DNA of 58,899 nucleotides, filler included, from Gonapodya sp. JEL0774 (Eukaryota), in assembly GCA_027604505.1 (NCBI GenBank). It is 3 parts of 3 records of this genome, joined end to end, with 100 filler letters (N's around TTAATTAATTAA, not from the genome) between each part and the next. Parts side by side here need not be neighbours in the genome. Positions count along the whole stretch, not along the records: positions 39,387 to 58,899 come from JADIIX010000253.1; 2 more parts are not named here. One strand, given 5' to 3'. This document shows positions 1 to 58,899 of this stretch, piece after piece. The notes under the pieces were generated by a model that saw only the letters and a list, made by a program, of their open reading frames with translations, was not told the DNA's origin and searched no databases. The position numbers were made by a program, and so were the translations under genes. The stretch's first letter is position 1, and every line of letters begins with the position of its first letter.

Positions 1-780
1 ATTTCATCCCCAAGTACCACCCGTCCTCCCCCCAACTCCTCACACTCGCTCCCCACCGTGCAACTCACCTGTATCTCCAGTCGATGTTCCATCTGTCCGA
101 GTTCTCATGCTCGTCAAGAGCCTGTCCCGGCCCCCGCTCCATCTCAGACGCGTCCCTTTACGTATAACAACTGTGCAGATGCCCCAGCTCCTTGGCCGTT
201 TCTAGGCACGACAATCAACTATTCTCTACTCACGAGGGGACTTATTCGCTAATCATGGCGTGGTTCATCCTTGAGTTCTCCGTTCCGTTAGTCCATTGGT
301 GGTCCTTGAACCGTTCCCGTTCTTGCCTGCGACTCCACTCCGGTCCCCGCCATCCACCTACAGCAACTCCATTCCCCCGTAATAGCGAGCCCGAGGGCGG
401 GTCTCCGCTCGTCTGCCATTCTGCGTATGCGTCACATCGTTTCGTGCAAGGGGAGTGCACGCTCACGAGTCATTGAACTCAATCGCACACTCTGTTCCCC
501 GTTTCCGCTCCTATGTCTGCCCTCTTTCTGCGTCTCCTTTCCAGGTCTCCCTCTCCGTTCATGACAAGCCAAATGGGCGGAGGTGAATTGCAGTGGTAGC
601 GGCGGCCAGCAGCGACGAAGTTGTGACGAGTGGCGTGACGAGGGTCGTAAGGAAAGGTGAAATTGAACGGGGGAAGACCCGAGGAGAGAGGGCGGGGCTG
701 TGTCGTTCTTGCGATACGGGTACGGGGGGTTGAAGCAAGTGAGACCGAGAGAAGAAGAAGCGAATCACATAAAAAGAGGC
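1..780. repeat. Block A, copy 1 of a degenerate segmental duplication
   Basis: Aligns by eye with 13660-14440 (gcaactcacctgtatctccagtcgatg vs gcaactcacctgcatctccagccaatg; ccaggtctccctctccgtt vs ccaggtctcctccgtt) and partly with 6700-7330. Confidence 0.8.
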
Positions 781-3742
781 GTCTAGCACTTTCACCTCTT
801 TGCACCTTCCCCCAGACTTCCTTCCTCGATCTCATTTACTCCTCGCTCTTCCCGTTCCTCGATGTCCGTCAAACCCAGGATGCGGGAGCGATAGTAATCA
901 GTGCTGGTGGGAAGGAGATGTGAGTGCAAATGGAGCGAGGTGTGAACCAATCGTTTTAGAGGGATGTGGATTGTGTCTCCTTTGGATCGTTCGGCAAAGA
1001 TATCAAGAAGGTGTACGTTCGGAGTGAACTGAAACCAAAGAAGCAAAATGCATGAAGCAAAACGTTTAATTCACCGTTTGCGCGTGTATGCGACACCTTG
1101 TCATCGTGTCAAACTCAGTCGCACCAAACCACACGTTCCAGACGTTCCGATCTCCTCGATGCCTGACTCATGGCGCTTACTCGGTCACAAAGCACGCAAT
1201 TACACCAACCAACAAATTAACCAGCATCCCGTCGTACACTTTTGAGGCCTCACTTATATGATCCCAGTGAACTCACTCGTCGGCCGGTTCAGTGTTCCGA
1301 GTGCAGGCATCGTGTTTCGACAGGCATCATCTCACGTCCACATCCACCACGATCTAATGGCCCCGATACGGCTCGACAAATGGAGGCGGTCGGTCGAGAA
1401 GCTGGCGATTAGGCGAAGGAGTTGAAATGGAGCATCTTGAGGACTGGAAAGGGAGTTGAAGCTGCGCTCTCAGGATTGATCAAGCCTATGTGTGCTGGAT
1501 TGCAAACACACCTCATACGCCAGTAAGGTTCAACATTGCGAAACATCCGATCCACAACAGACAGCGGTGGAAGAACGGGTACCACCGTGACCTGGACTTC
1601 CATGCCGCGCTGAGCGGGGGCAGGTGTCTACGAGAAGGGGATGCACGGGTGGGTAGCGGGAGTGGGAGGCGAGTGTGACACGTTCGGCGTGGCAACCAGG
1701 GTCAGCAGGCGGGAAGTGAGGAGGTGAGTCGGGAGGTGAGGATAAAGCAGAGTGGCGCGATGTATTGTACCCGGGAGCGAAGAGAATCCAGAAAACAATT
1801 TCAGGGGTGTATTCTCACCATCTCAATCATATATCGAACTGTAAATAGAACAGAGACGGGTTAAATCGTTCTGACTCTCTCCATCCGGGACCTGGCCCAC
1901 ATACCGCACTTCACTTTCCGCTAGGCACAGCCGCTCTCCCCACACCCCGCCACCGGCTGTGCAAGTGATGGTTGCTGTTCTCCGGGTTGAGAATTTCTTT
2001 GAGTCCATAATTACAAGGCACATCGGTTATCCCTGGCGGCAACCGCGCCACCCCGTCCCCGCTCCACCACGGTGACACAGCGGGCGCAGCCGCCTCCTCC
2101 TCCAAAAATCCGCAGGCATTTGGCAAGCGTGGGTAGCCCGTTAGCTTACTGCCGCTCTGTCCATTCTCAGGCAGAGCGGACCCGTTCTCTGAAAAGACCC
2201 CATCCGGCATCATGGGCAAAAGCATCCCTTCCTTTCCCAGCACCAAAGTCCAACACCGCACCAGCGAGCAGTCACCACCACGAACTCTCACTATCCTCAG
2301 ATCAGGAGTTCTTTACTTATCGTGCCCGGCACTTTTCATCATTTTGATTGCCTTACATGGCTGCGAACTCACCTGATGTACGGTGCCATCCACATAGAAT
2401 TCTGACACAACCGACCAAAGCCCACATCCTTCATCCCCAATCACAAAAGCGGGGGAGCCAAGACGCACTGTATTCGTCCGAGTGTTTCGCATCCTTGCGT
2501 GACGCCAACGTTCCATCCTCCCCGTCCCCAATCGGCACCCACACACACACTCAACAGAGAGGGAAAAGCGCTTAGCGAAAAAGCCCACATGTTGTGGATA
2601 GGTCCGCGATTCAAGGGGCTACAATATTTCGTAGCGAGAGCGGTGGAATGGACTTGCACGGGGAGAGCGGAGACAATGAAACAAAGCGACAACAAATCTC
2701 GCAACTAGAGCCGACGAGCTTACTGAGGTGGTTGTCAGAAAGTATAGACGGTGATGGCACCAATCGTTAGAGACAGATACAGTTACCGTAAGAGTCCATC
2801 ATAGTAGAAGTCCGGTGCTTGGGGGGTGTACGACAGAGAAGAAGCAGTGCTGAGCGAGTCTGTAGGAGACACAATTGGCAAGGTTTGGGGGGCGAGGCAA
2901 AAGTCTCCTCACCATGAACAGCCGTGATGCAAGTTCGATAACTCTTTACGTGAAAAGATCGTCGCACGTGCCCATCCACGTTTCCTATAGAGTCATGCCA
3001 CACCGAAGAGCGCGGCCTTACCCGTCGATGAATGGCGTTGCTCGGGAGAACGATGGTGGGATGAATGATTGAAGGCCGAGTCGATCGAACTGTCCCGGCC
3101 AGAGCTCCATCAACCCAGTTTGGAGCACATAAAGTCAAAGGAGAAAAGCCCACAACAGGGCAATTCCACGATCCTCGAGCCCGTCAACAGAGAGTTGACC
3201 TCATCGGTAGATTGCTTCACTGTCCGATGATCACCAAATCCCGCAGTAACCACCACGTCTCCAACCGTCCATCGCTGGTTCATGATCGTCATCAAAATCG
3301 TCTTCCAATTGCTTTCCGTTTTCGATCCGTCGCATTGCAAAGTATGTGTTTCGAGGAATCGGTTGGGTGAGGTGTCGAACACACTGCCAATATCTCGACA
3401 GAGACGCCACGAGAAGCGCCAAGCTTCTCAACCACCTCATAATCTAAAAACATCGTCGAGACGGGTACTAGATGTGGCATCCCGTCTATTGGGGGACAGT
3501 AAGTCCCGTCTCGACCAGAAGTCAATGCGCCGGAATGCCATAGACTGCAGCAGCGATAGGGGCAGAACAGCGAGACAAACGGGAAGGTGCAAGAGCAATG
3601 ACTGATTAGGTATTATTTGGTACTGGACTACTGGCATCGAAGTTATACAATACATGAAACAAAGATCGCCAAACGGTAAACAGTTGCTCAATTCAACTCT
3701 CAAAACTGTCTTCCCCTCCCCCATCCCACCAAACACAACTCA

Positions 3743-6286
3743 CTACAAAGTCTCCCTAATCTCCTTGAGTCGCTTCAAAATACCCCCAAATATGGGCCTC
3801 TTTGCGGTGTAATGGTGCCAGCAATCCTCCACCAACTGCTCCAAAGCCTCTGGCATGTTGTCAGATTCCAGGATCAAGGGCCTGAGCCTCCGTCTCCTGT
3901 CAACAATAGATGAGACTGGGAGGCTGTTAAACTCACTATAGGGGATGCGTTGAGTCCAGATCTGAGAAGATGGTGAGATAATCAGAACGGATCATCATTA
4001 GCACTCAATGACCATCAATTGGAAGCTAGAGTACCCAAGAAATCTTACTCGAAACACTGTGACTCCAAAAGCGTAAACATCTCCTTCCTTTGTTGCCCCT
4101 TCCCCAAGCAACCTCTCTGGTGGCATATAAGCTGAAGTTCCAAATCGCATTCCAGTTGCTTCAGAAGGAGGTAAATCGACAATTTTGGCAGTTCCAAAGT
4201 CTGTCACCCGTGTTGTGTAATCATCATCCACGAGGGTATTTTGGGGTTTAAGATCAGCATGGACAATGTTGCGGACATTATGGAGGTAGAGCATGCCAGT
4301 TGCGATGTCACAGAGCTTGGGGTAACAATACAACAGTACGTTTAATTTCACCATAAAAAATCATCTTAAGGAGCTCAATAACAAAACTCACAATGCGAAG
4401 CTTCATTTTAGGTGTTGCAAGAGTTGGATTCATTTGGAGAAAGTTGACTACATCTCCGTTCTTCATGAATTTAGAAAGAAAGAGAGGGCAAGGGGACTCC
4501 CATGAGGCACCAATGAGGGGGACAATGTTTGGATGGTATCCAGCTGTGTGCCATGCTGTCACTTCCTTCTCAAAAGCCTAGAACGAGTCAATGAGCAAAT
4601 TTTCCAGATAATGAACAAGCACTGGTTACTCACAACTTTATAGCTCTCCCTAGGCTGTCCATTGGGGCTGGTATCCAGGAGCAGGAATTTTCCTGCTACT
4701 GTTGTTCCAAACCACTCACACTTGTGCACAATGCCACAGCTTCCTTGCCCAAGTTTCTCACCAACTTCCACATCTGCATGGTGAATGTGCCAGACTGGTC
4801 TGGCAGTGATTTTTGGTCTTAACTCAGCAGGAGGTGGTAATGATGGAAGGGAGGATGAGATGGAGAAGGAACGTGGAGAAGACGGTTGGGAGAGGGATGG
4901 GACAGGAGTGGGAGGGCGGGATTGATGGTCTTGGAGTGTCTGCAAGAAACGTCCATCAGGCCATTGGCTAGCAGCGTCAAGTTCTCTCTGGGTAACCACG
5001 GCCCCGTGAGAGAGGAGGAGGTGAATGATGGGCAGGGAAGGTCGAAGGATGAAGGGATGGATGAATGCTTCCTTGTGCACCATGGGCTGCTCCAACTGGA
5101 CGTTTCCACCCTTGAGACTGATCGCAAGTCTGTTGTCAGATTCGAATGGTAAATTGCCTGCGCTGCCATTCCACCACCTCCACGTGCCCCCTCGCGCCAC
5201 TGCCAGCGTCACTGCAGAAGGGAACGAATACGTGCACGGCCAACGCTGCTGGTTCCAGTCGTTCAAATCCCATGATGAAGTGCAGTGTGCAAGTTCCCAC
5301 TCGCAACTTGCATTTGGATCGGCGCCACCCTCAAGCAATGCCTCAACAACGTCCGCACACGCACGCAGGATCCCCAGCCCCAACACTGATTCACAGTACA
5401 CAGTTTCTGTTTTCGTTTCCCACCCAATTGTGCAGGTCAACGTGACCCGCTTACGTGCATTCGGGTCAGCTCCATCTGCTAGAAGCTGCCGGACCCGCTG
5501 GGTCTGCCTGCTTTCAACAGCTTCAATCAGTTGGGTGTTCCTGGACAGAGAGATGAGGGAGTCTGTGGATTGAGAAGATGCAGAAGCTGATGTACTAGCA
5601 GGAGGAGAAGGGTGCGAGCGGGCAGGTACTGAAGTCGGAGGGTGGGATTGATGGTGTCGGAGTGCTTGCAAGAACTGTCCATCCGGCTGTTTGCGAGCAG
5701 CGTCCAGTTCTCTCTCAGTGACTGCAGCTCCATGGGAGAGGAGGAGTTGGAGGATGGGGAGGGAAGGACGCAGAGTGAAACGTTCTCTGACGACGTCCTT
5801 TTCATCCTTGGGATCATTGAGTTGGACGTTTCCGCCCTTGTGATTGATAGCGAGTTCGTTGGCAGAGTCAGGTTCATCGACTGTGTAGCCGTCCCACCAC
5901 GTCCTCTTCCCCCCCTTGCCCACCACCAGTGTTGCGGCAGATGGGAACATATACGTCCCACACCAACGCTTTGCATCCCAATTGTATACAACCCACGGAC
6001 CCATGTAGTCACTGAAGTTTGCATACTTCCATTCACACACCCCGTTTGGATCGGCCCCTCCTTCAAGCAACACCTTGACAACCTCCTCATAAGCGTGCAG
6101 AATCCCCAATGCCAACGCCGATTCACATTCCACCGAGTTAGTTCTCGTCTCCCCTTCGACGTTGCAGGTCAACGTGACCCCCTTGCGCGCGTTGGGGTTT
6201 GCCCCTTCGAGCAACAGCTGCCGGACCCGCCACGCCTGTCCGTTTTCGACCGCTTCGATCAGTTGGATGTCCCCTGAGCTCGCCAT
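3743..6286 (-). CDS. Two ankyrin-like modules fused to a TKL-type protein kinase, 4 exons (approx. 6286-4634, 4577-4393, 4314-4049, 3962-3743)
   Basis: Duplicated module LIEAVE..Q..RVRQLL..GA.PNARK / ...LLEGGADPN. Kinase motifs GQGSCG, VAGK, HPNIV, HADLKPQN, DFG, GTSAYMPPE, DVYAFG, and CW....KRP.F in the last exon. GT..AG introns join the ORFs; TAG at 3743-3745. Confidence 0.88.
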
Positions 6287-6319
6287 GACGAAATTGATCG
6301 GATGTACGTGATCTCGTAG

Positions 6320-7440
6320 TTTTTTTGAGTTTCGGGTTTCTTGCTGTGACCAGCTTCGTCATTCACAGGTCTAAGACCACTCTGTCTTGGCAATCCACAC
6401 ACGATCACATTTTCAATTGTGTAATATATGTATTGCATCGCGTACATAATACACATCCGTTGTCTACTCCTGCCCCGGGTCCGTCTCCGACAGCAATCTA
6501 GGTATCGCGCTGTTCGACAACCTCCCCATCGCCTCCCAACCCCAACCCCCAACCACCCCCCCCACCACCCCCACGGCGCGGCCACATGTTGCAGAGCTCA
6601 TGCAAGTCCGCCATCCCAAGCAATCCCGCTCCACCCCGTCTCCCGCTGTCTCCGCCTCCGCCCGCCAACCCTCCCCAACACCCGCCCCCCGCTGCCCCGG
6701 CCCACCCCAGTACCAACTCACCTGGAACTTTCTCGCTGTTTCAAATCTCCCGGTCGCACTGCCCACCTCAGTCTCCATACCCCCCAGTTGCACATAAGAC
6801 ACTGGTGCCACTCGCATTGCTCCCCGGCTGTTTCCCCGTGACGTTCAGTTCGTGGAAGGGTAGAACTTCCAGGGAATGACAGAGTCCAGGCCGTTCAGAG
6901 TCCCACTCCCGTCCGTGCCCCGTGGTTGCACCTCCGCTCTGTTCTCGTCGTCCACAACGCTTATTACTCGTGCAGACACACTCGTGCATCGCGGTCTCAA
7001 TTGCAGCCCCGCTCATATGTCTCGCGTTCCTTTCACCTCGTTTCGTCTAAAGGGAGTGCGCGTACGGCTGCCACCACCAAACTCCCAGAGTCCGTACTAC
7101 GCTCAACAACAATACCTTTTAACCCCGCCCCACCCCCGATATTCATCGCACACTCACTGTGTTCCCGGTCTCATCTCCCTTGTCTCCCTCCGCTTCTCCA
7201 TCTGCGTCCCGCTTTGAGGTCCCCTCCGTTCGCGGTGCAAATGCGTGGAGTTGAACGAGTGGTACCGGAGGTGACGAAGTTGGGACGGCAGGCATGTCGA
7301 TTTGCATGGCGAATCCCCGTGGCTGAACCAGGGGATTATTCAGGGGGAGGTGGCGGGGGTCTGTCTTTCGTGCGACGTGCGGTAGGACGTTGGGGATCGG
7401 AGGTTCGGAGTAAGCTGAGACTGGGGGAACGAAAGACCTG
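6320..7440. repeat. Block A, copy 2 (upstream region of the ankyrin-kinase gene)
   Basis: tattgcatcgcgtacataata (~6431) matches tattgcattgcgtacataata (~13326). ggagttgaacgagtggtaccgg (~7247) matches ggagttgaaccagtggtaccgg (~14250). Confidence 0.75.
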
Positions 7441-7519
7441 ACTGAAGCATGGAACTTACAGTTTGGGAGTGCTTTTAGCACCCCGTCTTCATCGCTCATG
7501 CTAATCCCGATCGCCCCCC

Positions 7520-8070
7520 TTGTCATCCCATGCTCTTCCCTGGCCATACTCAGCAGTCGCTGCGCGGCCAAACAGCACCTCTAGGTGATCACTGTAATGA
7601 CTGCAAATCCCGCTAATAAGCCCTCATCCATGAGTCGCTCGCTCGGGGTGCTTAATTGTCGATCCTTTCATCTTCGCTCGTCCCATCCCATGATCCGACT
7701 GGCAATCTACCCTTCTTGTCCGGCCCCACCTAATGTTCCAGAAGCGGTGGATCAGAATCAGGGTTGTCGGTCGAGAGTTTGGTGCGTAATGGGAGGGAGG
7801 CGAAGTGGTGATTCTCGAGGTCTGCAGGGGACGGCGAAGCCGCGTTATTCGAAGTGGTCGAACTCGCGGCGTCGAGAACTCACCTCACCCAATCTATTTC
7901 GACGCTCTGAAACGTCCCGAGGAGAGGTGGTGAACCATAGGTGTGGTTGGAAAGGTCGGACAAGCGAGAGGATGAATGAGGAGTGGGCGAAGGGGTTAAG
8001 GAGTAGCGGGGCGGGTGGGGAGGAGAGCACATCGAGAGACAGTCAGTCGACAAGTGCGTGAGTGACTGAC
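7520..8070. repeat. Block B, duplicated at ~15720-16230
   Basis: tgatccgactggca, and gcgttattcgaagtggtcgaactcgc vs gcgttattggaagtgctcgaactcgc, in collinear order. Confidence 0.75.
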
Positions 8071-8841
8071 CCGTTGAACCTTACGGCGGATTCCTTCTTC
8101 GTACAGAGAATGCCGGCTCGCCCCGTTCGTGGTGAAAGTGTCGAGTGCACATAACAGCTCTTCTCACGGCACACCTTCCGTTAGCGTCCAGCTCCAAATA
8201 CGGATGCCAAGCCAACGTCCTATGCCGGGGTTCTCTTCTCCCCCCGTCTGCACTCAACTCACCTGCCGGGCTCGTCCTGTCCCTTCAAGTGTGCATGATG
8301 CAGTTTCCTCCCCAGTCCCATGGACTAACCAATTCAGAAACGGTGCGATATGGGGTTTGGATCGAGAGGTAGATGAGGTGGATTCGGAACTGCGGAACAA
8401 GGGACAAGGGAGGTGAGGGACGGTCTCAGACGATGGAATGAGGTTTCGTGGCGGAAGTATGCTTGGGAACATGAAACTCACGTTTTTTGTCAGAATAGGA
8501 GTCACACACTGAGCAAAACGAGGTGAAATACACGTAGGATATGTGTGCTGGAAGTTGGTGGAATGCAGAGGAGAGGAAATGGATGTCGGAGATGGAAAGA
8601 ATGTGAGGACGGTAGGGAACCTCGACGAGTTCAAAAATACACATACGGAGTTGAACGAGAAAAGGTTACGGTCAAACGGGGGGTGAGGGGTGCGGGCAAG
8701 CAATTCAGTGATTCCTAATCGCCGAGGGGTGCCAATCGCCATACAAGGAAGATTAGGTGACTGGGAGAAAAAGTAGTAACGTAGGCTTATTTAAATGTAA
8801 GTGATTGGGGTATGCCGTTGGTGGGACAAGCACGACAGCAA

Positions 8842-8883
8842 GAAGGAAGTGGATTCGTTGACGAAGGAAGTGGATTCGTTGAC
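8842..8883 (+). repeat. Perfect 21-bp tandem duplication (gaaggaagtggattcgttgac x2)
   Basis: Read directly from the sequence. Confidence 0.95.
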
Positions 8884-9529
8884 TTACTTCGGCCACGACG
8901 AAGCTCGTCCTGTTGTCCATCCCCCCACTCCATTTCAGTCGCATCACATCCAGCAGCGACGATGGCGGGATTGTTAAGCGTGGCTCTCATCCATAACGAC
9001 ACTGTGCACTCCTGCCCAGGAGGTTGAGAACCGAAGGTACACCTATCAGGAAAGAGGTCAGAGAACTATAACAAGAAGTTAACCTAGCATCATACCATGT
9101 TGAAGATCCTCGACTCCACGAACCGGAGAGCCCTCCGAAATTGCATCCGCGACTGCCCTTCTGCATTCTCATTCCCCATGAAGCACGGCGTCTCCCGATC
9201 ACCAGGTCTACTGTATTCCATTGGGGAGTCGTGACGGATAACGTCGTGAATCTTGTTCAAAGGGTGACTTCCGTCGATATGCTGGCAGAGCGGGACTGTG
9301 GATTGGTGCTAGAAGGGTGAGGGTGTGGATGGGATATGAAAGGAAGCATGGACGGATTCAACGGGAAGGGAATGGGAAGTGGGAGAAGACACCACGGGCG
9401 TGGAGGAGGGGAGAAGAGAAAGCGAACGTGACTCGAGACAGGAGGGGAGCGAATGCTGCTTGAGTTGCAGGATTTGGGGTGGAGAGAGACCCGGTGGAGC
9501 TGAGGCCACAGCACCTTCAGCTGACTCCA

Positions 9530-10820
9530 TCACTACAGCAGCAGAATCTCATTATGTAGAACCCAATTGGAACCCCAATAACCAAAAAAAAAGGACGTAG
9601 AGAGGCTCATAGTGGTACCCCGTTTCATGAGTTGTTTTGATCCTTTGTTCTCTCACTCTGCACGGACAAGGTTTATCCGATACTTCTACTTCATAATAAC
9701 AATGATAATCATTATCCGTCATTTTGCAGACCGGGAATTCGCTGTTTCCTTTCGTTGCAGCACTGTGCCGACCGGTGAAAGGCATTGGTGTTGAGTATCA
9801 TGTAAGCGGTGAGGGATTGGACGACGAAAGTCCCATGGGCCAGGGAAGGACGAGGAAGGAAAGAGTGGAAGGGAGAGGATAGATGTGTGAGGGAGAACCA
9901 AGAAAGCCGAGCGCGACGGCGCGACTCGAATACGGGTTGGGGAGAGGATCGGTCCGGACGGTTGATGTACTCATGGACACCCACCGACACAACACGATTC
10001 CAAAGAATTTTCGTCTCGTCGCCTAAGAGAAAAGAAAGATCTGGAGGAACGTACATTTGTACAGCTTACTCGAGATTTCACTTTTACTACAAATAGATAC
10101 AACAACAAAAAATATCAAACTCGTAATGATACTACTAAGTACAGACACAAATGTAAAACAACAAAGGTAGAAAACCACATTCTCTTCTCCAAACTGCCTT
10201 ATCACAACTCCACCTCTCCCAGTGTCCCGCTGTTCAGCTACCCTGTCACACTCCTGCACCCCAACCCCGTCCAAGCACCTCAGTCTCTGTTCCCATCCTC
10301 CTGCTCCCACTACCTGTTCCCACACCGCCACCACCACCTCCACCAAACCTCCTCCCACACTGTACCCACTAGGCCTCGACTCCACACCCCGCGTGGGCCA
10401 CGTGCCTGAAGGTGGTGGCGACGGTCCAGTGGGGAACATTGAACGTTGCGGTGGGCCGGCAACGTCCCCGTAGTACTGGGAGGAGAGAGGTGAAGCAGTA
10501 GGAACAGGGCGGAACGGGTTTGAGGGGGGAGGTGCGGGGCCAAGGTTGTGGCGGGAGTCGTAGCGCAGGGTGAAGGAGAGTGTGTTGAGTGGTAGTTGGG
10601 AGGGGACAGGTGGGTCGCGGGTGTCGCTGACGCAGGCCATAGGGAACGCGCCAGTGGCACTCGTACGGGTGTTCAGTCCCTAAATGAAGAGTGGGAAGAG
10701 CGTGGGGGGTAAATATGATGAATAAAGTGAAGATTATTGGCAAACAGCGTGGAGATGACAAACAATTTGCACTCACCGATCCCCAACCGTCCGCAAACTC
10801 CAAGTGCACAAACACCGCAT
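9530..10820. repeat. Block C, duplicated at ~16850-17035 and ~18460-19546
   Basis: Shared gatccttt.ttctctcactct, tgataatcattatccg and acacaacacgatt, plus the SH3/Pro-Gly-rich coding tail. Confidence 0.8.
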
Positions 10821-11948
10821 CCCCCACTGTAATGTTCAATTCATCTGTGTCCTGTGCTTCAAAGTCAGCAACGGCGTACATGAGCCGCTGAACTGTGAGG
10901 GGTGGCTGAGGTTCACGAGGTGGGGGAGAGGGTGGGACGGTCGCGTGTTGGGTGCGAAGGGTTCCAACTTCCTGTTCCAAAGTTGCGTTTTTGCTGGAAA
11001 GGGTGCGGATCTCTGTTGAGAGAGTACGGTTTTCTGAGGATAACGCGCGGTTTTCAGACTGGAGGTCATGATTTGCTGATTCCAGAGTCGTATTCCTTGC
11101 TTCAATGTCCGAGTTCCTCCTCTGCAATTCCTCTGCCTTGATTTCAGCTTTTGCCGTCCTCACAGAAAGCTCCTCATTGCGCGCCTTGAGTCTATCCACT
11201 TCAGCATGCAGCTCTGATTCACCTTATCCTTGTTGGCAAGGAGGGATAGAAGGGCTTCAGTGGGTTGAGAAGATGCGGAAGGTGCTGTGGTAGGTGGGGA
11301 AGAAGCCTGTGAGCGGGATGGGACTGGAGTGAGAGTGTTGGATTGATGGTCTTGGAGTGTCTGGACGAAACCATCAAGTTCTCTCTGGGTGACCACAGCC
11401 TCGTACGAGAGGAGGAGTTTGACGATGGGGAGGGAAGAGCAAAGAGTGAAGGGATAGATGAAGGCATCCTTTATCTCCTTGGGATCCTTCAACTGGATGT
11501 TTCCCCCCTTCTGATTGATGGCGACTTTGTTGGCAGGGTTCGGTACATCTTCTGTGCTGCCATCCCACGCTGTCCACTTCCCCGCCCTCGCCACCGCCAG
11601 GGTCAGGGCAGAAGGGAACAAATAGGTTCCAAGCCAACGCCGCCTGTCCCAATCGTCCGCAGCCCATGATGAAAAGCATTCTGCGATCTTCCATTCACAG
11701 GCCCCGTTCGGATCGGCGCCTCCTTCCAGCAACGCCTTGACCACGTCCTCGTTCGCATGCAGAATCCCCAGTACCAACGCCGATTCGCAGTCCACAGTGT
11801 CCATTTTCGTCTGCCCTCGGATGGCGCATGTCAATGTGACGCGCTTCCGCGCGTTCGGGTTCGCCCCTTCGCCCAACAGCTGCCGGACCCGCTGCGCCTG
11901 TCCATTCTCCGCGGCCTCGATCAGTTCGATGTCCCGTGCGTTTGACAT
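10023..11948 (-). pseudogene. Ankyrin-like module + coiled coil + SH3 + Pro/Gly-rich tail, frameshifted
   Basis: MSNARDIELIEAAENGQAQRVRQLL matches the module of the kinase gene. Heptad coiled coil follows. SH3 reads YAVADFEAQDTDEL..VGD....GWG | intron ~10777-10682 | GLNTRT..TGAFP. Frameshift near 11218 (restoring 1 nt gives KDKVISELHAEVDRLK). A 16-nt deletion near 10355 relative to the 18939-19355 paralog. Confidence 0.75.
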
Positions 11949-12259
11949 GGTGGCTCTCAGTCGGAGTGCCGTGATCTTGTGCATTGTTTGCGTTTCGGGT
12001 TTGGGTTGTGACAAGCTGCACCACACCTTTTTGCAGGCTTTGATGGACGCAAACCAGCATTCCGAACTCAACGTATAGTTTTAGGTTTCAAAGACGTGGG
12101 AGCGGAATCCCACCTCTCGTTTATTCGGTTAAAAGTGTAGAGGGCCGAGTTGCCCAGAGTAGATAAACGGCTAAAAGATCTGGGCAAGCGAGGTTGCAGT
12201 CTTGGATCAAAGTGATAAGAGACGGCGCGTAAAAAGTGCGGGGAGCGAGCCCATGCATG

Positions 12260-13202
12260 TCAGGAGCGGGAACCTGAGCGCGACTGGGACAGGGCGTGAT
12301 ATTGCAGAGCAGCCCAGAAATGTGGGTGGTTACGGAGATAACGCTGCCAGGACTCATCAGTCCAGCGGCCACGGCGTTGGATAACGAGGGGTGGCACACC
12401 TTCTGCGAGAAGGAACATAGCGCCACCAGAGCGAAAGCTGTGACCTGTGAGGTCACTTTCGGGATAAAAGAGGCGAAGGCTCTCAAGGAACCAACGCCGG
12501 GTCGGCGACGAACCATCGGGCATTGTCAGGGCAAAGGGGGTGCAGGGAGTGCATAGAGCACGGTAATTCTGCCATGCACGAACAGGGCAGGTAACGTCAG
12601 TGGTTTGGAGAAGGGGAACAGTGAGCGGAACTGTGGGGTTATTGTGTTTTGCATAAGGGAGGGTGATGGATATTACAGGGACACCATTGCTAAGTGTCTC
12701 CTGGACAACGTTATGGAGGGGAAGTACACGGTGGGGGTTGTCGTCTTCCCCGCCCGTGAAAGGTGAGTTCGCCTAGCCGAAGGAGGCCATGAAACGCGAA
12801 GACACAGATCACCCAAAATAGGGCATGGTCGGGGTGTGTGGGGTTTAAACGACTATGAATTGTGCAGAGAGCGTTAATGGGTTAGGGGATTGCTTTTTTC
12901 AAGGGCTTCTTACGAGGCTCGGAACGGGTTGCTTGCAAGAGCTGGAGTGTGTGTGCGTCATCGCGGGCTTCCCACGGGACCTCAAGCGCTTTGTGCCAGA
13001 AACTGAGACCGGCAAGAGCTTGAAGAACTGTGGGATAATCGTGCGCGGAGGAGTATGCGCTGATGAAAGTCCACAGACCCTCAAGGGGGATGGGAAAGGA
13101 GAGGCTGCTCGCAGGCAGCCTGTACTGACGAGCAACGTTTGCATAGGAGCGAAGGTTTGAAACGTACTTGCTGAGGGTGTTACGTTGCACCGGTGTGCTC
13201 AT
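12260..13202 (-). mobile_element. Degenerate DIRS/Ngaro-type tyrosine recombinase, remnant of a YR retrotransposon
   Basis: Across frames: NTLSKY..(N-terminal helices), HALFWVICVFAFHGLLRLGELT (Arg box), ITLPYAK, CPVRAW..Y, GHSFRSGGA, IQRRGRWTDESWQRYLR. At least two frameshifts and a stop. No RT or RNase H seen nearby. Confidence 0.85.
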
Positions 13203-13214
13203 TAACAATGTAGC

Positions 13215-14440
13215 GGGTTGTTTCCAGTTTGTTGCTGTGACCAGCTGCGCCAACCATTTCTGCGGGCTTACCAAACACTACCACGGGCAACGATGGGCGC
13301 CTCTAAATTCACGATATATTATCTATATTGCATTGCGTACATAATATAGATGTGTCCACCATTCCTGCTCTCGGGGTCGGTGTCACTCCAAACTTACGTC
13401 TTGCTGCGTTCTTGTTTGCCCCGCCTCCAACATGCTCTATCCACCGCGGACCCCGCAACAAAGAAGTCACCAACTTCCTTCTTTAGCAGCCTCCCACCCT
13501 CGTCCCAACCCCCCACCCCCTCTCGGCCCGTCCTTTAGCGATCCCTCACACGATCCCTCGTCCCCTCCCTCGCGGCCACCCCTCACATCCCTCCTCGCAT
13601 CTCCCCCCCGCGCCCCACTTCTGCCCCATCCTAGGCGCCTCATCAGCCCCCCGCCCATCCAGTCTCCGACCACCCGTTCTCCCAATCTCATCCCCCTCGC
13701 GCAACTCACCTGCATCTCCAGCCAATGATCCACATGTCCGACTTTCCATGCTCGTCACGAGCCCGTCCCGCTCCAGCTCAGACACACTTAACTCTGTTGC
13801 CGGTTCCCGCGCTCCTCGACTGTTTCTCGGCACAACAATCAGCAACTGAACACCCATGATGGGGCCTGCCTTTACACCAGACACCAATCACGGTGTCACC
13901 CGTCCCCGAACTCCCTGTTCCGAATGTCCCATGATGGTTTTGTTGTGCTGTTCCTGCTCTGAACTGCGACTGCACTCCGATCCCCACCACGCTCCTGCAG
14001 CCACTCCAATCTACCCTTGCTGCTGTCCGCGATGTGAGGTCTCTGCTCAAATGTCTTGCGTATCGGCCACGTCGTTTCGTCCAAGGGGAGAGTGAGTCCG
14101 TCGGAATCAACACCACGCTCAACTCCACCTTCTTACACCCATCTCTCTCTCACAATCACAGTGCTCTCCCTCTCAGTTCTCGTTTCTGGCTCTGTTTCTC
14201 CTTCTGCGTCCGTTTTCCAGGTCTCCTCCGTTAAAGGGTGCGAATGGGTGGAGTTGAACCAGTGGTACCGGCGGCGACAAAGTTGAGACGGCGGGCGAAG
14301 GCGACCAGGAGGAAAGGTGGTGGCTGAACGAGGGGAACACCCGCGGGGAGGTGACGGGGGTACTTCTTTCGTCCAACGTGCGGAAGCTGGGAGCGGAGGT
14401 TGGAGCAAATGAGACCGTTATAAAGAAAACACAATAAAAC
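13215..14440. repeat. Block A, copy 3
   Basis: Begins with the motif gttt....ttt.ttgctgtgaccagct, also found upstream of the ankyrin genes (~6329, ~11992). Collinear with 1-780 and 6420-7330. Confidence 0.8.
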
Positions 14441-17400
14441 GTACCACCTGGGGTGTACATATACCATGCTCGCAACATTCACTCGGATCTCCTTCTGTCT
14501 GCCTATTCCCGCACCACCACCTCCTATTCACAGTCCTTGGCCCTCCCCAACCCCCGCATGTTCTGCCACTTGTGGCGCCACTGAGCTTTTGAATGTACTC
14601 ACCGTCGCCGCTCCTCCTCGGCACCAAAAAACCGTGTCCTCGATCTTCAGCACTGCCTGGCAGCAGTAACTTGGTTCACCTTCGACCACTCGGACCTAGC
14701 GGTGACCGATCCGGCAGACGGGTAGGTGTGATTGGCATTGCTGAGATGGAGGGGCGACAGATAGTTTTTGAGGAGAACAAGTGGGAAGGTTCGAGGGGGT
14801 GAGCCACGCAGTAAAGAACATGTACCAAATTTGCCCTTGCCTAGCGCGCATACCACTTCCCATATTCTGCCTGCCCGAGCTTGTCGTGCTGGTCAACTGG
14901 TGCCATTTACGAAGGGCGGGTGGTGCGGCTGGGTAACGGTGGACATGCAGACGCATCGCTAATGAACAGAAGGCGACATTTGGTGTACGACTGCCAATGC
15001 AAACAGTAGGGGTGAGACTCACTGAGATTTGAGACTGTGAGGAATTGACGCTTACCTCGGTCCGAGGTTTTAGTGGTGGAAGAAACGGACATTCACGAAG
15101 ATCATGCCGATTCACGAAGATCGTGTCGACGAGTTAAATGGCAGGGGGGAAGAGACCTTTGAGGAGGCATGAAAAGTAGAAAGCGTATGAAAACGTGAGT
15201 AACTGCTCGGCGAGTCTCCTCAACATTGTTTCCCGGTGCTGGGCAACCCTGGCTCCGGAAACGCCGAGCCGCATGAACAACCGTTATCTCCCAATGATCG
15301 TCCCAGCCTGACCTGCACACTTTGCGGCATTACCCACTCTTGTGGTACGGAGAAGGGGACACCGTGCTTACCACCAACTTCCACTCAGCTTGCCGCACGT
15401 TCCTCTCTTCCACGTTTCCGTCCCTCCATATCCAAAGAAGGACCAAACGCGTGGGAGTGACGGTAGGTGGTAATGGTGGTGTTGGGATTCGGTAGTGGGT
15501 GGAGCGACGAGGGAAGCGGTCGTCGACAGCACAGGGAGGCCGGGAGGAATGCAAACTGTCCAGGTGGTGGTGTTTGGCGAGGGTGATGGGAAGCAGATGG
15601 TCACAGTGAATGAACCTGTACTGAAACCAAAGAGATAAAAGAAATATGTAACTTACCGTTTGCACGTGTATATGTCACCTCTTCATCCTCTCGATCTGGC
15701 GCGCAACTGCACGCTTCCTGCACATGTCCCGTGCTCATCCCCAGCCCGACCTGCCGCTTCTCCTGTCACGAGGCGGCATCAAACTCACCTCCAATGCTAC
15801 CAACAGGTTCGCTGGAGCGAACCACTGGCGGGGCACTTCACCTTTAGTCCCGTCGGGCCTCACTGTCCCGTTCCGTGATCCGACTGGCATGGTCTCCCGT
15901 CATCGTCCACCTCAACCTAACGTCCCAAAGAAAGTTCGACAGAAGGGGCGCTTGGTCGAGGGGTCGGCGTTCCGAAGGAGGTGATGCGGAACGTCACGAG
16001 AACTGCAATGGACTGTGAAGGTGCGTTATTGGAAGTGCTCGAACTCGCCGAATCAAGAAATCACCTCGTAATGGAAACAGCTCTGACATTTCAAAGAAGA
16101 CGGTGCAGGCCAGACGTTGGGAGCGGGGAATACCTCGTCACCCAAAGACCGAGACTGAGAGAGGGTACAGACAGAGATGCAAAAAGATTAGAGACGAAGA
16201 CGAGGATGGGATCAGCGATGAGCGAGGCGGTGGGAAGGATCATTTGTTCGCTATAACTCACATACCAGGAGCTCGTCGCCCCCATCCATCCGATTGTTCC
16301 CGCCAACGAACATTTCCTTGGTAGCGATAACGTTGTGGTCAACGCGTTGCTTGCGCGTGGAAAATTAATTGGTCGTGAAGGACAAGTTCCTGGAGGAAGG
16401 ATGAGGTGATATGATATCAAACCAAAGTGCGAAGCATCACGCAGAAGGCACAGATGGCGAGATGTTTGACTGCGTGGGTGCATGAGCGATTCATTCCGGC
16501 GTACAGTCCCGGCAACCTTTGCGGGACTCGCATTCCCTGAACACACCGTCACTCACTCACCGCGCTCCATCACTCCCGATACAACTTCACGGCACAAAAA
16601 CACTGGTTTCGACTTCGAAAACGCGAAGTCCGGGCGACAAGGAGACCGAACAGGTGTGGTCGGATGGAGAGAATTGTGAGTGGGTGGAAGGGATTGGAAC
16701 AGACACACATAGGGCGATGGGATGGAACGGGAGTCGAGGCGAAAGGCGGAAAGTTGTTTGGTGCTCAGAGTGCTGAAGGAGGGAAGGGAAGAGGATTGAA
16801 TCTGCATATTCAAGTGGTGTTGGAGGAAGACCACAGCATGCCAACCATCTCCACTGCATCAATGCAGCAGTGTTACAAGATAATCGAAACTCAACTAAAC
16901 AACAACAACCAACGTGTCGCGACTCATGGTCCGTTATCTAATAAGTAGTTTCGATCCTTTATTCTCTCACTCTCATGCACAGACAAGGTCCATCTACTTC
17001 ATAACAACGATGATAATGATAATCATTATCCGCCCATCGCACAAAAAATCTCTTCAATCATTCTGTGAAGGAGTTGATCGCTCACGGAGTAGGTGTGCGG
17101 ATTCATTCAAGTCTGCAGAGAAGAGTGAAGTTCCGCCGAGACCCGCCGTATCTTGCCAACACGATCATCGCACACTCTCACAACCTGCAGGTGACAATGC
17201 ACTCACCTTCCACTCGTGACCGATCCGTGTGAAAGTCCACTTCCAACACGCCCTCAACCAGTAGCCACCACACAGCTTGAAACAAATTGGCGCTCGGTCA
17301 ACACCTGGTTGACGGCGGCATTCGGTTTGGGGGTGAGGAGTGGGGGCTTGAGCGGTCGGGACGGGAAGACAGATTGTGTATCATGGCTGGAAGCAACGAA

Positions 17401-18938
17401 CGTGAAGTTAAACCTTACGTTCACGCTTGGCGGACTCACTACACCAAAAACGGTTTGGGGAAGGGGGGGTGGTTGAAATGCACAGAGAGTGCCGGTCGTG
17501 CTGCACGTTGCGAGCGACCTGAAAAGGGGCGGAAGGCAGAGCGTGAGGATTTGTAAGCGACACCACGAATACAAACAGAAGGACTTACAGAGGACGGGGA
17601 ACCTGATTTCGTGATCATCGATGACGATTCCCGGTAGAAGTCCAGAAGGTCGTCGCGTGTCGCTGACAGATGAATGAGATGAGGCGGTCTCGGTGCCAAC
17701 AGAAAAGAACACGAGAGAAACATATGTCAAGTATGTGAAGTGCGATGCGGGGGTGGGTGCCAGGGAAGACGAAAGACGTCTGTTCGCTGTTCACTCACCA
17801 GATGCGCGAGGCCCAGGAGGTTAACGCGTCAATCCGTGCCATGCACTCGGACTGACTTCACACCAATACCAATTGAAAGAGGCTTGACGTGGTTCCCGTC
17901 CTTCATTCTGTTGGATGTCGCAGCACTGCGACTCGGAGCACTGCGGTCGGTGCCCAATCCAACATACCGGCTGAGTGCGCAGTAGTGCGCAGCTCATCTA
18001 GTGCGCAGTACTTTAGGGCGAATAGTCATTATATAAAGCGAGAGAAACTACTTTGTATTTCGGAGATAACTTTACAAGATAAGATTTACTACTGGTGAAA
18101 CTCTGCCCGACAATCCTACGTCCGAACCCCGAACTCTGAACCAGCGCGCCCGACACTGTCAAACACATTCGGCGTCCCTGGTTTCGTTCTTTGTGGAAGG
18201 AACTAGTGGAGATCTGCGATGACAAGGTCAGGGAAACCAAATGAAGAGAGCGAGATGAAAACAGTACATACTCGCCATCCCCTGATCTCCGATCGAGCAG
18301 CGCTCCACGTTCTTGCCTATCGGCTACCTTCCATGCCCCCCCGTCCGGCCTGATCTTTACGAGCACACACACCTCTCACACCAGTAGACACATCCCGGCG
18401 ACGGTCGACAGCCATATATTGCACACAATTCACCCCACACTTTTTCATTCAATGCGTTCGCATGTTGAACGGTGAAGTGGATTGGTGGAGTGGAGCGCGG
18501 AGGCGGGGTGGGATGGGAAGACGTTCGTCGGGGGGAGGGGACGAGGATCGAACGAGAGAGCGACTGAAATGGAACATGAGCGGGAGTGAACACAGGCAGT
18601 TAAGTGCGAAGGCGCGGGTTGAACGTTAGGTCGGGGTGAGGATCGATTGTGTGGATTTGTCGGTGCACATGACCAAGAGACACAACACGATTGCACGCGA
18701 CTTTTCCTCCGTCCCCTCAAGATAAGCAAAAATTTAGTGCGAGGGTAAAAGCTTTTGAGCATCTCACTAAAACTGTTTACTTTTACTGTACTGACTACAA
18801 TAAGTCTCTTCCTAAACTCTACAGATCAAAGGCACTTCACACCAAACTGAACGTGAGCAAAGAATAGATTGAAAAGGTAAAAACTCTCCCAACCACCCTG
18901 TCAGATTCCCAACTCCACCTCTCCCACTGCTGGACTGT

Positions 18939-19546
18939 TCACCTCCCTTGCCCTGATCCAGCCCCGGCCCCTCCTGCTCCAAGCACCTCAGTCTGCACAC
19001 CAATCCTCCCACTCCCACTCTGGTTCCCAGTTTCTGCCCCACCACCAGCTCCACCAAACCTCCCCATGGCCTCAGCCCCTCCTACACTATACCCACCACC
19101 CCTCGACTCCACGCCCCGCACAGGCCACGTTCCTGACGCAGGTGGTGTCGGCCCCGTAGGGTATGCAGCTGACCGTTGCGGTGGCCCAGCCACGTCGCCA
19201 TAAAACTGGGAGGAGAGAGGTGGGGCGTTGGGGACTGGACGGAAAGGGTTTGATGGGGGAGGTGCTGCGCCAATGTTGAGGCGGGAGTCGTAGCGGAGGG
19301 TGAAAGAAGGAGGTTGCAGAGGATGTTGGGAGGGTGTGTCTCTAACACATGCCATGGGGAAGGCACCAGCAGTACCACGTGCAGTGTTGAAGCCCTGGGG
19401 TGGATCACAGATGGATCATAAGGGGGCAGGGGACGAAGATGTGGAGGCAGGATTAATGAGTGGGGAACAGCACAAGAGCAATAAACAAGCGGTACTCACA
19501 GATCCCCACCCATCTGCAAACTCCAGGTTGACATAAATCTCATCCT
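18939..19546 (-). pseudogene. 3' end (SH3 C-terminal half + Pro/Gly tail) of a third ankyrin-SH3-type paralog, interrupted
   Basis: DEIYVNLEFADGWGS | intron | GFNTARGTAGAFPMACV...FTLRYDSR... is paralogous to 10023-10820. Homology stops mid-SH3 at ~19546, ~90 bp before the gap. Confidence 0.75.
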
Positions 19547-19634
19547 TTGATTAGGATGAAGAGAAGGGGGTCATGCGAGCTGCTCGGCAAAGGTTGCCGG
19601 GCCCCACTCGGGTCGGGGAAAACTCACAAAGGGG

Positions 19635-19734
19635 NNNNNNNNNNNNNNNNNNNNNNNNNNNNNNNNNNNNNNNNNNNNTTAATTAATTAANNNNNNNNNN
19701 NNNNNNNNNNNNNNNNNNNNNNNNNNNNNNNNNN
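19635..19734. other. Assembly gap with artificial TTAATTAATTAA linker
   Basis: N-runs flanking a 12-mer with stops in all six frames; same construct at 39287-39386. Confidence 0.95.
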
Positions 19735-19787
19735 TCACGATTGGATATGATTCGCCCAAAACTTTGGAGCTTGGAACTGCAGCTCAC

Positions 19788-20262
19788 ATACGTCACATCA
19801 GACCTTGTAAAAGCAAAGTCCGTTACGGAGAGCTTTGCTTCCGAGAGGGGAACGTAGCCTCCATTGGTCATGTAGGCAACTCCTGCCGCAAACGGGTTGG
19901 TGAGGGAAGATCTGGCTTCAGTATTCCACCAGATCCGTTTGTCTCCCAGAGAGAGCGAGCCATTCTCGCTCTTAAAGCCTGCAAGCACCAAGCCAAGCCC
20001 GCCGATCACGTCGAGTTGAGGTATATCGATCGGATCACGAAGCTTCACCCCGTTGGGTTCAATTTCGAGAATCGCATTGCCACGGGAGACCTCGAGGGAA
20101 ACAACGCGGAATATATCCGGAGGGAATTTTGAGGAGACTTCGGAAAGAAGCTTGAATGCGTGCGCTGCGAACGAAATGAAGCAAACATAATCAGGACGAG
20201 CATCATGAGGTTCAACGTTCCTCCGCGCTCTTACCCGAAGATTGTGGACTGCCGGACGCCAT
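19788..20262 (-). CDS. 5' part of a PLP fold-type IV aminotransferase ((R)-amine transaminase / D-amino-acid / BCAT-like), truncated by the gap
   Basis: MASGSPQSS | intron | ...NPFAAGVAYMTNGGYVPLSEAKLSVTDFAFTRSDVTY | gtgagc. Resembles the fold-IV N-terminal signature (G.A...G..VP..EA.I...D.GF..SD.TYD). Confidence 0.7.
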
Positions 20263-20687
20263 CAATGCAAAAATACGCTATTTTTAGCGTACTGATCGAC
20301 TGGATGGATGTAGGAAGTGCGGTAGGAGAACACGGGCGAGAACCCACTCGGGACACCTCCTTGTTCTGCCGGGTTAATTCACCCGATCAGCCCTGCACCA
20401 CCAGGGGCACTTACGGCCCGTGACCGGCAGTTGGCCGGCAGATTCTGAACTACAAGCATCAATAAGGTAGTTCCCAGCCCGAGTAACCGGTTAGTGGGAG
20501 ATGAATGAGAACATATCTACACGAGGAGCACCTGAGATAACTGTCTTTGGGTTGCTTTGCGATCAAATTTGACCATCAAACGTGCATGTACTTGGATGAT
20601 ACTGGTCTTTTGCTTGACTTCATCAAAACCATGATACGTACAAACTCATAGTGCAATCAATTTTTCGTTTACAAATGGACGATTGCC

Positions 20688-21789
20688 TTACAAAGCCATC
20701 GCTACCGCCGCCAACACCGCAAGTCCCCCGACAGCCGACACTGCCGCGCGACCACTCGCACCACCTGCCTTTGGTGTCGCTGATACCGAGGATGATGCGG
20801 CGGCCGCAGCGACTGCAGCGCTAGCTGTGGTGCTGGATGCGGCAACAGAAGTGGCAGATGGAGAGCTCTTTGTACCGGCACTGGCAGGGCTCGCACTATT
20901 GCTCGCGCTGCTGGAAGGGGGAGATGGAGCACCGGCAGTGGAGGGTGGTGCGGCCGCAGGCCCGCTTGAAGCAGGTGGTGTTCCTGTTTGGGGTTGTTCA
21001 ATGAAACCGTATGTCAGTCAAGTCAAACACCTCTGCGGGACGGCATCATGTCAAACTCACCGGCACTCGCTTGAGTCACACACTGAGTCTTCGCGGCATC
21101 CCATTTTGTCACACCCTGAGCTTCCCTGTCACACCCAGAGCAGAACGATATGGGGCCGATCTGGTAGACGTACGATCCGTCCGCGAGAATTGTCGCGGGA
21201 GCTCCAAGAGTGGTGTCAGAGGGACAGATGGGGTACACGTTGGACGGTGAGAAGAAGGCAGGTGGGGAGACGGGAATGATAGGTGCACTGCAGCAGCATC
21301 GGAATTTGGCCCCACCGGTGGCTGTCGGTGAACTGGAACAAACAGAATCCATATTGGATATTTGAGTGCCGTCATCAGCTAGAGCACTCAAGACATTTCT
21401 CACATGCAGCACGCTGTCATGTTATAGGAAAGGTAGTTGGTGAAGTTTGCCGTGGCGGTAAACGTTCCAGCAGAGATGCTGATGCCAGACCCGGCGGTTC
21501 CAGACTGAGCTCCGCTAAGACCAGTGGTGTAGATGACATCGATTTGACCCTACAACAATGCAAGAGACAAGCGTCAATATCAGACCAAGGAGGGCCAGTA
21601 AGAAACGCAACAGAGACCCCGAGCGATACGCACGTTGTAAGTATTGCCAGACCCAGTCACGGCGGCCTTGCATTGTGCATCAACCGCAGCTGGGTCCCAC
21701 GTCACTGTGAGCGGCGTCTGTGCGGAGGTCAGGCGGGCCAAGAATGCCGAAGCGGTGAAGGCGAGAGCGCCGAGTGTTGAGAGCTTCAT
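20688..21789 (-). CDS. Secreted Cys-rich, Ser/Thr/Ala-rich putative GPI-anchored cell-surface protein (about 4 exons)
   Basis: Signal peptide MKLSTLGALAFTASAFLARLTSAQ; Cys-rich core (VCSS..FRCCC..ICP..FCSGC..QC); S/T/P/A-rich linker; hydrophobic tail ASGRAAVSAVGGLAVLAAVAMAL*. Confidence 0.75.
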
Positions 21790-22864
21790 GGATGATGTGG
21801 GAAAACAGAACGCGAGAGACGATTGAGATGGGACGGAGTTGGTTGTTCCGGTAGGAATCGCTCCGGTTTTATAGACGAGATTTTTGTTTCGGGCGTATGA
21901 AAATTTGGCGCCTCCCATCCTGATCAAACAGGGAGAAAGCCTCCGATTTTGCAACACCTTAACGACAAGGTGGCAACAAACTATGTTCATGTGTGAGATT
22001 GGAGGCAGAAGTGCAAGAAAGAATCCGGGACTTGCATGGACTGGGATTCTAAGCAGAACTGTTAGTCTAACGGTCCACTGGGCCGAAATTACCGTCACAT
22101 AAACCTCGAAATCGCTTCCAACAGTGCAATGTAAGCACACAAGTGCGAAAGTATATTGTCCATTGGCTGAACTACCTGCGTGCAAATGGAGGAGATCGTT
22201 TGTGATCGTTGTTTCACCGGTTACCTGTGCGGGATAATATGGATAAAGCCCAGGCCAACGAAGGAGTGCCTTGAGCCTAATAAGCTGTTGATATTTCAAG
22301 CTCCATCCAACTGCTTCCAGGAAATACTTAAAAATTTCGCGCTGGAGCCCGGAGGAGGAGGATGTGCGCTAAAAGCTCGTTGGGGATGACAAGCGGAATG
22401 TACAGAAGGTAATGACGAGGTCAGAAACTGCAAAAGATGCATGACGACACATTCCCAGCTGCACAGTGGTCTGAAATGACATTGGATGCATTGCGCGACG
22501 AATAGACGAATGCAACTATCGGACTGTTCCAACGCGCTCCTCACTATCGATGAGATATGATGTGCATAGTAACAAGTGATGAGTGTAACCACACACATCG
22601 GGAGAGTATTTTTATGGTCCAGCAGTTCACGCTGGGCGGTGGGAAAAGGAGTTCAGCCGGTCCATGTCTGACCGAAGCAAAGAAGTGGCATTCTATTCGA
22701 ATATCATTCTTCCCACTTCCCACTGCCGTCGCCCACTCAGACAGCTCCAGCGCCATCATTTCCTTTTTCCGCCCACGCATTGCAATATCTGCCCGAACCC
22801 GCGACTCCCGAACCTACACCTTCCTCCACTTCTTGATCCCTGCTCCCGTAATCACTTTTCCACC

Positions 22865-24183
<1,319 letters not shown>

Positions 24184-24397
24184 TCACCTCCACACTTCGG
24201 TTGTCACGGTTGAATCACCACATCGGCGGCACCTGGCGTTCCGCCACATTATACCGTTATGTTTCTTGTGTCCGATATTAGACATGTATGAATTTGTGTT
24301 CGCTGGAGTGGACTGTGCTGTGATAAATGTATGTACTGCGGCTGCCTGCATGCACGATCAAAGATCGCCAGCGGAAATTTCCATATTCTAGCCCCAC

Positions 24398-25732
24398 ATG
24401 GCTTCCATCCACTCCATTCCCGATGAGATCCTCGAATCCATCTTTCTCCTGCTCCCTCCGCGACCGTTCTTTGAAGTCCTTCCCGCCGTGTGTTGGAAAT
24501 GGAGAAATGTATCTCGTTTCGCACTAGGAGACGACGGCAAGCTTGTGCTGGACTGCAGACTTGCAGTACAACACGATAAGCCATCTTACTCGATTGGTGA
24601 TGTGAAGATACTGGAGAGGTTTGCCATCATCGGGATGAATACGAACGGGATGAGAGAACCAATCCGGGAACACCCCCGTTTCGCCAGCGCCGGACCTCCG
24701 CGGACCGAGTGGTGCGGCATCTCCATTCCAGTAGCAGTGGGAATCGACGAATTTGAGCGGGTTACCCCCGAATCTGTCGCAGATGCGATCGCGGAGGGGT
24801 TGGGGTTGGGCGGTTTGGTCCGCGAGAGGATCCGGACCGTCTGGTTTTCGTCGGTGCATTTCCCATACGACCTGGAGGCAGAGCGGGTGGAGAATGTGGC
24901 GGAGACTCTCGGAGGGCCGTTGAGACCAAAAGCTTTGAGTCTGACAATTGATCAACTCTCAGTACTGGTTTCCGCACTCTGTTCACCACCTGTTCAACCT
25001 GTCCTTGACTCTATTGAGAATCTGGTCGTTCATGGCTACTCGTCGAATCGTTCGTCAGAACAGTTGTGGGCGTCCTTCTCGGACGTGTTCCCCAACGTGC
25101 AATCGATACAGATCGCTGGGAACATTCTCATTCACAATTTTATCGAGCACGTGACATTTGTCGCTGCTGGAGCGGATCACTTAGCAAACACAGGACTTTC
25201 AAACCTTGGTAGACGTCGTGTCAGGAAGTTTGTTTCGCATTTTGGAGGATGGTCCAATTGCGAGCTCCAGGAAACCCTCAAGATCCTTATGTACTTCCCC
25301 CATCTGACAGAAATTGGCCTCTTGGACATGTCGAATCTGAATTGGTCCCTGGAGAAGTTTGTCGAAGCCTCCACTGCCTGCCCACACTCGTTTCCCGGAA
25401 TTCGGCGCATCCACCTTAGCTTCGACAGTTCCTCAAGATACACTATTGATTTCCCACCTTTGGACAAGCTCAATAGCTGTTTCCTGCAATTCACAATCTT
25501 GTTCCCAAATATTGAAGAAGTCTCCATCATTGTCGGAGAGCTGGTGTGCTCACACCGGCACCATGACATACGCCATGTGCTTCACGCGCTCCCTGTTCCA
25601 CGGGTACGCTTGATGTGTGAGGGTTGGACCAAGTGGGAAAGGCTGCTGAAATTGTGTGTAAAAGGACTTGATAAGGTTGTTCTTGTGGATGATTCTGTAG
25701 AGGAAGCATATTTGGACTATTCGCAGGATTGA
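24398..25732 (+). CDS. F-box protein with LRR-like C-terminus, intronless
   Basis: IHSIPDEILESIFLLLP..FFEVLPAVCWKWRNV; repeated FP.L..L motifs; 444-aa ORF. Confidence 0.85.
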   Translation: MASIHSIPDEILESIFLLLPPRPFFEVLPAVCWKWRNVSRFALGDDGKLVLDCRLAVQHDKPSYSIGDVKILERFAIIGMNTNGMREPIREHPRFASAGPPRTEWCGISIPVAVGIDEFERVTPESVADAIAEGLGLGGLVRERIRTVWFSSVHFPYDLEAERVENVAETLGGPLRPKALSLTIDQLSVLVSALCSPPVQPVLDSIENLVVHGYSSNRSSEQLWASFSDVFPNVQSIQIAGNILIHNFIEHVTFVAAGADHLANTGLSNLGRRRVRKFVSHFGGWSNCELQETLKILMYFPHLTEIGLLDMSNLNWSLEKFVEASTACPHSFPGIRRIHLSFDSSSRYTIDFPPLDKLNSCFLQFTILFPNIEEVSIIVGELVCSHRHHDIRHVLHALPVPRVRLMCEGWTKWERLLKLCVKGLDKVVLVDDSVEEAYLDYSQD

Positions 25733-25827
25733 TAAGCTTTGTAAATCACCAGACTACATTTATCAGTACTTTGTGAGTGGTTTGATCCTGGCCGGTGTTT
25801 CAAGTTCACCTTCCCAATCGTGAACCA

Positions 25828-26630
25828 ATGCACGCCTCTGTAGCTCGTGTGCTTTCCTCCAGGTCATCGCGATGGCTCGCGTCGCCTTTGCTCCCGGTAT
25901 CTGCGGCTCCGTTCGTGCCTCCCATGCTGTCGCGTGCTCAATCAAAGAAAGGTGAGTGAACCACCTTTCCACGCCGCTCGCTCCACCAAGTCGTCACTGT
26001 ACCGACAAACTCGACCGTGATGATGATCACACCGTATTGGTCTTCTCTTCAGGAACCGCCAAGGTCAAGTCCATCGCTAAACCGAGCTCGGTGGTCGCAC
26101 CCCCTCTCCCAACACTTCCGCTCCCTCCCCCCCCTGAACCAATTCGCCTCCACAACAAATCCATCCGTAGAACCCTCGATCTCGACCTGCGACGGCGGTA
26201 CGATCCTCCTCAAACACCGGCACCTGGAAGGACCGTTGCACCCCCATCTCGAATGGATCTTTTCTCCCGCACACATCCCAAACGCATCACTCCTGGCTCC
26301 GTTGTTTTGGTAGAGCAAGCACAATCTGTCACCCGACCTTCTCGTACCACTTTTGCCGGGGTCGTCATTGCAATAAACCGCAACGGACTGGCGACCAACT
26401 TTACAGTTCGAAATCTCGTTCTTAAAACCGGTGTGGAGATGACATTCCCCGCGTTTTCACCACTCGTGACCAAAATCGACGTTTTGGAGCGAGGGAAAGG
26501 ATATAGGAGGGCCAAGCTGTACTATTTGAGGGAGCGCCCGAAGGTGTTTGAGAGGGTGGAAGATGTAAAGAAGAGGGCAGCGGTGGCAGCTGCAGCGAGA
26601 GTCAAGGACACAAATTCGACGAACGTGTGA
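25828..26630 (+). CDS. MRPL19: Mitochondrial ribosomal protein L19 (bL19m; yeast Img1)
   Basis: Arg/Ser-rich presequence MHASVARVLSSRSSRW, intron ~25952-26052, then FAGVVIAINRNGLATNFTVRN..GVEM.F..FSP and RRAKLYYLR. Confidence 0.92.
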
Positions 26631-27017
26631 ACAGTAAATAGGACCCGCTCGATACTTGTAGATGGAATACATATTGGCGCACACCCACGAGCGACTCTGA
26701 TCCAAAGCCAGAGTTGAACAGATGATACGCTTCAATCAGAGTTTTTTGTTACTTTAAGAACACGTTTCGACGCATCAGTTTTTAATTCCGCTTCAGTGGC
26801 GGCTGTTCTTCTTTTCCCGGAGAAACGATTCTCCAGTGATGACGTTTCTCCGTAGAAAATATGGATGACATCACCCGTTCACAGTTTCTCCTACTTTCTA
26901 TCGAATTTCAGTTCTCATTTGCGCATCTGTTTGCTCATTGATCAAAGCGCGTTGTCCCATCAAAAGCCGACTCCCTCGAGTGTTCATTTATCTCAGTTGG
27001 TGAGTCCAGTTGTGCAC

Positions 27018-28051
27018 ATGCAACTGCAGGGACCTGAATACCTGAACCCTTCACAATTCAATAATCCTGGCATGAGCGACTCAACAATCCTCCCCACCCG
27101 GCTGTTTACGCCTGGAGCTGGTATCCCTCAGTGGGTCCCTCCATTCCCGAGTCATCGGATTTCAGTCAAAACCGAACACAACTCGGTAGCGCCCGGAAAC
27201 TTTTCGGTGATCTGGCCAACAAACGTACAAGGGCTTCCATCCCTCGCAGACGCGGACGATCAAGATGCTGGGATGGGCATACCGTTCCCACCCTTCGAGC
27301 CGTGCTTGACCGCTCGCTCCATGACCACCGCGGGTGGCACTCCCAGTGAAAGCACTGTACATACCGGGTGCTTGGGTGCTGTGGCGCCTGCAGAGCGTGC
27401 CGCTGTGGAAACAGGATGTGATGGCAAAGAGAAATTCACCAGCTCGCAGCAGCTGTCTCAACACAAAGGTTCACATCAACTCAAAGCACCTCCTATCACC
27501 TCCCAGTCTCAGCAAAAGCGGCGCCGCACTTCAGTCTCTGGTCCCGCTTTCCTGATCCGTGACAATAACAGCGAGGATGATAGTGGAGTTCCGAATGGAG
27601 TACGACGGGCCAGCACCGGCAGCGTGGGGAGTCACGGGCATGCGTCTGAGATCAAGACCGACAGTGAGAGGGTGGTGAAGGCAAAGATGTCGGCGTGGAC
27701 CAAAGTGGATGAAATGAGAATGCTCGGTAGGTGCGGATATTTATGGATCCTGCACTGTTCAATCCATCTCACTGTACACACCATACACCCATAGACGCGA
27801 TTGAAACCCAGCTTAAAGGTCGCTGGGGTACAATCGCACAAGATGTGGGACCACACCGCCAAGCACAAGGATGTGTGGTGCACTGGGGCAGCTTGAGAAG
27901 GAAATTGGGAATGGAGATGGGGAAACGAAGCATCAAGACGGTGCAAACCGACGGAAATTCGGATGATGAAGATGATGATAAAGACTGGAAGGAAGGAAGA
28001 TCAAAGTTGGAAGGAATGAAGAACAAGAGACGCGGCCGGACGGGTCGGTAG
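27018..28051 (+). CDS. Myb/SANT-like domain protein with possible degenerate C2H2 finger
   Basis: Spliced SAWTKVDEMRML|DAIE...RWGTIAQDVG.HRQAQGCVVHW..LRRK fits Myb W..W..W spacing. KFTSSQQLSQHKGSH is C2H2-like. Start codon uncertain. Confidence 0.6.
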
Positions 28052-28308
28052 ATCCATGGCCTGTTGTTGCCGTAATCAATATCGAACAGGCCAACAGCAA
28101 ACAAGAAGATCGATTGCGTATAACCTGGTAAATACAGCGTAGTATGCATTCACGATGCGATCAATATCACAGGGGAAGCGCCGTCCGCATGTTGCCGTGG
28201 CCTGCAACTCGAAGTCCCATGCGCTCTATCACACACCATGTACATGCCCCCACATGAGCAATATCCAATGAATTCTCATGGAGGCCCTGAGATCCATCTG
28301 AGAACTCA

Positions 28309-29628
28309 CTACTGGCATTTGAAGTAGTCCACAAAAGGCTCCCCTTCAGGCTCCCACGAAACCTTCTTACTACGCAATCCAACGATAATCGCGGAATGAA
28401 TATCCTCCCATTCCTCCCGGGATCCTCCAACGAACCGAACATGTTCTACGGGGAGGCCGGAAATCAGATATCGGATGAGAGTCTGGTCTGTGATGGAAAG
28501 GGCGGAAATTAAGATGGTGGCTTCGTGGAGGTTTGGAAATAAGCGCGATATTGCAGATAAGAGGCGATCGATATTGTGCGTGCTGGGGAGGCCGTCAGAT
28601 ACCGTGATGTGGATGCGGAGAATATTCGGAAAGCGGATAATGTCCTCCTCATCACTCTCAGAGCTGAGAATCATTAAAAAGGTCTCCAAATCATCTTGTG
28701 AGCTTGAAAAGTCGATGGACCCAATCTCCCTGAGCGACGGAAAGTAATGCAGTAATGGTATGATATCTCGCAGACCGCAAATATGTTTGCCTCCAAAGTG
28801 CGAAACCAAAGTTCTGAAGTGATCTCGGTCTTTCATCAGTGTCCCAGTTTCTTCAACTGCGTCACCATCAATCCAATAAGTCGTAGCCTCCAACAAGATG
28901 GTGCTCGACAAGTCCCAACCACCCATTTGCAAAGATCGAGCATTCGGGAAGATAGAACTCAAGGAGCCCAGTATTTGAATGTTGTCGCTATCGATTCTGG
29001 CATTGGGGCAATACACTGCCAGAGATTTTACCGAGTCGAGCACAGGGGTCGGCTCCGGAATATTGGCAATCATGTTGAGGTCGGCGATAGTGAGACTTAA
29101 CGCCTGTGGTCTCAAAGTCCTGCAGATGGATTGTACGACATTGTACATCCAGGTCGAATGTCCAATCGGGAAAAGGTGACATGACGAGAAAGATAGTCTT
29201 CCGATCCTCTGGTGTGGGAGGCCTCGAGAACCATACATAGCAGCAACTTCTTTGATGATGGATTCTGGAGTGACACGATCAACAAGCTTCTTGTCAACTG
29301 TCACATGAACACGGACTCCGCACCACCGAGCGCTGGTCCTGGATGACTCGGGTCTCGCGGATGCCTTGGTCGAGGAGTAAAGTCCGTCACTCCCGAGCGC
29401 CAGAAACTCGCCCAGTAATGTCACCGCAGTAAGCGCGCTTCTTCCGACCTTATCTCGCACGCAGATTCGGCAGTCGAGATAGAGTTTGCCATCAGCATCC
29501 AGGGCGAACCGGGCAATTTCCCTCCATTTGCGACAAACTAACGGAACTCGTTGGAAATAAACTTGGGGAGGAAGGTGAAGGATGATTGATTCGAGAATCT
29601 CGTCGGGGAGTGAATCGATTAAACTCAT
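28309..29628 (-). CDS. F-box protein with LRR-like C-terminus, intronless; paralog of 24398-25732
   Basis: LIDSLPDEILESIILHLP..VCRKWREI; shares RFAL..DGKL.LDCR and VSHFGG with the upstream paralog. Confidence 0.85.
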   Translation of the reverse strand: MSLIDSLPDEILESIILHLPPQVYFQRVPLVCRKWREIARFALDADGKLYLDCRICVRDKVGRSALTAVTLLGEFLALGSDGLYSSTKASARPESSRTSARWCGVRVHVTVDKKLVDRVTPESIIKEVAAMYGSRGLPHQRIGRLSFSSCHLFPIGHSTWMYNVVQSICRTLRPQALSLTIADLNMIANIPEPTPVLDSVKSLAVYCPNARIDSDNIQILGSLSSIFPNARSLQMGGWDLSSTILLEATTYWIDGDAVEETGTLMKDRDHFRTLVSHFGGKHICGLRDIIPLLHYFPSLREIGSIDFSSSQDDLETFLMILSSESDEEDIIRFPNILRIHITVSDGLPSTHNIDRLLSAISRLFPNLHEATILISALSITDQTLIRYLISGLPVEHVRFVGGSREEWEDIHSAIIVGLRSKKVSWEPEGEPFVDYFKCQ

Positions 29629-29713
29629 TGTACAATATGGTGTTTCAAAATTGGTGTTTCAAAGAGCGATCGCGATCGGCTCTATCACCGGCAATAATAC
29701 CCACAATCCGACA

Positions 29714-30956
29714 ATGAACGATTATGCAGGAATTGCGGACATGATTGCCGAGCGAAAGCGGCGCGTGAGTCTTGTGGGCTACTGAAGATGTCAATGTCGC
29801 CAGTTCTGCTCATTCACCATTTTCAATGCGCATTGAAAGGAAGCCGCCCGAGAGCTCGGCAAGAAACTGGCTCGTGAAGAACTAGAAACAGTGAGCAAAA
29901 CTAGCAGATCCGCTCTCTGAGCTGGATGAAATTGGAATCAGAAGTTTGAATTGCATCATGCAACCAATCATTTTTACGTTGGAAGATGAAACGCATGCTA
30001 CAAGATCTTCAAGTGAATTTGCGCAAGTTCGCTGATAGTCACAGGAAGGAGATTCTTTCGAGCGCGGAGTTTCGCACCAAATTTCAGACCATGTGTGACG
30101 AGATTGGTATCGATCCTTTGGCGTGTGAGTCTGGATGGGGAATGATGTTATATGCGAAACGGTTACGTAGTCTTGATATCTTCTCCTCCTCCGTCATATG
30201 GATGTGATGGTGCTGTTCTACCGGCCTTTCACCCATCTATACATGCAGCACGCAAGTCCGCATGGTCTGACCTGTTGGGCGTCAGCGATTTCTATTACCA
30301 ACTCGCTGTTCAGTGTGTCGATGTGTGTGTCCGAACTCGCCCTCAAAACGGGGGGCTTATTGACCTCGAGGAGCTGAGAACCAGAATCAACAAGATTCGA
30401 GGGCGAGAGGAGGAGATTTCATAGTGAGTTGGCACTTGTGATGTCATTTTGGGCGCAAAATTCGAACTTTCGAGTCATTGAGTGGTGTCTCGAAAATGCT
30501 ATGTCGATGATTCTGCGACTCCGTGATCGCTACGGTTCATTACCATGACCCTAAGTGATGATCTACAACGCGCTATTCGCTCACTGGCCCCTCTTGGTGG
30601 GGGCTTCCAAATCCTCTCCGTCGGTAATCGCACGCTCGTCCAATCTGTGCCCGCAGAGCTTAGCAGTGACTCGGGAGTGGCGGTTACTATAGCACAGGTG
30701 GGCGTCCCCGTGAATGAGGGATGTGCTCTTGCTGCCCATCGCTCATATCATGTGTTGGAACAACTGATAGGCGAACTCCGGAACTTTCACGCTTGCCAAC
30801 CTTACCACCCCTCCCAGCTCGTTCCACCCTGCACGAGCTCTTTCCGCTGCTGACGCCTTGGTCAAGAGCGGATCGGTCTGGGTTGACGACCAAGCCCCTG
30901 GCGGAGAGAGGGTGTACTATGTGGTCGCCTTGTGGAAAGGTGGACTGGATGAATAA
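29714..30956 (+). CDS. SNF8: ESCRT-II subunit Vps22/Snf8/EAP30 (multi-exon)
   Basis: FA..HRKEI....EFR.KFQ.MC..IGIDPLA, LLGVSDFYYQLAVQ..DVC..TR..NGGLI, DDL.RAI..L.PLG.GF, VQSVP.EL, G.VWVDDQ. Confidence 0.93.
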
Positions 30957-31771
30957 AAGCAGGGTCACAAGTTTTCAATCAACATGGTCCAGCAAGGACC
31001 TACACTATTCGTGCACAAGTTAAAATCGAGTCAACATATTGTGGGACTCCTTCAGATGAACAATATCCGAAGCGGTGCCACTGCGTTGCTATGTATGGCG
31101 TCAGAGTACCGGCTGGTGTACGAGCATGTGCAAGCGATGTGATTCTGGGTCGTTTAAATTCTGTTGAAAGATGGCCTAGAATAGCCTTACGTGAATAGCC
31201 TGAATAGAATGGCCTTACGCCACGCACCGAGATTGGCCGGATAGTCTGCGTCACTGGGATGGATGCAGTCGTGCCGTGGTTGTGTACAGTGGAACAGGCG
31301 TTTGTCCCGCGATACGTTGATATTCCCGGCAAAGAGTGGGTCAGCAATGGAGCTTCTTATAGATGTGATGCGATTATGTTATGAGCAGAGTACAATTTAT
31401 ACCATTGACGGAGCGTACCTTCAGGATGGGCCGGACGAGGAGACCCAATTTTATAATCACCACATGCAAGCCAACCAATCTTTCATTAACAGGATAGGTG
31501 AAAGTTGCAGTACGTGTATCATAAAGGTTCTCCAGTTGTTCGAGTCACCTGCTCCCGCCTGTGCTATCATCGCCAATTGCAAATGTAATCTGCTGTTGGA
31601 CTGTAACCTAATGAGAAAGTAGACTGACGAACTTGTGCTTTCGGGAATAAAGTGAATATACACTGTGAAGAACTTCTACTTGAGGAGTCGGAACTGAGAG
31701 TTATACTGATTTACTAGGCTCTGTGGGCCATTCAGCCCAGATTCGCCTCTGCCCGCATCATCTTCCAGCCG

Positions 31772-34215
31772 TCAAGCACTTCCCCATCCAACCTCTCGCC
31801 TTTCTCCCCCATGGTTCTGTTCCGCTGCACCATAACTCCTTCCACCTTGACCCCACGTCCTCCCACCCTGATCACTTTGGTGACTCGCTGTCACTGATGC
31901 AGGGCTTGGGTAAGATTGGGCCGCGATGCTTGCGGTAGGTTGCTTGAGTGCAGCGGAGAGGGGTGGGAGAACAGGGAACCCAGGTTGTGGGCCGGTGGAG
32001 CTCGGTCTCTGAGGTGGCACGAAGGGCGAGGAGATCCCGTGAGTGGGTGCTGGGGAGGGAAGGACAGATCTAGAAACACCAGAGTCGTAGCTAGGGTAAT
32101 TATGGTAACTGGAGTTATGTCGTGCATTGGTGTCCGCCATCGTACCGTTGGTTGGTGGTGGTACTGTTGAGATACCGGTCCTTTCTCTCCCATCCAAGGT
32201 GGGTTGAATATCTGGGACTCCGTTCGGTCTGCCACCGGCACCGGCCAATGCGACTGACAAGGATGGCAGAGACATACTGCTCGAACCAGCGGTGCTAATC
32301 GGCCTTGGAGTCGATGGTGCGAGTGGGGGCGGCAGATGCTGTCTGGTCAGTGGGGAACCATAAGATCCCGAGATCGAGTCTGACGCGGGAATGCTCTCTG
32401 ACATGGATGGTATGGATCTGAGTGATGGCATCTCGAGACGGGAGATGGAGTTGGGGACGCGGCTATTGTACGGCGAGGCTCCGATATTACGAAGGTGGAT
32501 GTCCTCGAGGTGAGCCCTTCCCACTGCGTCAATCGAAGATTCAGGAGGGGGCATGTTGTACTGATTGCGTGTTGCGAATGCTGTGGTGTTCATTGGGGTG
32601 TAGTTCTGCCCGTGCGACGGGTTGGGTTGTGAGTGATTGTACGAAGGTGCTGAAGACGGAAGGTGATCGCCTGAGGGGGTGGTATTTCCGGACATGGGGT
32701 GCGAATTGGCTAGGGCGGACCCGTATCCTTGACTGTACTGACCGTGGGGAGGACCCGATGGCGGGCCCGAGTAACCTTGCGTTGGGCCTGAGAAAGACCT
32801 GCGTCTGTAGTCACTAGAATCCAAGTTCGACCTATAGCTTGATTGTCCGGAGAAATAGTTTGACGAGTTCTGGTTTTGCAGCACATCGTAGCCAGACGAT
32901 GAGGACGGAACCGCAGAGTCCCCATCCTCCGACACGATTGGTGCATTGTAACCTAGCTCTGGCGATGGAGGTTCAACGTACTGCTGCTGAGAATGTGGCG
33001 TCGTGTTGCCATTGCCGCCATAGAACCCATTGCCACCATCATAGGGACCACGGTTTGGACCCTGGTACTGTCCACCGATCTCTCCGGCCTCTGGCGTGAG
33101 GGAGAGACCATGCTCATGCCGAGACTGGGACCGGGATGTGTTGGAGAGGTGCACGGGGGAACGTTGGATGAAGGAATCTGATGAATGACATATCATTCCC
33201 AGCGGGCGATAATCGACGCATGCAAGGGTTGGCATCGAAATTAGACCACGAAACACAACCGATCAGATACAATACACACCGGCACGCATTCCGTAATCCA
33301 CACTAGCACGGTGATGCGATGTGGCGAGCCCACCTTGTGGGCCGGCGCGACCACTGCTGAAGTTGCCGTGAGCACTGTGTCCTCCACCTATGACGCCTGT
33401 GGCCGCGTCGGCCACGAATTCGGGGTACATCTCTGTCGGAATCGCGATACCTGCGAGGTGGGAGACCTCGCTAGGTGTTCTGATTCTACCATCTCGTAAG
33501 TCTTCCACAGAGTAATACGAAACAAGGTGTTGTCTCTTGTTGTCGCCCGTGCATATGGAGAGAGCCTTTTTCACGAGTCCACCTTCCAAGATATACGGGT
33601 CCACGCCTAAACTGTGAGGCCCTGCTCGCACACGGCCTTTGGGTTTGTTCTGCACCTCCTTGTAGAGCAAGAAGCTTCCGTGAATGCGGCTTGCGCTCCA
33701 TGCTTTGCCATCAGTCCATCTTCTGATACCAGATTCCTCCTCGTCCCAGACAAACACGGCGCCGGAGCGAATACATTGCTGGCGTTCGGCTTCCGAGAGT
33801 CGGCGTTGAACTCGTTTGAGAAGGTTGAGACGACAAGCTTCAAAAAGAAGTAAGGCGTCGTTGGTAGTCTTTAAGGTCATGTTTAGTGATGTCGGCGCGC
33901 AGCACGTTGTGTCGACGATTCAAGGATTTCGGCGGACATGGTTGTTGGGAAAAGAGGAGTGAATTGGGTTACATAACGTTCTTTAATGCCCGCGATCAAT
34001 GATAAGTAATGCGCGTTTAAACGCATTTAGAGTTACGTGAACCATGTGTAACAGATGAGCGCCGGTGCAAACAAGGGTCACATCGATGCAGATCCCATCC
34101 GAAATATCATATCTTTCCCATCATTCATCATCCATCATCGCCTAAATGCGAGATTCACTCTTCATCTGCCCATTCTAAAGCTCACCTGAACGTAACCGCT
34201 GAACGTGTGCATCAT
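31772..34215 (-). CDS. Gti1/Pac2 (WOPR-box) transcription factor (about 3 exons)
   Basis: Exon 1 MMHTFSGYVQ (34215-34186) splices to TTNDALLLFEAC..RRL..ER...IRSG.VFVWDE.ESGIRRWTDGK.WS.SR, then GLVKK and HLVSYY. Long S/P/G-rich C-terminal exon. Confidence 0.92.
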
Positions 34216-35819
34216 CTCTGCAATTGCAGAGCTTGTTGAGGGCGATGTGGGAGAATTGAAAGTGGGACGAGCGATGAACACAAGATGATTGCGCAGTTCG
34301 CTGAAGAATTCTGGGTTTGAGATTTCCGGCGCTAGTTTGTTCGCCAGATGAGATGAAGGTAAGGTTGCCTGGCAGGGTCAGTGTTATATGCGATCTGTAC
34401 AGCACCAAAGCGCTCGTTAGCGAACGCGCGCACTCCAGCGCCCCGGCCTCACAAGAGCAGTCGGATAATCTTAGCAGGTCAGCTATCAAAATACCGAAAG
34501 ATATTTGCTCGATTCCAAGATGTGTGACCTGCTGCCTCACATCCCACACTTTGGAAACGGGAAACTCAACGGCGCGCACAGCGTCCAGCGTGACCGTCGG
34601 CAATCTCCAAGCCTCGAATTTCGTCTCGTTGACATCCGGAAGACCTCACAATACGTCGTTCCCCGTTCCCACCGAAGAGTCAAAACGTGTGACCGTTCGC
34701 ACGAGACCCATAGTTTAAAAAGCAGTGGTAACTCGGCCGACCGGAACCTTCGCCCAGTGTATCGAGAAAGAAAGCTTTTAAGCGGGAGTGGCGACTGACT
34801 TCGTTTCCTGCTCGGCGTTCACGGCCAAGGTTGGGGAGAGAACTCTATCACGTTTATGGTTTTTTAGGAGAGGCGATCGCCTCATATTGCGAGGCACAAT
34901 CTTTGACTTTTACCCGACCCGCACTCAACACTTCTCCGGCACTTCAGAGGGCCCGCAGGAACATAGCCAAAATTCGAATGACCAGACAATGCGCACTAAC
35001 GCCTGCCGCTTATGTTTGCGACATGGAACGTGTTTCCGGCGGCACAATCACGTCAGCCAACCTCTTCTGTTATCGGCAGTTGAGAACAACAAATGGTAAT
35101 ATTTGAGCCACTAGAAGCGGAAATTGAGATTTGACAGCATAATATCGTAGGGTTATAATCTCACCGATGACAAATATTTGTTATGGAAGTTGGTATGGAG
35201 GACCGGATCAGCCCCACCCGCAGCTGCGTGGATGAAAAATACGTGTAATTTTTCTGAAGGTGTAATCCAATATAATTGAAAAACGTGCGCACCGTGGCAA
35301 AGGGGAGATCCGGTGATGCATTGATATTTGAACATGATCACGAGATAAGAAGGATGTCTCAGTATTACGTATAAAGAAAATCCGAGCATTGTTATGACTC
35401 ATCCGTCTCTGGATGAAGACTTCAATTCTTACTCCTCGCCACCCCCCCACGATATGGGTGAATCTGTAACACAAAGAAAGGGATGATGGCGCCCGGGCCA
35501 AGCACAAATGCCGAAACTCCTCTAGTCAATTTGCTGAGCTCAAGGTTTTTTTCACCTTTCTTTCTTCACCAACTTAATTAACTCTTAGCGAACCCGATCG
35601 CCTCCCAAAGTGAGGCTCGCCCAGTTCCACCGTAGGCAGTGGGGCTCCGCAATTTGTTGCACTAGCAGCAGATGTTATGTATGCCACTGACCTGGTTATA
35701 ATTGACGCGGTGAGCACACACAGAAGAAAGCACAGACCTCCGATCCGAATTTAGTTTTACTGCGACCTCTGAAGCAAATGTATGGGCATACGCACGGGCA
35801 TACAAGTTGCGTGATGGAA

Positions 35820-37259
35820 TCAATAACGACTTCCAACAACGATTTGCTTCCCACATGATTTGGCTCTTTCCACCAATCCTCCCAAAAACCAGCCAACCCA
35901 TTCTGCACCTTTCGATTCCGAAACGCTTCGAGCCCCCGACAGCCATCCTTCTCGCAAGACTAGCTCAACTACATCTCCTGTAAACCGCAATCTTTGCCCT
36001 GGAACGTCTTGGACGAAAGCACCCCAGGAAGAATGGGCGATTGGGGCGTCGGTCGGGGAGAGGGGCTTCACCGGGCTGGGAAATGCAAGATCGAACACAA
36101 TCTCTTGAACGTTTGGAAAATAGACTTTGACTGCTCGCGCAAATGCTACCAGCAAGGCTGTATTCGACATGTCGTTCCGGTGCATTCGAGGTGCGACCCT
36201 GACGTGAAGGGTTGTGACAGAGGGCTGGGACCAACTCTTGGTCAAAGCATTTGCTTCGAGACCTCGAGTGAGATCCGCTGGTGCGATGTAGGCTAAATCG
36301 GGCCAAAGGTGATTCGAATCGTCAAAGAGCATGAGGTGCCCAAGTTCTGTGAGGTTGGGAAAGGCAGAGAGGAGATTTGAGAGGTAGATAGGAAAGAATG
36401 ACAGGGGCACCGTGAAGTTGAAGCCGAGTGTAAAGAAGCTTTCCAAGTTGTATGAGTTTGAATAGGAACTTTTCGTAGTGACGGCTTGGAGAAAGGCGGT
36501 GTTGTCGCGCTCAGTATACGATTCGATACGGAGAGTGTGCATATTGGGGAATACAGTAAAAGGGTCGGCAAAAACGGTACTGGAGCGCGACACTGCATTC
36601 GGGATCCGCTGGATGGAAACCTCCTGGACCGATGGCGCGGGAAGGACATTGCCTCGGATCCACGCCAGCAGCACCTCCTCCGATATCGAAATGGAATTGA
36701 GAGCGAATCGCTGAGAGAACTGCGCGGCAAAGTCCAACAAAGGCGTCCCACCGCGTCCTCGAGACAGGGAAGGGTTGTCCACCGACATGACATCCACACA
36801 GATCGGGACGGGGATCAGCCCACGCCGGATTGGCCGAATGCGAGGTGCAGACCGAATCGCAGCGTCCGTCACCACAGAGGCGAGTTCTGTGAATATGGGC
36901 GTTGTGTGGAGCAAATGGGCGGGCACGAACAGGGAGATTTTGGTGACAGTGACGGCGATCGCGCTGGGAGCGGTGATTGCTCTGTCTCCCCCCAGTTTGC
37001 AACCAACCGGCTTGAACACCTTGAAGAGCTTCCCCACCACAGCCTTTATCGGTAGTGCTTCGTGCATGAGATCGCTGACCGCTAGTGAGACCTCCACCGG
37101 CAGTTTTCCGTCGCGATCGAACGCGGTTCGAGTGATATGTCCCCATCGGCGGCATGTGACCGCGACGGCGGAGAAAAAGTCCAATGGGGGCACCTGGAGG
37201 AAGATTTGAAGGAGAATTTCGGTCGGGAGCGTGGATATGGGGGACGTATCGAGGGTCAT
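35820..37259 (-). CDS. F-box protein with LRR-like C-terminus, intronless
   Basis: ISTLPTEILLQIFLQVP..FF....TCRRWGHI, followed by the family motif FD.DGKL; FPNM/FPNL/FPNV repeats. Confidence 0.85.
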   Translation of the reverse strand: MTLDTSPISTLPTEILLQIFLQVPPLDFFSAVAVTCRRWGHITRTAFDRDGKLPVEVSLAVSDLMHEALPIKAVVGKLFKVFKPVGCKLGGDRAITAPSAIAVTVTKISLFVPAHLLHTTPIFTELASVVTDAAIRSAPRIRPIRRGLIPVPICVDVMSVDNPSLSRGRGGTPLLDFAAQFSQRFALNSISISEEVLLAWIRGNVLPAPSVQEVSIQRIPNAVSRSSTVFADPFTVFPNMHTLRIESYTERDNTAFLQAVTTKSSYSNSYNLESFFTLGFNFTVPLSFFPIYLSNLLSAFPNLTELGHLMLFDDSNHLWPDLAYIAPADLTRGLEANALTKSWSQPSVTTLHVRVAPRMHRNDMSNTALLVAFARAVKVYFPNVQEIVFDLAFPSPVKPLSPTDAPIAHSSWGAFVQDVPGQRLRFTGDVVELVLREGWLSGARSVSESKGAEWVGWFLGGLVERAKSCGKQIVVGSRY

Positions 37260-37678
37260 TTCCTGTAATTCTGAGAGTACGTGCTGGCCGTGACCGTTGC
37301 CCAAGTCTCTCCTTGATCGGCGAGCTCGATGAGAGCAACTTCTCAACCTGAATACAAAAACAACTGATTTGCACACTTACGGCTTGCCAGATGAGCTTGG
37401 CCGGCGAGCAGACAAGGTTTTATATCCACATCATATGTGGATAAAATTGGGCGTAGGTAAACCTCTGGAATTCAAGATACTTCGAGGGCTGAACAATAGT
37501 AGACTAGCTTAATTTATGGTGAATCAGGTCATTGGACTAATATTATTGTGGGCTCGTGACTTGGATCGCATGACTGTCCTCGTGCTGATCCGATCAATGT
37601 ACATTAAGTGAACATCTTTCATTCCCCCGAATTGAATACTTCTCGAGCCGCCCTTATTCACCGGCCATCGAGTGCCAA

Positions 37679-39246
37679 ATGTGCGGGATTTTTGGCTGTG
37701 GGTAAACGTTTGAAACGCATGGCGGCAACCTCACAGGGAGTCGTTGAAACTGGGATGGATAGAGAACCGTTCCTCGCTTTGCAGCCTTTGGGAGAGGAAA
37801 CTAGCGACTGACGGGTGTGTTTTCCTATTCAATGGCCCTGCTGTTACTACGCGGAACCCTCAGACATCAATTTTCTGGTCGATAAGGACAGAAGGTAAGG
37901 AGGATCGAGTTGCTCAATCTCGTGAGCCGCTTTCTTGTTGAATGCATGACAACGCGGCCATGGTCTCAATCCTTGATGCCGTAAACTGAAGTGTCTTTTA
38001 TCCTGAAGAGTTGACTACGTTTTGAAAGGCGACACATTGTGACGAAGCACTCACAATATCTTGTGCACCTTCTAACCAGATTCATCCTCAAAACTCTTCT
38101 GGATGGTCTTCGGAGACTAGAATATCGTGGATACGATTCTGCAGGTGAGTTTCTAAATGCAGCAAAGCGGGCAACAAATACGAGTGCAATATTGAACGGT
38201 CCCCTCCTCGAGGTCTGGCTATCGATGGTGACAAAGAAGGGGAGTCCTATGTGTTCAAAGCTGTCGGCAAGGTATGTTGATTCTTTGGTAGGCAATTGGT
38301 GAATCCCACTGGGAACCCGAATCACTTTTGCCAGGTCTCCATTTTGGAACGCAACATCGCGTCCCGAACAAGCGCTGGCGAGTTGGACCTCACCCATAAC
38401 TTTACTGTCCACTGTGGCATGGCGCACACTCGTTGGGCTACTCACGGCCCACCCAGCGAGCGCAATTGTCATCCTCACCGGAGCGACCCACAGAACGAAT
38501 TCCTGGTCGTGCACAATGGCATCATCACGAATTATCGGGAACTGAAGGCCGTTCTGGAGAGGAAAGGATACATGTTTGAGAGCGATACCGATACTGAGGC
38601 GATTGCGAAGCTCGCAAAGTATATCTTTGACACGCAGAGACTCGCCGGACAGATTTCCTTCTCCAGCCTGGTCAAGGCCGTAATCAAGGAACTGGTGAGT
38701 TGGAAAAGTTTATACGAGATCCAGGGAGACTTCTACTTAGCAGCGAATTTGTCTTACCACTCCTGAAACGTGTTCGAAATAGGAAGGTGCCTTTGCGATC
38801 ATTGTAAAGTCGGCTCACTACCCCGGGGAAGTTGTTGCCGCCCGGCGTGGTTCACCTCTCCTTGTTGGCGTCAAGAGTGAGCAGAAGCTCAAAGTTGACT
38901 TTGTGGACGTGGAGTTCTCGTCGGATGCAGATAAGAGTGAGTCGGAAACTGACTACCAAATTCGAAACTTGCCCGCACCGCATGTGTTATTCACTACCAA
39001 AATAATTCTTCCGTCTCGCCATAAAAGGCCCCGAAGACGCCGCAGCCGCCTTCCTCACTCCTTCAGATCCGAACCACCCACTGTCGGCACAAGTCCAACG
39101 AAGCCAGTCTCGCGCCTTCTTGTCCGAGGACGGTGTCCCTCACCCCATCGAGTTCTTCGTGGCTTCGGATCCGAGCGCGGTGGTGGAGCATACGAAGCGC
39201 GTCCTGTACTTGGAGGACGATGATATCGCACATATTTATGATGGGG
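37679..39246 (+). CDS. GFA1: Glutamine:fructose-6-phosphate amidotransferase, N-terminal glutaminase half; truncated by the gap
   Basis: MCGIFG start (catalytic Cys), [72 protein letters not shown]. Confidence 0.95.
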
Positions 39247-39286
39247 GTGAGTGGGCGAACACGTGATGTTCCATTCGCAGGAGTCT

Positions 39287-39386
39287 NNNNNNNNNNNNNN
39301 NNNNNNNNNNNNNNNNNNNNNNNNNNNNNNTTAATTAATTAANNNNNNNNNNNNNNNNNNNNNNNNNNNNNNNNNNNNNNNNNNNN
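39287..39386. other. Assembly gap with artificial TTAATTAATTAA linker
   Basis: N-runs plus the same 12-mer. The genes on both sides are truncated. Confidence 0.95.
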
Positions 39387-40549
39387 CCTTTGAAGTTCTT
39401 TGGAAGAACTGGACCGTTGACTGCTCATATCGGAGCAAAAGGAGAGTCTGGGCATTCCTATCCGAGGAGACCATTGCTGCCGAGGCTCGACAGAGAATTC
39501 GGGTACGCCATGTGGTGCTATCAAGGGATCTTTCACAAGTACTTGGTGATGAAGAACTTGTGGCAGACATTATTCGGGTGCTGGTACAAGTTCGGGACAA
39601 TGTGATTTCTCTGGAGTGGTGGTGCTCGTCAAACGATTCACTCTTCTACGGCGGGCTCTGTGCCTTTTTGCCTGCAGCCTCCAAGTTGAGGCGTCTTGCC
39701 TTCATGGGTTGGGTACCTGGCATTGAGTGGTTGACGCGTCTCCTGCCTCTCTGCACTGGACTGAAGGAACTCACCTTCAAAGTAAGGAGTGCAGAACAAA
39801 GGGTCACCCTACTTTCTGTGCTGCCGCAGTCGTTGGAGCGTTTGGAGTGCGACTGGTCCGGACTCGGCAATATCGACCAAATCACGCGGTATCAGGCCCT
39901 TCGCAGCGTCACCATCGACGGCATTCCAGAAAGTCTGGTTAGTCTGGAGGCCCTTCCCCATCTTTCAGAACTCAAGGTGAACTATTCAGAAGCCAGTTGG
40001 AGCACTGTGACGCTTGTTTTATCCGGCATCGGACATAGTTTGAAGCTTCTAAGAGTGTGTGGACAGTTGGGCCATGCAGGGGACTACCTTCCTGTGCAGG
40101 TGGTTGAGGACATCATATCATGGTGCGGGAACCTGGAAGCTTTGGCGCTATGCTCATTTGACAAGTGCTCTTTGGACGTAGTATGCCGTGTCATCTTGGC
40201 CTTTGGGCATATGAAAACTTTGAGCTTGCCGTACACACGTGTTGTGCCTGACCAAGCCCAGATGGCTGCACTCGAACCACAGGTCCGAGAACGGTTACAG
40301 CATATGGACCTCCTATTCGCATGGAGTGGAAACTCTCCACCCTCTGTTTCGAAAGAATTTGAGGTTGCTTCGACCACCCAGACTTTGTGGGGCGTCAGAC
40401 CGCTTCGAGATGACGAAAGGATCGAATGGTCACCTCGTACGCGGAAGTTCATCCGAGCTTCGTATTTGTCGCATTGGGTTTATAGATGGACATCTCATAT
40501 AAGTTGGGTTAGGTATTACAAACCAGAAAGACATGGCCCCTGCTGTTAA
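39387..40549 (+). CDS. F-box/RNI-like LRR protein, 5' end lost in the gap
   Basis: Frame is open from the gap (FEVLWKNW..). LRRs such as LRRLAF, LKELTF, LERLEC, CGNLEALAL. Paralog of 41042-42370. Confidence 0.8.
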
Positions 40550-41041
40550 TGTATGAGGCACATGCACTTTGACTTGGAGTAGTCCTGTCACCAAACCATG
40601 ACAAGCTCTTGTGAGTTGAATGACCCCTGAACGCCCTTCCCCCCCCCCCCGGCCCCCGCGTCAGATTTGAACACCAATAGTAAAGCAAACCTTCTTTGGC
40701 TGATTGATGCAGACCCGGCCAGTAAGCCACCAAAACCATAGCACATCTATAATAAGACTGTTGGGTGTGTCACCGTTTGGCCCTTTGTGCACTGAGTGTC
40801 TTGCAAGAAAGACTGGCCGATAATCATGTACAGTGCGGATGCATTACTTTGAACCATTGTAGTCACCGTGAACACCACGTATGTGCTTTCCTTGCTCACA
40901 AGCCTGCGGTCACCTTTCGCCCGACACTGATTTTCAACTCGTGTTTCCACCGCGCTGGCATCGAACAGCACACGACCTAATAGTACGTCTTGGCCTTTGT
41001 GTCGCAGAGCACCATATTTCTGCCACAATTCCTTCCCAGCC

Positions 41042-42370
41042 ATGCATCTTGCACTGTCTGAGCCATGGCTCCTTGAAAGGGTTATGATATTCTTGGGCAA
41101 TGGGGATCGGGCGGCCTGTATGAGTGTGAGGTGAGCTCTTTCAATCAGTTACTATCAAGGGGCTCGGTTTTTGGTACCGATTGATTCTGACCGAGTCCGT
41201 CTCTATGCTTGGCCACATTCTTCCTGAAGCAAAGGGTGGAAATCAATCGCCTTTGAAGTTCTTTGGAGGACTTGGACGTTTGATGAGTCCCCTGCAAGTG
41301 TGAAGCGAGTCAATGCGTACAACACACCCCCCTTGGACGGACAAACGAGGCAGAAGGTGCAACCACGTCATGTTGTTGTGCGTTATGCGGTCAGCGGGTT
41401 TAGGGAAGACGATTTCATCATGGTGGATATCCTGCTGGTGCTTCACCATATTGCCGAGTATGTCATCTCTCTGGAATGGGACTCCTCAAACACCAAGTTC
41501 ACGGTTGGAGGGTGCACTGTCTTTCTGAGTCATGCAGCTCATCTGAGACGGCTTGTGTTTGGCAGCTGTAGTGATGCTGCAAACATTTGGTTGTCTCACT
41601 TACTTCGAGCAAGCACCAATCTGGAGGTGCTGAGCTTTCAGGCCGTTTCGCTAGAGGGCCCAAAAGTGACGCTTCCTGCGGGCTTAGGACGGTCTTTAAC
41701 GACACTGGATTGCAACTTTGATGCGGTGGCTGACTTGAGTGCAATCACTGGGTACCAGGCGCTTAGGGAGTTCAATGCCCTTGGTCTGCCTGCATCAAGC
41801 TTCGATATCCTGAAACACCTCCCACACCTCTCAGTACTCAGCCTCAGTTACTCGGAACGTCCTTGGGATGCAGTGACAAGTGTTCTGACCAGTATTGGTG
41901 GACGTCTGGATTATTTGAGAGTTTCTGCAGAATGTGATTACTTTGTGGATATTGAGACGCTCCCTAACCAAGTGGTAGAGGCTATAGTACGGCACTGTGG
42001 CAATCTCAAAGGTCTGGAGCTGAACTGCTTTGGCACCTGCACTTGTGCTGGTGTATATGGTGTCATCTCGGCATTGCCGAAGTTGAAAGCTTTGGGCTTA
42101 GTGGCGAGTTACGTAGTACCCGACAAAGACTGGAAGAGCAGACTGGATTCATATGTCGCTGATAGGGTTAGGGGGCTGTCTCTGTTTTTTGAGTGGGGGT
42201 TAGTGCAAGATGTAGCCATGGCTGAGGACCAACCTGGAACTTTGATAGGTGGCTACACTCGCGGCACCTGGGACGCCAACACACCCCTTGGTGGATGTCT
42301 GCCTCTTCAACGTAACGAGTACCCAAAGTGGTTAGACAAAGCACGGTGGCTGTCCGGGACTTGCTTTTGA
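41042..42370 (+). CDS. F-box/RNI-like LRR protein (2 exons)
   Basis: MHLALSEPWLLERVMIFLGNGDRAACMSV | intron from 41131 | SKGWKSIAFEVLW forms an F-box. LRRs follow (LRRLVF, LEVLSF, CGNLKGLEL, LPKLKAL). Confidence 0.82.
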
Positions 42371-43251
42371 AGTGAACGACGAGGCATGATGCATATTCTG
42401 TACTGTTTATTGTGTTCCATTTGGCTTTGTATAATGCACTTGAATCAAGAAGGTCCTCGATCGTTCATTAAGGGTCCACGAGGGTGTGCACTACAGATGT
42501 ATGTAAACAATGAAAAATGATGACATGGGGCTATCTCTGCATCCCGAAGAGTGAATGTGTTCAGTCAGCATAAACCTTGTTCTCTCAGGTTGAAACCTTT
42601 GTGTCTCCTCTTGTGACCCTTGGTACGACATGTACTCGTTTGATGTGAGCCGCGTCCCAAATCATCATCACCAATGTTTGTATCCGGTACTATGCAAGGG
42701 TTGATAAGCTGTTTAACTTGCATCTGGCACGGAGCGAGGGTGAACCAGAGAGTGGGAGGCACTCGAAAGGGACTTGGAGGATTATATTAAAGAAACCTCA
42801 AACGACGGAGGTCCCTGGCTGCAAGAATGAGCGTTTTCTAAAGGGCGGGCGGTTTTGCTCTAGTTATAAAAATGCGTGACTTGATTTATTTTTTGGCTCA
42901 TCTGAACGCATCTATAATAAGTGTAATACCTTTTTGTCCCGAATAGGTTCCTCAGTCGGCATTCGGCAGGTTGGAGGCAATGCTCAGCCCTTATCGGCCA
43001 TCGTCTCCCACAACTGGTTGTCTTTACTTGTTTTTTTTGAGGCTGAAGTAAGGGTTCTGACGGACAGCATCGTAGGTCATCATAGAAACCCTTTCCAAAC
43101 GAAGCGGCACCCTCTGACGAGGGATTGTTGCCACCCACATACCATCAGTTGGCAGTACTTTCTCCTATCCTCGATCGGTTGGGAGATAGGGCAAAAACCA
43201 CCAACCAGACGTGTCTTGCTCAAAGTCTGCAGCTCCATATTGTGATTTTCA

Positions 43252-46200
43252 ATGTCCTCCTCATTCACCCTGAATGGTGAGCTTGGGTGTTGGTCCTTTG
43301 AGTCATGACCTTTTTATATTGGAAGACCACATATTTGACTGTTTTATGGTCACTCTGCTAGAAGATGAATCTTCAATGCCATTGGAGGGTCCCCCTGACA
43401 GTGCTGTCCTCCCTGATCCCCTTGATGGCACATCAATTTATATCGAGATGGATGCAGGTACAGATGATGATCTGGTGCAGGTCCCTGATGCCAGTCATGA
43501 CGACATTGGTGACGGAGGACTTCAATATGAAGGTGGTGACACAAGCTCTGATGACGAGACAGGTGAAGTTTTCTGCCTACCTGTCCGACCTCATGGAGCC
43601 CCAGAGACTCAACTCCCTTTATACATACATATATATATATATATTCTCCCTGCCTGAAAAATTGATCCACACACACAGAAGTCATCCTGGCCGAGGCCGT
43701 GTCCGAGTTTGTGTGCACAGAACCAGTTTGTGCAACACTGACCGGACTTCGCAAGATCTTTGGAACTGCTCAGAAGCTCAAAGACCACAAGAAACAACGC
43801 CACGGAACCACGACGTTCGAAATTCCAAACCTCGAAAGTGGTGGCGCCTCTACTCTTTTCCGAATATTTCCCGATCAAACGGGAATGTACAACTGCCCTT
43901 ACCGTGAAAGAGGTTGTAAGAAGCAGTTTACATACACAACAACCGTCTGTCGTCATGCGCAAGGCTGTCCACACTCCCAGAAGGCCTCAACCTCTGCAGA
44001 TCCCCTGATGGACTACACGGTAGGAGATGCGGATGATTTGAGCGGGTTCCATGTGCCGGTAACAGCAAAGGACCTGTCTCTGTACGAGGGTTTTGGTTCG
44101 TATAACGCTGGAGTCTTTTGGGTTAGAATGCCCATGGCTGTGCATGGGAGCTGACAGACAACTTCTCATTTTGCCTGTTCCTACTCGTAGGAGATCTGAA
44201 CTTGCTTGACGCTGGGCTTGTCATTGACAAAGAACTGGGAGCGGTACTCTGTCTGCGATGTCGATGCTACCAGACTCTCCATGTGACCGAGTCTGGAGAC
44301 AAGCCTGGTCCTCTGAATACGGAGGTTGCGCAGCACTTGCTCTCCTCGATCAAGCACAAAGGTTACGGTCGGGTGAAAGTAGCTGAAGTGGTGGCTGCTA
44401 TTCATACCTTGACACAGAAGTGCGGTATCCTGCTCCACACTGCTCCGTGGCCTGCAAAGCTTCAACAGGAACAGGGTCTCCAAGCCACTTCCGGACGCAT
44501 TTCTGAGGCCCTGGTCTTGCGCAGCTCACTTCCACGTGAGCGACGTGCAGTGCCCCTTTCTCCTCTCCCACATATCATGATTCACCTAGGTTACGAGTGC
44601 CGACTGTGCTCCATCTTCACTACAATCAGCAAGAAACGCATGGAACAGCATCACTCCGCTAATTCAAATATCTCGTGTATCAACCTTGGCCTGAAAGTGG
44701 AGGGTACTGTGCCGTATCGAAGCAATGTGTGGCTTCAGAACGTGCGTTCGCGTGTGAAGGATAGGGTGTACGTACCTGTGCAGATCCCAGGACGAGTTGT
44801 CCCGGACCTGGACATGGACCTGAAAGAGACTCCAGAGATTCCAGAGTCGGCTGCTCCAGGAATCACCCTTGAGGAACTGGGTGACCATTTCCGATCAGTG
44901 AAAGGTCGACGGGTTCTGGAGGATATTCTGCAGGGGTTCGGCGATCAAGCCACCCGACACACTGGCACGATGTCATTGAGTGACATTGATCCAAAGCAGC
45001 AGGACTACTACGTTCGAGAACTTCACCTTGTACACTTTCTAGAGGCACAAGAGCTGAGCGGTGGGGATAGTAAGGAGGCCAAGACTCTGAGGATGAGTCA
45101 ACTGCATGGATTGGTGCAGCTGGTGAACACCGGGCCTTCTACAATGGAGGCATTTGTAGAGTTTATGACCTCATGCTTGGTAGGAGGGTCGGGTGAAGGT
45201 GACGGGCCGGTTCATCTCAAGTCAGATCAGCAAGAGAGGGTGGAAAGGGCGTGGGCAGACGTGCAGATACTGCACTCAGGCGGTTCCCCTTTCTACAGAC
45301 ACTTTTATCTTCCATCCAACACCGACATGAGGTCGGCGAGCGTCAACAACCCGAGGTTGCTTGACCTGTTCAAAGGGAGGGAAGACTGGCACACGCATCT
45401 GAAGCCGATCGGGATGAACTCCTTGGCAAAGTACTCCAGGCATGGTACCGGCTACTTGACGCTCTTGGTGGTTTTGCACGCTCTACAAGGTGCACCGGTT
45501 CGGTTTTCACAGTCACTGTGGGCCGATCAAGCCGGGGAGTCCACGGTTAAGTTGAGGGATGCTGTCGGAAGATTAAGAGGGTTGCTTCCCAAGGAGCGTC
45601 CTATAAACACTTCAGAATCCTTTGACAAGGAACTGTGGATTGTGTTCCAGACCATACTGTGGGAGACTGCCTCGTCCAAGTTGGTGCAATTGGACAACCT
45701 GTGTGACAATCTGCACCCTTTCGTCTTGTTCACGCTGCTGTCGTTCATGAAATCATCTGATGGTGTGAGCAAATTAGACCCGTCACCCGTGGTTCAATTC
45801 CAAGCGGCGAAGCACGTGTCCTCCAGGTTGGCTCAGAGTTCACATATGCTCCGGCTGGGCGCGTTCAATAGACTGAGAGATGCAGTCAGGATAGCTGTCG
45901 GAGTACGATCAATGGGGTAAGTAGTTTCTTGCTGCTCTTGGTCTGGTCCTCCCTTTTGGTAAACTAATATTTTACGGACTGACCGGGGTACTTGCGTGAT
46001 CCGCGCACCACCCACCCACCCACCGGCACATATCCTATGACGGCTTGTGGTGCGACAGTACCAGTAATGATCTCTCTGAGCAAGACCAGAAAGTGTTGGA
46101 GCGGGGCACTGGGATCATCTTGGGCTGTGTCAGCGAGGTTCAGGGAGATGCCCTTGACACTCCCTACACGATAGTGAGGCATTATTTGCGAGTGGTCAGT

Positions 46201-49200
46201 CAAGATGCCGCCATGTCAGAGAAAGGGTCTTTCCATGTGGTGAAATTCGAAACCCATGAAGGCGATCATGGGGTGCATCTCTACTGTGGCGACAGGAGTG
46301 ATATCCGAATTACACTTTCGGAAGTCCGAGAGTGTGTGAAGCGACTGGTTCATAGGTTGGACCGTACCTTGCGGAATGATATTCTGAAAAGGCACCGGGT
46401 ACCAGACATTCTCGGTCCTGCTTCGTGGGACAAGTACCGTGACAACTTGGGGAGCTCGAGTTCCACTGGGCGATTCATTGACCAGTTCAGTCAAATGTCG
46501 GATGACAGGCTCCACAAGGATTATTTGAAGCACCTCTACACTTTGGGTTACGTCTCTCGTTTTGAAGTCGGATCCGATGGCAAGCTGTCTTCCACGATCG
46601 ACAGAGACAAGATCTCCTCTCTGTTTGACATTGTGGGGGGATGGGATGAGCTTTGCATCGTGCTGGTGTATCTCACAAGTGGACAGTCGTTCCGGGGGAC
46701 CGAGTTTGCCGGGTTGACCATCCACAACCTTCGGTGGCATGAGGAAGCCAAAGCGTTTGCCCTAGAATTTGTGTATTCGAAAACAGGTGCGCGTCGTATC
46801 TGGAGATACATGCATCCCCTAGTGGCCTACTTTCTCCTGGTACGCGTGTTTGTGGTCCGTCCAGTGCTGGCTCAGCTGGAGCTCCTGGTGTTTCAACACT
46901 TTGCCCACGACCCTCTGCCAGGCCGGGAAACATCTGAGGCAGTGACCAAGATGTCTGAGAGTAGGCTCCTGCATATTTTGACTTGCACCGATGGTTCGGT
47001 CATGAAAGACGTGGCCACTGTTGTGGCAAAAGTGATGGTTTCGGTTGGCCCCATTCCCTTCACTGTTCGGCAGTGGAGGCAGATCTTGCAGACCTTGCTC
47101 AACTCGGTTTTTCAAGACACCACGTATGGTCCAATGGCCTCGTTTGTCAGGAATGCACTCAAATGGGCAGGCGCCGAGGGTGGATTAGCACCTGATGTGG
47201 AGGATGACTGGTCGATGGCGCATGCCTCTTCGACAGGACACAGTCTTGCGACGCACAATCTGGATTATGGTCGTTCTGCACGTGGGCTGACCGTGGGCAA
47301 TATCGGGAGCCTGAACCATGACAAGGATAACGGGCATTTTTTAGTGAGCTTGTGAGTGTGGTTGCGTTGGTGGGTGCAACAGGTTTTCCGTGCCTCTCTC
47401 GTCTGTGCATTCTGGGCTGCCAAATCCAATCCAATCGAATATGCCCTGATAGATGCTTGGTGCAGTGGACTCTCTCTCCATCTTGTTTTGATGTGGTGTT
47501 GCATCAACTAACCCCAGCCCCCTCCCCCCCCCCCCCCCTCCTTTAATGTGCCCCTTCACACGCACCGCCCGCTCTGCCCTTCCCATCCGTTCTCAACCGG
47601 CACCTAGTCTGACAATGTATTTGAGCGAGATCAACCTCCTCGCTCAGGCAGCACCATATCAGGCACTCTTCGCGTGGATGGAAAACTGGGCCTGCAAGAT
47701 ATGCAATATATCCAGCAAACCGGGCGGCAGGACAGTTGGGCGAAGCATGACAACATCGACATCGACATTGCCGCCCATGTCCTTTGATACTCTCGGTACA
47801 CATGCCTCAACCGATGTGAGCAATGTGGTTGTTGTGAATGTGCAGAACCATACGACTCTTCAGGCAGGCTCATCTGGACTCTTGTCATGTGAGAGCCATC
47901 TCCCGATGTTGTGTCCCTATGGCTGTTGCAGCTGTGATTCAAACACAATTGTCCTAATAATATATATTTTTTTTTTCTATGTGCTTATCTTTGGTACTTT
48001 TGATTGGCGCTCACGTGCTCTCGTTCTGTTCTCCTGTACTTTTCACTCGTCGACCACACTTTTCCTCCCATTGTTGTGCATAATAATGGTGGTTTACCCT
48101 TCGGAACTTTGCACAGATCCCGGTCAATTCCACCCACTCCTGGTGAAATCAGCAGCAACCTCTGTGCCAGCGCCCACCGCAGCAACTGCGGACTCTGATC
48201 TGGGCAAGTCTACCTTGTCTCATACTTCCACTACTGTTGGTCATTATCTTGTGTCGGGCGCACGAGGAGGCCTAGGCTGGGATGTGTCGCACGAGCTCAC
48301 GCGTTTGGCCACCTACTTCCCCGGTGTATACCTTAACGAGGACTATGGCTGCGCTATAACACCCGAGTTTGTGCGAAGTCAGCTGACACGAGTTTTGACT
48401 CTGAACCACCGATCCGGTATGGGTTGCACATGGAGGGATCCCATTTTGTCGCTGTCTGCGAGGTTGCTGTTAGGTGGCAAGTCTGACATCATGATTGGTT
48501 CAAGAACAGGAAGTGGCAAGACCTTGGTACCCTTGACAGTTGCAGCAGGTCTGGGCTTCCTCGCTCTGCAGACTGGTAGCGCCAAGGCAAAGACTGTGAT
48601 TGTTTTGACCCCATATGTACTGGTTGGGATGCAGGTCGTGGAATGGTGCCGCAATCTCAAGTGGTCGTACATCTCCATCACTGGAGAGGATGATCGCTCC
48701 CCTGCAACTCAGCAGTGGATGGGTATGTGCCACGACCATCTCCAGGGACCACCTCGGGTTGTGGTGATCAACTGGTCCTCGATCCACCGTTCTGACGTGC
48801 TGGACACCATTCGACAGTGCTCGCGATTTATATTCTGCATTGTCGTGGATGAGGCGCAGGAAGTCAAGTACGCTTGGGGCTACAGGGCCGAAGACATTTC
48901 CTCGGTCACCAAGTTCCGGTCCACCACTGGGACAGAGGATGTTCCAATGGTGCTTATGTCCGGAAGTTTCAGGGTCAATGACCTGCCTTACTATGCCAGA
49001 TCATTTGAAATGGGAGACACAGCTGTACAGGGTGGTGTGTCGAACCGCCGTGTCCCACGCCCTCTGGCGGTTTTTTACGACCATAGGACTTGTATCCGAC
49101 ATGATGTGGAGCTTTCCATACACAGAGTGCCTTGTGATCTTACTGGCTGCAACACCAAATTGGAGAGGGAGAGTGAGGTCCAACGCGTGGTCATTGGTGA

Positions 49201-51579
49201 AGCAGTACAACTACTGTTGAACAGGCACCGCAGTGAGAGGAGCCGACCTGATCCAGGGCTCTCCTTGATCTTGGTACCCAAGATATCACTCTGTAAGATT
49301 GTCCGTGAACAACTCGTGTCTGGGGCAGCCGAGACAAAGCGTCCTCTCCGGTTGGACGAGGTGGCCGTAATGCACTCCGACATTCCGGAGCGAGAGACCC
49401 GAGAGTTGCTAATGCGCATAGAGCGAGGAGAGGTTCTGTTCTTGGTTGGTACAACACGTGTTCGGACTGGCTTTAATTTTGCTGGTAAACCGGTCCGGAC
49501 CATCATCAGTGTGGGTGGGTTGGACACATTAGATGGTGTGACGCAACTGGCTGGACGTGGGGGCAGAGATGGCTATGGGTGTCGCCTTGTGTTTGTTGTG
49601 GACAACGGCCTTGAGTCCATGTCCTCTTGGAGCTACCGTGCTGCGACTACGGGAGTCACGGGTACTTCTGCGGACCCGCCGCCTTCATCGTTCGAGTTTG
49701 GTGATGAGGGTCCGCAAATGAACAATTTCCTTGCGGCAGACAGGTCATGTCTCGCACAGAAGCTGCATCGTTACTTGGGTGGCACGGAAGGGCCAACCTG
49801 CATAGATAACGGTGGTATCCCGATCGAGGATGTCCTGGACCGTTCTACCAGCTCGGCAGGATTAGGGCAGCACCCAGCGTTGCCGCAATACACGCCTGTT
49901 TTGTGTGGCAATTGCAAGCTGACTGCAGGACAAGTCGAAATGCTCGACCTTCCACGTGCTCTGGTGGAAGAGGATCAGGTGGCTGCATTACATAGTGCCA
50001 TGCCCGTCAGTTCCTTGACCGAATCTGAAGAGCCCAACTTAGGTGACGAAACGGTGGAGACGATCGAAACGATCGACACCGTGTTCTCTCAGGAGGAGGC
50101 CCATCTCTCTTTGAGCACATCCCGCGGCGATGATCAGCCGTCTCTGTTGGGTGGTGGTGTACGTGCTGACAGGAGTGTGTCAGAGGTCGCTTTCTCGCAG
50201 CACGACCACAACTCTAGCTGTGGTGGCACATCTAGTCAAGACACTTTGAACAATACTTCCAGCGGCTCAGGCATCGAAACACTACCTGTGAAAGTGGGGA
50301 GTCAACCTTTGGGCGGTGCAGGTGATCCAATACCCCTTCATGCTGGTTTATTGTCAACACATGCTTGCCCGTCCTTGGAGGATGTCGATGCTTTACCTTG
50401 GCCATCGTTGTCGTTTGGGGTTCGGCCTCCTCATGGGCGGGCAAGGGCTCGGTCCTTGGATCAGGGTTCAGTCTCTGGAACGGATCATGATGGCATTCAA
50501 CCGCAACCGAAACGGCCTAGGTTTGAAACGGCCTAGGTTTGAAACGGCCGTGCCAACCAAGGATCAAGGTTTTGCCCGAAAGCTCACGAGCGCGTATCCT
50601 GAGAGGAGGCCACAACCAGGTGCAGTATCAGCCGTGCAACGACAGCAGGGGCACTTTGAACGTCCACTCTCTGTTTCTGCACAGTTGTCAAACATGGTTG
50701 TGAGTATGCAGGCACATCTTGTCTTTTGGGGTCTGCGGTTGTGGACTCAACCTCATGATTTTCGTCCCACCCACCTTCCGGTAGTCCAACCACAAATCCA
50801 TGCTTGGAGATGGGCCTTCTGGCATCTTGACAGGTGTTGCTCATCAGTTGTCGGGACACCATTTCCAACCTCCGGCCCAAAACCTGTTGGCTGTTGTAGG
50901 TGCTTGGAAGAACGACTATCAAGCGATCGGGGCCCAAAAGGAACAAAGACTGCAAGGTTTACTTGTCGAGGTCGTGTCTCGGCTTCAAGGTCGTGGTCCT
51001 TACTGCCCGGTGTGCTTACTGTGGTATGGTGAGGAAACTCAGCTTCACATTCATCGAGGGGATACGTGTGATCTCCGAAAAAGAAATTGCCTCTTGTGTT
51101 TGGGTGCTCACAGCGTGGATGCATGCCACGAATTTGGACCCGCTCGGAAAAGAGAGTGGGTGACAGGCAGCTGTTGGACTTGCAGCCTACCGCAAAAGGG
51201 AGCCGGAGAGCAGCCCTTTCATCACATGCCTAAGTTACAGGGGTCGAATAAGATGCCGTGTACTGCGAGCAACATGGGTCAAGCAGCCCCCCAGGTCGTA
51301 AGCACTATGGTGTGGACAGCGTGCAGTTTCAGTGGGCGTCGCGAAGGCTGTGACGCGGTGCGAACTTTTTACCGTAATCTTTTCATTGGGCACCAGCTCC
51401 TGACGACGGACCAGTTCGACAGTATGTTTGTCGACACTGTGGCGCAAAGGGTCATTTTCCGCAAATGGATGGAGCGCCCCTTAGCTCACGGTTCGAAACT
51501 GATGAACATGGTCGTTCTGTTTGCAATCACACTCACGAGTCCATACAATGGAGGTCTGAAACCCTATTGTGTAGGGTGA
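43252..51579 (+). CDS. Large multi-exon C2H2 + DUF3505-like + tyrosine-recombinase-like + RecQ-like SF2 helicase + Zn-knuckle protein (telomere-linked helicase type); frame broken at ~50525
   Basis: Phase-compatible GT..AG introns (approx. 43277-43361, 43563-43678, 44096-44190, 45917-46058, 47344-47647, 47889-48116, 50700-50784) join the ORFs. Motifs: VLCLRC..GYECRLC..H (DUF3505-like); GQSFRGTE, YSKT, RQWRQ, GHS..Y; RTGSGKT, VVDEAQ, QLAGRGGRDG, C...L.RYL..C..CGNC; terminal CPVC/CLLC..H...C/CWTC. Confidence 0.8.
50509..50549 (+). repeat. 16-bp tandem duplication (gaaacggcctaggttt x2 + gaaacggcc)
   Basis: Read directly. Removing one copy restores PKRPRFETAVPTKDQG and links the helicase to the last exon. 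Confidence 0.95.
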
Positions 51580-52250
51580 GGGGTCAATGGTGCTCAATAG
51601 CTAATTTTTTATTTTCTTACATATCCTGAGTGTGTGCGCTTATTACTTTTGTAACACCGTGTTGTTGTCAGTGCTGTCTCCTTCTCCCCCTGTTTCGGAA
51701 CGGGATCACAATCTTTCCACATGATTTCAGGTTCTGTGCTCAGCCTAAAACAATCTCACCTGAATTTAAATTTTCCGTCGGGGCCTGGCGGGCCGATCGC
51801 GCAATCATTGCCGCCATTACTCTCTTTAAGACAACCAGCGCTTGACCACCGTCCTTCTGGCGCTCTCCAAAACAGAACCCACTCTTGGGCTCTATAATTC
51901 TCTCCCGCCCCCCTCTCTTGGAGTATTGGATAGATAAAACTGCTTTGGGTGGGTTTTTGATCAGAAGAAGAGAGGCGACATTCATTTGTTGGTCGATCGG
52001 CACGCTCGACCACGTGTCTGTCCCTTTACTGTTTCCATGTTCCTCTGTTTGTGCATTATCTGCCTTTCTCTGATGGATGTGTTGCAATGCCGTCATCTGG
52101 ATGTCTCTTTCGTCTCGTGGGTTGATCGCTCGCTGATTGCACATTTCATTTTCTGTCCTTCGTACTTCCCTGTCTTGGCCGGACGTTGTTGATGGATTAT
52201 CAAAATATTGCATGCGTGATAAGCAGATCCAGTGAAACCGACGTAGATCA

Positions 52251-54407
52251 ATGACTCTACCACAACTTGGCACAAGAAGGAGCGTGAGTTGCACTTTCAG
52301 TCGCCAACTGAGCACCTGCCCAACTCCTACATCATTGATTGTTGACCGGAAGAACTTGCGTGTTGGTGTTTGCATAAACCCACCTCGCTGTCAACGGGCT
52401 TGTGCGCCCCCCCCCCCCCGGTGTTTTCTTGGTGCATGCTCTCACCTCACCGCAACGGGTTCCTCACCTTTGCATCTTTGTCTCTCTGTATCATCATCGA
52501 TCCATCACACTGCAGTCCAGGTTGCTTCGGAGAGCCGAGCCGGGTTCAGGGCAAGAAGGTGGGCGAAATCAAGCCAATCAAGAGCAAGTAAGTTTTCATG
52601 GACTCACCATGATTCTCTGCATGCACAATGAGCGCATGTTTGATGCAAGAACCACATGTGGTCTCATATTCATTGTTATATTTTTCTTCCTTTCGTTTGT
52701 GTGTGGTAGGCCCCCGAAGTATCGGCAGTACCACCCTCCCCCTCTCGTCCTCCTCAAGTTCCCTCCACACCACCTCCATTGTCTTTTGCGCAAGACCTCA
52801 ATCGGACACCACCCTCAACTGTGCCAAATGTAGTAACAGCTGGGCAAGGGGAACCCATCGTGGTCTACTCCTCTCCTCTGACACAACCATTTGGGATGGA
52901 CGATCCGTGGGACATGCGATCAACACCTCATTCTCAGGTATCTACTGTCTTTGGCGCCGGGAATGCCGGCAGTCCTTCTCCAGCGAGGCAAGGCGTTGTA
53001 GTTTGTGAGTTTGAGTGTTTCTGTTGCCTTACCTTACCTCTTGCTCATTGCACACTCTCTCCTCTCATGACACCATCTCTTTGTGGTTGATCTGCTGCTT
53101 TTTCTGCGCGTTTTGTGATTCCAGTAGGCCCTGGTGCATCCCTTCATAGCGGTGGAACACCTGGACATTACCCAAGTCTCGCAGGCTGGAACTCGAACAG
53201 TTCCCCGCGTTCTCCAGATCCACACTGGATTGGGGATCCACCAAGTCCCAACTTTGCACTTAGACCCCTCCCAAGAGAGCGTCGGGGACAGGCATTGCCC
53301 CCATTTTATATTTCAGGGGATACAGCAGTAGCTGTTGACCCTGCCAGCCTCGAGACTGCCACTACTCTTCAGGCTTACCTTGCTCAAGGTTCGTGTTGTG
53401 CCCCCCCAACCCTGTGTCTTGATAGAGGTCGTTATTTTGTGGATGTGGGACCGTTGTCCGACTTATGTCTTTTTTTGCTTTCCTTTCGGTTCTAAGTTTG
53501 ATTGTTGCATTGCTTGCTTTGGTTCCAGTACGCCGCCCTCGATCTGAATCACCCTCTACTCAGTTGAACAATTCCAATATCAGGGCGTTCGTCGCCTCGT
53601 CGCTGTTTGGAAGCGCATCCGCGCTTGCTTCCTCTTCTCAAACTTCCAGCAGCAGCAGCAGCAGCTCCTCCACATATGATACTGTCGAGGGGGAAGGAAA
53701 GAGGTTCGATTTCAGGTTTCCGTCTGGTGTGCAGGTGAGTGTGGAGATCCATAAAGAATCAATGTCTGGTGTTGACCTGTGTTACCGGGGCGAACCAGAC
53801 TGACAAACCCTTGGTTTCGCCAGGAGCTCTTCCGAAACGGTCTCCGTTACGGGCAACGTGTCGGCATCCTTATAGAACGTATATCTGATCACAGTGTGGA
53901 CCCAATCACGGGCAAGTACACCTATATCCGGGGGGACGGGCTGCCTTTGGTGGTGGGGAACCCCCCCGGTATCTCGTCTTCGCAGGAATCAGATGCTTTG
54001 ACCCATGTACAAGACATGTTGGACCCATCTTGTCCCGCAGGACAAGTGGAATGGGCGATGCAGAAAGACGGCTGGGAGGGGTGGACCGCGATGGTCCAGT
54101 ACATTGGAACAACCAATTTCCAAGGCAACCTGTGAGTAATTAGTCTACTTCCCTTGAGAGGGATTCTGTGGACGTTTTTACTTGCTCCTCTGAATAATCT
54201 CTTGGATTTGCTTTGGCTCTGTTGGTTGGAACCCACATCACTTCTTTGTGGTGGCGCCCACCTACCGCACCTACATATCCCAGAAACACGCCTGTCTACC
54301 GCACATTGAGTACGCACGCAACGGGACACCACCAATACGCCTTGATCTGCATTACTGAGGAGACCAGTAGTGACGAGATTGATGGTGGTGCTGTGACTAC
54401 TTCTTAG
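52251..54407 (+). CDS. Putative multi-exon gene of unknown function (S/P-rich N-terminus, globular-looking C-terminus)
   Basis: Run of short open segments bounded by GTGAGT/GTAAGT donors (~52284, 52587, 53005, 53734, 54132) and YAG acceptors. ..FRFPSGVQ|ELFRNGLRYG.. joins in phase 0. No family recognised. Confidence 0.5.
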
Positions 54408-55130
54408 TCAGGAGGGCGACGAATGGAAAGGTAAGACTCTAGTGCTTCGGCACTCCCCTCGTCAGTTCATGGTCTGCTTGAATTTTTTTTGTTCTCACGT
54501 GTTGCCACTTGATGCTTCATCACAGCCGAGCTCACGATGGATTGTGCTCCATCTCTTTATCTTGTCTGAAGGGGTGGTGGATATCGGCTCTTTGTTGCTC
54601 CCCCCACTCCCCCTCCTAGTTGAATCTGTCAAATTCTGTTGTGTATTTGTGGAGTCATCCACTATCCAAGCTGCTGTCTGCTCTCCTATACTTGTGACTT
54701 AAACCACCCCTTCCTTCCCTTATGGTGTGAACCAGTTCGAGTGTTGTCTGCTGGGAAGGAAAACCCATTTCATTGGCACCTCTCCTGAAAGTTCGTTGTA
54801 GTTTGTAGTGCATTAACAAAGACCTCAATGTTTATTCCAATCAATCAAGTCACAGAAGAATGACAAACCAGCCGTCATGATGAAGGCGCCTGCCACAGAG
54901 GTTGGACTACAGCATGAAGAGGTTGCTCACATAGTACTTTAGAGGGCCGCTTCTCTCAACAAACTCTTGCTGGACTCTCTCTCTACGCTAAGCAGGAATA
55001 ACCCCCTAAGTATATTACAACCAATCTTTGGAGTCATTACACACCATAGCATGTTAGGCCTGCCTGGCACATCGCAAATTGCCCCACTCACTCACTCCTG
55101 TTATATGAATACACCATTTACAACTCCAAC

Positions 55131-56102
55131 CTACTTCCACACAAACTGCCTGGCCAGCCTTTTCGGGATCTGGGGGTCTGTTTGGGAAGGATTCGAGCGT
55201 GGTGCTTGCCAAACAAAGGTGGTGTCGGCCCAGAGTCCCTCGTAGTCTTTGTCCTGGCTCTCGAGGTAGGCGTGCAAACGTAGATTGAGCGGTGCTGTAT
55301 CTGGCAACCTGGCACCTGCGTGGACTATGTCTCTGAACAAGAAAGCATCACCAGGACGCATCTTCAGGACCCTTGGGGTGAATGTGGTGCTGTGAATGTC
55401 TGGGTCGGTGCACACAGTGGGATTGTCAGTGCACCACTCTCTCACGTGCGTAGCTGTGGAGGTACTCATAGTTTCGGCCCAATGAGCCACAAGCCGCTGA
55501 GACCCAGGCCAGACTACAATCTCTGTGAGGCTGTCATATTGGCAGCCAAATTGAGTGGCAATAACGACTGAGAGGGGTATTTTTGACATGTCTGTGTTGG
55601 GGCGACAGTACCACGAATGCGCATCCACAAAGTCCATGTGTCCAAGCTGCTGGTTGGCTCCACGTTTAGACACAAGAACGTATGTGCCCCCAAATCTGTG
55701 TGTCCTTCCAAAGCCAAGGTGGTCCAAAGTCTCCAGAAGCTTGAGAAACGGAGGGCTCACTGCCGAGAATGGTATCTGCATGCGAAGTCCGTCGTCGGCG
55801 TGACTCTCTGACTTGTTTCGACGTCCTACATGCCTCACATCATTATTGAAGATGTTGTATGCCGATTGTAGGTCAGCGAGCATGGGTATTGTCCTCATAG
55901 ATTCGATGGGGATGGCACCGAGAAGAACACAGAAACCGTCATGGGCGATGGCCGCCCGAACTCTCGTAGGTGCGTCCTCATGGCCCCAAACATCGACAAC
56001 TGGACTCTCCGTGTCCCCCGTCATTGTGCGGTAGGCCGATTCTTTGTCCCGTGCAACATGCCCGGTTCCACTTGATGACGAGCCCAGCAATGCGACAGGC
56101 AT
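55131..56102 (-). CDS. 2-oxoglutarate/Fe(II)-dependent dioxygenase, PhyH-like
   Basis: DGFCVL N-terminal strand, Q..HMDF (HxD), VWPGS, RPGDAFLF..IVHAGA (distal His), NLRLH (2OG-binding Arg). Confidence 0.82.
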   Translation of the reverse strand: MPVALLGSSSSGTGHVARDKESAYRTMTGDTESPVVDVWGHEDAPTRVRAAIAHDGFCVLLGAIPIESMRTIPMLADLQSAYNIFNNDVRHVGRRNKSESHADDGLRMQIPFSAVSPPFLKLLETLDHLGFGRTHRFGGTYVLVSKRGANQQLGHMDFVDAHSWYCRPNTDMSKIPLSVVIATQFGCQYDSLTEIVVWPGSQRLVAHWAETMSTSTATHVREWCTDNPTVCTDPDIHSTTFTPRVLKMRPGDAFLFRDIVHAGARLPDTAPLNLRLHAYLESQDKDYEGLWADTTFVWQAPRSNPSQTDPQIPKRLARQFVWK

Positions 56103-56202
56103 GGGAGTTTTATGAGGAGTGTGAGTGGATAGGACAAGTGTGCGGTTTGACGACGGGGTACTTGTCTGGAGAGGTCCGCCTCTGTGTGCGGGATGGAATG
56201 GG

Positions 56203-56272
56203 GAGGTTTGCTGTGGTCAAAAAACCCGGACATAAGGCCTTATGTCCGGGTTTTTTGACCACAGCAAACCTC
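56203..56272. repeat. Perfect 70-bp palindrome with no spacer (35-bp arms, centre AAGG|CCTT)
   Basis: gaggtttgctgtggtcaaaaaacccggacataagg|ccttatgtccgggttttttgaccacagcaaacctc. ORFs on both strands begin with the same MSGFFDHSKP. Confidence 0.98.
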
Positions 56273-56349
56273 AAGACCGGTCATCGTGTCTCCGTGTCTC
56301 CGCCCTCCTAACCTTTTGTTTACCAATCACATTTCGCCATTTTCTCCCC

Positions 56350-58662
56350 ATGTCTGAACCAATTTCTGCTCATACTAGCGCTGAACCTTTAACCAGCGAC
56401 GGTGATGGACGCAGTGCGACCTTGGTCCCCGTGGTCCTTTACCCCAACTCGTTTGAACTGGAAGACGAATCCACGTTACGAGCGTTTGCTCAATGGCACA
56501 TCGGACATCCGACTGAGACACAGTCACTCTCACCCGATTTCTTGGCGAGCCAGGTGGTTGAGGCAGCCACACAGCGACTGGAAATGCTGGAGAGAATGCA
56601 GGAAGCGGCGCGGAGAGCGGACGTTATCAACCGAAACGCCGTTGAGACAGCTGGATTTCTAGCTCTTTATCTGAAAGCTAAGGCAGACAGGGACATGGGA
56701 ACGTTGACGGGATCTGACGATCTTTATCAACGATGGATTCGCGAGTGGAACCATGCTTACCCAGCTTTGAAGGTGTTCCCTCGTGCCGCAGAGTCCAAGT
56801 TCACTAAGCAAATGTTCGAAAACGCAGCCCGCAACTTTTTCTTCCCTCTGGGGACGTCTGACGTGCTTGATAAGCTTGTGTTTCCTGCGGGATCAGAACA
56901 GTCCGCTCAATCTGGTCGTAGGGGTCCACCAGCCACCGCCGAGACAATCGCTTTCAGAACAGTCATCGTCAGGGTTATGGACACTGTCGTGGCATATGCG
57001 TTGTCTGGCGGCACTTTTGGGTCGGGAGGATCTGACAGCTCAGATGGGCACCCTGGTTCAGATGGTGCTGATTGTCCTGAACCATCCAAGACGCTCATGG
57101 GTCGAATACAGATGGCCTTTAAGCTTGCTGCTCAAATCTTATTCGGCCGTGCGCCAGTGTTTGAAGTTTCCCGTCTTCACCGGGTTCTCTTTCAGAGGCC
57201 GAATCGACGACCTGGTGTGGCTGGCAGACTGGCCATGTACGGATTTTTGGAGACCCCTTCGACAGGTGGTTCAGCAGAGTGTGGTAAGTTATACTCTGTT
57301 GGTCTGCGTGTCGGGGTCTTGGCTCAAACCCCTACTTGTGTTGCCCTCCCTCCTTTGCCTAATGTATGTCGGGCAAAGCTCGGGAGGACAGTGGGCAGGC
57401 TCTTCAAGATGGCGTGGAAAACAGAGAAGAAAACTCTTGTCTTGATTCCAACGACGTCAGCCAGGGCTTGGATGAGGAGGACTCAGATGAAGGAGAGAGG
57501 ACAGGGGAATCTTGGTCCCAGATGTACCAAGATGCGTCACTGTTGAAAGTGCGCCTTCGTCCCGGTGGAGGTCAAGTAAAGCGTTCAGCGCTATATGAAG
57601 AAGGAATAGAATTGAATCCCAGCAAGAAGGCTAGGGTTACTAAAGTGAGTCGGTCTCTGTGGTGATGTGTTTGGTAGAGTAGTAGACTAGCGGTGTGCCC
57701 TCCGCCGGCCTCTGGTGGTGTATCTTTGTGTTTTTATTGCGAAGGCTCACTCCACTTTTTCTTCTTCCTTCCTTCTAGACCTCTCCACCTCCTTTCTGTG
57801 ATGGTACTGCCGCCGACTCGCACAACCTACCATCCGAGAAAGGGAAGGAATCGTCTCGCCACGGCCGATCAGCCCAGGACAATTTAGAATCGGAGTCCAT
57901 TGTTTCGAATTTAAGGAAAGAGGCTGATATGCCGGGTATGTGTTATGGTTCGTGACTTGATGGTCATGGTGTCCGTCAGTCAGCAGCAGCTGTCTGTCAT
58001 CAAGATTTGTGTTTTTGTGCTGATGTCGCATTGTGTAGATGATCTAGATTCTGAGTACCAACCAGGACCACGCAGACCCGACCATGCTGCCAAGACTGTT
58101 GCTACCCAGCCGGCAAGCGACTGTATCAACCACTCTCTCGAACCCACTTGTACAGCAGCTGATGGTGGTAGCGAGGCAGGTGGGAGTGGTGTCATCAAGG
58201 ACAGGGTTAGCAAAGCCAATGAGGGTTCCAGTGGGTCAGGAACAGGAGGAGGTGGTGGTTCCGCTGAATCCCACCGCCGTGGCAGAGGGACGTCACGGGC
58301 ACATCAGGGTGGGCGTGGCGGCGGCAGCATAGTATTAGTGAGAGACGATGCCAAACCACGCACTCGGAGTGGGTCCCAGAAACGGGGAGCCAAGAGCACG
58401 GTGAGTGAACCCGTGACCATGAATCTCCTGAGGAGCTGAGCGGATGATGATGTACATATTTGTGTCTGCTTCTTCCCTCCTGACCATCTCCCTTCTCTTT
58501 TTCTATACTCAGAACCGTACTAGCACTCTCCCCGAGGAGTTTACCACCCATCAGGGAACCTATTCTTTGCAACTCCAGACTTTCGGTGACATCTCGCACC
58601 TTAACCGGATCTGGAATCGATTTAGAAGCGAGTATGAGGTGGGCAACCTCGATGAGAAGTAA
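56350..58662 (+). CDS. Putative multi-exon gene of unknown function, divergent from the dioxygenase; may extend past the window
   Basis: About 310 open codons from MSEPISAH, with a helical segment (QRLEMLERMQEAARRAD). Donors at ~57284, 57645 and 58401. Later exons are acidic, Gly-rich or basic. Confidence 0.55.
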
Positions 58663-58899
58663 GTTGTTAAAAGAGTGCTGGTGGGGGCCAGTGTGACCTC
58701 GAGTGTACCCTGGTTCTATAAGTGCGTGTTGAATAAGCACGTAGCTGGTTGAAGCATGCTGACACCCGCACCCACTTTGGTTCAACTCGCTTCCTTCCTC
58801 TCTTAGGCTGAATTTGGCCCATGAGCAATCTGGACACTCTTTGGACTGGTTCTATCTTTGTCTCTTGACCAAGTTCTGCGCTGCCGACCGGGACATTAC

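What the first reader, a model, noticed from the sequence alone, without database searches (positions are those of the whole stretch)
43252..58899. Candidate undescribed element: tyrosine-recombinase/RecQ-helicase fusion, perfect palindrome and dioxygenase cargo
Seen: the five large ORFs from 43.2 to 51.6 kb splice into one protein with Zn fingers, a DUF3505-like region, YR-like catalytic residues, a RecQ-like helicase and Zn knuckles. Within 5 kb downstream lie a 2OG-Fe(II) dioxygenase, two orphan genes and a perfect 70-bp palindrome, with no recognisable host gene among them. Known: DUF3505+RecQ proteins are described as telomere-linked helicases (e.g. Magnaporthe TLH1). The known fungal YR elements (DIRS/Ngaro, Crypton, Starship DUF3435 captains) do not carry a fused RecQ helicase. 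Inference: one protein able to cut/rejoin and unwind DNA, next to a dyad site and cargo, looks like the engine of a self-mobilising or self-replicating DNA element. It may be an integrated linear or hairpin-ended replicon rather than a host gene.
Basis: partly seen in the sequence, partly recalled or inferred. Interest (0 to 1): 0.92.

Follow-up and report, generated by a model that had tools for sequence, protein, structure and literature searches.

The report
Recombinase-helicase gene with dioxygenase and palindrome
This fungal gene is a distant relative of the "telomere-linked helicases", its long-unexplained middle domain is predicted to be a DNA cut-and-rejoin enzyme (tyrosine recombinase), and it sits beside a likely dioxygenase gene and a perfect 70-base palindrome, so it is likely the engine of a mobile DNA element, though movement of this copy is not shown.

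Summary
Mostly confirmed; mobility unproven. The locus lies on one 19.5-kb Gonapodya contig. A profile of intact relatives maps in order onto the ORFs: OrsD/DUF3505-like (weak), middle domain, SF2 helicase, Cys-rich tail. Two close relatives are single-ORF fusions, but a 16-bp duplication frameshifts the tail as assembled. The middle domain folds like a tyrosine recombinase (top 25 structural matches are YR/TopIB/Ndc10; Z 10.6) with R-K-R-H-Y conserved. This is the telomere-linked helicase (TLH) architecture. Ten paper searches found no link between TLH and recombinases, but this scan noted it earlier on other DNA. The perfect palindrome (56203-56272) is far beyond chance and lies in a divergent promoter gap. 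Four of 42 related metagenome loci have a TET/JBP-like dioxygenase beside the gene; one four-contig clade has a conserved loop-less palindrome at the gene's end. The window's dioxygenase is PhyH-like, a different family. No termini, second copy, telomere repeat or reads were available. Best reading: a TLH-type recombinase-helicase mobile element with a passenger dioxygenase (0.55). A hairpin-telomere resolvase system is not excluded (0.12).

The parts
39387..58899 (.). Whole 19,513-bp contig (Gonapodya sp. JEL0774 by the NCBI name of its protein); no telomere repeat at either end
   Evidence: N-linkers and TTAGGG scan; contig length and name
43252..45916 (+). Exons 1-4 (43252-43276, 43362-43562, 43679-44095, 44191-45916): acidic N-terminus, two C2H2/C2HC-like fingers, OrsD/DUF3505-like Zn region near 44514-44660
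   Evidence: NCBI model reproduced; Pfam OrsD E 0.0097, below cut-off
46059..47351 (+). Exon 5: predicted tyrosine-recombinase catalytic domain; codons R 46693, K 46780, R 47077, H 47239, Y 47266
   Evidence: Alignment of 24 sequences; model pLDDT 71.5; Z 10.6 to XerA; Atlas nearest named clusters are YR clan
47352..47607 (+). Inferred intron joining recombinase to helicase (GTGAGT...TAG, 256 nt; one of 33 in-frame options)
   Evidence: single-ORF relatives P0002/P0003; not checked against RNA
48461..49807 (+). SF2 helicase, RecQ-type layout (GSGKT, DEAQ, QLAGRGGRDG, followed by Cys cluster)
   Evidence: Pfam DEAD 3.3e-9, Helicase_C 2e-4; family profile 3.4e-24
50509..50549 (+). 16-bp tandem duplication; as assembled it leads to a stop at 50534-50536 and uncouples the last exon
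50834..51579 (+). Last exon: Cys-rich, Zn-knuckle-like C-terminal domain shared with relatives
   Evidence: family profile 2.6e-7, positions 1283-1426 of 1432
53091..54135 (+). Likely spliced orphan gene (exact model unknown)
   Evidence: overlapping ORFs and GT-AG signals in the sequence; two pieces tested, no family match at E below 0.05
55131..56102 (-). Single-exon 323-aa likely PhyH-type 2OG-Fe(II) dioxygenase, convergent with the big gene
   Evidence: exact protein held by NCBI; ESM Atlas 0.96, PhyH 100%; HMD...IVH...R motifs; no Pfam hit
56203..56272 (.). Perfect 70-bp palindrome with no loop, in the 247-bp gap between two divergent start codons (100 bp and 77 bp away)
   Evidence: (z -8.6)
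56350..57546 (+). Orphan ORF (398 aa to the first stop; further exons possible towards 58439)
   Evidence: no family match

Best explanation
[quoted passage not shown] Shown: domain order, conserved R-K-R-H-Y, intact fused relatives, the palindrome, dioxygenase neighbours in relatives. Predicted: the recombinase fold. Inferred mechanism: the Zn fingers bind the element's ends, Tyr 47266 forms a 3'-phosphotyrosine link, and the element is excised or integrated through a circle as Crypton and Starship elements are thought to be (recalled). The helicase would drive branch migration or copying from the nick, which would account for tandem TLH arrays at chromosome ends. The dioxygenase would oxidise a methylated base and so blunt host silencing; this is by analogy with TET/JBP transposons and is weakest here, because this enzyme is PhyH-like. 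The palindrome is most likely a two-fold symmetric binding site in the divergent promoter gap, bound by the element's protein or a host factor. As assembled, this copy probably lacks its last domain.
For: Profile of 9 long relatives hits window ORFs in order at 2e-24 (recombinase), 3.4e-24 (helicase), 2.6e-7 (tail); no other of 1266 frames scores better than 0.24. P0002/P0003 are 1332-aa single-ORF fusions, 27-28% identical over the recombinase, and group with the window protein (100/100, long branch). K, second R and Y are invariant in 24 of 24 rows and H in 23 of 24; these were not part of the search motif. Ranks 1-25 of 48,161 chains are all YR, TopIB or Ndc10. TET/JBP-like genes flank the gene in 4 of 42 family loci: L033 (4e-14) and L054 (7.7e-9) above Pfam's cut-off, L034 (0.0025) below it, L004 a fragment 67% identical to L054's. 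L004 and L054 keep the convergent layout at 41% recombinase identity. TET/JBP genes are described cargo of fungal DNA transposons (PMC12730594). TLH genes are multi-copy, arrayed, often broken (10.1101/2024.02.27.582403) and present in one Botrytis strain but absent from two others (10.1101/2022.03.07.483234). Two family loci (one lineage) end in TTAGGG arrays.
Against: No second copy seen: the protein's 90% cluster has 1 member on 1 contig, and the search of 756-2155-aa proteins found only itself. No direct or inverted match between the left flank and the right part. No telomere repeat on the contig. GC and CpG of the region match the rest of the contig. The window's dioxygenase is PhyH-like, not TET/JBP: no hit with my TET profile, and no similarity to the L046 candidate. 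TET/JBP neighbours could belong to separate transposons in repeat-rich DNA. Foldseek gave no E below 0.001, and the H/Y region of the model has pLDDT under 50. The first R motif was the search pattern for 21 of the 24 rows, so its invariance is circular.
Confidence: 0.55

Rival explanations
1. It is a domesticated host gene for chromosome-end or repeat maintenance; the recombinase fold is real but the neighbours and the palindrome are unrelated residents of a gene-dynamic region.
For: Appears single-copy; six or more spliceosomal introns; composition like its surroundings; S. pombe tlh genes aid recovery from telomere crisis (as summarised in 10.1101/2024.02.27.582403); Ndc10 is among the fold matches and is a domesticated YR (recalled).
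Against: Catalytic residues are kept; the tail is frameshifted as assembled; no close relative from any other named fungal proteome turned up; dioxygenase neighbours recur in relatives.
Confidence: 0.2
2. The protein works like a telomere resolvase (ResT, TelK, TelA): the palindrome is a replicated-telomere junction that the recombinase would cut into two hairpin ends, releasing a linear hairpin-capped element or capping a chromosome end.
For: A long loop-less palindrome is the known substrate type (recalled). In clade L005/L019/L046/L075 a 40-44-bp loop-less palindrome overlaps the gene's stop; its right arm is invariant at 19 of 20 columns against 22 of 60 just beyond, and its centre changes symmetrically (CG to AT) in one member. 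ResT is Foldseek's top row, though not significant (E 0.43).
Against: Xer-type recombinases score higher than protelomerases (Z 10.6 against 5.0 and 4.6). Hairpins are not generally enriched: 6 in 39 family loci against 6 in 42 controls. The four clade members are 82-93% identical, so they count as one observation. Their contigs run through the palindrome without fold-back. The two palindromes share no sequence. Telomere-capped relatives end in ordinary TTAGGG.
Confidence: 0.12
3. The gene is a decaying relic, and the palindrome and the 16-bp duplication are local mutations or assembly artefacts with no functional meaning.
For: Frameshifting duplication; no reads could be laid on the locus; broken TLH copies are common.
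Against: Reading frames of 597, 451 and 1014 codons are open with all catalytic motifs present; the palindrome sits neatly between two start codons; a comparable palindrome is conserved in another clade.
Confidence: 0.13

Closest known systems
Telomere-linked RecQ helicases (TLH: Magnaporthe TLH1, S. pombe tlh, Ustilago, Fusarium TLHcr, Botrytis BcTLH, Monosiga)
   Same: N-terminal C2H2-type Zn motifs, a conserved domain of about 250 or more residues directly before a RecQ-type helicase, C-terminal Cys cluster; relatives found here end in telomere arrays.
   Different: Very divergent (14-19% identity to mainstream members over the domain); intron-rich; no telomere, array or second copy seen; the papers read give the TLH domain no function, whereas here it is predicted to be a tyrosine recombinase.
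Crypton and Starship tyrosine-recombinase DNA transposons
   Same: Tyrosine-recombinase chemistry (predicted here); Starships carry passenger genes downstream of the recombinase gene (recalled).
   Different: No Crypton or DUF3435 Pfam match; fused helicase and OrsD-like Zn region; ends and target repeats not found.
TET/JBP-carrying fungal DNA transposons (KDZ, Plavaka, hAT7, PHISTA, ESTA, EnSpm, IS3EU, Helitron; PMC12730594)
   Same: A 2OG-Fe(II) dioxygenase gene beside the mobility gene; 4 of 42 family loci here have a TET/JBP-like neighbour.
   Different: Those use DDE or HUH transposases; that paper's main text has 0 occurrences of 'recombinase'. The window's own enzyme is PhyH-like.
Telomere resolvases / protelomerases (ResT, TelK, TelA)
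   Same: YR/TopIB fold family; act on long palindromes (recalled).
   Different: Lower fold scores than Xer; no hairpin end shown; they lack a RecQ-type domain (recalled).
AcademH transposons
   Same: DNA transposon encoding a helicase, in animals and fungi (title only).
   Different: DDE-type transposase with terminal inverted repeats (recalled); no recombinase.

Membership tests
TLH (telomere-linked helicase) | N-terminal C2H2 Zn motifs / OrsD (DUF3505) region | tested here: inconclusive
   Cys/His motifs present but spacing departs from the published pattern; Pfam OrsD E 0.0097, below cut-off; family profile E 0.24
TLH (telomere-linked helicase) | Conserved 'TLH domain' just upstream of the helicase | tested here: met
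   Family profile 2e-24; same domain precedes the helicase in OrsD+helicase proteins. The published alignment is a figure and could not be read, so equivalence rests on position and architecture
TLH (telomere-linked helicase) | RecQ-type SF2 helicase | tested here: met
   DEAD + Helicase_C, family profile 3.4e-24. RecQ subfamily is only suggested: relative P0003 hits recQ_fam at 2.3e-9, far below cut-off; the window's best solved-structure hits are weak DEAD-box helicases
TLH (telomere-linked helicase) | Subtelomeric, multi-copy location | tested here: inconclusive
   No telomere repeat on the 19.5-kb contig; the gene points to a contig end 7.3 kb away; no whole genome held
Tyrosine recombinase superfamily | Catalytic-domain fold | tested here: met
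   Z 10.6, rmsd 3.2 over 169 residues to XerA; ranks 1-25 all YR/TopIB/Ndc10; Foldseek not significant
Tyrosine recombinase superfamily | Catalytic residues R-K-(H)-R-H/W-Y | tested here: met
   R, K, R, Y in 24 of 24 and H in 23 of 24; the HxxR His position is variable. Assignment is by order and spacing; the H/Y stretch is low-confidence in the model
Tyrosine recombinase superfamily | Phosphotyrosine-linked cleavage and rejoining | not testable with these tools
   needs biochemistry
Mobile element (Crypton/Starship-like) | Defined ends, target repeat, copies in different flanks, empty sites | tested here: inconclusive
   No end repeats between 42301-43260 and 51580-58899; right end probably off the contig; no genome or reads
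Telomere resolvase system | Long palindromic target near the enzyme gene | tested here: met
   70-bp perfect palindrome 4.6 kb downstream
Telomere resolvase system | Covalently closed hairpin DNA ends at the palindrome | not testable with these tools
   no sequencing run was listed
TET/JBP dioxygenase | Tet_JBP domain in the window's dioxygenase | tested here: not met
   No Pfam hit at E up to 10; no hit with a profile of three TET/JBP neighbours
PhyH-type dioxygenase | HxD...H iron ligands and downstream Arg in a PhyH-like sequence | tested here: inconclusive
   Motifs present; Atlas 0.96 with 176 shared features; Pfam none; own 20-sequence profile E 0.93

The most novel reading that the evidence does not exclude
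TLH genes are the engines of an undescribed class of eukaryotic DNA element in which one recombinase-helicase protein acts on a loop-less palindrome inside the element, resolving it into hairpin ends or a fold-back replication intermediate, and which repeatedly carries 2OG-Fe(II) dioxygenases, including a PhyH-type enzyme recruited to erase DNA methylation marks. This Gonapodya locus would be a near-intact example.
Probability: 0.13. Interest if true: 0.92.

Novelty: new variant of a known kind. Interest (0 to 1): 0.63.

Why it matters
The function of TLH proteins is stated to be undetermined (10.1101/2024.02.27.582403). A recombinase active site in the TLH domain turns that into a direct test: mutate one tyrosine. 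It would recast genes treated as telomere caretakers as self-spreading DNA and would add a recombinase-helicase group to eukaryotic transposons. Recurrent dioxygenase neighbours would extend the anti-silencing cargo described for DDE and Helitron transposons to this group. A near-intact, very divergent copy in an early-branching fungus shows that the family is old.

Tried and rejected
No whole genome was held and no sequencing run was listed, so copy number, splicing and fold-back reads were untested; this is no evidence either way. Three word-based protein searches found only the window's own protein or nothing (one search covered only proteins of 2332-5000 aa). P0004 is a repetitive chance hit and was dropped. 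Folding without an alignment failed (pLDDT 35.8). Viral-contig scans found no relative; the single motif match L001 is an unrelated small virus contig. None of 94 prokaryote-genome motif matches is a family member. Solved-structure sequence searches did not detect the recombinase or either dioxygenase; plasmid tblastn found nothing. Rfam has no match on the contig. General enrichment of hairpins near family genes was not found (6 in 39 loci against 6 in 42); perfect loop-less palindromes of 16 bp or more were 11 against 4.3 expected, but 4 of the 11 are one clade. The PhyH call for the L046 neighbour rests on a motif pattern I wrote after seeing it and was not confirmed (E 2.4). L059 shares an 8-bp arm with the clade palindrome but is unrelated DNA. 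A 16-nt 'intron' removing one duplicated unit has GT-AG ends but was rejected as too short. Iyer et al. 2014 and the AcademH paper were not held; an earlier mention of this family there cannot be excluded. No supplements were read, and the TLH alignments in the papers are figures that are not held.
Full report
Setting. The window is three contigs joined by N-linkers. The finding lies on the third, 39387-58899, which is a whole 19,513-bp contig; NCBI holds a 1221-aa protein from it named Gonapodya sp. JEL0774. No whole genome and no sequencing run were available, so copy number and splicing could not be read directly.

The gene. The NCBI model is reproduced by five exons and stops at 47355. A search of 1.84 billion representatives with ORF 46063-47349 returned 4 proteins: itself, P0002, P0003 and one repetitive chance hit that I dropped. 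P0002 and P0003 are 1332-aa single-ORF proteins that match both this ORF (27-28%) and the helicase ORF (23-25%). A back-translated motif found 120 metagenome loci, an incomplete scan, and 1 viral one. 56 of these 121 are family members with the motif masked; 12 of the 56 seeded the profile. 39 members exceed 1 kb; three more (L021, L045, L070) were recognised later and had been counted among the 42 controls. None of 94 prokaryote-genome matches belongs to the family. A profile from 9 long relatives hits the window's frames in order: OrsD-like region (E 0.24), middle domain (2e-24), helicase (3.4e-24), Cys-rich tail (2.6e-7). So the ORFs are pieces of one gene. A strong donor straddles the stop at 47352, and 33 in-frame introns could join the middle domain to the helicase. 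The simplest model reads 2120 residues without a stop, ending at 50536 because a 16-bp duplication shifts the frame. A 512-nt intron could skip the duplication, but the other modelled introns are 85-256 nt. The copy is therefore probably truncated before its last domain, or mis-assembled there.

The middle domain. In 24 aligned sequences K, the second R and Y are invariant and H is present in 23; the first R was part of the search motif for 21 rows. The model built on this alignment (pLDDT 71.5, pTM 0.74; H/Y stretch under 50) matches only tyrosine recombinases, type IB topoisomerases and Ndc10 in ranks 1-25 of 48,161 chains. The best match is archaeal XerA at Z 10.6, rmsd 3.2 over 169 residues; protelomerases score 5.0 and 4.6. 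Foldseek gave no significant row, though integrases dominate the viral list. The ESM Atlas places the domain with unnamed fungal clusters, the nearest named ones being YR-clan at 0.84-0.86, a lead only. The window protein groups with P0002/P0003 on a long branch.

Family. Zn fingers, a conserved domain of unknown role and a RecQ helicase define the telomere-linked helicases (10.1101/2024.02.27.582403, parts 1-3 of 4 read; PMC1635262, passages; 10.1101/2022.03.07.483234, passages). Two family loci of one lineage end in TTAGGG arrays with the gene pointing at them. The window's contig has no such array. Ten searches returned no paper linking TLH or DUF3505 to a recombinase; I saw listings for most and passages for two incidental hits. 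Subscription papers are mostly outside the library. Earlier notes of this scan report the same fold on other DNA; they are not independent evidence.

The palindrome. It is perfect, 70 bp, without a loop; symmetry stops at its edges, and resampled sequence never exceeds 20 bp. It sits in the 247-bp gap between the divergent start codons of the dioxygenase and an orphan gene. Long hairpins are no commoner near family genes than in controls (6 in 39 loci, 6 in 42), and only 3 of 39 loci extend as far downstream as the window's palindrome lies, so the test is weak. One clade (L005, L019, L046, L075; 82-93% identical) has a 40-44-bp loop-less palindrome on the gene's stop codon. Its right arm is invariant at 19 of 20 columns against 22 of 60 just beyond, with one symmetric change at the centre, but three of the four carry one mismatch. 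It is internal to the shared unit and unrelated in sequence to the window's.

The dioxygenase. The 323-aa gene has HxD, H and Arg motifs and is PhyH-like in the Atlas (0.96), but no profile search confirms this. For neighbours in relatives I scanned 71 of 85 frames of 190 aa or more from 17 loci, 128 of 208 shorter frames plus 2 others, and rescanned 21 at a looser cut-off. TET/JBP-like genes lie beside the gene in 4 of 42 loci, of which only 20 have 1.5 kb or more of flank and several are redundant. Two pass Pfam's cut-off, one is below it and one is a fragment. L004 and L054, helicase-less variants 41% identical in the recombinase, keep a convergent TET/JBP gene, the same orientation as in the window. 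The gene after the clade palindrome in L046 has PhyH-like motifs by eye only. TET/JBP genes are described cargo of many fungal DNA transposons, none with a recombinase (PMC12730594: abstract, outline, passages and part 2 of 7). The neighbours might also be separate transposons.

Mechanism and verdict. Most likely a TLH-type element whose one protein would excise or integrate it by tyrosine-recombinase chemistry and unwind or copy it with the helicase, carrying a dioxygenase (0.55). Rivals: a domesticated host gene (0.2), a relic with incidental features (0.13), a hairpin-resolvase system (0.12). Against mobility: no second copy, no end repeats and no compositional break. Descriptions of Crypton, Starship, ResT, AcademH and Ndc10 mechanisms are recalled, not read here. 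The recombinase reading and the dioxygenase linkage were not found in print, and the hairpin-replicon idea remains open.

Noticed in passing
L005:5169-5208, L019:4844-4883, L046:3371-3410, L075:123-162: Conserved 40-44-bp loop-less palindrome overlapping the stop codon of an intact or nearly intact recombinase-helicase gene, followed by a second conserved gene with PhyH-like motifs by eye; a better system than the window for testing the palindrome's role.
   Followed up: partly
L004:3-251 and L054:28-1020: Helicase-less OrsD + recombinase genes, 41% identical, each with a convergent TET/JBP-like gene; L004 has an array of about 60-bp repeats between the two.
   Followed up: partly
L033:8205-8891 and L034:6063-7139: TET/JBP-like genes downstream (L033) and upstream (L034) of family genes.
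   Followed up: partly
L013:8346-12989 and L027:11906-15856: SNF2-like or Helicase_C-bearing genes directly downstream of family genes.
   Followed up: no
L065:11-76 and L047:18117-18194: The same family gene capped by a telomere about 0.5 kb after the motif (inside the gene) in one contig and 8.1 kb after it in another.
   Followed up: partly
L026, 73-159 in gene orientation: 40-bp-arm inverted repeat containing TTAGGG-like units upstream of a family gene.
   Followed up: no
window 39389-42370: Two tandem LRR-like paralogues (36.5% identical) upstream of the big gene; likely host genes, which would put any left boundary between 42370 and 43252.
   Followed up: partly
window 12260-12772 (-): ORF with a tyrosine-recombinase box (GHSFRSGGA...RW...Y), probably a DIRS/Ngaro-type fragment on another contig.
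   Followed up: no
window 4559-6358 and 11160-12080 (-): Repeated ankyrin-like domain family, three copies 64-81% alike, one before a kinase-like start.
   Followed up: no
window 24392-25732, 28309-29658, 35820-37376: Three F-box-like genes with long leucine-rich tails on the second contig.
   Followed up: no
window 19635-19734 and 39287-39386: Artificial N44-TTAATTAATTAA-N44 linkers; features on either side are not neighbours.
   Followed up: yes

What the first reader, a model, noticed from the sequence alone, without database searches (positions are those of the whole stretch)
46660..47275. Hidden tyrosine-recombinase active site inside the helicase gene
Residues fall in YR order: Arg in LTSGQSFRGTE (codon 46693), Lys in FVYSKTG (46780), Arg in RQWRQ (47077, at the H-x-x-R position), His in TGHS (47239) and Tyr in LDYG (47266). 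The His-to-Tyr spacing of 9 matches lambda Int H333/Y342 and Cre W315/Y324. The first His of HxxR is absent, as in topoisomerase IB/protelomerase-type R-K-R-H-Y sites. Automatic annotation would probably label this ORF hypothetical.
Basis: partly seen in the sequence, partly recalled or inferred. Interest (0 to 1): 0.85.

Follow-up and report, generated by a model that had tools for sequence, protein, structure and literature searches.

The report
Tyrosine recombinase fused to telomere-type helicase
This exon of an aquatic fungus keeps the conserved residues of, and is predicted to fold like, a DNA cut-and-rejoin enzyme (tyrosine recombinase); it is likely part of a 'telomere-linked helicase' gene, so that family's long-unexplained middle domain is likely an enzyme that could help these genes spread.

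Summary
All five codons are present and in frame. Their order alone is weak evidence: 286 of 2000 shuffles match a loose pattern. Three tests support it.
(1) In 37 aligned homologs Arg, Lys, Arg and Tyr are invariant; His is H in 26, R in 11.
(2) A profile alignment pairs all five with XerD R148/K172/R247/H270/Y279, beating 100 of 100 block shuffles.
(3) Ranks 1-22 of 48,161 structures are recombinase/topoisomerase-IB folds, at moderate scores (best Z 8.4).
The ORF is a divergent 'TLH domain' from Gonapodya. Relatives fuse it to a RecQ-like helicase, and 6 of 80 loci end in telomere repeats.
Corrections: the site keeps the recombinase-specific Glu and ranks with Xer/Cre above protelomerase. 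Fusion here needs an inferred splice. This copy is internal, and a 16-bp duplication frameshifts its 3' end. Catalysis and mobility are untested; no element ends were found.
Ten paper searches showed no report of this link. The scan has noted it before on other DNA (42 findings, at least 17 genomes).

The parts
43252..45917 (+). 5' exons of the gene (NCBI model: 43252-43275, 43361-43561, 43678-44097, 44193-45917): acidic N-terminus, two C2H2-like motifs, weak OrsD/DUF3505 region, helical region
   Evidence: P0001 mapped to the window; motifs read from the translation
44514..44660 (+). Weak OrsD (PF12013) match with a zinc-finger-like CxxC...H
   Evidence: E 0.0097, 16.8 bits, below the 26.6 cut-off; family N-terminal profile E 0.044
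46060..47351 (+). Exon encoding the TLH domain, predicted YR catalytic fold (model residues 13-368, about 46276-47343)
46693..46695 (+). Arg I (aligns with XerD R148)
   Evidence: 37 of 37 (in the search pattern for 34 rows)
46702..46704 (+).
   Evidence: 37 of 37 (in the search pattern for 34 rows); aligned to XerD RVSE
46780..46782 (+). Lys (aligns with XerD K172)
   Evidence: 37 of 37, independent of the pattern
47068..47070 (+). His-II position, here Arg; unconserved in the family (L9 A7 S6 H4 M3 Q3 R2 N1 T1 K1)
   Evidence: aligned to XerD H244
47077..47079 (+). Arg II (aligns with XerD R247)
   Evidence: 37 of 37
47239..47241 (+). His III (aligns with XerD H270)
   Evidence: H in 26, R in 11 of 37
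47266..47268 (+). Predicted nucleophile Tyr (aligns with XerD Y279)
   Evidence: 37 of 37
47352..47607 (+). Inferred intron (GTGAGT donor; acceptor at 47517 or 47607) that would put the YR exon in frame with the helicase
   Evidence: phase check; no RNA data
47889..48116 (+). Inferred in-frame intron
   Evidence: GTGAGA...CACAG, 228 nt
48464..49573 (+). RecQ-like SF2 helicase core (GSGKT 48509, DEAQ 48848, QLAGRGGRDG 49544)
   Evidence: DEAD E 3.3e-9, Helicase_C E 2e-4; 25% and 23% identity to the helicases of P0002 and P0003
50509..50549 (+). Perfect 16-bp tandem duplication (2.6 copies) that shifts the frame; stop at 50534-50536
50700..50784 (+). Inferred intron, phase 0
50785..51579 (+). 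Last exon, Cys-rich C-terminal domain (CxxC at 51004, 51088, 51172)
   Evidence: family C-terminal profile E 9.8e-5

Best explanation
The exon encodes a predicted tyrosine-recombinase domain that is likely spliced to the downstream RecQ-like helicase, and this fusion is likely the engine of a self-spreading DNA unit of the telomere-linked-helicase (TLH) family. Shown: the residues, their conservation, and single-ORF fusion in relatives. Predicted: the YR fold (about 0.93). Inferred: the Tyr attacks DNA to form a 3'-phosphotyrosine, with Arg/Glu/Lys/Arg/His support, and the strands are rejoined to a partner site (about 0.75). Inferred: the zinc-finger/OrsD part binds the unit's own DNA, the recombinase excises or inserts the unit (probably through a circle, as proposed for Cryptons and Starships), and the helicase unwinds or branch-migrates the intermediate (about 0.5). 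Many relatives sit at chromosome ends. This Gonapodya copy is internal and, as assembled, loses its last domain to a frameshift.
For: Conservation: K, R, R, Y and E invariant in 37 of 37 rows at 12-26% identity to the query. A profile from 34 metagenome loci alone finds the window ORF at E 3.5e-8 among 1271 sequences. Profile-profile vs XerD-like recombinases: score 30.8, P 0.0006; block shuffles 15.5 +/- 1.8, 0 of 100 reach it; all five residues in register. Fold: ranks 1-22 of 48,161 are YR/topo-IB-fold chains, best XerA 4a8e Z 8.4, rmsd 4.1, 162 aligned; first unrelated chain Z 5.1. Fusion: P0002 and P0003 carry domain plus helicase in one ORF. 19 of 117 metagenome ORFs run more than 750 residues past the motif, and their helicase-bearing profile hits both downstream window ORFs. 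Splice phases fit. TLH identity: 6 of 80 loci end downstream in (TTAGGG)n; TLH papers describe a roughly 250-residue 'TLH domain' of unknown function just before the helicase. Element-like behaviour: TLH units occur singly or in arrays flanked by telomere repeats in Fusarium and are dispensable in Magnaporthe. RecQ helicases are known in Academ transposons (PMC3627910).
Against: No element ends: no direct or inverted repeat of 12 nt or more is shared by the two flanks, and no telomere repeats occur in the window. No neighbour gene is shared with 80 homolog loci. Foldseek gave no match at E <= 0.001. Z 8.4 at rmsd about 4 is in the range the tool calls ambiguous for helical proteins. HHalign probability is only 6-29%, and the 34 loci alone give P 0.017. 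The His/Tyr segment has pLDDT below 50. His II is missing; Arg there, as in this copy, is one of five substitutions inactive in Cre in vivo. His III is Arg in 11 of 37. The 34 rows were chosen for an open frame (83 of 117 dropped: 72 too short or interrupted, 11 near-identical), which favours intact copies. The window protein is a long branch. Multi-copy subtelomeric arrays can also spread by host recombination.
Confidence: 0.5

Rival explanations
1. Active YR-fold enzyme serving host telomere upkeep rather than mobility: a topo-IB-like swivel or recombination-intermediate resolvase working with its own RecQ motor, like a one-chain helicase-topoisomerase.
For: His II is absent, as in topo IB; topo IB chains appear at Z 5.3-6.1. 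S. pombe TLH genes are induced in telomere crisis. No element ends here.
Against: The YR-specific Glu is invariant, and Xer/Cre chains rank higher. TLH ends are dispensable in Magnaporthe. This copy is not at a telomere.
Confidence: 0.25
2. Telomere resolvase (protelomerase-like) that turns a palindromic junction into hairpin ends; the perfect 70-bp palindrome at 56203-56272 could be its site.
For: The R-K-R-H-Y set without His II resembles protelomerases (recalled). A perfect 35-bp-arm palindrome lies on the same contig. A 40-bp palindrome follows the coding end in 3 related loci.
Against: TelA ranks 44th (Z 4.4). The TelN profile gives P 0.28 (shallow alignment). The palindrome is 4.6 kb past the gene with no second copy. 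Only 6 hairpins with arms of 18 bp or more occur in 80 loci (475 kb), 3 of them one subfamily. Linked ends carry ordinary TTAGGG arrays.
Confidence: 0.08
3. Catalytically dead YR-fold DNA-binding domain, like Ndc10.
For: Ndc10 appears at Z 5.7-5.8. His II is lost, and His III varies.
Against: Tyr, Lys and both Arg are invariant across 12-26% identity. Domesticated inactive YR derivatives typically lose them (PMC13465315).
Confidence: 0.12
4. Not a YR fold: chance motifs plus a common helical arrangement.
For: The loose motif matches 14% of shuffles. No Pfam, NCBIfam, PHROG or PDB-sequence support for a YR (one PHROG integrase hit at E 0.21 in 1 of 37). Foldseek was not significant.
Against: Searches agree on the same family and, for the sequence tests, the same residues. 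The Atlas feature search listed a PF00589 cluster, at 0.86, a lead only.
Confidence: 0.05

Closest known systems
[quoted passage not shown]
   Same: Same order: C2H2 motifs, conserved domain just before the helicase, RecQ-like helicase. The window matches a family whose members end in telomere repeats.
   Different: This copy is internal and intron-rich, and sits on a long branch with two unnamed proteins (100/100). The papers read give the TLH domain no function. I had no named TLH sequence to align directly.
Xer/Cre/lambda-Int tyrosine recombinases (PF00589)
   Same: Predicted catalytic fold; Arg I, Glu I, Lys, Arg II, His III and Tyr in register with XerD.
   Different: No His II. About 100 extra residues in the domain (inferred from aligned ranges). 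Fused to a helicase. No Pfam match. Core-binding domain not established (P 0.055).
Fungal YR transposons: Crypton (including Glomhopper/DUF3504) and Starship captains (DUF3435)
   Same: Eukaryotic, divergent YR with a predicted Cre-like fold; candidate circle-based mobility.
   Different: No DUF3504 or DUF3435 match in 37 rows. Captains keep R-K-H-R-Y. 'Helicase' occurs 0 times in both papers. No flanking repeats found here.
Topoisomerase IB and protelomerases (TelA, TelK, TelN, ResT)
   Same: Same superfamily chemistry; no His II.
   Different: Topo IB lacks Glu I, which is invariant here. Lower fold ranks.
Academ DNA transposons with RecQ helicase
   Same: A RecQ helicase carried by a eukaryotic DNA transposon (PMC3627910).
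   Different: Their transposase is not a YR (recalled).

Membership tests
YR/topo IB superfamily | Catalytic-domain fold | tested here: met
   Predicted model (pLDDT 69, pTM 0.74); ranks 1-22 all this fold, best Z 8.4, rmsd 4.1, 162 aligned. Moderate scores; two rows (6z01, 9rd5) assigned from recall.
YR/topo IB superfamily | Conserved Arg, Lys, Arg, His/Trp, Tyr in register | tested here: met
   His III is Arg in 11 of 37
YR/topo IB superfamily | Residues cluster in one pocket | not testable with these tools
   No coordinates returned; residues 299-344 have pLDDT below 50
YR/topo IB superfamily | 3'-phosphotyrosine cleavage and rejoining | not testable with these tools
   needs an assay
Classical YR (Xer/Cre/Int) | Glu/Asp I after Arg I | tested here: met
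   E in 37 of 37; independent only for the window, P0002 and P0003
Classical YR (Xer/Cre/Int) | His II of H-x-x-R | tested here: not met
   H in 4 of 37; Arg in the window. About 87% conserved and not strictly required in YRs
Classical YR (Xer/Cre/Int) | Core-binding domain before the catalytic domain | tested here: inconclusive
   25 columns, P 0.055
Protelomerase | Sequence or fold closeness to TelA/TelK/TelN | tested here: inconclusive
   TelA Z 4.4; TelN profile P 0.28
Protelomerase | Adjacent palindromic resolution site | tested here: inconclusive
   70-bp palindrome 4.6 kb downstream, link unproven
TLH genes | C2H2 motifs, TLH domain and RecQ helicase, in that order | tested here: met
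   one transcript inferred from splice phases
TLH genes | Position next to a telomere | tested here: not met
   7.3 kb with other ORFs follows; no (TTAGGG)2 in the window. Met by 6 of 80 homolog loci. Hence filed as a TLH-family homolog, not a telomere-linked copy.
Crypton / Starship | DUF3504 or DUF3435 recombinase | tested here: not met
   0 of 37 rows match at E <= 1
Mobile element (any) | Defined ends, multiple copies, empty sites | tested here: inconclusive
   No flank repeats; no whole genome held; no reads listed

The most novel reading that the evidence does not exclude
TLH genes are the single-gene engine of an unrecognised class of eukaryotic DNA mobile elements: a tyrosine recombinase fused to a RecQ motor, with a hybrid active site (YR Glu kept, His II lost), reaching from early-diverging Monoblepharidomycetes to telomere-adjacent copies in other fungi.
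Probability: 0.4. Interest if true: 0.88.

Novelty: new variant of a known kind. Interest (0 to 1): 0.72.

Why it matters
The TLH papers read here call the genes' function unknown and the conserved TLH domain unexplained. A predicted nucleophile Tyr and its catalytic set make the question testable with one point mutant in S. pombe or Fusarium. If the unit is mobile, it adds a new kind of YR element beside DIRS, Ngaro, Crypton and Starship (the list) and offers a cause for subtelomere turnover. This copy adds a deep-branching, internal, intron-rich member from an early-diverging fungus with the same residues, which suggests the module is old and not confined to telomeres.

Tried and rejected
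Homolog searches: three word-based searches found only the protein itself or P0003. P0004 is a spurious repeat hit. Viral contigs gave no relative, nor did phage tblastn. Prokaryote genomes gave 3 motif matches: two short MAG contigs with full family members, likely mis-binned fungal DNA, and one motif-only match.
Family and structure libraries: PDB sequence searches gave nothing meaningful. Pfam's nSTAND_NTPase7 hit (E 2e-4, below cut-off, 1 of 37 rows) was rejected as spurious. The 3-sequence model was unusable (pLDDT 37.7). Single-sequence lambda Int comparison was uninformative.
Gene structure: a 39-nt intron model (47344-47382) is out of frame, and no candidate intron skips the 16-bp duplication.
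Context: no sequencing run was listed, and no whole genome is held. Rolling-circle initiation by the YR nick was considered and set aside, because YR chemistry blocks the 3' end (established knowledge).
Literature: ten searches listed no paper linking TLH to a recombinase by title or abstract; (both terms) and one search returned 0 papers. The library lacks most subscription papers. Rehmeyer 2009, Repbase and bioRxiv supplements were not seen.

Full report
Setting. The window is a linker-joined concatenation with N-runs at 19635-19734 and 39287-39386. The finding lies on the piece 39387-58899 (19,513 bp). P0001 is 1221 aa, maps to five exons from 43252 to 47352, and stops before the helicase.

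Observation. The five codons are as stated and in one open frame. The order alone is weak: 286 of 2000 shuffles of the ORF match a loose spacing pattern, and 1 of 2000 a strict one. Pfam, NCBIfam, PHROGs and PDB sequence searches give no recombinase support.

Homologs. An exhaustive phmmer search gave two real relatives, P0002 and P0003 (E 2e-17 and 1e-15), and one spurious repeat protein. Both relatives carry the domain and a DEAD/Helicase_C helicase in one ORF. A degenerate DNA pattern around the first Arg gave 117 metagenome loci; the scan covered 42 of 64 parts. Of these, 45 had enough open frame and 34 remained after removing near-identical rows. A profile of those 34 alone finds the window ORF at E 3.5e-8. 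In the 37-row alignment R152, E155, K181, R280 and Y343 are each 37 of 37, H334 is H in 26 and R in 11, and the His-II column is unconserved. R152 and E155 were in the pattern, so K, Arg II and Tyr are the independent evidence. The selection favours intact copies.

Fold. A 3-row model failed (pLDDT 37.7). The 37-row model reached pLDDT 69.4 and pTM 0.74, with residues 299-344, which hold His and Tyr, below 50. Foldseek found nothing at E <= 0.001, though recombinases fill 9 of its top 10 rows. VIA-align against 48,161 chains ranked 22 YR/topo-IB-fold chains first: XerA Z 8.4 (rmsd 4.1, 162 aligned), Cre 6.8, topo IB up to 6.1, Ndc10 5.8, Flp 5.4. The first unrelated chain scored 5.1 and TelA 4.4 (one search agrees). 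These scores are moderate, and the case rests on one family filling the list. By sequence, HHalign of the family against 73 XerD-like proteins placed the five residues on XerD R148, K172, R247, H270 and Y279. The score was 30.8 (P 0.0006, probability 29%) against 15.5 +/- 1.8 for block shuffles (0 of 100 as high); the reversed and unrelated profiles scored 11-16.

Active-site type. Gibb et al. (PMC2943603, passages) state that Glu I and His II are unique to YRs, that His II is not strictly required, and that Arg at that position inactivates Cre in vivo. This domain keeps Glu I and lacks His II, so it is a hybrid, not simply the topo IB/protelomerase type. The Arg at His II in this copy counts against activity if Cre's geometry applies.

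Gene. The order is C2H2-like motifs, weak OrsD, YR-fold domain, RecQ-like helicase, Cys-rich end. A GTGAGT donor at 47352 with an acceptor at 47517 or 47607, plus introns 47889-48116 and 50700-50784, keep one phase. The window's helicase resembles those of P0002 and P0003 (pairwise E 2e-19 and 6e-14). A perfect 16-bp duplication at 50509-50549 shifts the frame and stops translation before the last domain; no skipping intron was found. No reads were listed to check any of this.

Family identity. Six of 80 loci with full flanks end downstream in (TTAGGG)n and none upstream; most contigs are too short to tell. Two of them in the tree fall in different subclades. The Fusarium preprint (10.1101/2024.02.27.582403; results and discussion read) describes a conserved 250-residue 'TLH domain' before the helicase, of unknown function, in units found singly or in arrays. 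PMC1635262 (passages) finds TLH ends dispensable and has no mention of 'recombinase'. 10.1101/721753 (passages) shows OrsD with these helicases. The window protein groups with P0002 and P0003 (100/100) on long branches, which may be an artefact of long branches meeting. It is internal, with no telomere repeats.

Mechanism. I favour an active YR fused to a RecQ motor that moves or multiplies its own DNA unit (0.5), over a host telomere swivel or resolvase (0.25), a dead DNA-binding domain (0.12), a hairpin-telomere resolvase (0.08) or no YR (0.05). Mobility is the weakest step: there are no flank repeats, no shared neighbours and no genome in which to count copies. Precedents: Crypton and Starship YRs (PMC13465315 and PMC10104507, passages; circular Starship intermediates seen only as a search listing) and RecQ in Academ (PMC3627910, passage). 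PMC4522978 and 10.1101/2025.11.13.688278 were read in passages and add nothing on the link.

Novelty. Ten searches showed no paper stating that the TLH domain is a recombinase; subscription papers, Repbase and bioRxiv supplements were not seen. This scan has 42 earlier findings of the same idea in at least 17 genomes, which are not independent evidence. None came up for this genome or for these sequences. Verdict: observation confirmed; YR fold well supported by prediction and conservation; catalysis likely; mobility plausible but unshown. New variant of a known kind, interest 0.72.

Noticed in passing
window 56203-56272: Perfect 70-bp palindrome (35-bp arms, no loop) between two divergent ORFs; the next best in the window has 9-bp arms, and no second copy of the arms exists.
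   Followed up: partly
window 55134-56102 (-): 323-aa ORF with H-x-D...H...R motifs suggesting a 2-oxoglutarate/Fe(II) dioxygenase (motif recalled); no Pfam, PHROG or PDB hit of note.
   Followed up: partly
window 56350-57546 (+): 398-aa ORF with no Pfam or Atlas match; possible cargo or orphan gene.
   Followed up: partly
L007, L023, L055, about +2580 from the motif: A conserved 40-bp palindrome sits right after the coding end in one subfamily; candidate recombination or termination site.
   Followed up: partly
L073, L074 (and L056): Telomere arrays begin about 510-570 bp after the motif, i.e. within the domain. L056 and L074 share 10.5 kb at 99.8% up to that point, so these look like telomere-capped truncations.
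   Followed up: no
L039, L028/L073: Second, diverged family copies lie a few kb upstream on the same contig, suggesting tandem arrays.
   Followed up: no
alignment A2, column of window codon 47239: One subclade (11 of 37 rows) has Arg instead of His III.
   Followed up: no
L346, L347: Full-length family members on short contigs inside bacterial MAGs, likely mis-binned fungal DNA.
   Followed up: partly
window 19635-19734 and 39287-39386: Artificial N-TTAATTAATTAA-N linkers; the window joins three contigs.
   Followed up: yes
window 24392-25732, 28309-29658, 35820-37376, 39387-42370: Several F-box and LRR-like genes, suggesting an expanded family.
   Followed up: no
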